Assembly (NCBI GenBank): GCA_963675755.2
Contig: CAXXMD010000003.1
Location: forward strand, 1,408,001 to 1,472,000
Source of the DNA: a bacterium
Lineage (GTDB): Bacteria > Zhuqueibacterota > Zhuqueibacteria > Residuimicrobiales > Krinioviventaceae
Direction of reading: 5' to 3'
Length of the DNA: 64,000 nucleotides
Shown here: piece after piece, positions 1 to 64,000 of the stretch
How positions within the stretch are numbered: position 1 is the first letter of the stretch
Layout of the letters: every line of letters begins with the position of its first letter
Notes under the pieces: generated by a model
The model's input: only the letters and a program-made list of their open reading frames with translations
What the model was told of the DNA's origin: nothing
The model's database searches: none
Made by a program: the position numbers and the translations under genes

Positions 1-2856
1 GTAGACGCACAAATACCTCCGGTAATGCCCGAAGGATTTACCTATCAAAACATTACTGCCCAAATAACGGCTCCCAATGATATTGATCTTTCCAATAATA
101 TTGATGGAGACCATTTTTGGATTGGTGATGAATTGCCCGTTGAAGTTGCAGACCTTGCCATTACACTGGAATCCAATCCGGATTCGTTTCTGGTCAGCGG
201 TCAGGATACGTTGAAACTTGCCATGCGCGATGAAACGGTTCCCCTGACCATTACAATTGCAAACTTGCAGCCGGATACCGCCAGAAATATTGTGGTAACC
301 ACCACTATTCCACCACAACTCTCTTTTACTGAATCCGAAGAAACGCCTGTACAGATCCAGGCAAATCAGGTGACCTGGCATTTTGGCCAGATTCCTCCCA
401 ATTCTCAGAAATCATGGATATACCAGGCAGAGGTTAAATCCGGACTTGCTGATTCCATGATAACCGTGAACAGCCTTGCTCAGGTCAGCGCGGACAATGA
501 CAGTATTCTGGATAACAATAGTGATACAGATGTATTTTACATTGTACGAAAAGACACAGTTCTGGATATGGGTGTAACTGTAGCAATACAATCAGACACC
601 ACCATTACCATCGATTCCACACCTCACAAAGCGGTTGTTGGTGGTAATACATTTAGCTACGAGATGAATATTACCAATAACGGTCCCTTTGTGTCTGTAG
701 CTTCTGTATTGCAAACCATTATACCGGAATCGGTTACGATCTCTGCATTCAGTTTACAGCCGGATGTAACAAACGGAGATACTCTGCAATGGAATTTTGC
801 ACTGTTTGATCCCGATTCCGTGCTCTCGATTGGTATGGTACTCAAATCCAAATGGAACCTGCCTTATTTCCCGGAAAAGCTCACACTGTCATCAGAAATT
901 TTTGAACCGTATGATGTGGATCCTGCCAATAATACAGACAGCGATTATCTGTATATTCTGGCCCCACCAGACACCAACGAAACCGATGTATGGACCACTA
1001 TTGCTTCAACTACCGATACCACAGAGGTTTTTGAAGAGAATACGTTTAATGCTGTTTTCCCGGGAGACACCTTTCTCTACACGATCGATTACGGCAACCT
1101 GGGTCCCGATGATGCCAGTTCAACCTCGCTGGGTTTCTCGGTACCTGACTATGTGACTTTACTGGAAGCTTCGGTAGAACCACAGGATGGTGCAACAGAA
1201 TTTGGAACAACGGCCACCTGGAACATTGCCCTGCTGCCCGCTTCCGCTGATTCTGTTATCATTCTGCAAATGATGCTGGATCCCAATGTTGACAGTACAT
1301 TGCAATGGTTTGACGCATCGGTTATCATTTCAAATGTAGATGATACCAATGCAAGCAACGACAGCGACAGTGAACGCATACGCATCATTCCATTACCCCC
1401 GGAACCTTCTAAAAACTATGATGCTGAAATCATCTTTGTTGCAATTGCAGATTCTCAATATATATCCGGCGGTATTACCTATCCTGCAACAGAAGCCGGT
1501 AACCGCTATCAATATCATCTTTCTGTTGTTAATCACGGTCCTAAACCGGCAATGGATGTCGCTATTCATGCAACCGTTCCCGATGTTGTGACCCTTTCTG
1601 ATTTCTCCAAAACAAGCGAGTCTGCAGACTCACTTGACTGGTCCATTGACTCGTTGGCCGTGGGAGCAACCTGGACGGTAACATTTGCCGCACAAACCCC
1701 GACTGAACTTCCAATGTATCCGCAAGCTGTTGTAGCGGGAGCAAACATACAAGCAATACATGATACAGTTGCAGTCAACAACGCTGCCCAAAACACGACT
1801 TATATACTTGAAAAAATTGAAACCGACTTTATAGATGTTACCCCAGCCCAAATCGCAATTACAGATTCTAACGGTACGGTAAACAGCCTTTCCTACAACT
1901 TTGCACGTGAAGGTGAAGATTATGTTTACCAACTCACCATACAGAACCTGGGCGATATGACAGCCTATGATGTAAGAGTTGTGGATTATTATCCACAGGA
2001 ACTTTCGATTCACACATTTGATCCTGCACCCTTTACATCAAATTCAGATTCCATTGTCTGGAATATCACATCCATTCCGGCAGGCGGATCTCAGGTTCTG
2101 ACCTTTCATGCAGTTGTTCCTGGACTGATGCCAATCGGACTGAATCCCTTAGATAATCGGGTTACGGTTTCTGCAGCTGATGAAAAACCTGAAAAAACAG
2201 AAAACAATACTTCTGAGTTACGGGTTTACAACTATGTCAAAGAACCGGATCCATTCACTCCGTTAATTGAAGCGTTACCCCCAACTATTGACGTAACCGA
2301 CAGCGCAATGATCCGGGTGCAGGTGCCTGTAGAGATAACATCGTGGGATTTATGGATCTATTTGCCAAACGGTCAGGTTATTAAAGACTTTGCAGATGAT
2401 TTTATTTCAAACAATCTGTTACAACCGGACGTCTGGTTCAACATTGACGACTATTACGATCAATCCCATTTATATAGCGGTACCCTGGCAGACGATATCA
2501 TTCTTGAAATACATGCCTATGGAAAACGCGGAAACGAAGGTATTGGTCAAACTCACCTTGTCGTAAAAAGCGAAAACCATATGGTGCTTGACCGAAACGT
2601 TTTCCGACCCGGAATAGATGGTTATGTAGATATCAAGTTCAAACTCAGCTATGAACGTTTAGCACGTTTGGACGTTTTTGATGTGAGTGGTCGTTTGATC
2701 ACCACACTGTCAGAAGATTTTTACGATGGCGGTTGGAATTCGTTTTTGTGGAATGGCCGTCTGCAAGACGGACGGGATGCCGGCAGCGGTGTTTATTTAA
2801 TTACGCTGGATTCCGGAGAGTTCAAGGATTGGAAAAAATTAATCATTGTGAGATAA
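1..2856 (+). CDS. Large secreted/surface protein with tandem DUF11-like Ig repeats and a C-terminal FlgD/T9SS-like sorting domain (5'-truncated by the window)
   Basis: Frame is open from base 1 (VDAQIPPVMPEG...). Repeated ~140-aa acidic units of the form 'Y.I.ITNNGP..A..V.....IP..V......W....L......NN...D'. C-terminus 'RNVFRPGIDG...VFDVSGRLITTL...WNGR..DG..AGSGVYLI...KKLIIVR'. Confidence 0.85.
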   Translation, partial: VDAQIPPVMPEGFTYQNITAQITAPNDIDLSNNIDGDHFWIGDELPVEVADLAITLESNPDSFLVSGQDTLKLAMRDETVPLTITIANLQPDTARNIVVTTTIPPQLSFTESEETPVQIQANQVTWHFGQIPPNSQKSWIYQAEVKSGLADSMITVNSLAQVSADNDSILDNNSDTDVFYIVRKDTVLDMGVTVAIQSDTTITIDSTPHKAVVGGNTFSYEMNITNNGPFVSVASVLQTIIPESVTISAFSLQPDVTNGDTLQWNFALFDPDSVLSIGMVLKSKWNLPYFPEKLTLSSEIFEPYDVDPANNTDSDYLYILAPPDTNETDVWTTIASTTDTTEVFEENTFNAVFPGDTFLYTIDYGNLGPDDASSTSLGFSVPDYVTLLEASVEPQDGATEFGTTATWNIALLPASADSVIILQMMLDPNVDSTLQWFDASVIISNVDDTNASNDSDSERIRIIPLPPEPSKNYDAEIIFVAIADSQYISGGITYPATEAGNRYQYHLSVVNHGPKPAMDVAIHATVPDVVTLSDFSKTSESADSLDWSIDSLAVGATWTVTFAAQTPTELPMYPQAVVAGANIQAIHDTVAVNNAAQNTTYILEKIETDFIDVTPAQIAITDSNGTVNSLSYNFAREGEDYVYQLTIQNLGDMTAYDVRVVDYYPQELSIHTFDPAPFTSNSDSIVWNITSIPAGGSQVLTFHAVVPGLMPIGLNPLDNRVTVSAADEKPEKTENNTSELRVYNYVKEPDPFTPLIEALPPTIDVTDSAMIRVQVPVEITSWDLWIYLPNGQVIKDFADDFISNNLLQPDVWFNIDDYYDQSHLYSGTLADDIILEIHAYGKRGNEGIGQTHLVVKSENHMVLDRNVFRPGIDGYVDIKFKLSYERLARLDVFDVSGRLITTLSEDFYDGGWNSFLWNGRLQDGRDAGSGVYLITLDSGEFKDWKKLIIVR

Positions 2857-2859
2857 ACT

Positions 2860-5790
2860 ATGAAAAAGATATTGATACGTCAGTTCTCGATCTTTTTGCT
2901 GCTGTTTGTTACCGTACAAAGTAACGCACAAATCAGAGCAGGCGCTGCATTTCTAAAAATGCTACCGGGTGCGCGGGTTCAGTCCATGTCTATGGCGCAA
3001 ACCGGAATCATTGACGATGTTCATTCTTTATATGCCAACCCCGGTTCTGCCGGTTTCTTGCGCGAATGGCAATGGTCGGCTTCTTATACAAAATGGATTG
3101 CCGACATTTCCAATGCCTCTTTTCTTTACGGAAAACGCGTTCATACTCCATGGAGCCGCAGAACAAACCTGGCTGTAGGATTTTTGTATCAGGGTGTTCC
3201 TGAATTTGACAGTACGGATGATACCATGCCATATGCTTCTTCGAACGATATGGTCGCATCTCTCAGTATTGGTCAACCTCTTTCCTTTTTAACAGACTAT
3301 ATTTCGCTGGGTGCCAATTTCAAATACTTGCGCAGCAAGCTGGCAGATTTCAGCGCCGGCGCTCCTGTTGCGGATTTTGGTCTGTTGATTCGTACACCCC
3401 GTTTTGGCATGGGTAATTCTGTGTTTCCTTATGGTATTATCACCATGGGCGCTGCTCTTACCCAATATGGCGGTACCATCAACTTTGACCGTCAGGGAAC
3501 GCCTTTGCCCGAAACCCGACGTGCAGGACTTGCATTTTATACCGGTAGTCATACTGGCTTGCAATTTGTTGTAACTGCCGATTATATCGATGTTATGGAT
3601 GAAGATAATTACATTGCAATGGGTACCGAGTTTAGTATTGGTCGCACGTTTTCCATAAACGCGGGATATGACTTTGGCGGCGATCTGATGGAAAAGGTTA
3701 CCTTTGGCGCAAGTATACGGCTCGATGACATCAACTTTCCCGGTGGCGAAGTGGTTCCGGGTCGCAACAATGCCCTGCGTTTTGATGTAGCATCGGTAAA
3801 TGAAGCGGATTTCTTTTCACGGACCTATCGCGGTACTGCAACGCATTACCCCATTCGTCCCGAACAGTTTTCTTTTATAACCGCAACGGAAAACGACACA
3901 TTTTATACCGACACCGTACGGGTCCACTGGCAGCCATCCAAAGATCCTGACCTGTACGATGATGTAAGCTATACCCTGGTAATGGACCAGAATTATTCCA
4001 AAATGACACGTCTGGCTTATTTGTACAATGAAGATCAGGGTAATCTCTTGGAAGAAATTAAAAATACCAGCTATATGGTAAAAACCAATCTGAAAGAAAC
4101 GGAATACTTGTTTCATGATATTGTTGGTGGTTACTATTACTGGATGGTTGTCGCAATTGATAAAGATAAACATGTTAGACTGGCGAAAAAGGGCGACAAC
4201 TTTATCTCCAAATTTTATGTACCATTACCTGACATCCAAATCGACCAAATTGTATTCAACTATTCTCCATGGATAACCATGGACGACTATCATGGTGATA
4301 TACGTGTTCATCTGAGTAATCGTGGTGACCGAATCGCATCTCAATTTACAGTTAACATCTCTGACTCTGTTGGTATTTTAAAAGAGAGTCTGGATATGGA
4401 CAATGTAAATCAGCCCACAACCCAATTGATATCCAGAGCGGTTATAGATTCATTACTGCCTGGTGAAGAAAAAGTCATCCCCATCCAGTGGAACACAAAA
4501 TGGCTTGGCAAGCACGAGTTCATAGTAGAAGCTGATGTGGACAGCAACCTGATAGAATGGGAAAAAGATAAAAACTATAAAGTCACAAGCTTTTACACCA
4601 TTCCCAAAGGCTACCTGACAACAGCAGACACAGCGTTAACCATTTTGAACTCGCGGGTAGAGATCAATACTCCAATTGTTACGGTAGTGACCTTTGACAC
4701 CAACAAGACTGATGTTTCCATGGATTACCTGACCATGTCTCAATTCGATCCGCATCTAAGCATTATTGCAGAGAGATTGGTTAGAAAACCAGATCAGCGT
4801 ATTACCCTGAAAGGATGGGCAGATCCCAATTCCGAAAACGCAACGGTTGACCTTGCCAATCGTCGTGCCGAGGCAGTACGTGACACTTTGATTTCACGAC
4901 GTGTAAGACCAGAACAAATCCGGATTCTACCTGGTGAAGTTTGGGAAAGCCGCCGCACGCCTTCAAATCCTGATGACAGAAGATGGATCTTTGAAGAACG
5001 CCGTATGGTCAAGATCGACTCAGACACCCTGGGTCAGGAAGAACTGTTTGAACCGGTATACATCCGGGATGATGAACCGCTGTTGAAAAACATTGTATTT
5101 GATACCCAATTGAAATACGCGGTACCTGCTGAAGAATCTTATGCCGCTTATTTTGGAAAAGGTATTGTAGATACGCTTGAACTGGATCTGAAAGAAGGCG
5201 CAAAAATCAAAACCCATATTGAATGGATGCCTATTCCATATGGACGGGTTTACTGGAATGAAAAAGAAGCTGAATACCAGCTCAAGGTTATTGATAACCT
5301 GGGCAGACACTTTAAAACCCGACCAGACACAGTGGTAATGAAAGCAATTGATGTGTTGAGAGAAAATCGTATGGCAATTCCGTTGCAATTCAACAATACC
5401 AGTCCGTTGTACGAGTTTTATCTCAATCTGCTGCTCGAACAAATGAGTTCCATTCTGGAAAATCCGGATATGCGTATCGCTTTCAGCGGGCACGCCTGTG
5501 CAACCGGATCCGCTCAGATCAATGAAGCGCTGTCTGATCGACGGGTAAAAACATTCCAGCAGGAATTTATGGAGTATATGAAACAAAATGCTCCTGACAA
5601 TTACGAAAGTATCATGTCACGTGTGGATCCGCCACGTGGATATGGTGAATATAATCCACTGCAGGTGGAGCGTTTGACAGGTGAACAGATATTGATTGGT
5701 GACAATGAAAAATCATCGGGACGTATCCTGAACCGACGCATCGAAATCAAGATATATCTAACCAAATCTCCCCTTGATGCTTATAAATAG
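2860..5790 (+). CDS. PorV/PorQ (UPF0164)-like beta-barrel fused to FN3-like, CARDB and two OmpA-like peptidoglycan-binding domains
   Basis: Signal peptide; 'GAAFLKMLPGARVQSMSMA...DDVHSLYANPGS' is the PorV/UPF0164-type N-terminus; CARDB-like 'LPDIQI...SNRG...LLPGEEK...EADVDSNLIE'; OmpA motifs 'ITLKGWADP..LANRRAEAV' and 'FSGHACATGS..NEALSDRRV..GYGE..NRRIEI'. Confidence 0.8.
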   Translation: MKKILIRQFSIFLLLFVTVQSNAQIRAGAAFLKMLPGARVQSMSMAQTGIIDDVHSLYANPGSAGFLREWQWSASYTKWIADISNASFLYGKRVHTPWSRRTNLAVGFLYQGVPEFDSTDDTMPYASSNDMVASLSIGQPLSFLTDYISLGANFKYLRSKLADFSAGAPVADFGLLIRTPRFGMGNSVFPYGIITMGAALTQYGGTINFDRQGTPLPETRRAGLAFYTGSHTGLQFVVTADYIDVMDEDNYIAMGTEFSIGRTFSINAGYDFGGDLMEKVTFGASIRLDDINFPGGEVVPGRNNALRFDVASVNEADFFSRTYRGTATHYPIRPEQFSFITATENDTFYTDTVRVHWQPSKDPDLYDDVSYTLVMDQNYSKMTRLAYLYNEDQGNLLEEIKNTSYMVKTNLKETEYLFHDIVGGYYYWMVVAIDKDKHVRLAKKGDNFISKFYVPLPDIQIDQIVFNYSPWITMDDYHGDIRVHLSNRGDRIASQFTVNISDSVGILKESLDMDNVNQPTTQLISRAVIDSLLPGEEKVIPIQWNTKWLGKHEFIVEADVDSNLIEWEKDKNYKVTSFYTIPKGYLTTADTALTILNSRVEINTPIVTVVTFDTNKTDVSMDYLTMSQFDPHLSIIAERLVRKPDQRITLKGWADPNSENATVDLANRRAEAVRDTLISRRVRPEQIRILPGEVWESRRTPSNPDDRRWIFEERRMVKIDSDTLGQEELFEPVYIRDDEPLLKNIVFDTQLKYAVPAEESYAAYFGKGIVDTLELDLKEGAKIKTHIEWMPIPYGRVYWNEKEAEYQLKVIDNLGRHFKTRPDTVVMKAIDVLRENRMAIPLQFNNTSPLYEFYLNLLLEQMSSILENPDMRIAFSGHACATGSAQINEALSDRRVKTFQQEFMEYMKQNAPDNYESIMSRVDPPRGYGEYNPLQVERLTGEQILIGDNEKSSGRILNRRIEIKIYLTKSPLDAYK

Positions 5791-5795
5791 AAACT

Positions 5796-5829
5796 AAAAA
5801 AGGGAGCGGATATCCGCTCCCTTTTTTTT
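5796..5829. terminator. Bidirectional intrinsic terminator
   Basis: Perfect palindrome AAAAAAGGGAGCGGAT/ATCCGCTCCCTTTTTT between convergent genes. Confidence 0.9.
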
Positions 5830-5894
5830 AATTCAAAATTATTTTCTATCAATAATATACTATTCTAATAAACAGACTTTTTTTATCATCATAT

Positions 5895-6107
5895 TTATTG
5901 ATATTTCTTGATTGTTTTTACAATGGCTACTTTTTGCATCTTTGGTAAAGGACCATATTCTTTTCTTCGAAGACGCTCAACTTCCTCAAATCGCTCTCCT
6001 GGAGGACGACTGAGCCAATATTGTAGATCTTTTTTTTCTAATTCTGAATCACCAATAAAACTTTTAGTAACGATTCTCTGTAATTTTCTTTTATTGCTTT
6101 TATTCAC
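5895..6107 (-). CDS. Small basic hypothetical protein (70 aa)
   Basis: GTG start preceded by GAGGA. The 'DLQYWLSRPPGERFEEVERLR' segment resembles small proteins I associate with nucleotidyltransferase gene pairs. Confidence 0.6.
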   Translation of the reverse strand: MNKSNKRKLQRIVTKSFIGDSELEKKDLQYWLSRPPGERFEEVERLRRKEYGPLPKMQKVAIVKTIKKYQ

Positions 6108-6165
6108 CTAAAATCCTCAATCCACACAAAACAAAATATCAATTTTGACAATAAAATACTATTTT

Positions 6166-8139
6166 TCAATCACTCAATACGGTTAATTTCTTGTACAACA
6201 CCGTACTGCCAGATTTAAACCGTACAAAATATACCCCATCCGGGACACGCGTTCCGTTTTCATCTAAAGCATCCCAGCTAAACGTGTACAACCCTCCCAT
6301 CATACTTTGATTCGCAATGGTTCTTACGCGTTTTCCCAGGGTATTGTAAACCGTCAGCAGTATATGATGCGGATTGCCTTTTTGCGCTACCTGAACATCA
6401 ACGCGAGTCGCAGGTACCTTGTCAGTAGGAACAAACGGATTGGGATAGGTCTGCGACAATCCGAATTCATAATCTTCAAATCCCGGTGGTAACGGTCTGG
6501 CAACAATCTTGGTTTTATCCAGCAGCCATTCATACGGGTCAACATCCAGCTCGGAGGGATTAAAATCCAGTTCCCATTGAAAGGTCTCATAATCATGAGT
6601 AATAAGCAGCGTATCCAGCAATGCTGCTTGGTCAGAACGGAACAATACTTCCAGGGGAAATTCAAAAATTCCGCCCACTACTTGCCGTTGTCTCACAAAC
6701 AGTTCCACCAGTCGCTTTCCATCTGCGGTCAAGGTTGTCTCCCACCCCACTTCAAGGTCCGGATATCCGGGACGATAAATCCACTGTTCAAAAAACAGAT
6801 CAAGATTCTGTCCCGATTCCTGTTCAGCAATTTGTTTAAAATCATCAATGGTTGCATTGCCATATGCATGCTGATCCAGATAAGCTCGCAATGTATTCAT
6901 AAACGCATCATCACCAACAAGATATCGCAGCATGTGCAGCACCCAGGCCCCTTTTTGATAAACCGTATATCCCCACATGTAAACCGGATCATATAAAGCA
7001 AAGTGCCCAATTCGTCCCACTTCGCTGAAATAGTTGGTTGCCATGGTTTGCATGGTACCCCGCAGAGAATCCTGACCGACTATCTGCTCAAAATAGAGCG
7101 CTTCACAATACGAGGCAAAGCCTTCGTTAAGCCAGATCTCTCGCCAGTCTGTCAATGTTACATAATCTCCAAACCAGTGATGCGCCAGCTCGTGCGCCAC
7201 AATATAATCATATTTATTGTCACCGGTTATAAGATTGGTAGACATGCTTGTCATGGTCTGGTGCTCCATGGCACCGCTCTGATAAGTCTCTGCCATGCTG
7301 TAACGATCAAAAGGGTATGGACCAAACAACTCTTCAAACACACGCATCATTTGTGAAAGATTCTGCCAGCTCAACTCGGCATTTTCAAACTTTTCCGGAG
7401 TTACATAATACTCCAGTGAAATGGTATCCTCATCAAGGGAAATAAAGGGCTCCTTGTGTACCTCATAGTTACTGACAGCAATAGCAATCAGATAAGACGC
7501 TATGGGATGCTTCTCCTGCCAGTGCCATGTGGTTGTACCCTCTTCTGAGGTTGTGGTATCCACCAGCAAACCGTTGGAAAAAGCGCTCAACCCGGTGGGC
7601 ACAGTTATGTACATATCCAGCGTTGCCTTGTCATCCGGCACATCATGTGACGGCACCCAAAAGCGCAGCATGGATGGCGGCTGGGTGTTCAAACCTTCGC
7701 CATGCGTATAAATAATATCTTTGATAAAAAAGAATCCGCCGCTGCGGTCGTTGCCCGGTGTGCCGTGATAATAGACACTCACTCCAAAGGTATCATCCAT
7801 TGCGGGAGTATCCATAACCAGTTTGCCGTTACCATACAAATACTCGCTTGTTTCAACGCCTTGAATAAACACAGAATCTACCGTCAGGTTTAACAGATGT
7901 AGAAAAAAAGAGGCCTCAGCAGAAGGTAAGGAACGAATTTCAAGATCAGCTCGTGCGGTAATCTGTTTTTCTTCCGGTGAAATTAAAAGATGCAGGTCAT
8001 AATGCAGTACATCAATGGGGTTGGATTCATCATCACTATCCAACTGCATATAAACAGGTGGAGAGACAAAGGGCTTGTCTAAAATCCTGTCCTGCGCAAA
8101 AACACTGCCTGCAAAGAAAACAAGCAGTAACCATGTCAA
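6166..8139 (-). CDS. Secreted M1-family zinc aminopeptidase with C-terminal FlgD/T9SS-like domain
   Basis: GAMEH exopeptidase motif, HELAH(x18)E zinc motif ('HELAHHWFG...WLNEG'), signal peptide, 'QTYPNPF...YNTLG...WDA...GVYFVR' CTD. Confidence 0.92.
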   Translation of the reverse strand: MTWLLLVFFAGSVFAQDRILDKPFVSPPVYMQLDSDDESNPIDVLHYDLHLLISPEEKQITARADLEIRSLPSAEASFFLHLLNLTVDSVFIQGVETSEYLYGNGKLVMDTPAMDDTFGVSVYYHGTPGNDRSGGFFFIKDIIYTHGEGLNTQPPSMLRFWVPSHDVPDDKATLDMYITVPTGLSAFSNGLLVDTTTSEEGTTTWHWQEKHPIASYLIAIAVSNYEVHKEPFISLDEDTISLEYYVTPEKFENAELSWQNLSQMMRVFEELFGPYPFDRYSMAETYQSGAMEHQTMTSMSTNLITGDNKYDYIVAHELAHHWFGDYVTLTDWREIWLNEGFASYCEALYFEQIVGQDSLRGTMQTMATNYFSEVGRIGHFALYDPVYMWGYTVYQKGAWVLHMLRYLVGDDAFMNTLRAYLDQHAYGNATIDDFKQIAEQESGQNLDLFFEQWIYRPGYPDLEVGWETTLTADGKRLVELFVRQRQVVGGIFEFPLEVLFRSDQAALLDTLLITHDYETFQWELDFNPSELDVDPYEWLLDKTKIVARPLPPGFEDYEFGLSQTYPNPFVPTDKVPATRVDVQVAQKGNPHHILLTVYNTLGKRVRTIANQSMMGGLYTFSWDALDENGTRVPDGVYFVRFKSGSTVLYKKLTVLSD

Positions 8140-8143
8140 ACGG

Positions 8144-8338
8144 CTACTTTTCAGCGTTGGGGTCCTTTAAGGTACTCCATATAATTATACCAATAGCAAC
8201 AATACAGCCCCACAAGATCAAAACCAATGTGCGGGGAGGATTGCGAAACAAAATTTCATAAAGCAGACCGGCAACTCCAAATGCCATGTAAATGACTGCC
8301 CTGCGTTTATATCCGTCTTTCCAAAAACTAAATTTCAT
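8144..8338 (-). CDS. Small two-TM membrane protein
   Basis: Two hydrophobic helices; 4-nt gap to the downstream peptidase gene. Confidence 0.65.
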   Translation of the reverse strand: MKFSFWKDGYKRRAVIYMAFGVAGLLYEILFRNPPRTLVLILWGCIVAIGIIIWSTLKDPNAEK

Positions 8339-8380
8339 TGCAACTCTCTTTTTTTATCAAGAACACCAAAATCTGTCCGG

Positions 8381-8914
8381 TTATTCTTGCAGATGTGATA
8401 ATAATTCATAAACCGCTATGCCATAGGCAACCGAAACATTGAGCGATTGCTTGATACCCAGCATGGGTATCTCTACGGCAATATCGCCCAATGGTACAAG
8501 CTCATCCTGAATACCGTGATACTCGTTGCCAACCACCATGCAAAGGGGAATTTGGTAATCCGCTTGGCGGTAATCCACACTGTCAGAGGTATGTTCCAGC
8601 ATAACGATCTGATAGCCCTCTGATTTCAGCTTTTCAATCAATTTTGCCGCATCCGGTTCATAACTCCAGGGCACGGATTCTTCAGCGCCCAGGCTGGTCT
8701 TGCGAATGTCTGCCCGCGGAGGTTGGCTGGTAATACCGCACAGATACAGATGCTCTATATGCGCGCCGTCTGAGGTACGAAACAAGGCACCTACATTGTG
8801 CGCGGAACGGATATTGTCCGCTATCACTACAATACGGTTGCGGGGACTGTTGAGCGAATCCTGCGGATCAGGACGCGCATCATTTATTTCTTCATATGAA
8901 AGTTTGCGGAGCAT
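8381..8914 (-). CDS. SpoU/TrmH-family RNA 2'-O-methyltransferase
   Basis: SPOUT motifs 'DNIRSAHNVGALFRT', 'VVGNEYHGI', 'EIPMLGIKQSLNVSVA'. Confidence 0.93.
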   Translation of the reverse strand: MLRKLSYEEINDARPDPQDSLNSPRNRIVVIADNIRSAHNVGALFRTSDGAHIEHLYLCGITSQPPRADIRKTSLGAEESVPWSYEPDAAKLIEKLKSEGYQIVMLEHTSDSVDYRQADYQIPLCMVVGNEYHGIQDELVPLGDIAVEIPMLGIKQSLNVSVAYGIAVYELLSHLQE

Positions 8915-9038
8915 AATATTCTTTCTCTTCCGGGAACTAAACTCTGATCAATTTGTATAAAATAAGAGTTTACAATCTATTATACAACTATTTTCAATAA
9001 ATCACTTTATCCAAGGGGAATCAAAAGAGGGGACGCTT

Positions 9039-9656
9039 ATGAAAACCAAACGTTTTTTGTTTGTTATGTTGAGCTGTATAATTATCAACTCACAGGCAGC
9101 AGAACTGGGGGTAGATTTTGGAACAGGTATTGTTCAATCAATAGAAACAGATACTCAATCCTTTGACAGCCCACCTAATAGTATAAATGTTAAACTCTGG
9201 GTACCGGTAAAGTCCATGATGCTGGTTTTATCAACAGGTTATAGTTATAAAAAAAATGAAACAAATTATAGCAATAACGAAGAAAGATATTTATTAACAA
9301 AAGGAATCCCCGTAGAGTTTGAGATTTTATCCTGCCCGTTGCAAAGCAAGACTTTCTCACCATTTATTGGTATAGGAATGGGATATTACAACTATGAGCT
9401 TACGAACAAAAGTTATGCGACCTTTAATTACGACTTGAAAGGATTTGCCCAATATTTCACTTTTGGATGCAAATACAATATAACCACCAAGGTGTCCTCT
9501 TTTATCCAATTCAAAAAGTTAGGTTGGAGTGATATTACAATTACTCCTGACAATAATAATTTTTATGATTATGGATTTACATATAAATCAAAATATGACA
9601 GTCAAAACGGTATAGAGGATATGGGAATAGCCGTGGGATTTTCATTTAAAATGTAG
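9039..9656 (+). CDS. Outer-membrane beta-barrel protein (8-strand OmpW/OmpA-barrel-like)
   Basis: Signal peptide, alternating aromatic/Gly beta-strands ('SPFIGIGMGYYNY', 'FTFGCKYNI'), C-terminal 'VGFSFKM'. Confidence 0.7.
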   Translation: MKTKRFLFVMLSCIIINSQAAELGVDFGTGIVQSIETDTQSFDSPPNSINVKLWVPVKSMMLVLSTGYSYKKNETNYSNNEERYLLTKGIPVEFEILSCPLQSKTFSPFIGIGMGYYNYELTNKSYATFNYDLKGFAQYFTFGCKYNITTKVSSFIQFKKLGWSDITITPDNNNFYDYGFTYKSKYDSQNGIEDMGIAVGFSFKM

Positions 9657-9667
9657 GGGGCTCTCTC

Positions 9668-10291
9668 ATGAAAAAAACAGTTTTAATATTATTCTTTATA
9701 TTTTTAATAAAACCAATTTACGCAAATAGTATAGGTTTAAGTTATGGTTCCAGTTTTATAAACCAACCATCAACATATCACTCTAATATGAATCTTGTAC
9801 CCAAACAACTCGCTCTTTTTGCCGAGTATTCAATGACCGATAAAAATAGTTTATTTACAAAAATGGGCTTTGCAAGGAAAAAACTTTTATCTGAAACCAA
9901 TACAGGACATGAACTCCTAAACGGTACTGAAGAATTGTCTGGAATGTCTTTTGAGTTGGAATATCAGACAATTGCGTCACTAGACAGGGATAAAACTATT
10001 AATTTATTCTGGGGATTGGGTGCAGGATATTATAATTACAGCTATACCAATAATTATCAAAAAACCTGGGAAAAAGATTATAATGGGCTTGCACAATTTT
10101 TTAGTTTTGGTTTTTCAACTTTAATACATACAAAAGCTAAAATGTTTATCCATTTTAAAAAGATGGGGTTCAGCAATATTAAAGAAAAACAAGCCCCTTC
10201 CGGTTCTTCTGGTAAAACAATTGATTATGTCAGCAAATCCGGATTAAAAAATCTTGAGCTGTCTGTAGGGCTCTGCTATATAATAAACTAA
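9668..10291 (+). CDS. Outer-membrane beta-barrel protein, paralog of the upstream gene
   Basis: Shares 'G.GYYNY...D..G.AQ.F.FG...FI.FKK.G.S.I' with 9039..9656; signal peptide. Confidence 0.7.
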   Translation: MKKTVLILFFIFLIKPIYANSIGLSYGSSFINQPSTYHSNMNLVPKQLALFAEYSMTDKNSLFTKMGFARKKLLSETNTGHELLNGTEELSGMSFELEYQTIASLDRDKTINLFWGLGAGYYNYSYTNNYQKTWEKDYNGLAQFFSFGFSTLIHTKAKMFIHFKKMGFSNIKEKQAPSGSSGKTIDYVSKSGLKNLELSVGLCYIIN

Positions 10292-10321
10292 TGCCGCTGT
10301 TGTAGTTAATAGATTATATTT

Positions 10322-11488
10322 TTATGAATTTTCTTCCTCTGTATCTTTGTTGCTTTTTAAATCACCAGAATCCTCGATGTTATCCGCAATCAAAATCTTT
10401 TCTTCATCGGATTGCTGCTTTTGCCGATGTTGGCGCACCTCGGGTAAAAAGTCTTTGAACGTCTCCCCGTAAATAGCCCAGACCGTTACAAACAAGGCGG
10501 CAATGATGGGCCCAATGATAAACCCAATGATACCGAACAAACCGATCCCGCCCAATGTCGAGAAAAAGATCAAGAGTTCGTGCATTTGGGTATCTCTTCC
10601 CACCCAACGCGGGCGCAAGAGATTATCAACACTGCCTACCAGCAATCCGCAATAAATCAGCAAGGCAATACCGGTAATAAAATGACCCGCTGCAATCTGT
10701 AACAGTACCGCCGGAAACCACACCAGCGACGATCCGATTGCCGGAATGATGGACAATACCGTCATTACCGTGCCCCAAAACAGGGCGCCATCTATACCCG
10801 CCACCCAGAACGCAAGGCCCGCAAGGCCGCCCTGAATAACTCCAATCAGCAGCGTTCCCTTTATGGTTGCGCGCGTAACCGAAGTAAACCGGTCAAGCAT
10901 GCGGCGCTCATCTTCATCGGTCATGGGTAAATAGTACAAAATCTTTTCAAGAATCTGGTCCCCCTCTTTTAAAAAGAAGAACAGAGTATACATGAATGCA
11001 AAAAACAGGAAAAAGAAATTGATTGTAGACAGCGTAGCAGAAGACAAGCTGTTTACAAGCACATTGCTGAGCTTGCCCACCATCTCGCCGCCTTTTTGCA
11101 GGATCTCTTGCTTGTACGATACCAGAGTTTCGGAATAGGGCAGCTTTTCCACTAGCTCGGTAAGCGCTGTGGGCTCATTGATACGCTGTTCAATCCAGGG
11201 TTTAACAGACTGGCTGATTTTAATGGCCTGCGCAGTAACAATACCAAATAAACCCGTCAGCGGTATCACCAGGATTAGCAGTATAAGCAGCAACGTAAGC
11301 AAAGAAGCCAGGTTTTTGCGCCCCCGCACCAACCTTTCAATTCTGCGATAAAAGGGTTGAAACATGCCCGCAAAAATTCCTGACAGCAAGATTACCATTA
11401 AAAAATGCCGAATCATTGCAAAAAACAGTGTCGAAATTACAATAACGACCAATAAAACAATGATATAATTGACTGTTTTTCGTTTCAT
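10322..11488 (-). CDS. AI-2E family transporter
   Basis: Polytopic protein with 'SIIPAIGS', 'VDNLLRPRWVG', 'FFSTLGGIGLFGIIGFIIGPII'. Confidence 0.92.
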   Translation of the reverse strand: MKRKTVNYIIVLLVVIVISTLFFAMIRHFLMVILLSGIFAGMFQPFYRRIERLVRGRKNLASLLTLLLILLILVIPLTGLFGIVTAQAIKISQSVKPWIEQRINEPTALTELVEKLPYSETLVSYKQEILQKGGEMVGKLSNVLVNSLSSATLSTINFFFLFFAFMYTLFFFLKEGDQILEKILYYLPMTDEDERRMLDRFTSVTRATIKGTLLIGVIQGGLAGLAFWVAGIDGALFWGTVMTVLSIIPAIGSSLVWFPAVLLQIAAGHFITGIALLIYCGLLVGSVDNLLRPRWVGRDTQMHELLIFFSTLGGIGLFGIIGFIIGPIIAALFVTVWAIYGETFKDFLPEVRQHRQKQQSDEEKILIADNIEDSGDLKSNKDTEEENS

Positions 11489-11502
11489 AAACTTTTCCTG
11501 CT

Positions 11503-12711
11503 TTATTTAAACCAATCCTCAAGGGATTTTTCTTTAAAATCTTTAATCAAAACATCTTTGCCGGGCATAGTATCAAATTGCAAAGGTTTATTCTCATAAC
11601 CGGCATGATAGCGGTTAATCAATTCTACCGCGTCTTTAACCACCTGTTGTTCACCCATACACGCCAGTTGTAAATAATTACGTAAAATGTTTAAATAGGT
11701 TTCCATTGACGCTTTGCCGGTAAATCCGTTTACCTCTTTTTGAACAGTATCCATCACATACTGTTTTGTTAAATCCATATCTTTTTGATATCGCTCACCA
11801 TCATAATAATAAATCTTTTTAAGATAAGGAAATAAATCGGAAACTGTACCATAGTGTTGATAATATACATCTGTCACCAACTCTTTCAAGCCATCGGAAT
11901 CTATATCAATGAATCGGGTGATCATTCTTTCCATTCTCAAGCGTTCAACAATCTTACCGTCTGAAAATTCCAATACTGTAAGATATCCCGGTCCACTTGC
12001 CAGTGCCGCTTCATGCAGGTAGAATTCCGTATAACCATTTTCATTATTATCAGCATACACAATATATTCTGTTCCCGCAAGCTCTTTTAAATCACCATCA
12101 ATTTTCTCACCGTCAAAATAGGATTCCGTCTCAATCACATATTCAAACGGTTTCCCGTCATCAAAGGTAAATACCTTTAGCCCTGTATAATCCCCCGGAT
12201 CAATATTTCCATAAATGGTAAGAATCTGCCACGGTATAGTCAGTACAATAGCTTCTTTACTTCCTTTGTTATTTAAATCTATAAAGAGAAAATCCGCAAT
12301 TTTCAAATCTTTATCAATCATTACACCCAGAGAATCGAGTTTATTTCTACAGACTTTGACCCTACTGCTTTCCCGGTGCTTCTCTCGTATTTTAGCCTCA
12401 AACAAACTGATAAAGACAACATTTTCCCTCTCAGTTTGCGATAACAGGCTATCGTTATATTGGGGATTAGCTTTATACCAAAATTTAGATTCAAAATAAT
12501 TCTGCAGTAAAGAATCTTTAAAGGTCTTGCCGTAATGCGCAAAGATTTGATTTCTCATAATACGCAAAATCTCCAGAGGCTCTTGTTCAATATCCGCCAT
12601 GGTTAATTTTTCGTATAGATTTATTTCACATTCATAATAATCAAAAATTAAATCCCCTGCATACAAATTACAAAACGAAATAACATACAACAGTAATACT
12701 GTTTTTTTCAC
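11503..12711 (-). CDS. Exported YARHG-domain protein
   Basis: 'LRIMRNQIFAHYGKTFKD.LLQNYF..KFWY....YNDSLLS..ERENV' YARHG-type domain after a signal peptide; FG-GAP-like 'DIDSDGLKEL' further on. Confidence 0.8.
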   Translation of the reverse strand: MKKTVLLLYVISFCNLYAGDLIFDYYECEINLYEKLTMADIEQEPLEILRIMRNQIFAHYGKTFKDSLLQNYFESKFWYKANPQYNDSLLSQTERENVVFISLFEAKIREKHRESSRVKVCRNKLDSLGVMIDKDLKIADFLFIDLNNKGSKEAIVLTIPWQILTIYGNIDPGDYTGLKVFTFDDGKPFEYVIETESYFDGEKIDGDLKELAGTEYIVYADNNENGYTEFYLHEAALASGPGYLTVLEFSDGKIVERLRMERMITRFIDIDSDGLKELVTDVYYQHYGTVSDLFPYLKKIYYYDGERYQKDMDLTKQYVMDTVQKEVNGFTGKASMETYLNILRNYLQLACMGEQQVVKDAVELINRYHAGYENKPLQFDTMPGKDVLIKDFKEKSLEDWFK

Positions 12712-12886
12712 GGTATCCCCTTAATATTTTTTACAAAATAACAAAACCCTTAAAATATAACAACAAGATTTAAACACAAGATAATTAATTATCCGTTAAA
12801 TTTTTAAGAACTTTTTTATTTAATATACGTTTTTTCTATAATAATGCTAAAATCACGGGTAAAGAAAAAGGGAACCACCAACAGAC

Positions 12887-13873
12887 ATGAATACAATTCC
12901 TACAATTATATACTCGAGTCGTTCCTTTAAAAAAATAATGGACCAGGCATTTCAGGTTGCCCCTTCCAGTAGTACGCTGCTGATCACCGGAGACACCGGT
13001 ACAGGAAAAGAACTGGTTGCGCGTATGGTCCATGCATCCGGGCCTCGTGCAAAAAAGCCGTTTATTAAGATTAATTGTGGCGCTATCCCTGAAAACCTGC
13101 TAGAAGCAGAATTGTTTGGTTATGAAAAAGGGGCCTTTACCGGGGCTCACACCAGCAAAAAAGGTAAACTGGAACTGGCAAGTGGTGGCACTCTCTTTTT
13201 AGACGAGGTGGGTGAATTGTCATTGGCCATGCAAGTAAAAATTCTCCATGTTCTGCAACACGGACAATTTGAACGTGTAGGAGGAACAGTTAGTCTAAAA
13301 TCAGATGTTCGCTTTATAGCCGCAACCAATATTGACCTTGAAAAAAAATTAAAAGAGCATCAATTCAGACAAGATCTCTACTACCGCATCCATGTAATAT
13401 CTATACATCTTCCCGCACTCCGTGACCACAGAGAAGATATACCCGCACTGGTTAACCATTTTACAGATATGTACAGCAGATTGAATAATAAAAACATTAA
13501 CGGAATTGAGCCCCGTGTTATCAAACAAATGATGAAATACCCCTGGTTCGGAAATATACGCGAACTGGAAAATATGATTGAAAGAGCGGTGGTGCTCAGT
13601 ACGGGCCCCTTACTGAACATGAAACTATTTCCGTTATTATCAATGCCCTCAGATGCAGAAAAAAAGCGAACTATACATGTTGAAATCGGATCGTCACTTG
13701 AAATTGTTGAACGCCAGGTCATTTTGCGAACCCTGGAATATTTCAATTTTGACAAACAAAAAACTGCTCGTTCCTTAGAAATTGGGCCCGCTACGTTATA
13801 TCGCAAACTCGAAAAATACAAGCTTGAAGAAATAACAGAATCAGCTGGTCCGCTTAATAATATGGTATCCTAA
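12887..13873 (+). CDS. Sigma-54-dependent transcriptional activator (AAA+ and Fis HTH) with no N-terminal sensory domain
   Basis: Walker A 'GDTGTGKE', 'ELFGYEKGAFTGA', Walker B 'LFLDEVGE', 'FRQDLYYRI', 'WFGNIREL', C-terminal HTH 'TARSLEIGPATLYRKL'. Confidence 0.93.
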   Translation: MNTIPTIIYSSRSFKKIMDQAFQVAPSSSTLLITGDTGTGKELVARMVHASGPRAKKPFIKINCGAIPENLLEAELFGYEKGAFTGAHTSKKGKLELASGGTLFLDEVGELSLAMQVKILHVLQHGQFERVGGTVSLKSDVRFIAATNIDLEKKLKEHQFRQDLYYRIHVISIHLPALRDHREDIPALVNHFTDMYSRLNNKNINGIEPRVIKQMMKYPWFGNIRELENMIERAVVLSTGPLLNMKLFPLLSMPSDAEKKRTIHVEIGSSLEIVERQVILRTLEYFNFDKQKTARSLEIGPATLYRKLEKYKLEEITESAGPLNNMVS

Positions 13874-15607
13874 ACGTGTTTTTATCGGATCAGGATTTAC
13901 TTGTCCTTCATAAAGCCTTTCAATAATCTCTTCAAGTTGTGGCAGCAAATCCCCTTTTTTAAAATATCCGGCATCTCCTCCCTTTCGCGCACTATACATA
14001 TCTTCTGAATATTGCTTTGCCAGTTCCTCAAAAGATTCACCCTTTTCCAATCGAACAAGCAATTCTCTGGCCATGGGTTCCGAACGCACAATGATGTGGC
14101 TCATCCGAATCTTTTCGGAGCGCTTTGCTTTAACAGGCGTCGAATTTGATATCAACTGATGTTCTTTATAAATATTCGGTATAACTGCAGATGTTGGCTG
14201 AACAAGAGAGTTAACCTGAAAAGTCCAGGCTGCATTAGCCCCGGGCAACGGTCGATTCACAATCCTGCCGGTTATGGTTTTAGCTTCAATATAATAACTG
14301 ATGTAGGATTCAAAGTCCTGCTTGGGAATTTTTGCGGACCAGACATGGGTGGAACTGGTTTGCATATTAATTTTGGTAAAGTCTTGTTGGGTTTTTGTTT
14401 TCCAGAACAAGGTAACCTGCTCCAGTTCGTTACGGCTCAGGATCTTTGCGTTAACCATATAACCATCAGCATTGCCGGACTGGTTATCCAATGCGGCATG
14501 CAGTATCGTTACCGGGTCATCTATACCGATCTCATGCGTTATACAATGTATTGTACCCTTTTTTTCATAAATATGATTAGCTGGTACTCCCACTATTTTA
14601 TATCCAGGCATACTCTCCCGATAGCATTGCAATGCCTTTTCATCAGTAGGAATATTAAAAACCGGGACAAATACAGTAGAATTGATGATCAACGAATTGA
14701 CATATGATGGGGATTTGTCTAAATGATAGATTTCCCCCGGAATTTCAGGTACCGGAACTTTTACAACCTTGAAATCTCTTCCAAAAGACGTCTTGTGTTT
14801 CAATATCTCTTGTATCACCGGTTCAGCAAGATGCGCCTTATCGGCAGATTCTTTGGTATAATCTTCAACCAGCAAGGTCTCTTCATTCAACAGTTTCACG
14901 AATAAATCCAAATGTCTGAAATCCAGATCCACTTTGATCAATCGTTTAAATCCAAAGTAGGTTTCAAATGTTTTATCATACTCTGACTCTGGTTTGGGCT
15001 TTTGCAGGTCCCTGTAAAACGTGTTCAGAACAGCCATTCCCATTCCATCTGTCAACAAGTTGGCACCACTATAAAACAGAGTAAAAGGAGGCAAAATCAT
15101 TTTATATACAGGCATATCCAAATGATAAGCAACATAGGTGGATGATTCATCGTCTTCACGGTGGGGTTGATCATATATCCAGTCAAGCAATACATGCTCA
15201 CCTAAAGCAGTATAAGCAGATTGCGGACCGTAATCACGCATCCAGGGAGTTCTCAAACCAAAAATCTCTATCAGTGTAATATTTTCAGTTGTCATACCCC
15301 TTTTTTTAAAATCCGCACGTGTAAAATCCTTATCATTACATAATACGATAACAGGTATAATTTCTTTGGTAGAATTGATCAAACCCGCCATATCATCCCA
15401 AAAGGGTACAGGGTATTTTTCTGTAGGTTCCAGAAACGGAATAATTACCGTTTGCACCGGTTCCCACTCGGCCGATGTTCGTAACTCCATTTTAGGAGGA
15501 TGATATTTATTATATTTACCATCTTCAACAACAGGCGTTTGTGCCTGAATCCATTGAAAAGCAACAATCAGTAAAAACAGTAGCAGTATTCGTTTCATCA
15601 TTCTCAC
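13841..15607 (-). CDS. Secreted agmatine/peptidylarginine deiminase-family protein with Ig-like domain and C-terminal parvulin (PpiC) PPIase domain
   Basis: 'SAEWEP', 'WMRDYGP', 'RHLD', 'SYVNSL', 'GTIHCITHE' amidinotransferase motifs; C-terminal 'SHIIV...FEELAKQYSED...GGDAGYF...IKTRLGYHIIK'. The true start may be ATG 15601 or 15598. Confidence 0.88.
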   Translation of the reverse strand: MRMMKRILLLFLLIVAFQWIQAQTPVVEDGKYNKYHPPKMELRTSAEWEPVQTVIIPFLEPTEKYPVPFWDDMAGLINSTKEIIPVIVLCNDKDFTRADFKKRGMTTENITLIEIFGLRTPWMRDYGPQSAYTALGEHVLLDWIYDQPHREDDESSTYVAYHLDMPVYKMILPPFTLFYSGANLLTDGMGMAVLNTFYRDLQKPKPESEYDKTFETYFGFKRLIKVDLDFRHLDLFVKLLNEETLLVEDYTKESADKAHLAEPVIQEILKHKTSFGRDFKVVKVPVPEIPGEIYHLDKSPSYVNSLIINSTVFVPVFNIPTDEKALQCYRESMPGYKIVGVPANHIYEKKGTIHCITHEIGIDDPVTILHAALDNQSGNADGYMVNAKILSRNELEQVTLFWKTKTQQDFTKINMQTSSTHVWSAKIPKQDFESYISYYIEAKTITGRIVNRPLPGANAAWTFQVNSLVQPTSAVIPNIYKEHQLISNSTPVKAKRSEKIRMSHIIVRSEPMARELLVRLEKGESFEELAKQYSEDMYSARKGGDAGYFKKGDLLPQLEEIIERLYEGQVNPDPIKTRLGYHIIKRTS

Positions 15608-15640
15608 CTGGTTAATTGTTGATAAAATAAAAACCAGTCA

Positions 15641-15658
15641 TGACAAAATACATACCAA
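15641..15658 (-). promoter_or_regulatory. Candidate sigma-54 (-24/-12) promoter of the deiminase gene
   Basis: Minus strand TTGGTATGTATTTTGTCA: GG-N10-GT, a near match to TGGCAC-N5-TTGC, about 35 nt before the start. Confidence 0.4.
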
Positions 15659-15771
15659 AAATCATACAAAGCTAAACAATTGTTATAAATAAAGATAGAA
15701 AATCAAAGATCTATAATTTTTGCCAAAATCAATCATTATAATAGATAAATCTTGAATTGGCACTGTTTTAT

Positions 15772-15825
15772 TCTCATTTTAATACAAAAATCAATTTTTC
15801 GTTATTTTATTTTATCAAAATGAGA
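15772..15825. promoter_or_regulatory. Candidate enhancer (UAS) pair for a sigma-54 activator
   Basis: TCTCATTTTAATA (15772-15784) and TATCAAAATGAGA (15813-15825) are 12/13 inverted copies lying ~115-170 bp upstream of the candidate -24 box. Confidence 0.4.
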
Positions 15826-15846
15826 GATATTTCCGTTTTCCCCAAT

Positions 15847-15880
15847 AAAAAAGGGGTTTGAATAATAATTCAAACCCCTT
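15847..15880 (-). terminator. Intrinsic terminator of the LamG gene
   Basis: 13-bp stem AAGGGGTTTGAAT/ATTCAAACCCCTT followed by a T-tract on the minus strand. Confidence 0.88.
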
Positions 15881-15903
15881 ACAAATTGTATTTGAAAAAG
15901 ATA

Positions 15904-17169
15904 TTATTTCAAAAGAATCATTTTTTTAATATCAACAGACCGGTTATTGGTTTCCAGTTTATAAAAATAAACACCGCCCGGTAAGCTGCTGCCATTAAAT
16001 TGTACCGAATACTCTCCAGCTGATTGGTTTTGATCTACCAGAGTTTCTACCAATTGTCCCAATGCATTATAAACAGTCAATTTTACATGATTTTGTTCAT
16101 CAAGTGCATAAGTGATCTGGGTTCCGGGATTAAAAGGATTTGGATGATTCTGTGCCAGCCAAATGCTTTGTGGTCTCTTGACTGTAACAACCTGTACAGG
16201 TGAATAATCCGTTTGACCTTGTGGATTGGTAAAGCTCACGCGATACCGAACAGAGGTTTGGTCAGATGACAAGGTAGAAAGATCATCAGTAAAACTAAAA
16301 TTATCTACATTGCCTGGATCTCCAAAAACAGTACCAATGGTAACCCAGGTCTGATCGATTGCACGCTGAACGGTAAAGATCTCCTGCTCAGTAATAGGAG
16401 ATGTATGCCAGTTCATGGTCACTTTATCATGATCATATTTGGCATTAAATGAATAAACCAGTACCGGCAAGGGAGCGTCACCCAATACCCAGGTTGGGTC
16501 AGTTCCTTCAGCAGAACCTGTTTGGCCCAGTTGTCCATCATTATTGTTTGAAGATTCATCGTTTGTGGATTGGCCAGAACCTTCATCGAAATGATACAAA
16601 GTTGCCGTACTACCATCAGCAACAAAAGGTGAATTACTTGGTGTAAAATTTGAAGTATATATTGCCGTATTTGAAACACGTACTTCATCTATAACACCCT
16701 GAAATCCCCACGATACGGATTCATTATTTCCAACCTTTAAATTACCGGTTGGTGTAGAAGGTGCAGCACTACCCACTGCAGTACCGTTTCCATTGATGTA
16801 TAATGTCCAATTACCACCATTGCGCACAATAGCCAAATGTGTCCATGAACCCACGGATATCGTACCGGCATTTTGGAAAGAAGGTGCTCCAACATGTAAA
16901 CTGACATTACTGTTTGAACCATCAATTGTTATTCCATAACCGTTTGTACCTGTTGTACCATTATACAAAATGATCTGATTCGCGGCATTCGAACCAGCCC
17001 ATTTAACCCAGCACTCCAGCGTAACATTGTCTGTAGCTGTGGTTGCTACAGAGCCCCCAAAAACAACATTATCTACATCACCGGCAAAATTCAGTGCATA
17101 ACCGGATGTTTGCGCATTAATGCTGAATGCAAGGAGCATAATAAAAAGACTTGTAACTAACGATCTCAT
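15904..17169 (-). CDS. Secreted LamG (ConA-like) domain protein with Ig-like linker and T9SS type-A-like CTD
   Basis: 'TLECWVK', 'WTHLAIVR..TLYING', 'FQGVIDEVRVS', 'LYHFDEGSG'; 'LPVLVYSFNA'; 'QNHPNPFNP...YNALG...GVYFYKL...KKMILLK'. Start moved to ATG 17169, after AAGGAG. Confidence 0.88.
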   Translation of the reverse strand: MRSLVTSLFIMLLAFSINAQTSGYALNFAGDVDNVVFGGSVATTATDNVTLECWVKWAGSNAANQIILYNGTTGTNGYGITIDGSNSNVSLHVGAPSFQNAGTISVGSWTHLAIVRNGGNWTLYINGNGTAVGSAAPSTPTGNLKVGNNESVSWGFQGVIDEVRVSNTAIYTSNFTPSNSPFVADGSTATLYHFDEGSGQSTNDESSNNNDGQLGQTGSAEGTDPTWVLGDAPLPVLVYSFNAKYDHDKVTMNWHTSPITEQEIFTVQRAIDQTWVTIGTVFGDPGNVDNFSFTDDLSTLSSDQTSVRYRVSFTNPQGQTDYSPVQVVTVKRPQSIWLAQNHPNPFNPGTQITYALDEQNHVKLTVYNALGQLVETLVDQNQSAGEYSVQFNGSSLPGGVYFYKLETNNRSVDIKKMILLK

Positions 17170-17305
17170 ATGCATCTCCTTTGGTTTATAAAAACTATCA
17201 TGGCTTACCAGAAAATAAATAATGGTCAACAGTGGAAATTGCTGAATTATATCTATATTTTCATCGAACTACAGAACAGCTTAATAGCTTAAACGCAAAA
17301 AACCA

Positions 17306-18358
17306 TCATTTAATTTCAATTAAATTGTCTTTTTTGGAAATAATATTCCCCACAATCCAGGCTTGTTCTCCCCTTTCCCCAAGAGCACTCAAAAATGCTT
17401 GCGCTCTGTTTTCATCAATTGCTATTAATAATCCTCCGGATGTTTGCGGATCATTTAGCAAATATTGATCGTTTAGATCCAAATTTGCTGCATAATTCAC
17501 ATTCGGTGCAACATACAAATGATTTGCTTTGGTCCCACCCGGAACAAATCCTTTCTGTGTTGTTTCAATCGCATCTTTTAGAATGGGCAAATTTTCATAT
17601 TCAAAACTGATACTAACATTGCTACCTTTTGCCATCTCTAACGCATGTCCTAAAAATCCGAATCCCGTAATATCAGTACAAGCATGCACACCACCCACAT
17701 TTTTACAACATTCGGCGGCATTTTTATTCAATCTGGCCATTTGTTCGGAGACCTTTTTAATCATTTCATCCGAACCTTTTCCTGCTTTTAACGCTGTAGT
17801 AATAGTTCCGGTTCCCAATGGTTTTGTTAAAATCAGAACATCTCCAGCTTTGGCACTACTATTGGTTAAAATATCTTTAGGATGGATTAGCCCCGTAACT
17901 GCCATTCCATATTTCAACTCATCATCCGAAATGGTATGCCCGCCAACAATGACCGTATTGGCTTCTCTGGCTTTTTCTGCTCCACCACGCAGAATTTCAC
18001 CCAAAACCTCCATGGGGAACGTATCTTTAGGAAACCCAACTATATTCAGAGCAGAGTATGGCACCCCACCCATGGCATAGACGTCACTTAATGAATTTGC
18101 AGCTGAAATCGCACCATACATATAAGGATCATCTACAATAGGCGTAAAAATATCCACGGTCTGCACCAATGCAATATCATCAGTTAATCTGACAATGCCA
18201 GCATCATCTGCAGTATTCAGTCCAACCAGGACCCGTTCATCTGTGAGGGGAGGCAGCTTTTCCAAAGCTGCGGCCAATTCATTTGGCGCCAGTTTAGACG
18301 CTCAACCCGCACACTTGACCGTTTCGGTCAATCGTTTTTCGATAAATTTATTGCTCAT
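17306..18358 (-). CDS. selD: Selenide, water dikinase (selenophosphate synthetase), selenocysteine-containing (UGA at codon 19)
   Basis: Motifs 'DDAG', 'QTVDIFTPIVDDPY..G.ISAANSLSDVYAMGG', 'TDITGFG', 'DPQTSGGLL'. The frame extends upstream through TGA (18302-18304) to ATG 18358 with RBS GGAG, giving MSNKFIEKRLTETVKCAG-U-ASKL. Confidence 0.95.
18268..18292 (-). promoter_or_regulatory. Candidate bacterial SECIS hairpin
   Basis: mRNA CUGGCGCCAAAUGAAUUGGCCGCAG begins 10 nt after the UGA; GCCAA/UUGGC apical stem closed below by CUG/CAG. Confidence 0.55.
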
Positions 18359-18663
18359 ATTTCTCCATAGGTGAATATCAAGATACATATTTTGCAGTAA
18401 ATCTCCTACAAATTTTCCAAGTTTTCAATTTTTAACGTTTTTTTATTGCATAAAAAAATAATAATAACTATATAATATTAAGATATTTATTAATAATTTT
18501 TAAAAATAAAATTTTTTTCTCTTTCCATTTTATCACTCAACTCAAGCTCTTTTTTGTAATCAACTTTTTACTGATATGGGGCTTTTGACAAGAAATTTAT
18601 CTTTTTAAAACATTGCAACCTATCTGTAAATCTGACGAAAAAAGAAATCTCTGCTATCCTCTC

Positions 18664-18692
18664 TTGCATTGAGCAGGAAAAAACATTATATT
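18664..18692 (+). promoter_or_regulatory. Candidate sigma-70 promoter for the SSS operon
   Basis: TTGCAT-N17-TATATT. Confidence 0.4.
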
Positions 18693-18862
18693 GAACATGT
18701 TGCGCTTGACAATTCCAGTTATACACTGATCAAAAATTGGCCCCCTCGCAACAAATTACACGTTAACCTCAAATAAAAGACAATCTCACTCGAGTTTAAA
18801 GTGCAGGTTAACCCAAAATTTTTAAATAAATTGTACAACTCTAAATCATAAAGGAAGAATAG

Positions 18863-20353
18863 ATGTTAAGTGGAATTGATTATTTTGTGGTTCTTTCCTA
18901 TCTGGTTGGAATCATGTTCCTGGGAATCTATTTTAAAAAGTTTGTGCATTCCTCAAGCGAATTTTTCCTTGCCGGAAGAACGCTGCCGTTTTGGGCAATT
19001 GGAATGTCCATTGTTGTGTCTGATATTGGCGCACTTGACTTTGTAGGTGTATCAGGACAAGCTTACCGTTTTGGTATTTCCGTAGGAAACTTTGACTGGA
19101 TCGGCTCTGTGCCTGCAATGCTACTCGCTGCACTGGTTTTTGTACCTTACTTTTGGAAAGCCGGTGTTTATACCATTCCCGAATATTTGGGCAGACGCTA
19201 TAACGATTCCGTACGGATGGTGGCAGCCATCACCTGGATCGTCTTTTTCGCGTTCAATCTGGGTGTATTGTTCTGGGCTACTGCAGTATTGCTGAAAACC
19301 CTTATGGGCTGGCCGGTTTGGGTGTCCATCATCCTGACTGCCGCTATTGTTGGTTTTTACACAACATCAGGAGGTCTTGCCGCTGTAATTATGACCGATG
19401 TAGTACAAATGATTATTATGTTTGTGGGTGGTTTTGCCCTTGTATTCTTGGGGATTCACCATATTGGTGGATGGGAAAATCTGGTTGAAAAAATTTCATC
19501 CATGGGACCGGAATACAAACATCATTTTGATCTCATACAACCGGTCGATACATCAACACCATTCCCCTGGACAGGTATTCTGTTTGGTTTAACCTTTGTT
19601 ATGGCAAATGCTTATATGATTGGTAACCAGACCATTGTACAACGATGCCTGTCTGCAAAAAACGAATGGCATGCTAAAATGAGTATGGTCTTTGGCGCGT
19701 TCTTCAAAATGTTTATTCCGTTTTTGGTACTTTTTCCAGGACTGTTGGCAATTGTTATGAATCCGGGTCTTGAAAACGGTGACGAAGCTTTTCCCATGCT
19801 GATCCGTACCCTTCTTCCTCCCGGTTTGAGCGGACTTTTATTTGCTGCGTTTATGGCTGGCCTAATGTCTTCTATTGATTCCATGCTGAATTCAACAGCA
19901 ACCTTGTGGACAAAAGACATTTACCAAAAATATATTAAAAAAGATGCTCACGATGACCACTATTTGATTGTTGGCCGGGTAACTACGGTAGCGATTCTGA
20001 TCTTTGGTGTAATAACTTCACCAGTAAGCAACGCTTTTCCTGGTATTTATGTAGCTATTCAAACCTTTTTATCCTTTTTCCAGGGACCGGTTTTCTCAAT
20101 CCTGTTCCTCGGTATTTTCTGGAAACGTACTACTCCCTGGGGCGCTTTTTCAGGTCTGGTTCTGGGTATTATGGTTTCCATTTCACTTTATGTGTTCAAG
20201 GCACAACTCTTTACCATTGAAGATCCATTCCTGTATGTTTCATGGTGGTCGTTTGTTGCCGGTTTTATAATCACATTTGTTGTAAGCCTGTTAACCAAAC
20301 CCAAATCGGATGAAGAATTGTCCGGACTGGTTTACAGATTAACTGTTAAATAA
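18863..20353 (+). CDS. Sodium:solute symporter (SSS, SGLT/sugar-type)
   Basis: About 13 TM helices; 'FFLAGR.LPFW.IG.S', 'TIPEYLGRRY', 'GGLAAVIMTDVVQ', 'QTIVQRCLSAK', 'AGLMSSIDS.LNS'. Confidence 0.94.
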   Translation: MLSGIDYFVVLSYLVGIMFLGIYFKKFVHSSSEFFLAGRTLPFWAIGMSIVVSDIGALDFVGVSGQAYRFGISVGNFDWIGSVPAMLLAALVFVPYFWKAGVYTIPEYLGRRYNDSVRMVAAITWIVFFAFNLGVLFWATAVLLKTLMGWPVWVSIILTAAIVGFYTTSGGLAAVIMTDVVQMIIMFVGGFALVFLGIHHIGGWENLVEKISSMGPEYKHHFDLIQPVDTSTPFPWTGILFGLTFVMANAYMIGNQTIVQRCLSAKNEWHAKMSMVFGAFFKMFIPFLVLFPGLLAIVMNPGLENGDEAFPMLIRTLLPPGLSGLLFAAFMAGLMSSIDSMLNSTATLWTKDIYQKYIKKDAHDDHYLIVGRVTTVAILIFGVITSPVSNAFPGIYVAIQTFLSFFQGPVFSILFLGIFWKRTTPWGAFSGLVLGIMVSISLYVFKAQLFTIEDPFLYVSWWSFVAGFIITFVVSLLTKPKSDEELSGLVYRLTVK

Positions 20354-20370
20354 GAGAGGATGGAGAGAAT

Positions 20371-20580
20371 ATGTTGAATTTTGACTGGTTAACCGGGATC
20401 TCCATGCCCGTAGCCAAAATGATATTTCTGGGACTCTTTGTCTTTTTGGGAATTTTAGTTTTGTTGATCCCTAAAAGTTTTATTTATGAAGGCGTAGAAA
20501 ATCCGCGTTGGTTCCATAATATTAAAATATGGGCCATTGGCGATTTACTGTTCATTTTTATTGTTTATTTTATATTCTAA
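20371..20580 (+). CDS. Small two-TM membrane protein
   Basis: RBS GGAG; hydrophobic; co-oriented directly after the SSS gene. Confidence 0.7.
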   Translation: MLNFDWLTGISMPVAKMIFLGLFVFLGILVLLIPKSFIYEGVENPRWFHNIKIWAIGDLLFIFIVYFIF

Positions 20581-20590
20581 GAGAGAGATT

Positions 20591-20821
20591 ATGGCAGAAT
20601 TATCCAAAGATATACAAGTTAAATTACAAAATGCCGAAATTTTACGTGCATTGGGTGTATTTTTAGGTGGGTTTGGATTGATTGTTTTATTTGCAATCTT
20701 TTTTACAGATACCCCTCAGGGTAAAATCACCAACCTGATAGCAGGGCTCATTTTAACCCTGTTTGGTCTGGGTATGATACTGAGGGGCTCACTGCAAATA
20801 AAAACATTCAAAAAAAATTAG
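20591..20821 (+). CDS. Small two-TM membrane protein
   Basis: ATG 20591 (MAELSKD...), two hydrophobic helices; stop overlaps the convergent gene's stop by 4 nt. Confidence 0.7.
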   Translation: MAELSKDIQVKLQNAEILRALGVFLGGFGLIVLFAIFFTDTPQGKITNLIAGLILTLFGLGMILRGSLQIKTFKKN

Positions 20822-21840
20822 ACTTCTACCGGCATACCGGAGATTGAAGATCGATAGGCTGCTTCTACAATACGTACAACGGCTTGTCCTTCTTTGATCC
20901 CCGGAACCGGTATAATACGGTCCTTTACACACTCGACAAAATATGCCATCTGTTCAGTATAAATTGACTGATCACAATGTTCCTGCTTTGGAGGATCGAG
21001 TGGTGCCGGGGTAAATTCGCCGGGTGTTTCAGACAATTTTAATTTTACTTTTGTAGGAAACAGACTGGCATAACCTTTTTCACCAAACAATTGGGTGCCG
21101 GCCTCGGGACCATCCATATGTGGCTGCCACCAGCCACTTTCAATAATAGATACTGCACCTGTTTCCCATTCAATCCATAACAATCCTGAATCATCTACAT
21201 CATAATCGCCAAACCGTGTACTGATATTGGCAAAAACCCGTTTTGCTTTGGGCTCACCCAGCAAATACCTTACGGTATCAATTGCGTGCACACCCATATC
21301 AATCAATGCGCCGCCACCCGCCAGCTTTTTATTCACAAACCAGCCTTCGGGTCCCCAATTTTCATGGATTCCGTATCCCTTTGTTTTAAAAATGGGGCCC
21401 AGTTGTCCGGATTCAATCATATTTTTAATAAATTGAGCTTCTTTATCAAATCGCCACATGTGCCCTACAAGTACAATACCTTCATTCTCACGAGCAACTT
21501 TGTATATATCATCACACTCGGATGATGTCATGGTGGCCGGTTTTTCTATCAGTACATCTTTGCCCTGTTCAAGCGCCTTGATTGCATAAGGAGCATGATA
21601 CGCATTGGGAACACATAACACAACCGCATCAATATCTGAACGACTGAAAACCGCATCCGGATCTGTTACAACATCAGCTATTCCGTGACGTTCGGCAAAA
21701 TCCCGGGCTTTTTGTTCATCTATATCACAAACCACCGTCACTTCAGCATTGGGTTGAGCCAAAACACCACAGGTATGGTAATCGGCAATATAACCCGCAC
21801 CAATCACTCCAAACCGCAGGGTTTCTTCAACAGTTATCAT
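20818..21840 (-). CDS. Gfo/Idh/MocA-family NAD(P)-dependent oxidoreductase
   Basis: 'GVIGAGYIA', 'VLIEKP', 'GGGALIDMGVHAID'. Confidence 0.93.
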   Translation of the reverse strand: MITVEETLRFGVIGAGYIADYHTCGVLAQPNAEVTVVCDIDEQKARDFAERHGIADVVTDPDAVFSRSDIDAVVLCVPNAYHAPYAIKALEQGKDVLIEKPATMTSSECDDIYKVARENEGIVLVGHMWRFDKEAQFIKNMIESGQLGPIFKTKGYGIHENWGPEGWFVNKKLAGGGALIDMGVHAIDTVRYLLGEPKAKRVFANISTRFGDYDVDDSGLLWIEWETGAVSIIESGWWQPHMDGPEAGTQLFGEKGYASLFPTKVKLKLSETPGEFTPAPLDPPKQEHCDQSIYTEQMAYFVECVKDRIIPVPGIKEGQAVVRIVEAAYRSSISGMPVEV

Positions 21841-23111
21841 AATAATTCTTCCGCGTTTTTATAAATTTTTTCAATGGCTTCTGCCATCATATCCAAATCT
21901 GAACGATCACCATCCAGAATGGAAAAATGAAGACAAACAGATTCATTTTCAAATGCATTGGTAGCTACGGGCAAATCAAAACGTTTGGGATCAATTTCCT
22001 GCCAGTGCTGTTCGGTAATTTTGTATCGCCAGGGTTTGGTATGAGGGGTGTACAATTCACAATTATTCAGTGGATTATAGCAAGAGTCCACTTCATAACC
22101 CAACTCTTTACCCAGAGCTTCTCTGAATTTCTGCACGGAAAGCCCTTTAAACTCGTCACTGAAAAACCGGAACGCAAAGTTAAAATAGGCTTCCTGAGTT
22201 TCTCTTTCATCGCGGAACATGGGTTTAACGCCCGGCAATTTTTCCAACAGACTGTTTATATATTTAGCCTGTTCATCACGGGTTTTGGTTTGTTCAGGCA
22301 GTTTATAAACCTGTTCTAACAAAATGGCTGCCTGCAAATCAGTGATACGGTAATTACCGGATTGGATAAAATTCCCCTCGCTACCGTATACGTCTTCTTC
22401 TGCGGAGGCGCTGGAATCAGACTCGGGACGACGACCACAATTGCGCAGAGCATCCAGTTTTTCATACAATTCAAAATCGCTGGTAGTCAATGCGCCGCCT
22501 TCACCCGCTGTCATGAGCTTTGACAACTGGAAACTAAAACTGCCGATATGTCCAATACTACCTGCTTTTTTACCTTTCCATTCACCGCCATGCTTATGCG
22601 CGGCATCTTCCAGTACGTACAGATTGTGCTTGTTTGCAATATCCATAATTGCATCCATGTCTGCCATGCTGCCATATAAATGCACCGGAACAATCGCTTT
22701 GGTACGCGGCGTAATGGCTGCTTCAACCGCTTTGGGGTCGATACACCAGGTATCGGGAGTAACATCTACAATGATAGGAACAGCATTGTTATCCAGTACA
22801 CATGCTGCTGTGGCCTGCCAGGTGAGACCGGGAACAATCACTTCATCTCCCCAGCCAATACCCATGGCTTCTAATGCGAGCTGCAGGGTAACGGTACCGT
22901 TCACAGAACAAACAACATATTTGGAACCAATATACTCTGCAAACGCCTTGTTAAAGGCTGTTTCTTTGGGTCCGTTATAAGACCAAACTCCGCTGTGTAA
23001 AACCTCAAGCAGCGCTTTTTCTTCTTTATCATCCCATACCGGCCATTTGGGCCAGGGTTTGGTTTTTGTGTCTCTGACGGGAGAACCTCCCAGTATGGCT
23101 AATGCAGACAT
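21837..23111 (-). CDS. DegT/DnrJ/EryC1/StrS PLP aminotransferase (BtrR/RifK-like subgroup)
   Basis: 'WPKWP', 'GDEVIVPGLTWQATA', 'VHLYG', 'EDAAH', 'SFQLSKLMTAGEGG' (PLP lysine). Start moved to ATG 23111, after AAGGAG. ATGA-type overlap with the downstream gene. Confidence 0.92.
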   Translation of the reverse strand: MSALAILGGSPVRDTKTKPWPKWPVWDDKEEKALLEVLHSGVWSYNGPKETAFNKAFAEYIGSKYVVCSVNGTVTLQLALEAMGIGWGDEVIVPGLTWQATAACVLDNNAVPIIVDVTPDTWCIDPKAVEAAITPRTKAIVPVHLYGSMADMDAIMDIANKHNLYVLEDAAHKHGGEWKGKKAGSIGHIGSFSFQLSKLMTAGEGGALTTSDFELYEKLDALRNCGRRPESDSSASAEEDVYGSEGNFIQSGNYRITDLQAAILLEQVYKLPEQTKTRDEQAKYINSLLEKLPGVKPMFRDERETQEAYFNFAFRFFSDEFKGLSVQKFREALGKELGYEVDSCYNPLNNCELYTPHTKPWRYKITEQHWQEIDPKRFDLPVATNAFENESVCLHFSILDGDRSDLDMMAEAIEKIYKNAEELL

Positions 23112-23121
23112 ATCGTGCTCC

Positions 23122-25689
23122 TTATAATTGACATGTAGTCTCTTTAACATTCCAACCGGCAATATTCAATTTGCCAGGTACAATACTTACTTTATCCCCC
23201 AATGTTGCTGTTATTACCCGTGTTTCATGTGGTAAAACAGTTATGTAATTATCAAACCAGAATACCGGCAATATTTCTTCATCATTGCTACCTGTAATTT
23301 CCATTTCCATGAAAAAGGCAATGTCATTACCCTTGTTTTCCAATACAATGTTTACCTGACGGCTTTTATCATCATACCCGGCTTTGACGCTGATCTCTAC
23401 TATAGGCAACTCATTCAATGCCTTGTAATCTGCAAATTCCTTACTTGCGGTATAAAATGACCACAAACCATCTTTGGTATCATAATCCAATACATCGGAT
23501 TTGGATGACAGCCAGTACATATTGGGTGCCAATGACGATGCACCATCCTGCTGAATTCGCAGATCCAGCAGCACTACCGGATTGTCGAATGTTGGCAAGT
23601 CCAGTAATTTTTCCGAGCTGTCTGCCTTTAATGTTTGCGCAATTGTTTTTTCAAACAGAACGTTAGCTTTTAAATCGTATACTTTGACTGAAACAGTTAC
23701 CGGCTTTTCAGACAGAAAATCATTAATTCCATAAACCGCATGCTCTCCGTAATGATAAATCGCGTTCAAAGGACGGCAGCCCAGTCGGGTTGAATAGTAT
23801 GCCGCATTGGGACGTAAAGCATGGTCATACAATTGCCAGTACAGTTTGGGCCAGGCAGCGTTAAGCATCCATTGTACTACGCCGGTTGCCCTGCCCTTGT
23901 TGGCCTGAAACGCTTCAAACATGGGGCGCTGCAGCTCGTAATTCATCAACTGTGAACGCATAGAAAAGGATTCCAGGCTATCCGGTTTACCAAAGCGATG
24001 TTCCATGGCCCTGTTAAATCGGTCTAGATGACGGAACTCGTTCAAACCGCAATGGAATTCCCACACCTCATCAATAGGCCATTGATGTTCATCCGGCAGC
24101 ATTTCTTTCAGAGATTTCAATACCGGCGGCTGCTCTCCAGGTCCGGTTTCGGTGTTGAATCCATAGGCGCCGCCAAGTTTAGTATCGGTATACCAGTATA
24201 CCGGTGGTGTGTAGGCATAGGGTCCCAGCATTTTCACACGTGACGATCCGCTGATTTCGCTGACAATCTCGTGATCGGTTATAATACCCTGTTCACTTCC
24301 ATACCCGCCGGTAGAGTTGAGATAGGGTCTTGTGGTGTCATACTTTTCAAAAATCTTGACATATTCGCGTTCCAGATCGGGATGCGGATTTTTATCACTG
24401 GCCACTGCCCATACAAATATGGAAGGATGGTGACGCAGCCACAGCATTTGGTGCTGCCACGATTCTGCAATCAACGCAATATCTTCTTTGGATACGGGGC
24501 CACCATAGCGGTTGTCCACAGGTTTACCGAGATATTGTTCATGCTCCCAGTGACAACTCCAACCCACCATCATCAGGATGCCGTTTTCATCGCAGAGGTC
24601 ATATATTTTATGGTCTTTGCCCCAAAATCCTTCAAGGCGGATCGAGTTCAGGTTCATGTGCTTAACATATTCGATCTGGGTTTCCAGGTTTTCATCTGTC
24701 TCCATTAAAAACAGCTCGTCGGCCCAGCCACCGGAACGGATCAGTACTTTTTGTCCGTTTACCTTGTAACCGCGGTGCCCGCCCTCGTTTACATAGTCTT
24801 CAACGGTCCGGATTCCAAAACGGCTTGTATTTTGATCGGCAATTTGATTATCAATAATAAATTCAAGCTCCAGATCATAAAGATGGGGCTCGCCCAGATT
24901 TACCGGGTTCCACACACGGGGATTCTCAATCACCAATTCAGGACAAACGTTTGCCTTGAGGGACAAAAAAAGGTTTTCCCCGGCTTTCAAGGTAACATCC
25001 TGGCTAAAGGTTTTGTCTTCAATACGGCCTTTGAGTGTACCGCTTACCGGAGCGTCCGCGTAATTGGTCAGCTCGGCATTGACGGTCAATTCTGCCACAC
25101 TAAAATTGTCTTTGGGGAATACAGTCTCTACAAAGGGATGGTCGATTGCAACACGGTCGCAGGTTTTTAGAATAACCGGGCGAAACAGACCCATATTGTC
25201 ATCCGGGGCATAGGGGTTCCAGTCCACATACCCGATTGCGTAATCTCCCGGTTGGGGTTTAAATACTTCAACCGCCAGCACATTACTACCGGATACGGCC
25301 TGTTTGCTGACATCAAAGGTGAACTGACGATAGGTGCCATAGACAGTATCTTTGGTGACAACACATTCACCATTCAGCCAAATGTTTGCGCTGTGATTAA
25401 TGCCTTCAAAGGTCAGGGTTACGGTTTTACCGGCCTGATCTTCCGTCAGATCAAAAACGGTTCGGTACCACCAGGAGGTTTGAAACCGATCTTTGGGGAT
25501 CTCTTTGAGATTGGTGCCTTTGAACGGCTCTTTATATTCACCGGCATTAACCAGTGTGCCCATGACCGTACCGGGCATGAGGGCTTTGTAATCATTCGCA
25601 TTATCATATTGCTGCGAGGAAAAAGTCTCTGCATTTGCTGCATTTTCACTTGAAGAAAGGGTCCAGTTATCCAGTTTAATTGTGGGCAT
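23122..25689 (-). CDS. GH2 exo-beta-D-glucosaminidase (CsxA-like), no signal peptide
   Basis: 'NSIRLEGFWG', 'GWSCHWE', 'HPSIFVWAVASD' (acid/base Asp), 'KMLGPYAYTPPVYWY', 'FNTETGPG' (nucleophile Glu) match the CsxA-type GH2 pattern. Start is ATG 25689 or 25695. Confidence 0.85.
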   Translation of the reverse strand: MPTIKLDNWTLSSSENAANAETFSSQQYDNANDYKALMPGTVMGTLVNAGEYKEPFKGTNLKEIPKDRFQTSWWYRTVFDLTEDQAGKTVTLTFEGINHSANIWLNGECVVTKDTVYGTYRQFTFDVSKQAVSGSNVLAVEVFKPQPGDYAIGYVDWNPYAPDDNMGLFRPVILKTCDRVAIDHPFVETVFPKDNFSVAELTVNAELTNYADAPVSGTLKGRIEDKTFSQDVTLKAGENLFLSLKANVCPELVIENPRVWNPVNLGEPHLYDLELEFIIDNQIADQNTSRFGIRTVEDYVNEGGHRGYKVNGQKVLIRSGGWADELFLMETDENLETQIEYVKHMNLNSIRLEGFWGKDHKIYDLCDENGILMMVGWSCHWEHEQYLGKPVDNRYGGPVSKEDIALIAESWQHQMLWLRHHPSIFVWAVASDKNPHPDLEREYVKIFEKYDTTRPYLNSTGGYGSEQGIITDHEIVSEISGSSRVKMLGPYAYTPPVYWYTDTKLGGAYGFNTETGPGEQPPVLKSLKEMLPDEHQWPIDEVWEFHCGLNEFRHLDRFNRAMEHRFGKPDSLESFSMRSQLMNYELQRPMFEAFQANKGRATGVVQWMLNAAWPKLYWQLYDHALRPNAAYYSTRLGCRPLNAIYHYGEHAVYGINDFLSEKPVTVSVKVYDLKANVLFEKTIAQTLKADSSEKLLDLPTFDNPVVLLDLRIQQDGASSLAPNMYWLSSKSDVLDYDTKDGLWSFYTASKEFADYKALNELPIVEISVKAGYDDKSRQVNIVLENKGNDIAFFMEMEITGSNDEEILPVFWFDNYITVLPHETRVITATLGDKVSIVPGKLNIAGWNVKETTCQL

Positions 25690-25960
25690 AAACATCAACT
25701 CTATTTTGAGATTCAGGTTTGGTGCGTCAAATATGCACAAACCAATTTAAGATGAATTAATTTTTACCAGAAGAGTGAATTCGGAACTATCAAGAATAGC
25801 AATATACATTCAAAACAGGCCAAAATCAACCCCTTTTGGCTATTGTAATTGAATTTTCTATAAAAAGCGGCAAAATTGATCAGGTCAAGAACGATTCACT
25901 TTGGTTGGGCACGTGTGAGGGGAGATATACCCATATACAGTTTACCGCTCTGCTTAGTAC

Positions 25961-25993
25961 TGATCATGACAGAGATAATCTCTGTCACGATCA
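25961..25993. repeat. Family-B REP-like palindrome, copy 1
   Basis: TGATCATGACAGAGAT-A-ATCTCTGTCACGATCA. Confidence 0.9.
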
Positions 25994-26072
25994 TATTTTG
26001 AGTAAACATTAAGTTAGGCATGTTTTTCTTATTTATCTCTCTTTTGCTCAAAAAAATTGCATAAAATACTTG

Positions 26073-26101
26073 TTGATATTCACTAACCCGGATTGTATAA
26101 T
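26073..26101 (+). promoter_or_regulatory. Sigma-70 promoter
   Basis: TTGATA-N17-TATAAT, 75 nt upstream of the CDS at 26177. Confidence 0.6.
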
Positions 26102-26176
26102 ATATAATATATGAAAAACAGCTCATAACCGGACATCCATTATTATGGATCGTTCCAGCTACAAAAGGGAAATCCC

Positions 26177-28150
26177 ATGAAACAGTTACTATTTGTTGTA
26201 TTTTCCGTCTTAATCATTACATTTTGTTCAAGCTGCAACCAAAATCCCAATTCCCTCAAAATAAATTATGCGCGTTCCGAAAACAGAGAGTCCTGGCGGC
26301 ATCATCCGGTACTGGGTGATCCTTCTTTTGATACTTTTGAGCACAATACGGAGAATCCGGTCTACACCGGGGTACCCGGACTGGAATGGCCGGTAAACGG
26401 ATTCCTGTTCGAGGACCCGGTGAGTAAAAACTGGTATATCTATGTCGGGAATTACTCCCAGGGATATGGAATGGGACCGGACAAAATACACCAGTGTACC
26501 ATCTTTCGATCAACAAATCGCGGTAAGAACTGGGAATTTTTGGGTCCCATCTTTACAAAAGAGCCCTTTTATTTTAATGGTGATATTATCCCCGTCAAAA
26601 ATGCGCCTGATGTTTCGGTTGTATATGATAACGGGCGATACCACATGGCTTATGACTGGGCCAGTGCTGACGCGGACTGGAAAACGATCAAAGACGGTAA
26701 ATCCGGGGCGGGTTATGCGTGGAGCGATAGCCCGGAGGGTCCCTTTCACCGCACTCCTGAACCGCTTATCCGTAACGGTCGGCAATTCAACAATCCGATA
26801 TACCAAAAATACGATCGCTTTTACGCGTCTACCCTCGTCCGGCGGCAACATGACTGGCTGCTGTTGACCATAATCGATTCGGGGCATTATTTTGCGTGGG
26901 GACTTGTGGGTTCTACTGCTAAAAATCCGGAAGGTCCTTACAGCGAACCGGTTCCCCTGTTTCATGTAGAGGGAAACACCTTTCAGCCTCCGTTAATGGA
27001 GTATTTCCCCTCCTTTGTTCATGACGGTTGGATCTATGCTCCATCTACTTCTGTTGCGAACAATCGAAATTATCAGATGATGCAGCGGGTGCCGATTGAA
27101 CAGGCAATGGACCCAAAGGCCTGGGAGCTCTGGCAGGCAGGATCAGTGTGGCACGCTCTGCCGGTACCCAATGAATACCACGGCATCTGGGGCCAGACCC
27201 TTACCGGCTTTGTAGATGAAAATAATACTTTTCAGGTCATGTTTCCCAGCCGCACAAAAGACAATCTTGGGACTATAAACATTGCATCCCGGCCCTGGGA
27301 GCAGCCCTATAACAAACAGGGTTTCACCCTCAGCAGTCACGAGGGTCCATCTCTCACCCTGATAAAAAAAGAATACCAAGATTTCAGACTCGAAACCTCC
27401 TTTACATTAACCGGCAGCGCGACATTTTTCTGGGCGCATACTGCACCTCTCGGTCCGAACAAACCGCAGAGCGGGGCCAATGTACATCCAATATCCATGA
27501 CCCGTTACAACGGATTCTCTCTTTCCGACAGCTCCTGGCAGGTTATCTCTGTGGATGAATTCGGGAATGCGCATCAAATCGCATCCGGACTGATCGATAA
27601 AAGAACAAAACATCAACTGGATATTGATCAAAAAGATGATCTTTTGAAAATAACTTTAGACAATACACTCCTATGGCAGAATAGCATGAAAAGCCAATCC
27701 GGGAAAATCGGGTTACTGCTCGATAAACACAGTAACCTGAAGGTAAACTCTTTTGAGGTGACCGGCAAGGCAAAACCAGGCGTGACTACCCTGCTCTATA
27801 CGGAAGGCTTGTTAGGTGCGGGACAATCTATGCATGATTGGGAAAATGACGAATCCCCGTATTTCAGGTACGACATAGGGGCCATCTCAAAAGCGGAGAA
27901 CCAGGGGCGCATCAAATGGAATTATCACGGCAGCGGGTTCACGCTCTGGTCTCCCAAAGGTCCGAAATTCGGCAGTGCGGAGGTCTTTTTTGACGGAGTA
28001 AAAAAGGGCACCGTTGATCTGTACGCACCATCGGGAACGACGTCGGCTCCGGTTTTTACGTTAAAAGATGTGCCGGTTGGGTATCATGCAATCGTTGTGG
28101 AAAGCAAATCCGGCCGGTTGGTTGTGGATTGTGTTGATGTGATGGATTGA
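26177..28150 (+). CDS. Lipoprotein, probable five-bladed beta-propeller glycoside hydrolase-like (GH43/GH32 clan) with C-terminal beta-sandwich domains
   Basis: Lipobox-like 'FCSSC'; propeller-type repeats 'APDVSVVYDNGRYHMAY', 'YAWSDSPEGPF', 'TAKNPEGPYS'. Family assignment is uncertain. Confidence 0.55.
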   Translation: MKQLLFVVFSVLIITFCSSCNQNPNSLKINYARSENRESWRHHPVLGDPSFDTFEHNTENPVYTGVPGLEWPVNGFLFEDPVSKNWYIYVGNYSQGYGMGPDKIHQCTIFRSTNRGKNWEFLGPIFTKEPFYFNGDIIPVKNAPDVSVVYDNGRYHMAYDWASADADWKTIKDGKSGAGYAWSDSPEGPFHRTPEPLIRNGRQFNNPIYQKYDRFYASTLVRRQHDWLLLTIIDSGHYFAWGLVGSTAKNPEGPYSEPVPLFHVEGNTFQPPLMEYFPSFVHDGWIYAPSTSVANNRNYQMMQRVPIEQAMDPKAWELWQAGSVWHALPVPNEYHGIWGQTLTGFVDENNTFQVMFPSRTKDNLGTINIASRPWEQPYNKQGFTLSSHEGPSLTLIKKEYQDFRLETSFTLTGSATFFWAHTAPLGPNKPQSGANVHPISMTRYNGFSLSDSSWQVISVDEFGNAHQIASGLIDKRTKHQLDIDQKDDLLKITLDNTLLWQNSMKSQSGKIGLLLDKHSNLKVNSFEVTGKAKPGVTTLLYTEGLLGAGQSMHDWENDESPYFRYDIGAISKAENQGRIKWNYHGSGFTLWSPKGPKFGSAEVFFDGVKKGTVDLYAPSGTTSAPVFTLKDVPVGYHAIVVESKSGRLVVDCVDVMD

Positions 28151-28242
28151 GATTCATTTCACTAAAATAAAAAGTCCTGACTAAATACATCAGAGATTAA
28201 GATTATTAAAATCGGGGATTTTTAAAGCATTGAGGTAAAAAT

Positions 28243-29136
28243 ATGAAATTATCAAATCTCATAATATCTACCACTCTTTGTCTATTACTTTTCACATGTA
28301 CTACCGAAAAAAATCCATTATTACCACATGTGAATCAAGGAACCCAACATCTTGATTCTACAAAAGTATATGTTAAAGATGGGATATCTATTAATGTAAA
28401 TTCAATTAAATCTGTTTATAATCTGGACGATACACTAAAAGGTAATCTATCCTTGGTAAACGAGAATAATAACAATGGATTTGATATTCATATTGGAAGT
28501 TATCCCCCGCCAGGCGGATATTATATTATAGATGAAAATGGGGATAGTCTATATTTTAGTGCCAAAATGATAGGGGCAATGGTTTTACGAGAGAATTTAT
28601 TACCAGGTGATTCTTTAAATGTAAATATTAATTGGAACCAGTTAATTTCAATAGCTAACAATAACTCATCAGGATTAAAAATTTTTTCAGGGAATTACAA
28701 ACTACAGGGAAAATTCTGGGGTAATGATACTTTGAAAAATAAAAGTGTTATAAAATGGTTCGAGATAACCGAAGAAGGTGATCCGATATCAATTAAAGCC
28801 CATAGACACTATGAAGTACAAGATTCATTCAAAGTCTCATTAATCATCAGAAACAGAGTAAGCACCAGACAAATCTATACTGTTGAGAATCAGAATACTA
28901 TTGAAATACATTATATGCATTATGGTGAATTAATGTCTAGTCAATATGATGTATTGGAATTAGAGGGTGACAAGTTAGAATTTGATCCAAAATCGGATCA
29001 AACAATTTATACATATTCCATATCAAAACAGGATTCATCACTATCGAAATTAAAAGGGGCTTTTGATTTACATTTTATAATACGTTGTAAAGAAAGAAAC
29101 CTTGAAACAGCAATTGGTGGTATAAATATTTATTGA
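28243..29136 (+). CDS. Hypothetical lipoprotein with Ig-like domains (AT-rich gene)
   Basis: 'LLFTC' lipobox; 'LLPGDSLNVNINWNQ...SGNYKLQG' Ig/BsuPI-like segment; visibly more AT-rich than its neighbours. Confidence 0.7.
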   Translation: MKLSNLIISTTLCLLLFTCTTEKNPLLPHVNQGTQHLDSTKVYVKDGISINVNSIKSVYNLDDTLKGNLSLVNENNNNGFDIHIGSYPPPGGYYIIDENGDSLYFSAKMIGAMVLRENLLPGDSLNVNINWNQLISIANNNSSGLKIFSGNYKLQGKFWGNDTLKNKSVIKWFEITEEGDPISIKAHRHYEVQDSFKVSLIIRNRVSTRQIYTVENQNTIEIHYMHYGELMSSQYDVLELEGDKLEFDPKSDQTIYTYSISKQDSSLSKLKGAFDLHFIIRCKERNLETAIGGINIY

Positions 29137-29175
29137 GTGATATAAATTTATATAAAAAATTAGACACAACTAAAT

Positions 29176-29206
29176 ATCCGTGACAATTTGTGTTATCCGT
29201 GGGCAA
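29176..29206 (-). repeat. Family-A triplet repeat (GxxExxY-associated type)
   Basis: Reverse complement TTGCCCACGGATAACACAAATTGTCACGGAT. Confidence 0.75.
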
Positions 29207-29261
29207 TTTTCTCTTAATTCAAATCCTTATGGTAGTAGAAAATTCCATTTTTAAATGGAGA

Positions 29262-29292
29262 CTTGCCCGGCTCCTCGGAGGTGCCGGGCAAG
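29262..29292. repeat. GC-rich hairpin
   Basis: CTTGCCCGGC...GCCGGGCAAG stem. Confidence 0.6.
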
Positions 29293-29315
29293 ATAACTCC
29301 TATTTGCTAAAATCA

Positions 29316-29369
29316 GCCGGTTACTGAGTGCGAGTCCATTACAGCGGACGAGCGTATCGAAACACCGGC
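29316..29369 (+). repeat. Short relative of the core of the 222-bp family-C element
   Basis: GCCGGT-TACTGAG..CGAGTCC..GGACGAG..GTATCGAA-ACACCGGC shares CTGAG/CGAGTCC/GGACGAG/GTATCGAA with 37889..38110. Confidence 0.7.
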
Positions 29370-29374
29370 GACCT

Positions 29375-29405
29375 GATCGTGACAGAGATAATCTCTGTCA
29401 CGATC
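29375..29405. repeat. Family-B REP-like palindrome, copy 2 (perfect)
   Basis: GATCGTGACAGAGAT-A-ATCTCTGTCACGATC. Confidence 0.92.
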
Positions 29406-29468
29406 GTATTTGGAATTAACAATATTCATATAAATAATTAATTTGTAGAAATTTAGTCACAGTACAAT

Positions 29469-29522
29469 ATCTGTGACAATTCGTGTTATTCGTGGGCAAT
29501 ATTTTTTGTGCTTTGTGGGCAA
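29469..29522 (-). repeat. Family-A triplet repeat plus a partial copy
   Basis: ATCTGTGACAATTCGTGTTATTCGTGGGCAA (close to 29176-29206), followed by TTTGTGCTTTGTGGGCAA. Confidence 0.7.
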
Positions 29523-29569
29523 GTATTTTGCAGCCCATCTGCCAACAGACGGACGGGCTGCAAAGCAAG

Positions 29570-30970
29570 TTATTCTAATCCCGGAACACCCGGTTGGGTG
29601 AGTTTTTCAGCGGTAAAGATCTTGTCGATTTGTTCTTTGGTGAGAATTTCGTCTTCTTCCACAACCTGCAAAATGGTTTTCCCCGTTTTAAGCGATTTCT
29701 TCATCACTTCCGCGGCTTGATCATACCCAATGATCACGTTCAGCACCGTAGCGAGTCCCAGCGTATTTTCGAAAAAGTGACGGGTCTGGTCCTCATTGAC
29801 TTTAATGCCCTTGACTGCTTTTTCCGTAAACGCGGTTACGGCATTGGTCAAGATCTCCATGGAGGTGAGTATATTGTGAATAATCACCGGCATCATTACA
29901 TTCAGCTCCAGCTGTCCGGCCTGTGCCGCCATGGTAACGGTAAAATCATTTCCAATAACCTGAAAACAGACCATATTCAGCATTTCCGCCATTACGGGAT
30001 TCACCTTGCCGGGCATAATAGAAGATCCGGGTTGAACGGCCGGAAGTACAATCTCGTTCATACCGGTATTGGGTCCCGAGCTGAGCAGCCTGAAATCGTT
30101 GGCAATGCGGGTCAGTTCCAACGCACAGGTTTTCAGCGATGCGGAAAACTGGGCAAAGGAGCGCATACTCTGCATGGACTCGAACAGGTTGGCGCTGGCA
30201 CTCAAGGGCGATCCCAGAAAAGCTGCCAATGCCATGGTCACCTGGTGCCGATAATTGGGATGCGTATTGAGACCCGAGCCGGCAGCACTGCCGCCAATTC
30301 CCAGTTCGCGCAGTTCGTCCGATGCGGATTTGACATGTCGAATACATCGGTTCACAGTGCGCGCGTACGCGGCAAATTCCTGTCCCAGGGTCACGGGTAC
30401 GGCATCCTGCAAATGGGTACGGCCGCTCTTTATCACATTCTTAAACTCGTTGGATTTTTGTCCCAGCTCCTCTCCCAGATCATATAATCCTTTGATCAAG
30501 ATGGGCAGGGAGCGGAGAATTGCCAAACGCATGGCGGTTGGAAACACATCGTTAGTAGACTGACCAAAATTAACATGATCATTGGGGTGCACCTTGGCGT
30601 ATTCACCTTTTTTTCCACCCAGCAGTTCTATTGCGCGGTTGGCAATCACTTCATTCGCGTTCATATGATGCGAGGTACCAGCGCCGGCCTGGTACACATC
30701 CACCACAAACTGCTCGTGATACTTGCCTTCCATCACTTCAATAGCGGCTTTTTCTATAGCGTTTCCCAATTCCGGCTTTAACAATCCCAGATCGGTGTTC
30801 ACCCTGGCAGCAGCGGCTTTAATCGCTGCCGTAGCCCAGATAAAATTGGGATGCGCGTGCAGCCCGCTAATGGGAAAATTGTCTACCGCTCGTTGTGTTT
30901 GCACTCCATAATACGCGTCAGCAGGGACCTCCACGGGCCCCAGTGAATCTTTTTCGGTACGGGTTTTCAT
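29570..30970 (-). CDS. aspA: Aspartate ammonia-lyase (aspartase/class II fumarase superfamily)
   Basis: 'GSSIMPGKVNP' signature, 'QAGAGTSHHMNANEVIAN', 'QSTNDVFPTA', 'GRTHLQDAVP', 'GQLELNVM'. fumC cannot be fully excluded. Confidence 0.8.
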   Translation of the reverse strand: MKTRTEKDSLGPVEVPADAYYGVQTQRAVDNFPISGLHAHPNFIWATAAIKAAAARVNTDLGLLKPELGNAIEKAAIEVMEGKYHEQFVVDVYQAGAGTSHHMNANEVIANRAIELLGGKKGEYAKVHPNDHVNFGQSTNDVFPTAMRLAILRSLPILIKGLYDLGEELGQKSNEFKNVIKSGRTHLQDAVPVTLGQEFAAYARTVNRCIRHVKSASDELRELGIGGSAAGSGLNTHPNYRHQVTMALAAFLGSPLSASANLFESMQSMRSFAQFSASLKTCALELTRIANDFRLLSSGPNTGMNEIVLPAVQPGSSIMPGKVNPVMAEMLNMVCFQVIGNDFTVTMAAQAGQLELNVMMPVIIHNILTSMEILTNAVTAFTEKAVKGIKVNEDQTRHFFENTLGLATVLNVIIGYDQAAEVMKKSLKTGKTILQVVEEDEILTKEQIDKIFTAEKLTQPGVPGLE

Positions 30971-30979
30971 GTATCCCTC

Positions 30980-32251
30980 CTATTTGTCTTCCACCTGGTA
31001 ACCGGCATCCTGTACGGCGGTTACCAACTGGTCCCATGCTACCCCATTATCATGATAGACAACAACATTTTTGCTTTTCAGGTCCACTTTTACCTGTTCA
31101 ACGCCCTCTACACCTTCGAGCGCTTTTTGAACATGGCTGACACAATTGTTACAGGTCATATTGGGTACACTGAAATCGCTTTGTTTTTCTGCATGCGGCA
31201 TGGAAACATCCTCTTTTTGTTTATTAAAAAATCTACTGAATTTTAAATTGATATATACCAGCAATCCCACCAACAGAGCTGCTGAACCCAGCTCCAGCCA
31301 GTGCGGCAGCATTTGATGGTGCATATGCTCGGTAAAGGTATAACCCAACTGCCAGCGCGACCAGATAAAGTCAAGCAGCAGCCCCAGTCCCAAACTGGAC
31401 AAAATCAGGGTTACCAGATAAATGGCCGTGGTCTTTTTCCCCAGATACTGGCCAATCACCGTAATGGTTACAGCATTGGTTGCCGGACCCGCCAGCAGCA
31501 ATACAAACGCGGCACCGGGATTCAAGCCCTTCATCATCAATGCGGCGGCAATGGGTATTGAGCCCGTGGCACAAACATACAATGGTACGCTAAACGCCAG
31601 TACAATCAACATGGACTGCCAGGGAGCTGTAAATTTCTCCTGAAAGAAATCTGCCGGAATCAAATACGAGATCAAACCGCCAATTAAAATACCGATCATC
31701 AACCACTTGCCAATCTCGCTGAGCAGATCAATAAACGCGTATTTAAATACCCGTTTGGCTCGTCCGACAAATGAGAGCTTTTCAGGTGCAACCTCTTTAC
31801 CAGTACTGCCCATTGCCTGACCTTCTTCCGGACTCTCCAGCAGGTTCGCCGTCAATCCGGAAAAGATACCGGCGAAAAAACTGGCAATAACCCGGTACAC
31901 GGCAAACACTGGTCCCAGCAAGGAGTAGGTGGCAAATATAGAATCCACTCCTGTTGTGGGTGTGGCGATGAGAAAAGACAATACCGATCCTCTGCTAGCA
32001 CCGGCTTTACGCAATGCCATTGTGGGCGGAATAACACCGCACGAACACAGGGGAAGCGGTATTCCAAACAATGCGGCTTTGACAACCGATCCCATCGAAC
32101 TTTTGCCCAAATGCTTTGCTATCTGTTCCGCTGAAATAAACTCTTTGAGCAGGCCTGCTGCAAGAAATCCGAAAATTAAATACGGTCCCATTTCCGCAAG
32201 CAAATCAAAAGAGCTTTTTAATATGCCATATACAAATTCAAAAACTATCAT
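30980..32251 (-). CDS. SO_0444/ArsP_1-family metal permease with C-terminal HMA domain
   Basis: 'GIPLPLCSCGVIP', 'PLYVCATGSIP', 'LLAGPATN'; C-terminal 'MTCNNC' HMA motif. Confidence 0.9.
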   Translation of the reverse strand: MIVFEFVYGILKSSFDLLAEMGPYLIFGFLAAGLLKEFISAEQIAKHLGKSSMGSVVKAALFGIPLPLCSCGVIPPTMALRKAGASRGSVLSFLIATPTTGVDSIFATYSLLGPVFAVYRVIASFFAGIFSGLTANLLESPEEGQAMGSTGKEVAPEKLSFVGRAKRVFKYAFIDLLSEIGKWLMIGILIGGLISYLIPADFFQEKFTAPWQSMLIVLAFSVPLYVCATGSIPIAAALMMKGLNPGAAFVLLLAGPATNAVTITVIGQYLGKKTTAIYLVTLILSSLGLGLLLDFIWSRWQLGYTFTEHMHHQMLPHWLELGSAALLVGLLVYINLKFSRFFNKQKEDVSMPHAEKQSDFSVPNMTCNNCVSHVQKALEGVEGVEQVKVDLKSKNVVVYHDNGVAWDQLVTAVQDAGYQVEDK

Positions 32252-32255
32252 TTTA

Positions 32256-33215
32256 TTACAATCCTACTTGTTTTATTGCTTCTTTTAACGTTTCTGCCGA
32301 ACGTTGTAATCCCTTTAATTCGGAATCATCAAGCGGCAGTTTGATGCGTTCAACTACACCATTACGGTCCAGCTTTGTGGGTACGCTCAAGCACACATCA
32401 CCAATACCATAGTAATCATCAATCAAACTTGAAACGGTCATGATCGAATTCTGGTCACGCACAATACTCTCTAATATAGTCAAAGTTGCCATTCCAATTG
32501 CGTGATATGTGGCGCCTTTTTTCTCAATCAAGTGATATGCGGCGGTCCTTACTTGTTCAAATATCTCATTACGTGGTATACCTCCGCATTGTTTACTGCA
32601 ATTGTTACAGAAATCATCCAGTTTTACACCACTGATCTGAGCCAAACTCCATACCGCCACTTCGCTGTCTCCATGTTCACCAATAATATATGCATGCACA
32701 TTTCGTGAATCCACTCTACAATGCTGGCTGAGCAGATAACGAAAACGGGCGCTGTCAAGCGAGGTGCCGGACCCAATTACGCGGTTTACCGGATAATCCG
32801 AGAACTTAACTGCTGCATAGGTCAACACATCAACAGGATTTGACACAACGATCAATATAGCATCCTTTGTGTATTGGGTAATCGAAGGGATAATTTTGCT
32901 ATAAATATCCACATTCTTTTTGGTAAGATCCAAACGGGTTTCACCCGGTTTCTGTGCTGCGCCTGCGGTTATTACCACTACATCCGCGCTTGCACAATCC
33001 TCATAGTCGCCCGCATATACATGCGCGGGACGTACATAGGGTAATCCATGACTCATATCTTCGGCCTGGCCCTCAGCCAAACCCCTATTTTGATCTATCA
33101 ACACAATTTCAGATGCCAGTCCACGCATCAATAATGCATAGGCAAAGGTGGAACCCACCTGGCCGGCTCCGACGATACAAACTTTGAGTGAATGTTTACT
33201 GATATCGTTTTTCAT
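32256..33215 (-). CDS. ldh: L-lactate dehydrogenase
   Basis: 'GAGQVG', 'TAGAAQKPGETRLDL' (Gln specificity residue), 'LDSARFR', 'IIGEHGDS'. Confidence 0.95.
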   Translation of the reverse strand: MKNDISKHSLKVCIVGAGQVGSTFAYALLMRGLASEIVLIDQNRGLAEGQAEDMSHGLPYVRPAHVYAGDYEDCASADVVVITAGAAQKPGETRLDLTKKNVDIYSKIIPSITQYTKDAILIVVSNPVDVLTYAAVKFSDYPVNRVIGSGTSLDSARFRYLLSQHCRVDSRNVHAYIIGEHGDSEVAVWSLAQISGVKLDDFCNNCSKQCGGIPRNEIFEQVRTAAYHLIEKKGATYHAIGMATLTILESIVRDQNSIMTVSSLIDDYYGIGDVCLSVPTKLDRNGVVERIKLPLDDSELKGLQRSAETLKEAIKQVGL

Positions 33216-33358
33216 TATATTTTACCTTTCCATTTATTCGATCCAGAACCATTACAACAACATTTAAAAGCGCATTAATCCATTGATTTTATGAACGAAA
33301 TGCTTGATAGTTTCAAAAAATTCATTAATTTAAATGTTGGTTTTTTAGAGGTAATACA

Positions 33359-33979
33359 ATGGTACGACTGCATGTAAATCCAATCAATCCGCAAAAGAGA
33401 CACATCGAAAGCACTGCTGAAGTGCTTCGCGAAGGAGGTCTCATTATCTATCCCACAGATACGGTATATGGTCTGGGATGCGATCTCTATAACAAAAAAG
33501 CTGTTGAACGTATTTACCAGATCAAGGGGATGAAAAAAAAGAAAACCCTTAGCTTTATTTGTCCCGATTTGAAAGACATTTCCCGTTACGCCCACGTATC
33601 CACCCCGGCGTACAAGATCATGCGGCGTCTGTTACCGGGTCCGTATACGTTTATTTTACCGGCAACCCGGGAAGTACCCAAAATCCTGCTGGAAAACAGA
33701 AAAACCATCGGTATCCGTGTTCCGGATAACACTATCTGCCACGACTTGCTCGACGCTTTTGGCGGTCCCATTATCAGTACCAGTGCGGCATTGCCGGATC
33801 AGCCCTATCAGAACGATCCTGATGATATTGAAGACCATTTTCAACATTTTGTAGATATATTTCTGGATGCTGGTGAAGGGGGACTTGATCCCTCAACAAT
33901 ATTGGATATGAATGGAGACACCTTTGAGGTCATCCGCGAGGGAAAAGGATATGACAGCGAGGTATTTCGCTCGCTGTAA
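33359..33979 (+). CDS. Sua5/YciO/YrdC-family protein (YciO-like)
   Basis: 'IIYPTDTVYGLGCD', 'LLPGPYTFIL', 'TIGIRVPD', 'ISTSA'. Confidence 0.9.
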   Translation: MVRLHVNPINPQKRHIESTAEVLREGGLIIYPTDTVYGLGCDLYNKKAVERIYQIKGMKKKKTLSFICPDLKDISRYAHVSTPAYKIMRRLLPGPYTFILPATREVPKILLENRKTIGIRVPDNTICHDLLDAFGGPIISTSAALPDQPYQNDPDDIEDHFQHFVDIFLDAGEGGLDPSTILDMNGDTFEVIREGKGYDSEVFRSL

Positions 33980-34459
33980 CTAGACCTCTACAATTTCTGC
34001 AGTATTGCTTTGGGTGTCCCACAATGCCAGGGTACATTTACCGGTCAACCAACCACATAATTCACCCGGATTCACAACCAGGGTATCTTTTTCTTTACTC
34101 ACTTCAATTTCATGAATATGTCCGTACAATACCAGATCATATTTCTCAGATTTGCGCAAATCATCCATTACTATAGGTGCATGGAGCATAAGTACTTTGC
34201 GTCCGTCAAGGGTGATTTCGTGCGGTGGATCAAAAATGATCCCTTTGAACATAGAGCTGAGCCCCAGGCGTTCACCATCATTGTTACCGAACACAATAGT
34301 TAGCGGAGCATCCAGGTTTTTCAAAGCCTTGTTCACAAAGGGTGCAACCAGATCTCCGGCATGCAGCACATGGTCTACTTTTTTCTTATTACAAAATTCA
34401 ACTGCCCGATGGAGTGCGTCCATATTATCGTGACTGTCGGACATGAGCGCTACTTTCAT
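33980..34459 (-). CDS. YfcE/MJ0936-type metallophosphoesterase
   Basis: 'SDSHDN', 'HAGD', 'GNND', 'GHIH', 'VNPGE'. Confidence 0.92.
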   Translation of the reverse strand: MKVALMSDSHDNMDALHRAVEFCNKKKVDHVLHAGDLVAPFVNKALKNLDAPLTIVFGNNDGERLGLSSMFKGIIFDPPHEITLDGRKVLMLHAPIVMDDLRKSEKYDLVLYGHIHEIEVSKEKDTLVVNPGELCGWLTGKCTLALWDTQSNTAEIVEV

Positions 34460-34658
34460 ATCAATTTCCTCAGGTTTATTCTTTTCTTACTGCATACAAC
34501 AACACAGTACCGTGGAATCTTTCAATAAAATATTGGAATAGTAAATATAATATTTATATTACAGAAATGAAAAAATAATTTCCATTTTAACGGTTTGATA
34601 TCATTAACCATAGATAAAAGCCAATAAAGAACATTGGCTACATAAAGATTTTTATAAT

Positions 34659-34690
34659 TAGCCACGGATTGACACAGATCAACACGGATT
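34659..34690 (+). repeat. Family-A triplet repeat upstream of the GxxExxY gene
   Basis: TA-GCCACGGATT-GACACAGATC-AACACGGATT: three 10-bp units with a CAC(A/G)GAT core. Confidence 0.88.
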
Positions 34691-34758
34691 CTATTAACGA
34701 TTTATTGTTGCTCTTTCTAGAAAGATTTTGATTTAACAAATAATAATTGGGGGATTAA

Positions 34759-35121
34759 ATGGAACATAAAGAAATTACAGAATCCATTATTGGCTCAGCT
34801 TTTGAAGTTTATAATACGCTTGGATTCGGGTTCCTTGAAAAAGTTTATCAAAAAGCAATGCAGGTTGAATTGATTAAAAGAGGTCATCAGGCAGAAACCG
34901 AACACCCTGTCAAAGTATTTTATAAAAACATAACTGTAGGTGAGTATTTTGTAGATTTATTTGTTGATAATCTGGTTATTGTCGAATTCAAAATTGCTGC
35001 TATCTATAATTCTAAAGATGAGAGCCAATTATTAAATCTTTTAAAAGCAACAGGAATCAAAGTAGGATTACTCATCAATTTTGGAAAAACAGAAGTAGAA
35101 TTCAAAAGATTTGTATATTAA
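34759..35121 (+). CDS. GxxExxY protein (PD-(D/E)XK nuclease-like)
   Basis: 'GFGFLEKVYQKAM' (GxxExxY), 'VDLFVDNLVIVEFK' (D..ExK), 'QLLNLLKATG..VGLLINFG'. Confidence 0.93.
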   Translation: MEHKEITESIIGSAFEVYNTLGFGFLEKVYQKAMQVELIKRGHQAETEHPVKVFYKNITVGEYFVDLFVDNLVIVEFKIAAIYNSKDESQLLNLLKATGIKVGLLINFGKTEVEFKRFVY

Positions 35122-35173
35122 ATCTGTATCATTCTGCTTGTCTGTATTTGATGAATGTAGGTCTGTAACCCTA

Positions 35174-35405
35174 AAAATTTTTTTTTAGCTACGGATTAAC
35201 ACGGATCTTTACAGATAAAAACATAACATATTCCTTGGAATTTTTGTTGCTTGTTTTTATTAACGACCACAAATTGAATATCACTTGAATCTTTTTTATC
35301 TCGTGTGGTAGAGAATATCTGGTTTTCTATAAGTTCAAGTAATTTCAGGATTAAATTGTTTTTTATCCGTGTTAATCCGTGAAAATCTGTGGCTAAAAAT
35401 TTTTT
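35174..35405. repeat. REPIN-like inverted doublet of family-A repeats
   Basis: Forward TAGCTACGGATTAACACGGATCTTTACAGATAAAA (35186-35220) and reverse TTTTATCCGTGTTAATCCGTGAAAATCTGTGGCTA (35361-35395), each flanked outward by A/T tracts. Confidence 0.85.
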
Positions 35406-35502
35406 AAATTAATAATACCTCAAGATCATTGTATTAAATTCATTTTAATGATATAAAGAGAATAATTATAACATCTTGATAAATAAACCCAGGAGAGCAA
35501 GC

Positions 35503-37716
35503 ATGAAATATTTCTACGCTATACTTTTGATACTGTTCACAGCATTTTCACTATACGCAATAGTACCGGGATCGGTAACAGACGATCCCTTTATTCAGGA
35601 AGTCCATATACCGTTTCCACTGGATAATGATGCCGCCAACGACGTTCGTTCGGTTGCAGTCGATACAGATGGCAAGATCTGGGCCGCAACCCGGGAAGGC
35701 ATCTATTCTCTCGAGTCAGGTACCTGGAAGTCCTGGTCTACTGGAGAAAACAAGGGGCCCGCTTATGATATTTCTGTCGCAAAAGACGGCTCTCTCTGGA
35801 TCGGTGCCTGGAACGGTGCATATCTTTTAAAAAATGACAACCTCTCCAAAATTGAGGGCATCGACTCGCCGGTTAGCGTGATTCGTGCATACGACGAGGT
35901 TATCGCATTAGGACCCAAAGGCCAGTGGAAAATCACCGGCAACAGCGCAAAGGCACTGAATTGGGATATAGCCCTGTCAGCAAGGGACATGATCAAAGAT
36001 GTGAATAAAGGATACTGGATCAGCACAGATGTCGGCTTGTTTTACAAAACAGAGTCCGATACAAAATTCATTCAAAATGTTGAAAACCTGGTGGGTAACG
36101 CCCTGACTTCTCTTGCCTGGTCGCAAGACAAAACCTTGTGGATTGGCGGACTGGGTGGTATTACCCTCTATCGTAATGGCAAACGTGTAGGTCACCTGAC
36201 CCACAAAGAAGGATTGATCAGTATTGACGTATACTGTCTTGAAAGCGCACCGGATGGCGCCATGTGGGTGGGCACTAAACAGGGTATTGCCCGATACAAC
36301 AATCTGGAGTGGTCCATGCGTTACAGCCGAAGATGGCTGTTGGACAATGAAGTTCGGGATATTGCTTTTGATGGGGCAGGTAATGCCTGGGTTGCCACTG
36401 CCGGTGGTGTGAGTAAAATTGAACGCCGTACAATAACCATGGCACAAAAAGCCGACTATTACCAGCGTATTCTGGAAGATCGTCATATACGTCCCCCCTA
36501 TATTGTAGAAAAAATTAACCTGATGTCTCCCGGAGATACCACCAAATGGGAACCCCGCGATGATGACAATGACGGACAGTACACCAGCATGTACCTGGCC
36601 ATGGAAAGCTACCGCTACCAGGTTACCAATAACCCAAAAGCCAAAGACAATGCTAAAAAAGCATTTGATGCTTTGAAATATTTACAAACCGTAACCGAGA
36701 CAGATGGTTTTTTTGCACGCACAGTGGTTCCTGTTGAATGGAACCGCATGATGGATCCCAACCATGTCTTTACTCCGCAGGAACAGGCGGACAGGCTGGT
36801 AGACAATGCCCGCCAGAAATATGTTCCGGAATTGTGGCGGTTGTCCAGTGACGGCAAATGGTACTGGAAAGGCGATACAAGCAGCGATGAAGTAACCGGC
36901 CACATGTATGGCTATTTCATTTATTATGATCTCATTGCAAAATATGATAAAAAAGAAAAGAAACGCGTTGCCGACCATGTCTGCAAAATTGTGGACTATA
37001 TCATTGATGGCGGTTACAATTTTATCGATATTGACGGCACCCATACCAAATGGGGTGTATGGGCACCTGATAAACTGAACGGTTCTCCTGATTGGTCTAC
37101 GGAGCAATATATCAACTCTACCGAACTGCTTTCTTATCTCAAACTGGCATATGTCGTCAGTGGTGACCAAAAATATCAGGACAAATATCTGGAGCTGATC
37201 CACAAACACGGCTACCTGGAAAATGCCCGTCACGCACGTTCAACCAATCCTACATTCATCACCCATATTGACGATGAGCTGTTGGCTCTGGCTTATCCCG
37301 TATTGCTAATGTATGAAAAAGATCCCGAGATCCTCAAAGTCTATCGTCAGAGCGTAAACCGCTGGCACCGCACCAATGAAGCGGACAACAGCCCGTATTT
37401 CAACTTTACCTACGCGGCGCTGACCGGTTACGATCCCAATCTTGACAAATCCATTGCCTACCTGCGTGACGTATCGCTCGACCTGGTGGGCTGGGATATG
37501 GATCTGAGCAAGCGTGAAGATCTGAACATCATCCGTTACCCCGAGTTTGAGAACCAGATGATTGACCGCATGGTCCCCCCCAGTGAATTGATGGTTCTGC
37601 GCTGGGACCGGAATCCCTGGTACGCCAAACGCGGCTATGGCGGCCGTATTGAAAGCGACGGCGTTTTCTGGCTGCTGCCCTACTGGATGGGCCGCTATTA
37701 CGGATTGATCAAGTAG
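35503..37716 (+). CDS. Secreted protein: two-component-regulator-type beta-propeller repeats plus C-terminal (alpha/alpha) glycosidase-like domain
   Basis: RBS AGGAG; signal peptide; repeated 'D.DG.IW..T..G' blades; acidic motifs 'DDDNDGQYTSMYLA' and 'WKGDTSSDEVTGH'. Confidence 0.75.
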   Translation: MKYFYAILLILFTAFSLYAIVPGSVTDDPFIQEVHIPFPLDNDAANDVRSVAVDTDGKIWAATREGIYSLESGTWKSWSTGENKGPAYDISVAKDGSLWIGAWNGAYLLKNDNLSKIEGIDSPVSVIRAYDEVIALGPKGQWKITGNSAKALNWDIALSARDMIKDVNKGYWISTDVGLFYKTESDTKFIQNVENLVGNALTSLAWSQDKTLWIGGLGGITLYRNGKRVGHLTHKEGLISIDVYCLESAPDGAMWVGTKQGIARYNNLEWSMRYSRRWLLDNEVRDIAFDGAGNAWVATAGGVSKIERRTITMAQKADYYQRILEDRHIRPPYIVEKINLMSPGDTTKWEPRDDDNDGQYTSMYLAMESYRYQVTNNPKAKDNAKKAFDALKYLQTVTETDGFFARTVVPVEWNRMMDPNHVFTPQEQADRLVDNARQKYVPELWRLSSDGKWYWKGDTSSDEVTGHMYGYFIYYDLIAKYDKKEKKRVADHVCKIVDYIIDGGYNFIDIDGTHTKWGVWAPDKLNGSPDWSTEQYINSTELLSYLKLAYVVSGDQKYQDKYLELIHKHGYLENARHARSTNPTFITHIDDELLALAYPVLLMYEKDPEILKVYRQSVNRWHRTNEADNSPYFNFTYAALTGYDPNLDKSIAYLRDVSLDLVGWDMDLSKREDLNIIRYPEFENQMIDRMVPPSELMVLRWDRNPWYAKRGYGGRIESDGVFWLLPYWMGRYYGLIK

Positions 37717-37734
37717 TTATTATTTCTTTTTTTC

Positions 37735-37813
37735 ATCCGTGTCGATCTGTGAGGATCTGTGGCTATTATAAAATTGTTTTCAGCCACGGATTGTCACAGA
37801 TCATCACGGATAA
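37735..37813. repeat. Family-A inverted doublet (reverse then forward copy, short spacer)
   Basis: ATCCGTGTCGATCTGTGAGGATCTGTGGCTA ... CAGCCACGGATTGTCACAGATCATCACGGATAA, 19 nt after a stop codon. Confidence 0.88.
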
Positions 37814-37888
37814 TACCTAAAACAACCTCCTTTGTAGCCTCTGCTGCTTTAGTATTTTTTATCCTTTTTCACACTTTTTTAAATGACA

Positions 37889-38110
37889 TGATCACCGGGT
37901 GTCTATATTCCAGACGGAATGATACCACCGGACATGTATCCGGTTCTCCGGGGCGAATGTCCCGATGTTAACTCCGCCCGGACCCTGAGTTCGAACGAGT
38001 CCGCTGTCTCTTAGCGGACGAGTGAGAGTATCGAAGGGCCGGGAGGAAAAACAATATGAATATGATCTCCAGGTATGAATTCTTGCCGGCACTCTGGTAC
38101 CGGACGATCA
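37889..38110 (+). mobile_element. 222-bp MITE/REPIN-like element (family C), copy 1
   Basis: Same length as, and near-identical in the centre to, 40183..40404; ends TGATCACCGG...CCGGACGATCA. Confidence 0.7.
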
Positions 38111-38200
38111 AGGTACAACTATCAGACACCTGACAAGGCCTTCGCTTAAATCATCAACCCTAACAAAACCATAATCTATCAATTAGCATTCAAACCTAAA

Positions 38201-38277
38201 TGCCCCGTTAGGGACAAAATATTTATAGAACTGTAAAAATGAGAATTCGCATGCCGTCAGGTATGCAATATCGTAGA
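38201..38277 (+). repeat. Pair of short REP-like hairpins (family D)
   Basis: TGCCCC-GTTA-GGGACA-AAATATTTATAGA and GCATGCC-GTCA-GGTATGC-AATATCGTAGA share a GT(T/C)A loop and an AATAT..TAGA tail. Confidence 0.55.
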
Positions 38278-38449
38278 GTTTTATCATATATAAAAACCGT
38301 GAAATCCTGTTTTTTTTCATATTGACTATTATATTCTCAATCATTAATTTTTAAAAATGGTGGGATTAAAACAACTTTTCATGGGTCTCTAATTCTCTTA
38401 AATCATTAAATTTTAATACCGTACTATTTTTATAAACAAAAGGATTTCC

Positions 38450-40117
38450 ATGACAAAACCTATTTTTCTTGTTATTTGCCTGCTTGTCTTATCGGTCAAT
38501 CTCTATGCAATAGATACTTTTCAATTAAAACAGATTTTACCTCGCAGTCAATGGAGCGAATATTCCCCGGACAAACCCCATCGTGCTGTAATCATGGACG
38601 ATGAAGGGAATACATTTGTAGCTAGTCAAAAATTAGGGCCCTTGCATATAATCCTTCAAAAATTAGATCCTGAGGGAAATCCTATATGGGCTGACCCCAA
38701 TTCAGGATTGGCATTGGTAGATACAATGATAGGATACGATGCTGCTTTTGCGCCCGCTTTAGCGAGCGATGGCCACGGAGGGCTATTTGTTTTTTATGCC
38801 TATGGAAAATCAAGCTATTATGAAGGAGAGTTTTATCATTCTTTTACAACATATTTACAACATTTAAATGAAAATGGCGTTAAAAGCTGGGGGAACCGTG
38901 GAATTTCAATACATGATTCCACCTATTCTTATGTTCGTGATATAGCACCTGATGGAAAGGGTGGTGTTTATTTAATGTATACAATTTCGAGTGATAATAG
39001 TTGTATTTACGGAGGAACATCATTACAACATGTTGATAATACAGGCACACTTTTATTTTCAAAACCAGGTAAAGTATTGATGCCATGCGATTCATCAAGT
39101 GTTACAAATTTGACTTCGGATGGATTAAATGGTTCTTATATATACAATAATGGAAGTTACCTTCAACAAATAGATATAAATGGGGAGTTTATTTTTCCAG
39201 AGCTTTTTATAGATATGGGGATTTATCTAAGGAGAAAATGGCTGTTTCCTGTTAATGATGGATTAATCTTTGTTGGAAATGAAAGTACAAGAAATCCACG
39301 GAAATTAAAAATTCAAAAAATAGATAAACAGGGTAATTTACTTTTAGGGGCCAATGGAGCAAGTTATACCTGGCCGGATTCGATAGATTTTTACCCTGTA
39401 ATCACTCTGAAAAATGACAGCAGCCTTTCTGTTTTTTCAGGAATCTATGGTCAGAATATATATTTTGATGATGAAATTCATTTTAACGCACCTAATAAAG
39501 TAATTCAATTTGATCAACTCCAGCCTTGGAACATCTTTGCTACTTATTCAAGGAAATTTGGAAATTTAATTCTTTATGTTGCAGAAGACTTTACAAAAGG
39601 ACGAGATATATTGAAATTACAAAAAATAGATGATAATGGCCAAATCCCGTGGGGCATTGATGGTGTTACAATATGCGAAACAAATGATTTTCTTCTTTTT
39701 ACACACTCTATCATTCAAATTAACGAAGATGCTGGAAAAGCAATAATTTTTTTAGAATTAGGTGAAGGAATTCATATAGCAACTGTCGATTTGGAAACAG
39801 GTACATGGATTGCTGAGCAGCAAGAGAATAACCATATCGTGCCCGTTACCTATAATATTTCCAGTTATCCTAATCCATTTACCAATTTAATTCAAATTGA
39901 CATCCAACCTTTTAAAACAACGAATGATATAAAATCCGTCAAGATTTTTAATATTCTCGGAAAGGAGGTCAAAGACATTACACCAAAACAAATTTCAACA
40001 CACACATTTTCATGGGATGGAACAGATGATTCCGGTCAGCGGGCGGCTGCCGGTATCTATTTTGTTCAAATTACCGCAAAACAAACATTCACTCAAAAGA
40101 TACTGAAACTGAAATAA
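38450..40117 (+). CDS. Secreted beta-propeller-like protein with FlgD/T9SS-like CTD (AT-rich gene)
   Basis: Signal peptide; repeats 'SDG.GG.......Q..D..G...WG..G'; CTD 'SYPNPF...IFNILG...WDGTDDSG...AAGIYFVQ...QKILKLK'. Confidence 0.82.
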   Translation: MTKPIFLVICLLVLSVNLYAIDTFQLKQILPRSQWSEYSPDKPHRAVIMDDEGNTFVASQKLGPLHIILQKLDPEGNPIWADPNSGLALVDTMIGYDAAFAPALASDGHGGLFVFYAYGKSSYYEGEFYHSFTTYLQHLNENGVKSWGNRGISIHDSTYSYVRDIAPDGKGGVYLMYTISSDNSCIYGGTSLQHVDNTGTLLFSKPGKVLMPCDSSSVTNLTSDGLNGSYIYNNGSYLQQIDINGEFIFPELFIDMGIYLRRKWLFPVNDGLIFVGNESTRNPRKLKIQKIDKQGNLLLGANGASYTWPDSIDFYPVITLKNDSSLSVFSGIYGQNIYFDDEIHFNAPNKVIQFDQLQPWNIFATYSRKFGNLILYVAEDFTKGRDILKLQKIDDNGQIPWGIDGVTICETNDFLLFTHSIIQINEDAGKAIIFLELGEGIHIATVDLETGTWIAEQQENNHIVPVTYNISSYPNPFTNLIQIDIQPFKTTNDIKSVKIFNILGKEVKDITPKQISTHTFSWDGTDDSGQRAAAGIYFVQITAKQTFTQKILKLK

Positions 40118-40182
40118 TTCTTATTAGAGGGATTATAAGGTTTAAAATATTATATTGCTTTTTTTATTACCAATCACAAATA

Positions 40183-40404
40183 TGATCACCGGGAGTATTT
40201 ATGCCTAGCGGAATGATACTACCGGACATGTATCCGGTTCTCCGGGACGAATGTCCCGATGTTAACTCCGCCCGGACCCTGAGTTCGAACGAGTCCGCTG
40301 TCTCTTAGCGGACGAGAGAGAGTATCGAAGGGCCGGAAGTAAAAACAATATGAATATGATCTCCAGGAATGAATTACACCCGACACTATAGTACCGGGTG
40401 ATCA
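40183..40404 (+). mobile_element. 222-bp MITE/REPIN-like element (family C), copy 2
   Basis: TGATCACCGGG...CCGGGTGATCA termini (10/11 inverted match); direct repeat of 37889..38110. Confidence 0.7.
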
Positions 40405-40414
40405 AAACTTTTGT

Positions 40415-40473
40415 TTGACTCTCTAACCACAAATGTGTATATTTACTTTAACGTTAACTTTAAGGTTAAAGTA
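40415..40473 (+). promoter_or_regulatory. Sigma-70 promoter of the lacI-type gene with an overlapping LacI-type operator (autoregulation)
   Basis: TTGACT-N17-TATATT (40415-40443); palindrome TTAACGTTAA (40448-40457) with central CG, plus TACTTTAAC...GTTAAAGTA. Confidence 0.65.
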
Positions 40474-40476
40474 TAA

Positions 40477-41475
40477 ATGCCCACAACTCAAAAAGACATT
40501 GCTGCAAAACTCAATGTATCCATTATGACGGTTTCCAAAGCGCTCAAAGGACACCCGGATATCAGCGCGAAAACGCGCAAACGGGTGGAAGACACAGCGC
40601 GCGAAATGAACTATACCGTCAATGTGGTGGCACGCAGTCTGGTGCAAAAACGCACCCATACCATTGGTGTGATTGTGCCGGATATATCAGAGTTGTATTA
40701 CGCGGAAATTGTCCGGGGCATAGAGATGGTATTCAGACAGCACCAATACAACATACTCTTGATTGACTCTGAAAACGATCCCGATATCGAGCTGGATGCC
40801 ATACAGACCCTGCTCGAAAAACGGGTCGACGGTTTGATCTTTGGTCCGACTGAAAAAACATCCCGTTACATCGATTTATTAAAAACCGTTTCCATTCCCT
40901 ATATCCTGATTAATAATACACCCAAAGCATTACATTGTGATTCTATCAGCATTGACCGCAGACACGGTTCCATGCTTTCTGTATCTCATCTCCTCTCAAG
41001 TGGATATGAGGATATCTATTTTCTTTACACATTCAAGCATCTTGAACAATCCCAGCACAGTATCAACGGTTGTTATGATGCTTTTGACCAATTCAACCTC
41101 CCCCGGGAAGCATTAAAACTGGTATACTGTGAAAATCGAGACCTTGAAACCTTTTACAACAAAACCTTGGAATCGGTACAATATAACAATAAAAAAACCG
41201 GCGTTTATGCCTGGGACGATGAAATGGCTGTGGGCGTGTATCGCGCGCTTGTGGAAAAAGGCTTTTCCATTCCGGACCAGGTGGGTCTGGTAGGATTTGA
41301 CGATATTCGGATCTCAAAATACCTGCCCAAATCCTTAACCACCATCTTTTGTCCCAAATTCGAAATGGGAAAAAAATGCGCAGAACGCCTGCTGCAGCAG
41401 CTTTTATCAGAGCAGCCCTTAGAAACTGAAAAGATAATGATGGCTTTAAAATTGATTAAAAGAGAAACAACCTGA
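40477..41475 (+). CDS. LacI-family transcriptional regulator
   Basis: HTH 'TQKDIAAKLNVSIMTVSKAL', 'NYTVNVVARSL', 'VGFDDI..LTTI'. Confidence 0.95.
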   Translation: MPTTQKDIAAKLNVSIMTVSKALKGHPDISAKTRKRVEDTAREMNYTVNVVARSLVQKRTHTIGVIVPDISELYYAEIVRGIEMVFRQHQYNILLIDSENDPDIELDAIQTLLEKRVDGLIFGPTEKTSRYIDLLKTVSIPYILINNTPKALHCDSISIDRRHGSMLSVSHLLSSGYEDIYFLYTFKHLEQSQHSINGCYDAFDQFNLPREALKLVYCENRDLETFYNKTLESVQYNNKKTGVYAWDDEMAVGVYRALVEKGFSIPDQVGLVGFDDIRISKYLPKSLTTIFCPKFEMGKKCAERLLQQLLSEQPLETEKIMMALKLIKRETT

Positions 41476-41581
41476 TCTTTTACATTTGGCAGCGTTTTTG
41501 TCCTGACAATAAATCTTGTGGGGAACAATCAAAACACGAGTTTTGTTATTTGATAATAATCCCAACAAACAGGACAAACGC

Positions 41582-42124
41582 ATGACACATGACCAGGAAC
41601 TTGAAACCCTGAAATACCCCATCGGCCAGTTTGAATATACGGATACAGATTCCGACAATTCCATTCAAACCTGGATTCAGGAAATTGAAATGCTGCCCAA
41701 CCGGCTGCAACACATTGTGAGTGATCTGTCGGAAAACCAACTGGACACTCCATACCGACCGGAGGGTTGGATGGTCAGACAGGTTGTTCATCATCTGAGC
41801 GACAGCCACATGAACGGCTATATACGGTTCAAATGGACCCTGACAGAAAATGAAACAACCATCAAACCGTATGAGCAAAAATCATGGTCAGAAACTGCTG
41901 AAAACATTGGCTTTCCCATCAGTGAAGAACTGGCGCTGTTGAGCCTGCTTCACCAAAAATGGGTGGTGCTATTAAAAGAACTGACACCCGATGATTTTCA
42001 ACGTAAATTCATGCACCCGGAATCGGGCTGGTATGAATTAAAAAAAGCCCTTGCTTTGTATGCCTGGCATGGTAACCACCATCTGGCCCAGATTGAAGCA
42101 TTAATACAACGCAAGGGATGGTAA
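41582..42124 (+). CDS. bstA: YfiT/BstA-family bacillithiol S-transferase (DinB superfamily)
   Basis: 'LKYPIGQF', 'QLDTPYRPEGW.VRQVVHHLSDSH.N.Y.RFK..LTE', 'LYAWHGNHHLAQI'. Start taken as ATG 41582. Confidence 0.88.
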   Translation: MTHDQELETLKYPIGQFEYTDTDSDNSIQTWIQEIEMLPNRLQHIVSDLSENQLDTPYRPEGWMVRQVVHHLSDSHMNGYIRFKWTLTENETTIKPYEQKSWSETAENIGFPISEELALLSLLHQKWVVLLKELTPDDFQRKFMHPESGWYELKKALALYAWHGNHHLAQIEALIQRKGW

Positions 42125-42221
42125 AACACTTGGCAACACATCTTTTGTTTACATAGCGTGGTTACGTTCCGCCACGATATAGAAAGCATTCAAACCTATT
42201 CCATTCACAAAGGAAAACGCT

Positions 42222-44939
42222 ATGAAGAAATTTGTCCTGTTATTCGTTTTTTTGTTCTTTATGAATTTATCTGCCGCAGAGTATTTCACCATGCCACCCA
42301 ATGACCGTCAACGGGTCAACATTGACAAAAACTGGGGCTTTTTCAGGGGAGACATTAACGGCGAGGAAGAAACCCACCAGGTCAACAAACGCCCCTGGAT
42401 TGGTGTGGACCTTCCCCATGAAATGAGTATAACCGGTGAATACTCGCCGGAAAACAATACTACCCAAGCTTTTCAGCCCATGGAGATTGGCTGGTACCGC
42501 AAAGCGTTGATGCTGCCCGAATATTATGAACACAAAAAAATCTATGTGGTTTTTGACGGTGTTTACCGCGAGAGCGATGTCTGGCTCAACTATGCGCATA
42601 TTGGTCACCATCAATCCGGTTACACCAGCTTTGCCTATGATATAACAGATTATGTCCGTACCGGCAATCGCACCCCCAACAGCCTGCGCGTACGTGTAGA
42701 CGCCCGTCGCCACGAACAGGATACCTATGAAGGCAGCGGTATATATCGCCATGTATGGATCGTTTCCACAAACAAACTCCATATCGACAATTGGGGTACT
42801 TTTGTATACGCCACAGATATTTCAGAGAAACAATCCACCATCAACATTAAAGCTAAAGTCTTGAATGACTATCCGGAATCCAAACGATTCAAGCTGGTTA
42901 CCCAAATTGTAGATAATAAAGGTATAATCGTTGGAACTGTCAGCACCGATTGTTCTATGACTGCCGGGGAGGTAAAAGAGTATGAACAAACGGTGCGGGT
43001 TGAAAACTGTAACCTGTGGGATGTTGACAATCCCTATCAGTATAAAGCATACACCATGATCCAGACTGCAGACGAAACCCTTGATGTATATGAAACCCCG
43101 TTCGGTATTCGGAACATTGAATTTACCAACAATAATGGATTTTTCATCAACGGTCGTCACGAAAAATTGCAGGGCTTTTGCGCCCATTACGACTTTGCGG
43201 GACTTGGTAACGCCCTGCCGGACCGCATCCACTTTAACCTGATGGCCATTATGAAACAAGCCGGATTCAACTTTTACCGGTCCAGTCACAATCCCGCCAC
43301 CCCCGAACGACTGGATGTTAGCGATGAAATGGGGATCATGGTTTGGGACGAAATTGAACGCAAACTTGAAAGTCCCGAAATTGAACTGCCACTGGTCAAA
43401 GCAACCATTACGCGCGACCGTAACCATCCTTCAGTCATTGTCTGGTCATTAGAGAATGAATCTCCGCTTGAAAGCACGCATTATGGCGCCAATATCATCA
43501 AAGTGGGTACCGACCTTGCCAACCAACTTGATCCCACACGCGAAACCACTTTTGCTGCATCAATGCCGGTGAACATGCGTAATTATGGAGAAAACGCAGG
43601 TGTTGCCAGTTACAATTACCATGTGGAACGCGCAGACCAGGACCATATTGCATTTCCGCACTGGAAGATTGGATTGATCAGCGAGTATTCCGCGGTTCGT
43701 GCCATGCGTGGTGTTTATGGCACCGAGTATGTTCCAAACGAAACAGACAGTTATTTTAAATTCTATACCGAAGAGATCAAAGACATGTATGACATGTGCG
43801 CCAGCATTGAAAATTACTGGTTGCGCATCGAGTCCCGCGATTACCTGGGCGGTGGATGCGTCTGGAGCGGATACGATGCACGTGGTGAAGGTTTTGAATA
43901 CCCCTTTATCTCGCGCGGAGACGGTGTGCTGGACATGTGTTTCGAGCCCAAAGACCACTATTACTTTTTCAAATCCCGTTATACCGAGGAACCCATGGTC
44001 CACGTCATGCCGCACTGGAACTGGCAGAAAAAAGGACAAATTGTGGATGTATGGGGTTATTCCAATTGTGATCAGGTGGAACTTGTATTGAACGGAAAAT
44101 CCCTGGGAACTCGCGGCAAACCCAAAGCGATGAAAAAATGGAACCCGGGTGAAAAACAGGACATACCCGCAGCGCACAGGCAATGGAGTGTTCCCTATGA
44201 ACCGGGCACACTGATTGCCATTGGCAAAAACAACGGCAAAGAAGTTTGTCGTCAAGTTGTTAAAACGGCTGGCGAACCCGCCAAAATCCAGTTAACACGT
44301 TCTATGGAAGCCTTTCTGCCGGCTAATGAGATCCCCGCGTTGATTGCGGATGGCAGAGATGTAGTGGTTGTGAGAGCAGCAATTACAGACAAAGACGGCA
44401 ATGTGGTTCCTTATGCCGGTAACGATGTTCAGTTTTTTGTAGAAGGAGATGAAGAGATTATAGCCGTAGGTAGTGGAGACATAACCACGCTAGAGCCCAA
44501 TCATTCAACCCATCGCAAAGCCTGTAACGGTTATTGTGTTGCCATCATCCAATCCACCACAACAGCGGGTCAATTCAAAGTCCGTGCTGCTTCAGCGGGA
44601 CTCGAATCCGGTGAGGTTACAGTCACTTCGGTTGCACCCCAGGCCCACAGTATAGAACTGGTCCCCAAACCCTGTCACATACTTCCGGATGCCAGCACAG
44701 ATGTAACTGTTAAAATTTTAGACAAATTTGGTGATCAGATATCAACGGCATCAAATTCAGTGGAAATTAATATACTGGGCAATGCCCGTTTTGAAAACGG
44801 CAAAACCAATATGAAAATCAACACCCAAAACGGAGCCGCAACAATTAAAATTAAAGCCGGTTCACAACCGGGCGAAATCACCCTGCAAGCAAGCGCCAAA
44901 GACCTCATTCCCACACAAGTAAGACTCTTTATAGACTAG
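42222..44939 (+). CDS. Secreted GH2 beta-galactosidase-like glycoside hydrolase with C-terminal Ig domains
   Basis: Signal peptide; 'GWYRK', 'GYTSF', 'SGIYRHVW', 'RSSHNP', 'RDRNHPSVIVWSLENE', 'ISEY', 'MPHWNW'. Confidence 0.92.
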   Translation: MKKFVLLFVFLFFMNLSAAEYFTMPPNDRQRVNIDKNWGFFRGDINGEEETHQVNKRPWIGVDLPHEMSITGEYSPENNTTQAFQPMEIGWYRKALMLPEYYEHKKIYVVFDGVYRESDVWLNYAHIGHHQSGYTSFAYDITDYVRTGNRTPNSLRVRVDARRHEQDTYEGSGIYRHVWIVSTNKLHIDNWGTFVYATDISEKQSTINIKAKVLNDYPESKRFKLVTQIVDNKGIIVGTVSTDCSMTAGEVKEYEQTVRVENCNLWDVDNPYQYKAYTMIQTADETLDVYETPFGIRNIEFTNNNGFFINGRHEKLQGFCAHYDFAGLGNALPDRIHFNLMAIMKQAGFNFYRSSHNPATPERLDVSDEMGIMVWDEIERKLESPEIELPLVKATITRDRNHPSVIVWSLENESPLESTHYGANIIKVGTDLANQLDPTRETTFAASMPVNMRNYGENAGVASYNYHVERADQDHIAFPHWKIGLISEYSAVRAMRGVYGTEYVPNETDSYFKFYTEEIKDMYDMCASIENYWLRIESRDYLGGGCVWSGYDARGEGFEYPFISRGDGVLDMCFEPKDHYYFFKSRYTEEPMVHVMPHWNWQKKGQIVDVWGYSNCDQVELVLNGKSLGTRGKPKAMKKWNPGEKQDIPAAHRQWSVPYEPGTLIAIGKNNGKEVCRQVVKTAGEPAKIQLTRSMEAFLPANEIPALIADGRDVVVVRAAITDKDGNVVPYAGNDVQFFVEGDEEIIAVGSGDITTLEPNHSTHRKACNGYCVAIIQSTTTAGQFKVRAASAGLESGEVTVTSVAPQAHSIELVPKPCHILPDASTDVTVKILDKFGDQISTASNSVEINILGNARFENGKTNMKINTQNGAATIKIKAGSQPGEITLQASAKDLIPTQVRLFID

Positions 44940-44950
44940 TTTCCCATTCA

Positions 44951-44979
44951 AGCCCTGCAAAGTTTTTTGCAGGGCTTTT
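44951..44979 (+). terminator. Intrinsic terminator
   Basis: AGCCCTGCAA...TTGCAGGGCT followed by TTT. Confidence 0.8.
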
Positions 44980-44989
44980 AAAATTTTAT

Positions 44990-45038
44990 GCAAACGTTTG
45001 CCTTTTTTCTTGAATATTGTCTTTTTTGGTTGTATAAT
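44990..45038 (+). promoter_or_regulatory. nagB promoter with upstream LacI-type operator
   Basis: Perfect palindrome GCAAACGTTTGC (44990-45001) just upstream of TTGAAT-N17-TATAAT (45010-45038). Confidence 0.65.
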
Positions 45039-45105
45039 TTAATAACGAATATATTATTCGTTTGTAAAACATCCGTTAAAATTCCATCAGGAAAGGTAAG
45101 GCTCT

Positions 45106-45852
45106 ATGTTACTTGTTATTAAAGAAAATTATAAAGAAATGTGTATAGAGGGGGCAAGAGAAATTGCAAATATAGTAAGAAGAAAACCGGACTGTGTTCT
45201 GGGTTTTGCGACAGGCAGTACCCCCCTGGGCCTTTACAAGGAACTGATCCGGATGTATAATGAAGAAGGCCTAGACTTTTCCAAAGTCGTTACCTTTAAT
45301 CTTGATGAATATGTGGGCCTGCCTCCATCACATAACCAGAGTTACCATTATTTCATGTGGGAAAACCTCTTTAAACATATCAATGTGGACCCCCGTTATG
45401 TGCACATTCCCATGGGTATGGCAGAAGATATTGATGTGTTTTGCGAATGGTATGAAAAAAAGATAAATGAATTTGGCGGTATTGATCTGCAAATCCTTGG
45501 TATTGGTGCCAACGGACATATTGCTTTTAACGAGCCGGGCTCGTCACTGGGTTCCCGTACGCGTATCAAAACCCTGAGTGATAAAACAATCCAGGATAAC
45601 GCACGCTTTTTCGAAAACAAGGAAGAAGTTCCCAAATACGCCATTACCATGGGTGTAGGTACCATCATGGAAGCCAAAGAATTGTTATTGCTTGCAAGCG
45701 GAGAAGGCAAAGCAGACGCAATACACGCCACTGCTGAAGGCCCCATTATGGCAAAATACCCCGCCACAATCGTTCAATTACACCAGTACGCCACCGTTTT
45801 GATTGATAAGGCAGCTGCTTCAAAACTGGAAGGCGATTATTCAGGATTTTAA
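45106..45852 (+). CDS. nagB: Glucosamine-6-phosphate deaminase
   Basis: 'LGFATGSTP', 'TFNLDEY', 'GGIDLQILGIGANGHIAFNEPGS', 'AITMGVGTI'. Confidence 0.96.
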   Translation: MLLVIKENYKEMCIEGAREIANIVRRKPDCVLGFATGSTPLGLYKELIRMYNEEGLDFSKVVTFNLDEYVGLPPSHNQSYHYFMWENLFKHINVDPRYVHIPMGMAEDIDVFCEWYEKKINEFGGIDLQILGIGANGHIAFNEPGSSLGSRTRIKTLSDKTIQDNARFFENKEEVPKYAITMGVGTIMEAKELLLLASGEGKADAIHATAEGPIMAKYPATIVQLHQYATVLIDKAAASKLEGDYSGF

Positions 45853-45876
45853 GCGTTTATAGTGCCCCAATATAAA

Positions 45877-45920
45877 CCCGGCATCCGTCGGTTGACAGAT
45901 GCCGGGCATTTTCTTTCTTT
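45877..45920 (+). terminator. Intrinsic terminator after nagB
   Basis: CCCGGCATC...GATGCCGGG stem with a T-rich tail. Confidence 0.75.
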
Positions 45921-46131
45921 AGCATCCCTGCTTTTCTCTTTACCCAAGAGACAAACATCCCTAAGTATCTTTTCATTATCAGAACGCTTGTTCAGGCAAT
46001 CATATATTGCGATTAATCTGAGCGCAGGTGCTTTACATAACATTTTTTAAAAAAATGATTGTTATTCATATAATTTTTTTTTATACTAAAAAAACAACTT
46101 TTATTCCAAAATTGACATTCAAGGGGATGTA

Positions 46132-47325
46132 ATGAAGAAAAAAACGTTTTTCCCGCTCTTATTCCTGTTATTGTTTTACACCACATCTTTTGCTTATATT
46201 TATCAAGGTAATTGGCGCTTTTACCAGGATGACGCTACAGAAAGCGCAGCAACTGCCATCGCCGCTGAAAACACATCCATTACCGTTGCACCCGGTCAGG
46301 TTATACGTTTGCGGGTAGAGTTGTATAATGATGATGGAGATGATTATTGGAATGACAACTTTGATCTGCGATACAGCACTTCAAACGATCCGTCATCCGG
46401 GACCTGGAACACGTTGAGCAGTTCGGAAGCTTTTGATTTTTATGATTCCTCCTTTCTGACAAACAATGCTACAGTCTCTGCTAATTTACTGACCACAACC
46501 AGCGGATTCACACATGCTACCGGTGGAATTGTCAAAGAGGACAATCCAAAGTTTATACAATCATTTTTAATAGCCGAGTCATTTGAAAATGTGTTCAGTA
46601 TTCAGGCAACTTCTAATGCGGTGGATGCTACAACCTATTACTTTGCGGTTCATATGGCCAACGACCCTCTTATGGGAGGATACGCAACAATACCTTCTGT
46701 CACGTATGATGCCTCTCTGCCGGTGAGTCTGGCATCCTTTACCGCGCAGCAAAAGAAAAATACTGTACTACTGAATTGGCGGACTGCCAGCGAAGTAGAC
46801 CACCAGGGCTTTATTGTTGAACGTAAGGTGAACGGTTCATCCTGGATGCAGATTACATCCTATGTAACAAACACCGATTTACTTGCACGTGGTGATGTGA
46901 GCAGCGGCGCCGATTACGAATTTACAGATACCGATGTCCGTTCAGGAGATAAACTGAGTTACCGACTGCTCGATGTGGATGTAAACGGAGTAACAACTAT
47001 AAATAAACCTGTTTCCATCACCATTGAAGATTCGGTTGTACCGGAAAAAACCGCATTACTGCCGGCATATCCCAATCCCTTTAATCCCGATACCCGCTTC
47101 CAATACCAATTAAAAGACGAAACCCATGTAGACCTGTACATTGCCGATCTGTTGGGTCGCACGGTCCGCACTCTGGTATCCAACTCCCGCCAGGAAGCCG
47201 GACTATATAATCTCCAGTGGAACGGAGTTGACGACCTGGGTACCCCGCAATCCAGCGGAATATACTTAATCGTTCTGCAAGCCGGTAATCAAACCCAAAT
47301 TCAAAAAATAACGCTATTAAAATAA
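46132..47325 (+). CDS. Secreted protein with Ig-like linker and FlgD/T9SS-like CTD
   Basis: Signal peptide; 'SLPVSLASFTA...LNWRTASE...GFIVER'; 'AYPNPFNP...DLLGR.VRTL...WNG...SGIYLI...QKITLLK'. Confidence 0.85.
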   Translation: MKKKTFFPLLFLLLFYTTSFAYIYQGNWRFYQDDATESAATAIAAENTSITVAPGQVIRLRVELYNDDGDDYWNDNFDLRYSTSNDPSSGTWNTLSSSEAFDFYDSSFLTNNATVSANLLTTTSGFTHATGGIVKEDNPKFIQSFLIAESFENVFSIQATSNAVDATTYYFAVHMANDPLMGGYATIPSVTYDASLPVSLASFTAQQKKNTVLLNWRTASEVDHQGFIVERKVNGSSWMQITSYVTNTDLLARGDVSSGADYEFTDTDVRSGDKLSYRLLDVDVNGVTTINKPVSITIEDSVVPEKTALLPAYPNPFNPDTRFQYQLKDETHVDLYIADLLGRTVRTLVSNSRQEAGLYNLQWNGVDDLGTPQSSGIYLIVLQAGNQTQIQKITLLK

Positions 47326-47333
47326 AAACTCTG

Positions 47334-47364
47334 GCCCGACACGGATGACGTGCCGGGCTTTTTT
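47334..47364 (+). terminator. Intrinsic terminator
   Basis: GCCCGACACG...CGTGCCGGGC followed by TTTTTT. Confidence 0.8.
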
Positions 47365-47456
47365 CTGTCCGATCTTGAATGAATCACATTCCAACCGCAT
47401 TGCAAATGCAAAGCATTTGTAAAATTCAGAATAAATGCTAAATTCATCTTTATTGT

Positions 47457-49037
47457 ATGGATCATAAAAAACAGGTGACGTTGAAATTGATGGGGAATTT
47501 CCAATACAAAAATTCTTATATCTTTATCCTTTTTTCCATTTTTTCCGGTACCCTGTATGCATTGTCTTCATGGTACCCGGTTTTGGGTTATTCAATCTGG
47601 CTCACTCAAATTCCATTTATCATTGCGGTATTACAATGCCCGACAAAACGCTGGAAACTCGGATTGAGTTATGGAACAGCCTATGGCATTATATTTTTCT
47701 TGTGGGTCCCGGATATTGTACAAAACATTTCCGGCAGCACATTCCTGCTGCCCGGGTTGAGTTATGTTTTTATATCCCTGTACATAATACTGTTTCCTCT
47801 TTTATTCACCCTTTTTGTCGGCCTTGGCCGAAAACGATTTTCTTTTAATCAGATACATTGGATATGGCTGGTTCCTGCCTTGTGGGTCATTACAGAATGG
47901 AGCAATACAATCCTCATAACGCATTTCCCCTGGGCTCCGTTTTTCATTGGCTACCGTCAGGCCAACAACCTGTTGGCATTGCAGGTTGTATCCATTTCCG
48001 GTATTATGGGACTTTCATTCCTTATCATACTCATTAACACCCTGTTTGCTTTTTTCTTTATCCGCAAGCAATACAGGTGGCCCATTGCTGCTATTAGTGT
48101 ATTTATTGTATTGCATGTATACGGCATGGTATCCCTGCAGCAATTCAATTCTGACAAATCAGCCAAAACTGTCAAAACCGCTCTGATTGTGGAAAATGTC
48201 AACAGCAGTACCGGATGGAACGACGCTACCGGTGACTCTTTATCACAGATGCTGTTTGTTCTGAACCGACAAGCTGTGCAGGATTCTCCCAAACTTTCTC
48301 TCTGGACCGAGACTGCGCTGCCCTGGGTATTACAGCCAGATGATCAATTTATTCCTCTGGTATTGCAAACAACATGGCCGGCCCAATGCACCCACATCTT
48401 GGGGATCAATACCGAGGGTAAAAAACGCACCGGTAATGTTTACAATTCCGCGCTTTGTATAGAACCTGACGGCAGGATTAGCGACATGTATCACAAACAG
48501 AACCTCTTGTGGTTCATTGAACAACCTGTCAAACTATTACCCTTTGCCGCGCGCTTGCAGCAGGAACGCTATCGTACGAGTGTTTATGATAATGTGGAAG
48601 CGGGTACACGTCCCGGTGTTATGCGAACAGGTGAAGGATTGGCAGGGGTACGTATCTGTAATGAATGGATCATCCCCGGAGCAATCCGGTCCGCTGTTCA
48701 GCAGGGAGCGGATCTATTGCTCAATATGAGTAATAACGGCTATATGGAGCACCCCTTTTTGCCACAGATTCAATGGATTGAAACCCGAACCCGCGCGGTT
48801 GAAAACCGCCGCGATGTAGCCATTGCTTGTAATTATGGGTTCAGCGGCCACATTGCCGCCTCAGGCAAGATCGTTCACAAACAACGTTCGCGGCAGGGTG
48901 CATATATTCCGGTCAATTTAGAGATCCATACCACGCAAACCCTGTATACAAAACTCGGGGACTGGTTTCCACTGCTCTGCGCGTTTGCGTGCGTGGTGTT
49001 TGCAGGGATTGTGTTTATCAGGAAAAACAAAATTTGA
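47457..49037 (+). CDS. lnt: Apolipoprotein N-acyltransferase
   Basis: Multi-TM N-terminus ('FPW', 'GIMGLSF'); nitrilase triad 'WTETA', 'YHKQNL', 'ICNE'; 'RAVENRR'; 'TLYTKLGDW'. Confidence 0.85.
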   Translation: MDHKKQVTLKLMGNFQYKNSYIFILFSIFSGTLYALSSWYPVLGYSIWLTQIPFIIAVLQCPTKRWKLGLSYGTAYGIIFFLWVPDIVQNISGSTFLLPGLSYVFISLYIILFPLLFTLFVGLGRKRFSFNQIHWIWLVPALWVITEWSNTILITHFPWAPFFIGYRQANNLLALQVVSISGIMGLSFLIILINTLFAFFFIRKQYRWPIAAISVFIVLHVYGMVSLQQFNSDKSAKTVKTALIVENVNSSTGWNDATGDSLSQMLFVLNRQAVQDSPKLSLWTETALPWVLQPDDQFIPLVLQTTWPAQCTHILGINTEGKKRTGNVYNSALCIEPDGRISDMYHKQNLLWFIEQPVKLLPFAARLQQERYRTSVYDNVEAGTRPGVMRTGEGLAGVRICNEWIIPGAIRSAVQQGADLLLNMSNNGYMEHPFLPQIQWIETRTRAVENRRDVAIACNYGFSGHIAASGKIVHKQRSRQGAYIPVNLEIHTTQTLYTKLGDWFPLLCAFACVVFAGIVFIRKNKI

Positions 49038-49092
49038 TCAATATGATATATATCCTCCCGGATGTCTGGACCTCCGGGAGGTGTTAAAAATT

Positions 49093-49845
49093 CTACTGCA
49101 GCCCCGCAAAAGAGTAATTGGTAAAGTGCCTGACCGGGTCATTGATCTTGATGGGCTCTCGCACCAGAAACGGTTCACCGTAAATGGCGCCAATCTTGTT
49201 TCCCCAGTATTGTCCCCGCGCGATAATGGATTGTAAAAACTGCGGTGAGCTGATATAGGTGGCATCCTTCGAGTTGAAGGGCTTGTCCGGATTGTGAAAC
49301 TGCGAGTTGTAGGACTGTATAGCCTTGACCTTGTCTTCAAAGCTGTCAGACACATCCACAATAAACGACGGTTCAAAGTCGTACATTTCCATATAATAGA
49401 TCAGCTTGGCGGGACGGAAATGCTTTTGTCCCGTATCTATATTTTTAAGTCCTGCCAGAAACGCGGCTTCCTTGACCAGCACCGAGGTGTTGCCGTGATC
49501 GGGATGGCGGGTCTCCCAGTACGGCACAAACAGGATGTCCGGCTGGTGCTCGCGGATCTGCTCGATCACCTTGATGCGGTTCTCCTCTGTATTAAACACG
49601 CCACCGTCGGGGATGTCCAGCATTTTGTTCACCGAAAGGCCCAGTATCCTGGCCGAATTTTCATTCTCCTGCTTGCGGATCTCGGGCGTGCCGCGGGTGC
49701 CCAGCTCTGCTTTGGTGAGCGAAACCACACCGGTTTTATAGCCCATCCGTTTCAGTTTAATCAGGGTGCCGGCGCACATAAGTTCGATATCGTCAGGGTG
49801 CGCGCCAAAGGCCATTACATCTATTTTTTCATTGGGGGTATTCAT
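49093..49845 (-). CDS. bshB1: Bacillithiol biosynthesis N-acetylglucosaminyl-malate deacetylase
   Basis: 'FGAHPDDIEL', 'ELGTRGT...R..E', 'RHPDH', 'VDVSD..EDK..AI.SY.SQF'; directly downstream of bshC. Confidence 0.92.
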   Translation of the reverse strand: MNTPNEKIDVMAFGAHPDDIELMCAGTLIKLKRMGYKTGVVSLTKAELGTRGTPEIRKQENENSARILGLSVNKMLDIPDGGVFNTEENRIKVIEQIREHQPDILFVPYWETRHPDHGNTSVLVKEAAFLAGLKNIDTGQKHFRPAKLIYYMEMYDFEPSFIVDVSDSFEDKVKAIQSYNSQFHNPDKPFNSKDATYISSPQFLQSIIARGQYWGNKIGAIYGEPFLVREPIKINDPVRHFTNYSFAGLQ

Positions 49846-49847
49846 TT

Positions 49848-51455
49848 TTATAATTCTATTCCTTTATGTTCAAATTTGGCAATTTCTATTTCATCATATA
49901 TCCGTCTTAGCAGCGGTGTATCATATTTTACCAGAAAGGGCAATATGTTGATTTTGCGCTCCTGTAGCCCGCCCTCCGGCATCAGGTGGTTCACAATCGA
50001 TTCCAGTTGATTGCGTATCACCTGCTCGCGCTGTTCCACAGCTTTGAGAACCCGGCCCTCCAGCGAGGCAATCTGTTTTTCCATGTTACCGCTGGTCTTT
50101 TCAAAAGCTGATTGCAGCGTGGCTTCTATCTCTTTTGCAGCTGTTCCCAGTGATGCAAGCTGCTCCCCGAGTTGGGACTGTAATACCGCAAACTGTTCCT
50201 GAATATCTACAGGTACACGAGACTGCATTACATCCCGGATAACTCCTTCAGGGTCGGCAATGACCTGTTCAGCGGTCAATCCAAACGCATCCAGATGTTT
50301 TTGAATTTTTGGTTCAATCAGGGTAAACGCCGCACGGGGATACACCACCGGCATGTTCATATCCATAGCATCGTAAATGCCCTTTAATTGCGCCCAATAG
50401 GCAATCTCTCCCGGTCCGCCCACATAGACAACCGTGGGAAACAGAATATCCTGCGCAATAGGACGTGTAGAGACTTTGGGACTGAGCTTTTCCGACTGCG
50501 CTATTAACTCGTCTAGGGTGTATTTCCGGTTATCACCCAGGCTGATGAATTCGTCTCCCTCTCGCTGCAAACCATGTCTGCCGTTATCGAGTAAAAACAG
50601 ATTGGGTCTGCCGGATTGAACGGTGATCTGGGTATGATACCCCGCTTTTTCCAATTGATCGTTGGTTTCCTGCATGACAGGATTACAAACATCCTCTCGC
50701 AGCTCTTTTTCAAACAGATCGGTTAAAAAGGGTTTAACGCGTGAATCTGACGAGTCAAACAGCACAATGCCATATTCCGCAAACAATGCCTGGTACCAGC
50801 GCGCAAAGGCAATATGCAGATACTCACCGGGCGTATAAGCCGATTTCAGTTTTTGCATCCAGTTTGCTTTAAACTCGGTATCGGGCAAGTCGGCATCCAA
50901 CGTTTCCAACAATTGCAGGATATTATCATTCAGTTTAATCTGAGCAACGGGTACACGATCCGGCAACGTTTCCGGTTCAAAGGTGAGCGATTTCACCGCA
51001 TTGCTTTTATCGATATAGGTTGTGCTCTTGATCTCTTCAAAATCGTGGTCTTCTGACACCAGGTAAAATACGGGTACCACGGGGCGGCCCAGCCGCTGCG
51101 TCAGGGTGTTTGCCAGTTTAATTGCGGTCAAAGATTTGTGTATGGTAAACAGCGGTCCACCAAAAAGTCCTGCCTGCTGCCCGGATACCACAGCAAGGGT
51201 ATCGGGTTGTCTCAGCAGCTCAATGTTTTGAAAGGTAGCGTCTGCGGCGTTAAAATTCCGGTTCTGGTCGATTAATATGTCAGCCAGTTCATTTCGATGC
51301 GGACGATTAACAATCTGCAAACGATTCGCAATATTTTTAAAACTGGAACAGTCCTGAAAGTGCCCGTTAAAAAAAGGACCTGTATTTTCAAAAGCGCTGA
51401 AATAATCCCGGGTAAGCTTTGAAAGTCCGGGTATATTTTCAAGTTTCAGCTTCAT
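49848..51455 (-). CDS. bshC: Bacillithiol biosynthesis cysteine-adding enzyme
   Basis: 'VVSGQQAGLFGGPLFT..K', 'SEDHDFEEI', 'SPKVSTRP..QD..FPT..YVGGPGEIAYWAQL', 'LQER'. Confidence 0.95.
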   Translation of the reverse strand: MKLKLENIPGLSKLTRDYFSAFENTGPFFNGHFQDCSSFKNIANRLQIVNRPHRNELADILIDQNRNFNAADATFQNIELLRQPDTLAVVSGQQAGLFGGPLFTIHKSLTAIKLANTLTQRLGRPVVPVFYLVSEDHDFEEIKSTTYIDKSNAVKSLTFEPETLPDRVPVAQIKLNDNILQLLETLDADLPDTEFKANWMQKLKSAYTPGEYLHIAFARWYQALFAEYGIVLFDSSDSRVKPFLTDLFEKELREDVCNPVMQETNDQLEKAGYHTQITVQSGRPNLFLLDNGRHGLQREGDEFISLGDNRKYTLDELIAQSEKLSPKVSTRPIAQDILFPTVVYVGGPGEIAYWAQLKGIYDAMDMNMPVVYPRAAFTLIEPKIQKHLDAFGLTAEQVIADPEGVIRDVMQSRVPVDIQEQFAVLQSQLGEQLASLGTAAKEIEATLQSAFEKTSGNMEKQIASLEGRVLKAVEQREQVIRNQLESIVNHLMPEGGLQERKINILPFLVKYDTPLLRRIYDEIEIAKFEHKGIEL

Positions 51456-52183
51456 CTCTTTTCTCCGATCATGATCAATCGCGGAGAGTTGCGGGTAAAG
51501 GGATTCTGTTCATAATCTCCATATATCGCTATACATTCCAATCCAGAGCGTTCAAAAAACTGCAGTAACTCAATCAACCGGTAAGCACGAACGGATTCGT
51601 GGTATTCACGAACATCCCCATTGTCTTTTACGGTTATCTTTTTTTCAAACCGGTTTGTGTGTAAATTAAAGCTCCGCTCCTGGATTATCGTCATATTATT
51701 GCGAACCTGGGTGTCACTGTTAATATTGGGCAATGCCTGCATCATGTTGAGATAATCGAAGAGAAACACGCCACCCGGTTTTAATGCCCGGGCAATACCA
51801 CGGATAACCTGCTCGTTTTCTGCATCATTGTCAAAATATCCAAAACTGGTAAACAGGCTTAGAATAATATCAAACGCATTCTCAAAAGGAATGTCCCGCA
51901 TGTCTCCCCTCACCAGGGGAAAGCTGCGATCGTTTTCCCGGTTCTTGTCCAGCGCCAAAGTCAGTAACTCGGTAGACAGATCCAGTCCAACCACATCCAG
52001 ACCCTGCTGAGCGCAAACGGCGCTGTTGCGCCCATAACCGCAAGCAAGATCCAGCACTCGCTGGCCCGGCTGCATATCCAAAACATTCATAGCAAATTTG
52101 ATAATTTTTTTGGCCTCATTCTCATTCCGGTGCGGATAGATGGTCAAATAGTCGTGTCCAAAGGTCTTTTTATACCAGCTCAT
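51452..52183 (-). CDS. Class I SAM-dependent methyltransferase, candidate N-methyl-bacillithiol synthase (NmbA-like)
   Basis: 'VLDLACGYGR', 'GLDLS', 'GDMR', 'LFTSFGYF'; ATGA overlap with bshC. Start taken as ATG 52183. Confidence 0.85.
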   Translation of the reverse strand: MSWYKKTFGHDYLTIYPHRNENEAKKIIKFAMNVLDMQPGQRVLDLACGYGRNSAVCAQQGLDVVGLDLSTELLTLALDKNRENDRSFPLVRGDMRDIPFENAFDIILSLFTSFGYFDNDAENEQVIRGIARALKPGGVFLFDYLNMMQALPNINSDTQVRNNMTIIQERSFNLHTNRFEKKITVKDNGDVREYHESVRAYRLIELLQFFERSGLECIAIYGDYEQNPFTRNSPRLIMIGEKR

Positions 52184-52354
52184 AAATAATATCAGATTGT
52201 TTAACATGTTTAATTTCAATTTCTTATAATCTAAAAATAAATATCAATTTATAAAAGGTTAATTTTCTGTTAACAGATACCTGTAACAGAATAAAGAGTT
52301 GTAACATTTCATAAAAAATTTGTAAATTATAGGCTTTAGAAAGGAGTTGTAATT

Positions 52355-53056
52355 TTGAGCCATATAGAATTGGTATTATTTGATTTGGACGGCACCTTGT
52401 GTGACACCGCTCCCGATGTCCATGACAGTGTCAATATGGCCCTTGAAAAAATGGATCTTCCTCCGGTCTCACTCGACCAGACAATGAAGGCCATAGGGCC
52501 CGGCCCCGGTATCTTTTCCCGAATTATATTAGGAGAAAAGAACCTTGACCGTTATGATGAATATATTCATATTTTTCGTCCCATTTATCATGACCGTTGC
52601 TTGACCAAAACCCGTTTGTTTGACGGTATTGATGATCTGATTGACGGTCTGCACGACCGCAGTATCAAAGTGGGTATGGTAACCAATAAACCCTTACCCG
52701 GTACAACAATCATTTTAAAGGGACTGGACCGGTTTAACCGGTTCGATACCATTATCTGCGCGGATATGGTAGAACACCCCAAGCCTGATCCGGATATGGT
52801 TTACAAGGCATGTCAGGAAATCGGGGTGCTCCCAGAACAGGCCATGCTTATTGGAGATACAGACAATGACATCCTCTCGGCCAATAACGCCGGGGCATAT
52901 AGCTGTCTGGCCGGCTGGGGGTACTCGAGCGAAATGGACAAACTTGAAATGATCAGCGATTTCAGGGTTGAAAATCCTCTGCAAGTGCTGGATATTGTAG
53001 ATCGTTCAGACATTCCAAAAAAAAGTAAAATTGAATTATTCAACCAACAGGATTAA
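52355..53056 (+). CDS. HAD-superfamily hydrolase (phosphoglycolate phosphatase-like)
   Basis: 'FDLDGTL.D', 'VTNK', 'PKPDP', 'IGDTDNDI'; TTG start after AAGGAG. Confidence 0.92.
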   Translation: MSHIELVLFDLDGTLCDTAPDVHDSVNMALEKMDLPPVSLDQTMKAIGPGPGIFSRIILGEKNLDRYDEYIHIFRPIYHDRCLTKTRLFDGIDDLIDGLHDRSIKVGMVTNKPLPGTTIILKGLDRFNRFDTIICADMVEHPKPDPDMVYKACQEIGVLPEQAMLIGDTDNDILSANNAGAYSCLAGWGYSSEMDKLEMISDFRVENPLQVLDIVDRSDIPKKSKIELFNQQD

Positions 53057-53058
53057 CC

Positions 53059-53556
53059 ATGGATGCACATGAACATGTATACCTTCCCACATATAAAGGT
53101 TGCTTTATCTGCGGCGAGCACGATCATAATCCTTCCACTCTCAATGTGCGCTTTCGGGTGACAGACGAAGGTGTTGAAGTACCTTTTACTACTACTTATC
53201 GTCAGGCGGGTTACCAGGGTGTTGTCCATGGAGGTGTAATCTCGGCGCTGCTGGATGAAACCATTGGCTGGGCCGTAGCTGTGGAAACCAAAAAATATTT
53301 CATGACTGGTGAGCTGAATGTTCGCTTTGTTCGTCCCTTGCCTGTGGATCTTGATATTTTGGTAAAAGGACGCTTTGTGGAAAACAAGAAACGGTTTTCC
53401 ACCGCCGAAGGTGAAATTGTGGACAAGGAAGGTACCATTTATGCCAAAGCCACGGGTAAATTTTTTCCAATGCCCGAAGAGTTTACTAAAAACGTCAAAG
53501 ACTATTTGACATTTCAGGAAAATGATCTCGACATCCTCACCGGAGAACATAAATAA
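53059..53556 (+). CDS. PaaI-family hotdog thioesterase
   Basis: 'CFICG..NP', 'GYQGVVHGGVISALLDE', 'TGELNVRFVRPLP'. Confidence 0.9.
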   Translation: MDAHEHVYLPTYKGCFICGEHDHNPSTLNVRFRVTDEGVEVPFTTTYRQAGYQGVVHGGVISALLDETIGWAVAVETKKYFMTGELNVRFVRPLPVDLDILVKGRFVENKKRFSTAEGEIVDKEGTIYAKATGKFFPMPEEFTKNVKDYLTFQENDLDILTGEHK

Positions 53557-53573
53557 AAAAAGTAGAATCCCCA

Positions 53574-53608
53574 AAAATCGTGGCAGAGATCTTCTCTGTC
53601 ACGATTTT
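53574..53608. repeat. Family-B palindrome, copy 3 (likely also a terminator)
   Basis: AAAATCGTGGCAGAGA-TCT-TCTCTGTCACGATTTT. Confidence 0.85.
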
Positions 53609-53782
53609 CTTCTCTCGAATATACGAATACTCACAAATATAGCGAATTCTTCATTATCAATAAAACATCTATTAACCAACAGAGTCTGGTAGATAATATA
53701 AAAGCAATTATCATTAATCAAAATATCATTTTGTAATTAATCAGATTTGCCTTAAATTCTCTTTTCATAAAAGGAGATCATC

Positions 53783-55267
53783 ATGCCGGAATGGGCCGCT
53801 AACCGCATCGGATATCAATGTTTTGTAGACAGTTTTGCCATTGGCAATCAATCCATTCATGACAAAGCTTCGCTTTACCCGGAAACCGTTTACGGAGAAA
53901 AAACCCGTCTGCTGGACTGGGGAGAAGAATTTGACCGATACAGTTACGGTTACAGCTTTTACGGAGGTGACCTGCCCGGTGTAAGCCAGAATGTCTCCGT
54001 GTATTTATCCACTCTGGGCATTGATCTGCTTTACCTTACCCCCATATTCAAAGCCAATACCAACCATAAATACGATACCATGGACTATCGTCAGATAGAC
54101 CCGCAATTTGGTTCGCTAGAGGATTTTAAATCACTGGTTCATAACTGTCATAACCACAACATACGCCTTATCATAGACGGTGTGTTTAACCATACCAGTA
54201 AAGAGCATCCCTGGTTTTTAAAAGCACAAGAGGGAGAACAGCCCTTTACAAAATATTATAAAAAGAACAAAGAAGGTTATTACCTGTTCTGGTCCGGCAT
54301 AGACACACTGCCGCTGCTCAGTCATGACAGTGAGGATATACGTAAAGAACTTTACGAGTCTCCGGAAAGCGTAATCAGCTATTGGCTTGAACAGGGTGCA
54401 GACGGCTGGCGTCTGGATGTTGCTGAAGAACTGGGCCACGATGTTATCCGCAATATAAAATCCGCCATGAGTGAACGTCATCCTGAAAAACTCTTGATCG
54501 GCGAGGTCATGGAGACCTATGGCAAGAGCTGGCTGGGTAACGACTTGCTGGATGGTGTGATGAATTATGTGTTTCTGGGTACCACTGTCAATTTTCTTAC
54601 GGATAAAATTGACGGGATCAATTATATGGACGAGCTGGTCAAAATGTATAATGAATACCCCAAGCCACAACTCTTTACCAGTTGGAATCTCATTAGCAGT
54701 CACGATACCAACCGCATGCTGTACCAGGTAGACGGAAACGAAAATCTGTTCAAAATGGCTGTCACTTTGCAATTTACATATCCCGGTACACCCATGATCT
54801 ATTATGGTGACGAATTGGGTATCATACCAGGCAAAAAGGATGAAAGCAACCGACAGGGTATGGACTGGTCTGGTGCGGACTGGGTTACCCTAAAAGCCCC
54901 TGAACCGTGGAAACACATTCAAAGTATGGACTGGCAGCGAGCAAACCACTATAACAGCATCCATTTTTTTTACAAGCACATGATCTGGCTGCGTAGAAAT
55001 AATCCGGCATTGATTGACGGAGAGTTTATCCCTCTCTATTCCGATGAATTTACTCTGGCTTTTCTCAGACGCAAAGACAACAATCTGGTGGCAGTAATCG
55101 TCAACAAGGGTGCTTCCCGTAATATAAAAATCTCTGTTCCTGATGAAATACGTCAAATGGCTAAAGTACTGAAAAACGAGCATGGGCCGTTAAATCAACT
55201 CGATCTCACCCGTGATTCAGTTGAAATCCAGCTATATAAAGAAAATACCTGCATATTTTCAGGCTAG
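53783..55267 (+). CDS. GH13 alpha-amylase family (neopullulanase/cyclomaltodextrinase-like), cytoplasmic
   Basis: 'GGDL.G', 'NHKYDT.DY', 'DGVFNH', 'DGWRLDVA', 'IGEV', 'SSHDT', 'PMIYYGDE'. Confidence 0.92.
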   Translation: MPEWAANRIGYQCFVDSFAIGNQSIHDKASLYPETVYGEKTRLLDWGEEFDRYSYGYSFYGGDLPGVSQNVSVYLSTLGIDLLYLTPIFKANTNHKYDTMDYRQIDPQFGSLEDFKSLVHNCHNHNIRLIIDGVFNHTSKEHPWFLKAQEGEQPFTKYYKKNKEGYYLFWSGIDTLPLLSHDSEDIRKELYESPESVISYWLEQGADGWRLDVAEELGHDVIRNIKSAMSERHPEKLLIGEVMETYGKSWLGNDLLDGVMNYVFLGTTVNFLTDKIDGINYMDELVKMYNEYPKPQLFTSWNLISSHDTNRMLYQVDGNENLFKMAVTLQFTYPGTPMIYYGDELGIIPGKKDESNRQGMDWSGADWVTLKAPEPWKHIQSMDWQRANHYNSIHFFYKHMIWLRRNNPALIDGEFIPLYSDEFTLAFLRRKDNNLVAVIVNKGASRNIKISVPDEIRQMAKVLKNEHGPLNQLDLTRDSVEIQLYKENTCIFSG

Positions 55268-55377
55268 AGCTTTTTTTATCAAACTGAGAAAAAATCAAAC
55301 TAACCAATAGTTAATATTGATTTTAATTCTGATAAATCGTATATTTTCAGGTAGTTTGTCTGTAAAGGAAAAAACTG

Positions 55378-55899
55378 ATGAAAAAAATATTTTTAATTCT
55401 GGTTTTCCTGGTTTCCGGTTTTGCCGCGGCACAAGACAATCCATTCAAACAACTTGACTTTCTAATCGGGCACTGGCAGGGTACAGGCAGCGGTTTTGGA
55501 AATGAAACCTCTGTGATCCGGTCAGAATTCAACCGGATTATGAATAATACATTTATTGAAGTAAAAAACGATTCTAAATTCAAACCAACGGATAATAATC
55601 CCGAGGGAGAACACCATACAGACTGGGGTATGCTCAGCTTTGATAAGAGTAGAAAAAAGATCATTTTTCGCCAGTTTAACAATGAAGGTTTTGTAAATCA
55701 ATATATACTTGTTGATTCTTTATCAAATGACACAACCCTGGTATTTTTGACAGAATCGATTGAAAATTTTATGCCGGGTGGTAAAGCCAGATGGATCATT
55801 AATCGTAAATCTGAAAACACTATTGAAACATTATTTGATGTTTCTTTCCCTGGTAAAGAATACACCTGTTTCGGAACAAACCAATTAAGCAAAAAGTAA
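55378..55899 (+). CDS. Exported beta-barrel protein (DUF1579/THAP4-like)
   Basis: Signal peptide; 'LDFLIGHWQGTG' N-terminal motif. Confidence 0.6.
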   Translation: MKKIFLILVFLVSGFAAAQDNPFKQLDFLIGHWQGTGSGFGNETSVIRSEFNRIMNNTFIEVKNDSKFKPTDNNPEGEHHTDWGMLSFDKSRKKIIFRQFNNEGFVNQYILVDSLSNDTTLVFLTESIENFMPGGKARWIINRKSENTIETLFDVSFPGKEYTCFGTNQLSKK

Positions 55900-56067
55900 C
55901 ATAACAAACCAAGATTACTGATATTTTAGCAACTGTAAAACATTGCAAAAATATGTTTTGAAACTTGATTTTTGTAAAATATTTCCCCTATATTAAGTAT
56001 AATATATACATACAAATGAAATGTATTAATATTTATAATATTCCTATTAATTATTCGGAGTGTAACT

Positions 56068-57489
56068 ATGAGTGAAGAAAAAAAAGATCAGACTCCTGCG
56101 AAATCAGGTGGTGGTCTTGACCGTCGTGATTTTTTACAGGGTCTGGCAACTGCTCCTGTATTGGGTGCATTTGGACTGGCTCTGGGAAATCAAATGCATT
56201 TTGACAAAAAACAAAAAGAAAAAGTTCAGGCAAACCAAATGGAAGCTGCTGACCTGCCAAAAACCAACGTTGCATTGCTTGGTGCCGGCTCACAAGGTCA
56301 GGTGTTGATGAATGCCATGTTGAAACTGCCGTATGTAAACTTTGTTGCAGTTTGTGATATTTGGGAAGAATTCAATTTGATTCGTGCCACCAGAACATTA
56401 AAAGCATACAAACATGATGTACGCAGCTATACCGATTACAAAGAAATGCTGGCAAAAGAAAAAGACAATCTGGATGCCGTTGTAGTAGCTACTCCGGATT
56501 TCTGGCATGCAACACATGCTATTGCCTGTCTTGAAGCAGGATTAGATGTTTACTGTGAAAAAGAAATGTCTAACACCCTTGAAGGCGCCCGCAGCATGGT
56601 TGAAGCTGCCCGCCGTACAGGAAAAAAATTACAGATTGGGCATCAACGTCGCAGCCATCCCCGTTATCGTCATTGTTACGATAAAATTATCTCAGAGGCT
56701 GAAATGCTGGGACGTATTGTTACTGTCAACGGTCAATGGAACCGTTCCGTAACACCACCACTGGGTTACCCGAAACGCGCGGCCATGCCCAAAGAAAGAT
56801 TAAAAAAATACGGTTTCGAATCCATGGAACAATTCCGCAACTGGCGCTGGTACAAAGGCCTGGGTGGCGGAGCGATTGTAGATTTGGGTTCTCACCAGAT
56901 TGATATTTACAGCTGGTTCCTGCAAGCGAATCCCAAAGCTGTTATGGCAAGCGGTGGTAATGATTATTATCCTACTGATGTTTGTGAATGGTACGATACC
57001 GTAATGGTAGTATATGAATATGATACTCCAAAAGGTCCTGCCCGTGCATACTATCAGACCCAAACTACAAACGGCAGCCAGGGTTACTATGAAAAATTTA
57101 TGGGTGACGAAGGTACCCTGATTATTTCCGAATCCGAAGCCAACAACAAAGGCGCGGTATATCGCGAATCAACTGCTCCGGCATGGGATCAATGGGTAGA
57201 AAAAGGTTATATCTCTGCTCCCAAGATCAATACCCCAGGTGCAGAACCCGATGTTGTACTGGATGTTCGTGAAACAGCAACACCAGATGAACACAAAATC
57301 CCGGTTGATTTTAACGATCTGTATCATCGCCCGCACCTGGACAATTTTTTCCAGGCTGTACATGGCCAGGCCGAACTCAACTGCCCGCCTGAAATTGGTT
57401 ACGAAACCGCAGTTGCAGTTCTCAAAGTAAATGAAGCCATTAAAGCCCAGAAACGATTGGAATTCAAACCTGAAGAATTTCATGTCTAA
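56068..57489 (+). CDS. Tat-exported Gfo/Idh/MocA oxidoreductase
   Basis: Twin-arginine 'DRRDFL'; 'LGAGSQG', 'ATPDFWHA', 'VYCEKE', 'QIGHQRRS', 'NWRWY...GGG.IVDLGSHQID'. Confidence 0.92.
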   Translation: MSEEKKDQTPAKSGGGLDRRDFLQGLATAPVLGAFGLALGNQMHFDKKQKEKVQANQMEAADLPKTNVALLGAGSQGQVLMNAMLKLPYVNFVAVCDIWEEFNLIRATRTLKAYKHDVRSYTDYKEMLAKEKDNLDAVVVATPDFWHATHAIACLEAGLDVYCEKEMSNTLEGARSMVEAARRTGKKLQIGHQRRSHPRYRHCYDKIISEAEMLGRIVTVNGQWNRSVTPPLGYPKRAAMPKERLKKYGFESMEQFRNWRWYKGLGGGAIVDLGSHQIDIYSWFLQANPKAVMASGGNDYYPTDVCEWYDTVMVVYEYDTPKGPARAYYQTQTTNGSQGYYEKFMGDEGTLIISESEANNKGAVYRESTAPAWDQWVEKGYISAPKINTPGAEPDVVLDVRETATPDEHKIPVDFNDLYHRPHLDNFFQAVHGQAELNCPPEIGYETAVAVLKVNEAIKAQKRLEFKPEEFHV

Positions 57490-57538
57490 GTCCTGAAATC
57501 GCGATGAACCGTATTAAACCGAAAGGAAAATCACAGTA

Positions 57539-58024
57539 ATGAGTTTAGATAAAAATAATAAACTGCAAATGACCGCCCTTACCATTTTAAGGGTTTTGGT
57601 CGGCTGGCATTTTCTGTATGAAGGAATTGCCAAATTAATGAAAGACGGCTGGTCAGCTGCCGGATTTCTGGGACAAGCCAAGGGTGCTTTTGCTCCAATT
57701 TTTCATTGGATTGCCGATACCCCTGCTGTTTTGGATATTGTAAACCAGATGAACATTTGGGGCTTGATTGCAATCGGATTGGGTCTGATCATGGGTGCGT
57801 TTACCTCAATAGCCAGTATTGCGGGTATGATGCTCATTTTATTGTATTATGTATGTAATCCACCATTTACCGGATTATTTTACTCACTGCCATCTGAAGG
57901 TAATTACCTGATTGTGAATAAAAACCTGGTAGAATTTGGCGCCTTGTTTGTTCTTGCTGTTACATCCAGTGGAAAATTTTTAGGATTAGATCTGATTATA
58001 AGTAAACTCTTGAAACGGAAATAA
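57539..58024 (+). CDS. DoxX/DoxD-family membrane protein
   Basis: 'LRVLVGWHFLYEG..K...WSAAGFL', 'IGLGLI.G.FT', 'EGNYLIVNKNLVE'. Confidence 0.88.
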   Translation: MSLDKNNKLQMTALTILRVLVGWHFLYEGIAKLMKDGWSAAGFLGQAKGAFAPIFHWIADTPAVLDIVNQMNIWGLIAIGLGLIMGAFTSIASIAGMMLILLYYVCNPPFTGLFYSLPSEGNYLIVNKNLVEFGALFVLAVTSSGKFLGLDLIISKLLKRK

Positions 58025-58052
58025 TCTTTTTTTTGCACTGTTTTTAATATTA

Positions 58053-58086
58053 ACGCCCCCTGAATCTATTACAGGGGGCGTATTTG
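58053..58086 (+). terminator. Probable terminator hairpin after doxX
   Basis: ACGCCCCCTG...CAGGGGGCGT followed by ATTTG. Confidence 0.65.
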
Positions 58087-58110
58087 TTTAAACCTGTTTG
58101 GAGGGTACTG

Positions 58111-58752
58111 GTGCAATATAATAAAATTATCCAAATCGCTTTAATTTTATGTCTGTCACTTTTATGGGATCCTCACTCTTCTTTTGCCCAATACGGTCAT
58201 ACTGAACTGAAAATTCAAAACATCATGTCTCCTGTGCAGGTTACACCAAATCCACGAAAACAATTGTTATTGGACAAGCAAGATAATGTACTGCTTGCCA
58301 GCAAGATCATTGGTGTTGCTGCGGGGAGCACGCTTGGGGTGTTGAATGTTTACTGGAACGAAAATAACAAATTGAATAAAAAACTTCCCGCCTGGAAAAG
58401 TGTCTTGTACACTGTTCCGGTGTGCCTGGTGGGCTCGTATGTGGGTTATCAAACCTCCGAATGGGCGGCACAACAGTTTATGGATAAAAAACTAAACATG
58501 GGTGAGTCTCTGTTTTACGGCGTTGTTTATGGTGCAATTGACGGGGCAGCGGTTCTCTCGTCCAGTTTGTTTACTGCATTTATCATTGGCCACTATACCG
58601 ATACCATCCGTTTTAATTTTCAAAACCAGAGCTGGATGCCGGTCAAGATTTTAGGTATTTCCCTGGGTGGCGGATTGGTATATGGCAGTCTCATTGGCGG
58701 CGTTGCCGGTCTTGCAGCCGGACCGACTATTCATTTATATGTTCAGTTCTAA
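58111..58752 (+). CDS. Hypothetical glycine-rich membrane protein
   Basis: Probable GTG start after GGAGG; glycine-zipper-like hydrophobic helices. Confidence 0.6.
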   Translation: MQYNKIIQIALILCLSLLWDPHSSFAQYGHTELKIQNIMSPVQVTPNPRKQLLLDKQDNVLLASKIIGVAAGSTLGVLNVYWNENNKLNKKLPAWKSVLYTVPVCLVGSYVGYQTSEWAAQQFMDKKLNMGESLFYGVVYGAIDGAAVLSSSLFTAFIIGHYTDTIRFNFQNQSWMPVKILGISLGGGLVYGSLIGGVAGLAAGPTIHLYVQF

Positions 58753-58866
58753 ATCGGTTTGTTATCCTTACTATTTTCATAATATTATTGACTTTGATAT
58801 GCTTTTCGTTAAATTGTAATACTAGCCTGAAATCAATGTAAAAATAACTTTAGAGGATGGGAAACA

Positions 58867-59655
58867 ATGAAAAACTCGATCATTTGGATTTTATTTTCGT
58901 TTATTGTTATTACAACTTTTTCCTGCCAGAAAGCAGAAACACCGGCAGAACCGCAATGGACCAGCATTTTTAATGGCAAAGACCTGAGCGGCTGGAAAGT
59001 AAAGTTGAAAGGTTTTGAACTCGGTGTTAATGACAAGAACACCTTTCGCGTTCAAGATGGTGTGCTCAAAGTATCGTACGATCAGTATGAAACCTTTAAC
59101 GAGAATTTTGGACACATTTTTTATGACAAATACCTGAGCAATTATCGTGTACGATTTGAGTATCGTTTTGTGGGTGAGCAAACTCCCGGCGGTCCCGGAT
59201 GGGCATATCGCAACAGCGGAATCATGCTGCATGGTCAAAAACCCGAGACTATGGGTATAAATCAGAATTTTCCCGTCTCTATTGAAGCACAATTGTTAGG
59301 CGGTAACGGTACCGATGACCGCACCACTGGTAACCTCTGTACACCCGGTACCAATGTGGTACTAGGCGGCGAACTGATACTGAACCATTGTACCAATTCC
59401 AGCTCTAAAACCTATCATGGCGACCAGTGGGTTAAAATGGAATGTGAAGTACACGGAGCAGGGATCATCAAACATTATGTTAACGATGAACTGGTATTGC
59501 AATACGAACAGTCCCAATATGATCCACGGGACGAGGACGCACAAAAACTCATCACAAGCGATGATCTGTTGATCTCCGGTGGATACTTTTCGCTTCAGGC
59601 CGAGAGCCACGGTGTCGAGTTTCGTAATATCGAGATAATGATACTGGATGAATGA
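58867..59655 (+). CDS. DUF1080 (3-keto-disaccharide hydrolase/lyase-type) lipoprotein
   Basis: Lipobox 'TFSC'; 'W.SIFNGKDLSGW', 'NSGI', 'EAQLL', 'LQAESH.VEFRNI.I'. Confidence 0.92.
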   Translation: MKNSIIWILFSFIVITTFSCQKAETPAEPQWTSIFNGKDLSGWKVKLKGFELGVNDKNTFRVQDGVLKVSYDQYETFNENFGHIFYDKYLSNYRVRFEYRFVGEQTPGGPGWAYRNSGIMLHGQKPETMGINQNFPVSIEAQLLGGNGTDDRTTGNLCTPGTNVVLGGELILNHCTNSSSKTYHGDQWVKMECEVHGAGIIKHYVNDELVLQYEQSQYDPRDEDAQKLITSDDLLISGGYFSLQAESHGVEFRNIEIMILDE

Positions 59656-59687
59656 TCCCTTATCTTTACTCTATTTATTAATAAACG

Positions 59688-59716
59688 ATCGTGACAGAGT
59701 TTAACTCTGTCACGAT
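59688..59716. repeat. Family-B palindrome, copy 4
   Basis: ATCGTGACAGAGTT-T-AACTCTGTCACGAT. Confidence 0.88.
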
Positions 59717-59724
59717 TTTATTTT

Positions 59725-59756
59725 TAGCCACAGATAAACACAGATTCACGCTGATT
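59725..59756 (+). repeat. Family-A triplet repeat (solo copy)
   Basis: TA-GCCACAGATA-AACACAGATT-CACGCTGATT. Confidence 0.8.
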
Positions 59757-59807
59757 ATAGAACAATGGGTTGAATAATAATATAAACTTGATGATTTGTA
59801 ATGATCG

Positions 59808-61103
59808 GTGATATTACTATTATTCAGCTCGTACTTTAAAAAAGGGAAAGCTATTTTGAACTATAAAAAATATTTTGTTTTCATGTTTTTGCTATTTGTA
59901 CTATTGATTGATTTTACACTTGCACAGGATTTAACAGAAAAAAATCTCATTGCAGACATCCAAAACCAAATTCTGGTTCCGGGTGACTCGCATGAAGACC
60001 TCTGGCTGGGACCTTCTATAATATACAATTATAATGACCAATCACCTGAATTTCGTTTTTTTGTTAATGTAACGGATCGCCGCGGTGGAGACTCTTCACA
60101 GGAAGAGTTGTGTTTTGTGTCAAGGACCAAACCGGAAAGCACAAAAGATTTTAACAACTGGCATACCTCCTGGGAAAAAGTATCTTTCCCTGATGCGTTA
60201 AAATCCCGTTCAGATAATGAGGGATACGACTTTATTCCCAGTTTTAACTGGAAGTATCACAAAGCATCCGGTAAATGGCTGGGCATTGGTCATTTGCTTC
60301 GTCACAAAGACGGCAAGCTTTCAAAGCACCGGAAATATCTCGAGATCACCTGGTCGGTTTACGATCCCGAAACCAATGTTTTCTCTCCATGGAAATCCTT
60401 TCAGGTTGATGTAGATGGTGTGGATAAACCCTGTGTGGGTTACGGACAGCGTATAGATCTTGACAACGGGGATATCATTTTACCTCACTCGGTGATCTTG
60501 ACTCCTGAAATTGATAAACCCAAATACTGGTGCAGTTCAACATTGTTGGGCTTTGACGGAAAAGAACTGACCATTAAAAAAAGAGGTGAGGTGTTCACAC
60601 ACAATACCCATGATTATGGATTTGTGGAGCCCAGCGGGACCCGTTACAAGGGAGTAAACTATATGACGCTCCGCGCCAATGATGGCAACGCTCATGTAAG
60701 CACCAGTAAAGATGGCTTACATTGGAGTGATCCCATTCCCTGGAAATGGGATGATGGCTCTGCTATGCCCACCCGGCAAACCATGACCAAATTTGTTACC
60801 CACAATAAAGCATTGTACCTGGTTTATACCCGCATAACTCCGGACAACCAGGATGTTTTTCGCAGTCGGGCCCCGTTGTTCATGGCTCAAATTGATCCTG
60901 AAAAACTTTGTCTGATTCGTTCTACCGAACGTATAATTTTCGAGAACAATGGCTTTCCCATTGGCAATTTTAATGTATTTGATTACTCTCCGGAAGAAAC
61001 CTGGATCCGTGTTGCAGAATGGGACCGCACAGGTAAAAATGTGGACTGTAACATTCTACTGGCAAGAATAATCTGGAGTGAAAAAAACACCCTTTTGGAA
61101 TAA
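59808..61103 (+). CDS. Secreted sialidase/BNR-like beta-propeller protein
   Basis: Asp-box 'STSKDGLHW', 'GFVEPS', 'YLVYTR', 'R.RAPLFMAQIDP'. The true start may be TTG 59856. Confidence 0.7.
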   Translation: MILLLFSSYFKKGKAILNYKKYFVFMFLLFVLLIDFTLAQDLTEKNLIADIQNQILVPGDSHEDLWLGPSIIYNYNDQSPEFRFFVNVTDRRGGDSSQEELCFVSRTKPESTKDFNNWHTSWEKVSFPDALKSRSDNEGYDFIPSFNWKYHKASGKWLGIGHLLRHKDGKLSKHRKYLEITWSVYDPETNVFSPWKSFQVDVDGVDKPCVGYGQRIDLDNGDIILPHSVILTPEIDKPKYWCSSTLLGFDGKELTIKKRGEVFTHNTHDYGFVEPSGTRYKGVNYMTLRANDGNAHVSTSKDGLHWSDPIPWKWDDGSAMPTRQTMTKFVTHNKALYLVYTRITPDNQDVFRSRAPLFMAQIDPEKLCLIRSTERIIFENNGFPIGNFNVFDYSPEETWIRVAEWDRTGKNVDCNILLARIIWSEKNTLLE

Positions 61104-61133
61104 TAAAATATATACAATCCTTTTGCTTTGATG

Positions 61134-61162
61134 ATCGTGATGGAGGTAAACTCTGTCACGAT
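61134..61162. repeat. Family-B palindrome, copy 5 (likely also a terminator)
   Basis: ATCGTGATGGAG-GTAAA-CTCTGTCACGAT followed by a T-tract. Confidence 0.8.
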
Positions 61163-61243
61163 TTTTTTATATTACAACGGAAACAAATCCTTTCCTAATA
61201 TTGTTATAAACCTGGAAATAATAATCCATTGTGGGAGTAACAT

Positions 61244-62182
61244 ATGCAAGTCAGATTTCTAATATTGTTATCCTTTTCACTGCTGCTTTTTTCATGCAGT
61301 TATCAACCGGTAAAGCAAGATACTGATCCCCCGGAAGTAAAAGCCCGGGTTGATTTTAACCGGCATACTGAAGGTGAAACGTATGGCAATGCCGATGTAA
61401 AACGGGATTTTGGATCGTTAAAATCGTGGGGTACCTATTGGCCGTTTCAGCGGGCACAGATTATTCAGGATAAAGATCCTGCCAGAGATAAAGTCTTGAT
61501 GGTGAAATATCCACATCGCCAGGTTCGGTCTTTGCGCTCAGGTGCTTCATGGTTCTGGAAACCCATTGAACCCACCTATGAAGCATTCTTGAGTTATTGG
61601 GTTTATTTTCCGGATACACTCGAATTCCGTGCCGGTGGTAAATTGCATGGTCTGGTTGGCGGAAAGGCCAATACCGGTGGCAACAAACCCACGGGTACAG
61701 ATGGATGGAGCTGCCGTATGCACTGGGGACCTGAAGACCAGATCAAGCTCTATGTATATCACAAAGACCAGATAAGCAAATGGGGAGATGTTTACTATTT
61801 CCAGCACAATCCCAAACCGCATGATGTAAGTGCCGGTGTAATGCCCAAAGTGGATAAAGAAGATTATATACATTTAACCAAAGGCGAGTGGCACCATATC
61901 TCAGTAAGGGTGGTAGTAAACAATATTGGTGCAAAGAATGGTATTGCACAGGCCTGGTACGATGGCAAGCTGGTTGTAGATCTACGGGGATTCGAATTCA
62001 GAGCATCTACGGTTCCTACAGACAAGCTATTGATCGATGGTGCGTATTTTTCTACGTTTTATGGTGGGCGTGACGAGCGTTATATGCCCGTCAAAGACGA
62101 GGTGATTTTATTTGACGACTTTGTGTTATCGGAAACCCAGATATGTCCTGAAGGGTTAGAGTGTGATTTCATACCGGAATGA
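61244..62182 (+). CDS. Polysaccharide lyase (PL14-like beta-jelly-roll) lipoprotein
   Basis: Lipobox 'LFSC'; 'LSYWVYFP..EF..GGKLHGL.GG...TGG..P.G.DGWSCRMHW', 'FSTFYGG'. Confidence 0.8.
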   Translation: MQVRFLILLSFSLLLFSCSYQPVKQDTDPPEVKARVDFNRHTEGETYGNADVKRDFGSLKSWGTYWPFQRAQIIQDKDPARDKVLMVKYPHRQVRSLRSGASWFWKPIEPTYEAFLSYWVYFPDTLEFRAGGKLHGLVGGKANTGGNKPTGTDGWSCRMHWGPEDQIKLYVYHKDQISKWGDVYYFQHNPKPHDVSAGVMPKVDKEDYIHLTKGEWHHISVRVVVNNIGAKNGIAQAWYDGKLVVDLRGFEFRASTVPTDKLLIDGAYFSTFYGGRDERYMPVKDEVILFDDFVLSETQICPEGLECDFIPE

Positions 62183-62191
62183 TTTTTTTAA

Positions 62192-62222
62192 GAACGAGAC
62201 GGAGATAATCTCCGTCTCGTTC
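62192..62222. repeat. Family-B palindrome, copy 6 (compensatory variant) between convergent genes
   Basis: GAACGAGACGGAGAT-A-ATCTCCGTCTCGTTC, a perfect palindrome. Confidence 0.8.
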
Positions 62223-62238
62223 ATTATATTTATAATTA

Positions 62239-63999
62239 TTATAATCTCCACTTGATCTGTACAGCCCGCCCTTTTTCAGGTAAAACCTGTGGATAACTTT
62301 TACCTTGATAGGTTATTGTCGTTTTGCCGCCTTTTTGTGTAGGATCAGTTATCCACAAATTATTCTCATCCCAAATCATTATACAGGACTTTTCCACACA
62401 AGGGTATAATTTACTGCAAAAAGCAGGATCATACACCGCTGCCATATAAGTTCCATCAGAAAATTTGAGGATTTGGGCGGTTTCATCGTTTTGCAGCACT
62501 TGCCAGTCCGGCTTAGTTATCCACATTTTCATAGACGCTACATCTGTATTGGGGATAACTATATATCCTGATGCCTGAGGATTATCACCATGTAAAAGCT
62601 GCAGTTTAAACACATCTCCCGTGACTTTGGTAGAATCATACTGGATATTGATTCTACCCCAAGATCCGTCTACCTCGCCCGCGTGAATTGACAAATTTCC
62701 ATTAACTGGAATATAACCAATGCCATTATGCAGCACACAATCCATTTGTTCAACGATTATTTCAGAATTGACCGGTCGGTTTATTTTCCCATTTACTGCA
62801 TATACCAAATCGTCTTTGAGCCAGTTTTGTTCAAGGGTAGTAACCGGATTGGATAAATTATCTGCTTTTAGACCGCCAAGTAAACAAATCATTTTTCCAT
62901 CATGAAAAGCCCATAATTTATTAACAGACAATTCTCCGTTTTTACCTTTACGCAGGTACTGCATTGCAGTTACCCCGTCTTTTTCTCTACCAACACCTCC
63001 GCAAAAATCTGTTTGTATTTGCTTTGTACTGTCATCCACTACTGTTAATCCGGGTAAATGCTGCCAATCCCAAAGGGGTTGAATGTTACTATACTCTTTA
63101 CCGGACTGTAAAACATAATGGTCCCCGCAATTCAGATAGGGTTTGCCCAAAAGATTTTCACTGTTGGTAGTCTCGGTTAAAAGTGTGCGGGTAGAAACGG
63201 TTTTTAAAAATATACTACTCTTTGGTAAATGATAAACACTAAAATCCGCATCCGGAAAATGCTTATATCCGTATACTGCAGGAATACAGGTTTTACACGC
63301 GGTAATCAGTCTATCCAATTCTGTTTCATTTTTAGAATCTACTATTTTCCACATTTCCACTAAATTTAAAAAATAGGGTACGTGCAAACTGCCTTTCCGG
63401 CTTGCAGCCCGGTCCATAGTAGATGGGACCGTATCTAATCCCCGGCACATCCATTGCACTCCATTCAATATATAATTTGTAATGATCTGCTTTTTATCGT
63501 CCGGTATATCCCAGTCTGTTCCCTGTACCTGCCAGCCAAGTTTAACAATAACATCCAAATATGAAAATCCGTAATGAAATGTCTGTAAACGTTCATGATG
63601 CTGAAAAAAGCTCCAATCCTGTTGAATCCCTTCCGGCTTTGTATTCACTATTTCTCCCTCGATAGTAGAAAGTGCGAATTTTATCTGTTCTTCATTATTT
63701 GTCATACAGCCATGATGCAATGCCAGTTCAGAACTCCATATCAGGTTAGCTCCAGTCTTGTATATTTTCAGTTGATTCAGTACTTCCAGACATGCTTTAC
63801 GTTGCTCCCCTTTTAGGTCATCACCCAAAAAGATCACAATATCCCGCATGTTACGTGGAACACCGATCCGGTTGTGCCACCAGTTCTCGCATTGGTAACG
63901 TTGATCCGTCCAGTGCTTCAAGGCCAGCAACATCTTTTCAAGATATTCCTGGCGTTTTTCCTCAGGTAAACTGTTTTTTGCAAATGCTAAAGAGGTAAG
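62239..63999 (-). CDS. Polysaccharide lyase family 8 (chondroitin/hyaluronate/xanthan lyase-like), 5'-truncated by the window
   Basis: 'NWWHNRIGVP', 'TGANL', 'EGIQQDWSFFQH', 'HYG..Y', 'WDWQHLPG.T'; frame open to the window end. Confidence 0.88.
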   Translation of the reverse strand, partial: LTSLAFAKNSLPEEKRQEYLEKMLLALKHWTDQRYQCENWWHNRIGVPRNMRDIVIFLGDDLKGEQRKACLEVLNQLKIYKTGANLIWSSELALHHGCMTNNEEQIKFALSTIEGEIVNTKPEGIQQDWSFFQHHERLQTFHYGFSYLDVIVKLGWQVQGTDWDIPDDKKQIITNYILNGVQWMCRGLDTVPSTMDRAASRKGSLHVPYFLNLVEMWKIVDSKNETELDRLITACKTCIPAVYGYKHFPDADFSVYHLPKSSIFLKTVSTRTLLTETTNSENLLGKPYLNCGDHYVLQSGKEYSNIQPLWDWQHLPGLTVVDDSTKQIQTDFCGGVGREKDGVTAMQYLRKGKNGELSVNKLWAFHDGKMICLLGGLKADNLSNPVTTLEQNWLKDDLVYAVNGKINRPVNSEIIVEQMDCVLHNGIGYIPVNGNLSIHAGEVDGSWGRINIQYDSTKVTGDVFKLQLLHGDNPQASGYIVIPNTDVASMKMWITKPDWQVLQNDETAQILKFSDGTYMAAVYDPAFCSKLYPCVEKSCIMIWDENNLWITDPTQKGGKTTITYQGKSYPQVLPEKGRAVQIKWRL

Positions 64000-64000
64000 C

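Follow-up and report, generated by a model that had tools for sequence, protein, structure and literature searches.

Genes of the GxxExxY nuclease family lie between inward-facing arrays of short phased repeats, and gene and arrays together very probably form a mobile cassette. We describe this cassette as a left arm, a GxxExxY gene and a right arm, spanning about 460–490 bp in what appear to be intact copies. Each arm comprises two to four phased 7-bp words whose sequence follows the clade of the protein, and genome comparisons indicate that the content between the arms is exchanged between species. Gene-less relatives are many and take the form of short hairpins, divergent arm pairs, solo arms and arms around other cargo. 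The cassette is real, widespread and apparently undescribed.

The window, by which we mean the whole 64,000-nt stretch analysed (G000:C3:1408001–1472000), comes from a source genome of 6.48 Mb (G000). Its 120-aa ORF at 34759–35121 (+) was assigned by profile search to GxxExxY (TIGR04256, E = 2e-37) and PDDEXK_3 (PF13366, E = 3e-37), with 128 bits over the whole model against curated cut-offs of 35 and 22, and its helix 1 has T7/E8. The catalytic residues E27, D66, E76, K78 and Q90 are all intact. The gene sits between inward-facing CACRGAT arrays with a spacing of about 10 bp. The left arm (34660–34689, +) consists of AGC and the words CACGGAT, CACAGAT and CACGGAT joined by the linkers TGA and CAA, the triplet occupying 34663–34689 and its last base lying 69 nt ahead of the ATG. 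Immediately outside it, alignment to a sister species (G001) reveals a decayed outward-facing arm stub (TGGCT) with an A/T-rich spacer (34630–34659), which we read as the left-hand member of a divergent arm pair resembling the one at 37735–37811. A decayed right arm (35122–35167, −; ATCTGTA, TTCTGCT and GTCTGTA at 35122–35146 and a further GTCTGTA at 35161) abuts the stop codon, the same placement as the intact right arms of close relatives. Next comes a gene-less unit, made of a left arm with the words TACGGAT, CACGGAT and TACAGAT (35187–35216, +; words from 35190), a 148-bp non-coding interior (35217–35364) and an intact right arm (35365–35394, −; words to 35391) that is the outer boundary of the locus and is identical in the sister species. 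A sequence-only reading of this DNA had described the gene, a forward triplet, a degenerate reverse copy after the stop and an inverted doublet, all of which were confirmed in place. Because residue 94 is L in the window protein, where 130 relatives have mostly Y (91) or E (34), and because its right arm is decayed, the window copy may be ageing.

Contigs of sequencing run X1 showed zero differences from the window over 33000–37983; run X4 carries the same joint as G001 and was not counted as independent. No excised-circle joint was seen in the run contigs, an assembly form that drops rare variants. A promoter and terminator scan stayed at chance level, promoters near the locus not being in excess, and an Rfam search over 28000–39000 returned nothing near the gathering score; two miRNA matches, weak and far below that score, were rejected.

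Elsewhere in the window, the divergent pair at 37735–37811 is gene-less, has a 23-nt spacer and is kept in the sister species with linker changes and one word change. Solo arms are present at 29176–29204 (−, after a lipoprotein-like gene), 29469–29497 (−) and 59726–59755 (+; CACAGAT, CACAGAT and CGCTGAT), the last of which is missing at the orthologous site of the sister species. The recurring TAGCC-CACRGAT unit proposed from sequence alone holds at 37735, 37781 and 59725, but the copies at 29176 and 29469 are of a sister CACGAAT type (GCC-CACG(G/A)AT-AA-CAC(A/G)AAT), in agreement with the arms of another GxxExxY paralogue at C3:1577676. We discounted a match at 4300, which sits in an ORF and is probably due to chance. 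With up to two mismatches, CACRGAT-N3-CACRGAT matches the window 15 times versus 1.18 expected, and 0 of 100 shuffles reached 15.

Genome-wide, G000 contains 79 CACRGAT arrays, nearly all gene-less and intergenic, and 104 arrays of at least three units when all word variants are included, versus 5 in a reversed-sequence control. Although ORFs of at least 150 aa make up 87% of the genome, just 10 of 121 arrays fall inside them and 111 outside, in line with the expectation that the repeats are mostly intergenic. Spacers of divergent pairs measured 23–29 nt in 10 of 13 cases and convergent arms are 20 to 1456 bp apart, which makes the divergent pair the tightly spaced unit; clusters of alternating orientation also occur. 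The genome carries eight GxxExxY genes, flanked by words of the types CACRGAT, CRCAGAT, CACGAAT, CACRRAG, CACGAAG and CGCAGAG, and the inward array is missing at just one of the eight.

Comparison with G001, a complete genome about 92% identical to G000, places the exchange of DNA between the arms. At the window locus the sister species still has the outer flank, the left arm, shortened by one 10-bp unit, and the right arm at 35365. Of the interior, 668 bp have given way to 535 bp of unrelated sequence containing a 118-aa lipoprotein-like ORF that has no Pfam match. The exchanged stretch is bounded on the left by the inner end of the left arm and on the right by a point about 27 nt interior to the right arm, near 35338. 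A second G000 GxxExxY paralogue is missing from G001 with its arms kept, two G001 GxxExxY genes are missing from G000, and at a third site the left arm is shared and the GxxExxY gene is different. Among 77 array clusters, 37 were comparable, with 5 unchanged, 17 showing a break with both flanks conserved and 15 aligning on one side; as these counts cover array clusters only, they are descriptive. On our reading, the comparative data show that interiors are swapped between arms, a behaviour outside what had been proposed from the window sequence. About 95 nt around the right arm (window 35345–35440 versus L016:12631–12726) are identical and the neighbouring genes about 92% so.

Two further differences between these genomes were observed near the locus. 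A 32-kb block (window 29372–61106 versus G001:C1:6076778–6118632) is inverted, both ends lying at GATCGTGACAG-type hairpin repeats, and G001 has at one end a transposase-like ORF that we take to be of IS256 type. At window 25967–26032, where G000 has a hairpin repeat only, G001 (C1:6122325–6123583) has a 1.26-kb insert with a secreted-protein-like ORF, ending in a CACGAAT-type arm.

The association of gene and arms extends well beyond this genome. We gathered 188 gene loci from the same phylum, other phyla and metagenomes, a set biased to relatives of the query. Inward arrays were present on both sides at 97 of the 162 loci with full flanks and on at least one side at 130, compared with 1 of 150 control ORFs, so the suggested enrichment of repeats beside GxxExxY genes was borne out. 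A motif-free inverted-repeat score of at least 16 was reached by 106 of the 162 loci versus 2 of 150 controls; a direct-orientation score was also reached by 59 of 162, as would be seen if many cassettes had a hairpin on either side. In a later locus set, the fraction with both-side arrays was lower (27/57). Searches that started from arrays found a GxxExxY gene within 1.2–1.5 kb in 0/13, 1/28 and 0/45 loci; the gene is rarely near arrays and therefore gene-less units, already noted in the sequence-only reading, dominate.

GxxExxY genes were found in 154 of 167 genomes of the phylum and, among the fetched loci, in at least eight other phyla. Repeats occurring equally in genomes without the gene had been named as evidence against a link between the two, and arrays are nonetheless present in 8 of 13 genomes with no detected gene; yet density is higher where a gene of the cognate clade is found. 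Over 166 genomes, CACRGAT density was 2.83 per Mb with a near-clade gene (n = 61) versus 0.54 without (n = 105), an effect that held under within-family permutation (p = 0.022) and was absent for the other clade (p = 0.96). The corresponding comparison for G-ending words gave no within-family effect (p = 0.34). Two genomes with 130 and 143 CACRGAT matches (G145 and G146, 91% and 95% complete), the most after G003, have other-clade genes only.

Arms are also carried by viruses. No GxxExxY relative was found with this query in 50,697 annotated phage records; an alignment search matched one viral contig, and there were matches to seven plasmid records. Viral contigs have mostly solo arms, a second arm lying no more than 120 nt away in 11 of 39 cases, and 26 of 39 arms start no more than 40 nt past a stop codon (control 3/39). 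At 8 of the 39 phage arms (L292–L336) the upstream stop codon ends one base ahead of the first word, and therefore the arm's own end supplies the stop.

The positions of cassettes in other genomes mark them as insertions between genes, often within housekeeping operons. Cassettes of close relatives lie in the pheS|pheT, atpA|atpG, nuoH|nuoJ, cdsA|dxr, brxC|pglX and deoC|ccmP junctions, and at atpA|atpG the heptamer cassette is missing in 24 of 24 relatives. We collected 34 rows for a junction in Pontiella and, after omitting one duplicate and two rows without the downstream gene, labelled 31 by eye. Three were arm-less (0, 1 and 23 nt), four were filled with full cassettes of 457–462 nt, one was internally deleted and others held hairpins of 57–97 nt with the words CACTAAT, CACGGAA, CACRGAT or CACAAAA or a 7-nt-periodic repeat. 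Together with atpA|atpG, this junction provides the filled and empty sites that the sequence-only reading had called for.

Allele labels were scattered on a FastTree phylogeny of the Pontiella flanks (23 changes versus 22.9 shuffled), the supported (starred) branches force five changes for the CACTAAT allele, and one allele is single-copy, at that junction, in 5/5 genomes. Because the labels are scattered and the allele is single-copy at the site, we conclude that filled, empty and degenerate alleles of one orthologous site have been exchanged between lineages. The flanks showed no clear gradient of co-conversion, the last 30 nt upstream giving p = 0.04 as 1 of 16 windows. CACTAAT hairpins at other sites have different loops (four listed); given this variation among sites, the loops may have been captured from elsewhere. 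One such loop (L437, G178:C1, near 94270) contains GGTTCGAATCC, which to us resembles a tRNA T-loop. In four genomes (L369, L371, L372 and L384), the Pontiella junction that elsewhere has heptamer arms is taken up by 7-nt-periodic hairpins. An ORF that we presume to be a four-helix-bundle gene lies in one atpA|atpG junction (L411), and these cases suggest that two cassette families use the same junction sites.

Several lines of evidence bear on the joining points of incoming DNA. Of the 53 composite units in genus g3, 25 start 5–8 nt past an exact word (18 at exactly 7), 22 of these being lone words. The junctions share the upstream consensus AGCCACGGAT-NNN-C, beyond which the DNA is unrelated, and the opposite ends of the units are ragged. 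This junction rule could instead be the work of an enzyme that moves the hairpin at the unit head. Between sister species, linkers differed more than flanks (18/86 versus 120/1200 differences, p = 0.003) and words were not significantly better conserved than flanks (25/315 versus 120/1200, p = 0.28), over 15 pairs of which some are perhaps paralogues. Taken together, the g3 rule, the swap points at the window locus and the divergence of linkers suggest that breaks fall on the inner side of the word; a test of breakpoints within the genome, with 5 + 5 informative pairs, had too little power. A GCGGCC-TTT-GGCCGC hairpin heads composite units with arms of any word type (L264–L291 and L337–L366) and has 61 matches in G003, 80 in G013, 20 in G016 and 1 in G018.

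The alignment-based model of the window protein (pLDDT 96), used in preference to a discarded single-sequence fold (pLDDT 40), predicts a minimal PD-(D/E)XK fold. Its nearest folds are Cas4, lambda-type exonucleases and Hjc; the best Foldseek match was Cas4 SSO0001 (E = 2e-4), a VIA comparison gave Z 8.6 and rmsd 3.4 with 97 aligned to 3ijm, and no solved structure related by sequence was found. The protein shares with Cas4, RecB-family nucleases, lambda exonuclease and Hjc (4ic1, 3syy and 2wiw) a PD-(D/E)XK core with D..ExK and what we take to be a QxxxY-like motif; it differs from them in its 12–20% identity, its length of 120 aa and its lack of Fe-S cluster cysteines. Residues E27, D66, E76 and K78 are conserved in 223, 227, 215 and 223 of 230 sequences, respectively, and G24, E27 and K78 are invariant columns. 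PD-(D/E)XK enzymes are known to hydrolyse DNA and not to join strands, and therefore mobility probably needs host recombination.

Arms accompany catalytic residues. An inward array is present in 171 of 223 loci that retain at least three of the four residues, and a single-copy paralogue beside type III pantothenate kinase that lacks E27 and ExK has arms at 0 of 6 loci, so activity appears to go with arms. This dead GxxExxY-like gene (L522–L526 and L539; for example, L524:1471–1932) lies between the type III pantothenate kinase gene and the gene upstream of a TPM-domain gene. Arm-less, it is fixed there in several families of the phylum and reads as a domesticated copy.

We consider it likely that the protein recognises the words. 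On a quick maximum-likelihood tree of 130 proteins, word labels changed 22 times versus 58.8 when shuffled, as expected if the repeat co-varies with protein clade. A branch with support of 99 separates 37 rows, all with G-ending words and a period of 8–10, from T/A-ending words with two G-ending exceptions. Kinship alone can also produce such a match, as arms inherited in cis with the gene would. Base 5 of the word is more informative, switching about 21 times across the tree: in one clade its best predictor column was residue 8, whereas residues 7 and 8 came out best in the other. A rule fixed beforehand (E/D/G8 to G; N/Y/H/S/K8 to A) gave 9/3 versus 7/21 on 42 new loci (p = 0.005), and a version refined post hoc (T7 or E/G8) fits 157 of 171. 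With a tree built without helix 1, independent pairs were concordant in 5.5 cases and discordant in 0.0 (median p = 0.0625, not significant), and columns 8, 9, 7 and 10 ranked 1, 2, 8 and 9 of 118 for tree-corrected concordance. These results are suggestive of helix-1 residues 7–8 tracking word base 5. The T7/E8 pair of the window protein occurs with G5 words, and Glu–cytosine and Asn–adenine are familiar protein–DNA contacts.

In our preferred model, towards which we lean with some reserve, the nuclease of a mobile cassette would bind its phased words in DNA and nick them on the side facing the interior, host recombination then swapping the interiors. Copies of the 120-aa nuclease would bind at the phased words, lined up on one face of the DNA duplex, with helix-1 residues 7–10 reading at least word base 5. 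The nick or cut would fall to the inner (3′) side of the word. With no joining activity expected of the enzyme, host recombination would repair the break from another arm-bearing DNA; this repair would swap the interior, be it gene, cargo gene or short loop, and leave the outer arm in place. Units would enter new sites at single word-like sequences beside stop codons. At the window locus, where the right arm is decayed, the outer boundary would be supplied by the arm at 35365. The process would be a homing-like 'nick and copy' with its target carried by the element itself. The step of nicking plus host repair is, on balance, the version we favour, although it leaves unexplained how the cassette spares its own arms, homing predicts co-conversion, of which the Pontiella flanks gave no clear gradient, and the array-rich genomes G145 and G146 lack a cognate gene.

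Other explanations account for parts of these data. One is RAYT-like cut-and-paste on single-stranded DNA, in which an arm hairpin with 7-bp stems and internal loops is excised and reinserted with the gene in its loop. Short-loop gene-less hairpins are common, as this would predict, alternating-orientation clusters occur, linkers of paired arms match slightly above shuffled (0.56 versus 0.49; 1/1000 shuffles), and the close empty/filled pair L394/L395, which is ambiguous for target-site duplication, differs by little beyond the hairpin. We nonetheless judge it unlikely: the fold is PD-(D/E)XK and not HUH, the tight unit in G000 is the divergent pair while convergent distances vary widely, interiors change while outer arms stay, and the same allele recurs at one site only. 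Arms acting in RNA is a distinctly less probable account, whereby pairing in the operon message would loop out the insert, bringing the upstream stop near the downstream start, and the protein may process the stem. The arms inevitably pair in a transcript (local fold z = −4.5), they lie within about 7–30 nt of the upstream stop in most co-oriented loci and fill whole junctions whose empty state is 0–1 nt, and tRNA splicing endonucleases appear, albeit low, in the fold-match list. However, arm mismatches on the sense strand of 64 cassettes were G-U 29 times and A-C 22 times (p = 0.40), 44% of linker positions are mismatched, arms on viral contigs are mostly solo, and pairing needs no fixed word at about one helical turn. 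Because mismatches show no G-U over A-C bias and linkers match little above shuffled, the data argue for the arms being sequence-specific DNA sites rather than an RNA stem; neither a G-U excess nor an Rfam match near the gathering score was found.

That GxxExxY merely hitch-hikes between arms mobilised by a different enzyme or by ordinary host recombination is improbable. Array-first searches seldom met the gene, other cargo is found between arms and array-rich genomes are sometimes without a cognate gene, all of which a passenger would explain. Starting from the gene, though, arms are usual in all phyla sampled, different clades have different words even when they share a genome, helix-1 residues track the word and the dead paralogue is without arms. 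An intergenic location and words phased at roughly one helical turn would also suit operators of a host regulator or nucleoid protein, an idea to which we give very little credence: only 5 of 37 clusters are spanned unchanged between sister species, arrays sit at gene 3′ ends and follow the nuclease clade instead of the host, and promoters are not in excess near the locus.

Compared with known systems, the cassette combines familiar and unfamiliar traits. Free-standing homing endonucleases include PD-(D/E)XK types such as I-Ssp6803I, and the cassette resembles them as a nuclease-only mobile gene with filled, empty and degenerate alleles at one orthologous site and, presumably, in its dependence on host repair. 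Unlike them, its presumed target is a repeated word in its own arms, it occupies very many different sites and has gene-less units, and its flanks showed no clear co-conversion gradient. Intervening sequences that bear an ORF (four-helix-bundle cassettes) have 7-nt-periodic arms and likewise place a small ORF between complementary repeat arms and between operon genes, but protein, word and period are different, and the arm mismatches seen here show no RNA bias. As for insertion sequences and MITEs, inverted ends are present and a transposase is absent from the unit, with outer-flank identity falling to 0.58 at −3 and 0.35 at −4, which makes no firm case for a TA target-site duplication.

The closest parallel in organisation is with REP/REPIN and RAYT (TnpA-REP) and with TIRtrons/TIRYT, in which a gene is flanked by inverted repeat copies and the repeat is also dispersed alone (PMC3733652, PMC3479197). 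GxxExxY genes are likewise flanked by inverted copies of a repeat also found alone, and the available descriptions of REPtrons and TIRtrons share with our data head–head, tail–tail and tandem groupings, intergenic position and mutual specificity of gene and repeat. As set out in one report, RAYTs are marked by an HUH motif and catalytic tyrosine of IS200/IS605 type and REPs are palindromes of 20–40 bp with a GTAG or CGTC tail (PMC3733652). Against those descriptions, the enzyme here is a minimal PD-(D/E)XK protein where RAYTs are HUH/Y1 transposases, the arm is no palindrome but a run of phased 7-bp words in direct orientation whose linkers are free, there are several gene copies per genome with fast turnover, and the interior between arms is exchanged. 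The analogy to RAYTs drawn in the sequence-only reading is therefore limited to organisation, since the protein has a PD-(D/E)XK and not an HUH fold. In the text available to us, PDDEXK_3 is listed as 'Unknown' with multiple transfers (PMC3424549) and GxxExxY is mentioned in passing (10.1101/2021.01.26.428298). A literature search, with subscription papers and supplements outside its scope, returned no account of repeats beside GxxExxY genes.

GxxExxY/PDDEXK_3 is a large family, and with arms as candidate substrate, a predicted cut side and a two-residue specificity hypothesis its function becomes directly testable. As a tentative and rather bolder proposal, GxxExxY proteins may be widespread miniature site-specific nucleases with a changeable code, in which helix-1 residues 7–10 face a 7-bp word read three times in phase, driving integrase-free cassette exchange. 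If this were true, arms would make operon junctions into landing pads at which the nuclease gene, cargo, short loops and rival word types are swapped between species. Such cassettes would be a new class of prokaryotic mobile DNA needing neither transposase nor integrase, would account for a dispersed repeat family in many under-studied phyla and their phages, and would provide a nuclease of 120 aa whose natural variants differ in specificity.

Close to the locus we also observed another cassette-like repeat, unrelated to the arms. It is a 60-bp direct repeat at window positions 37888–37947 and 40181–40241, followed by a longer stretch of shared sequence, and the gene blocks that it delimits are not the same in G000 and G001.
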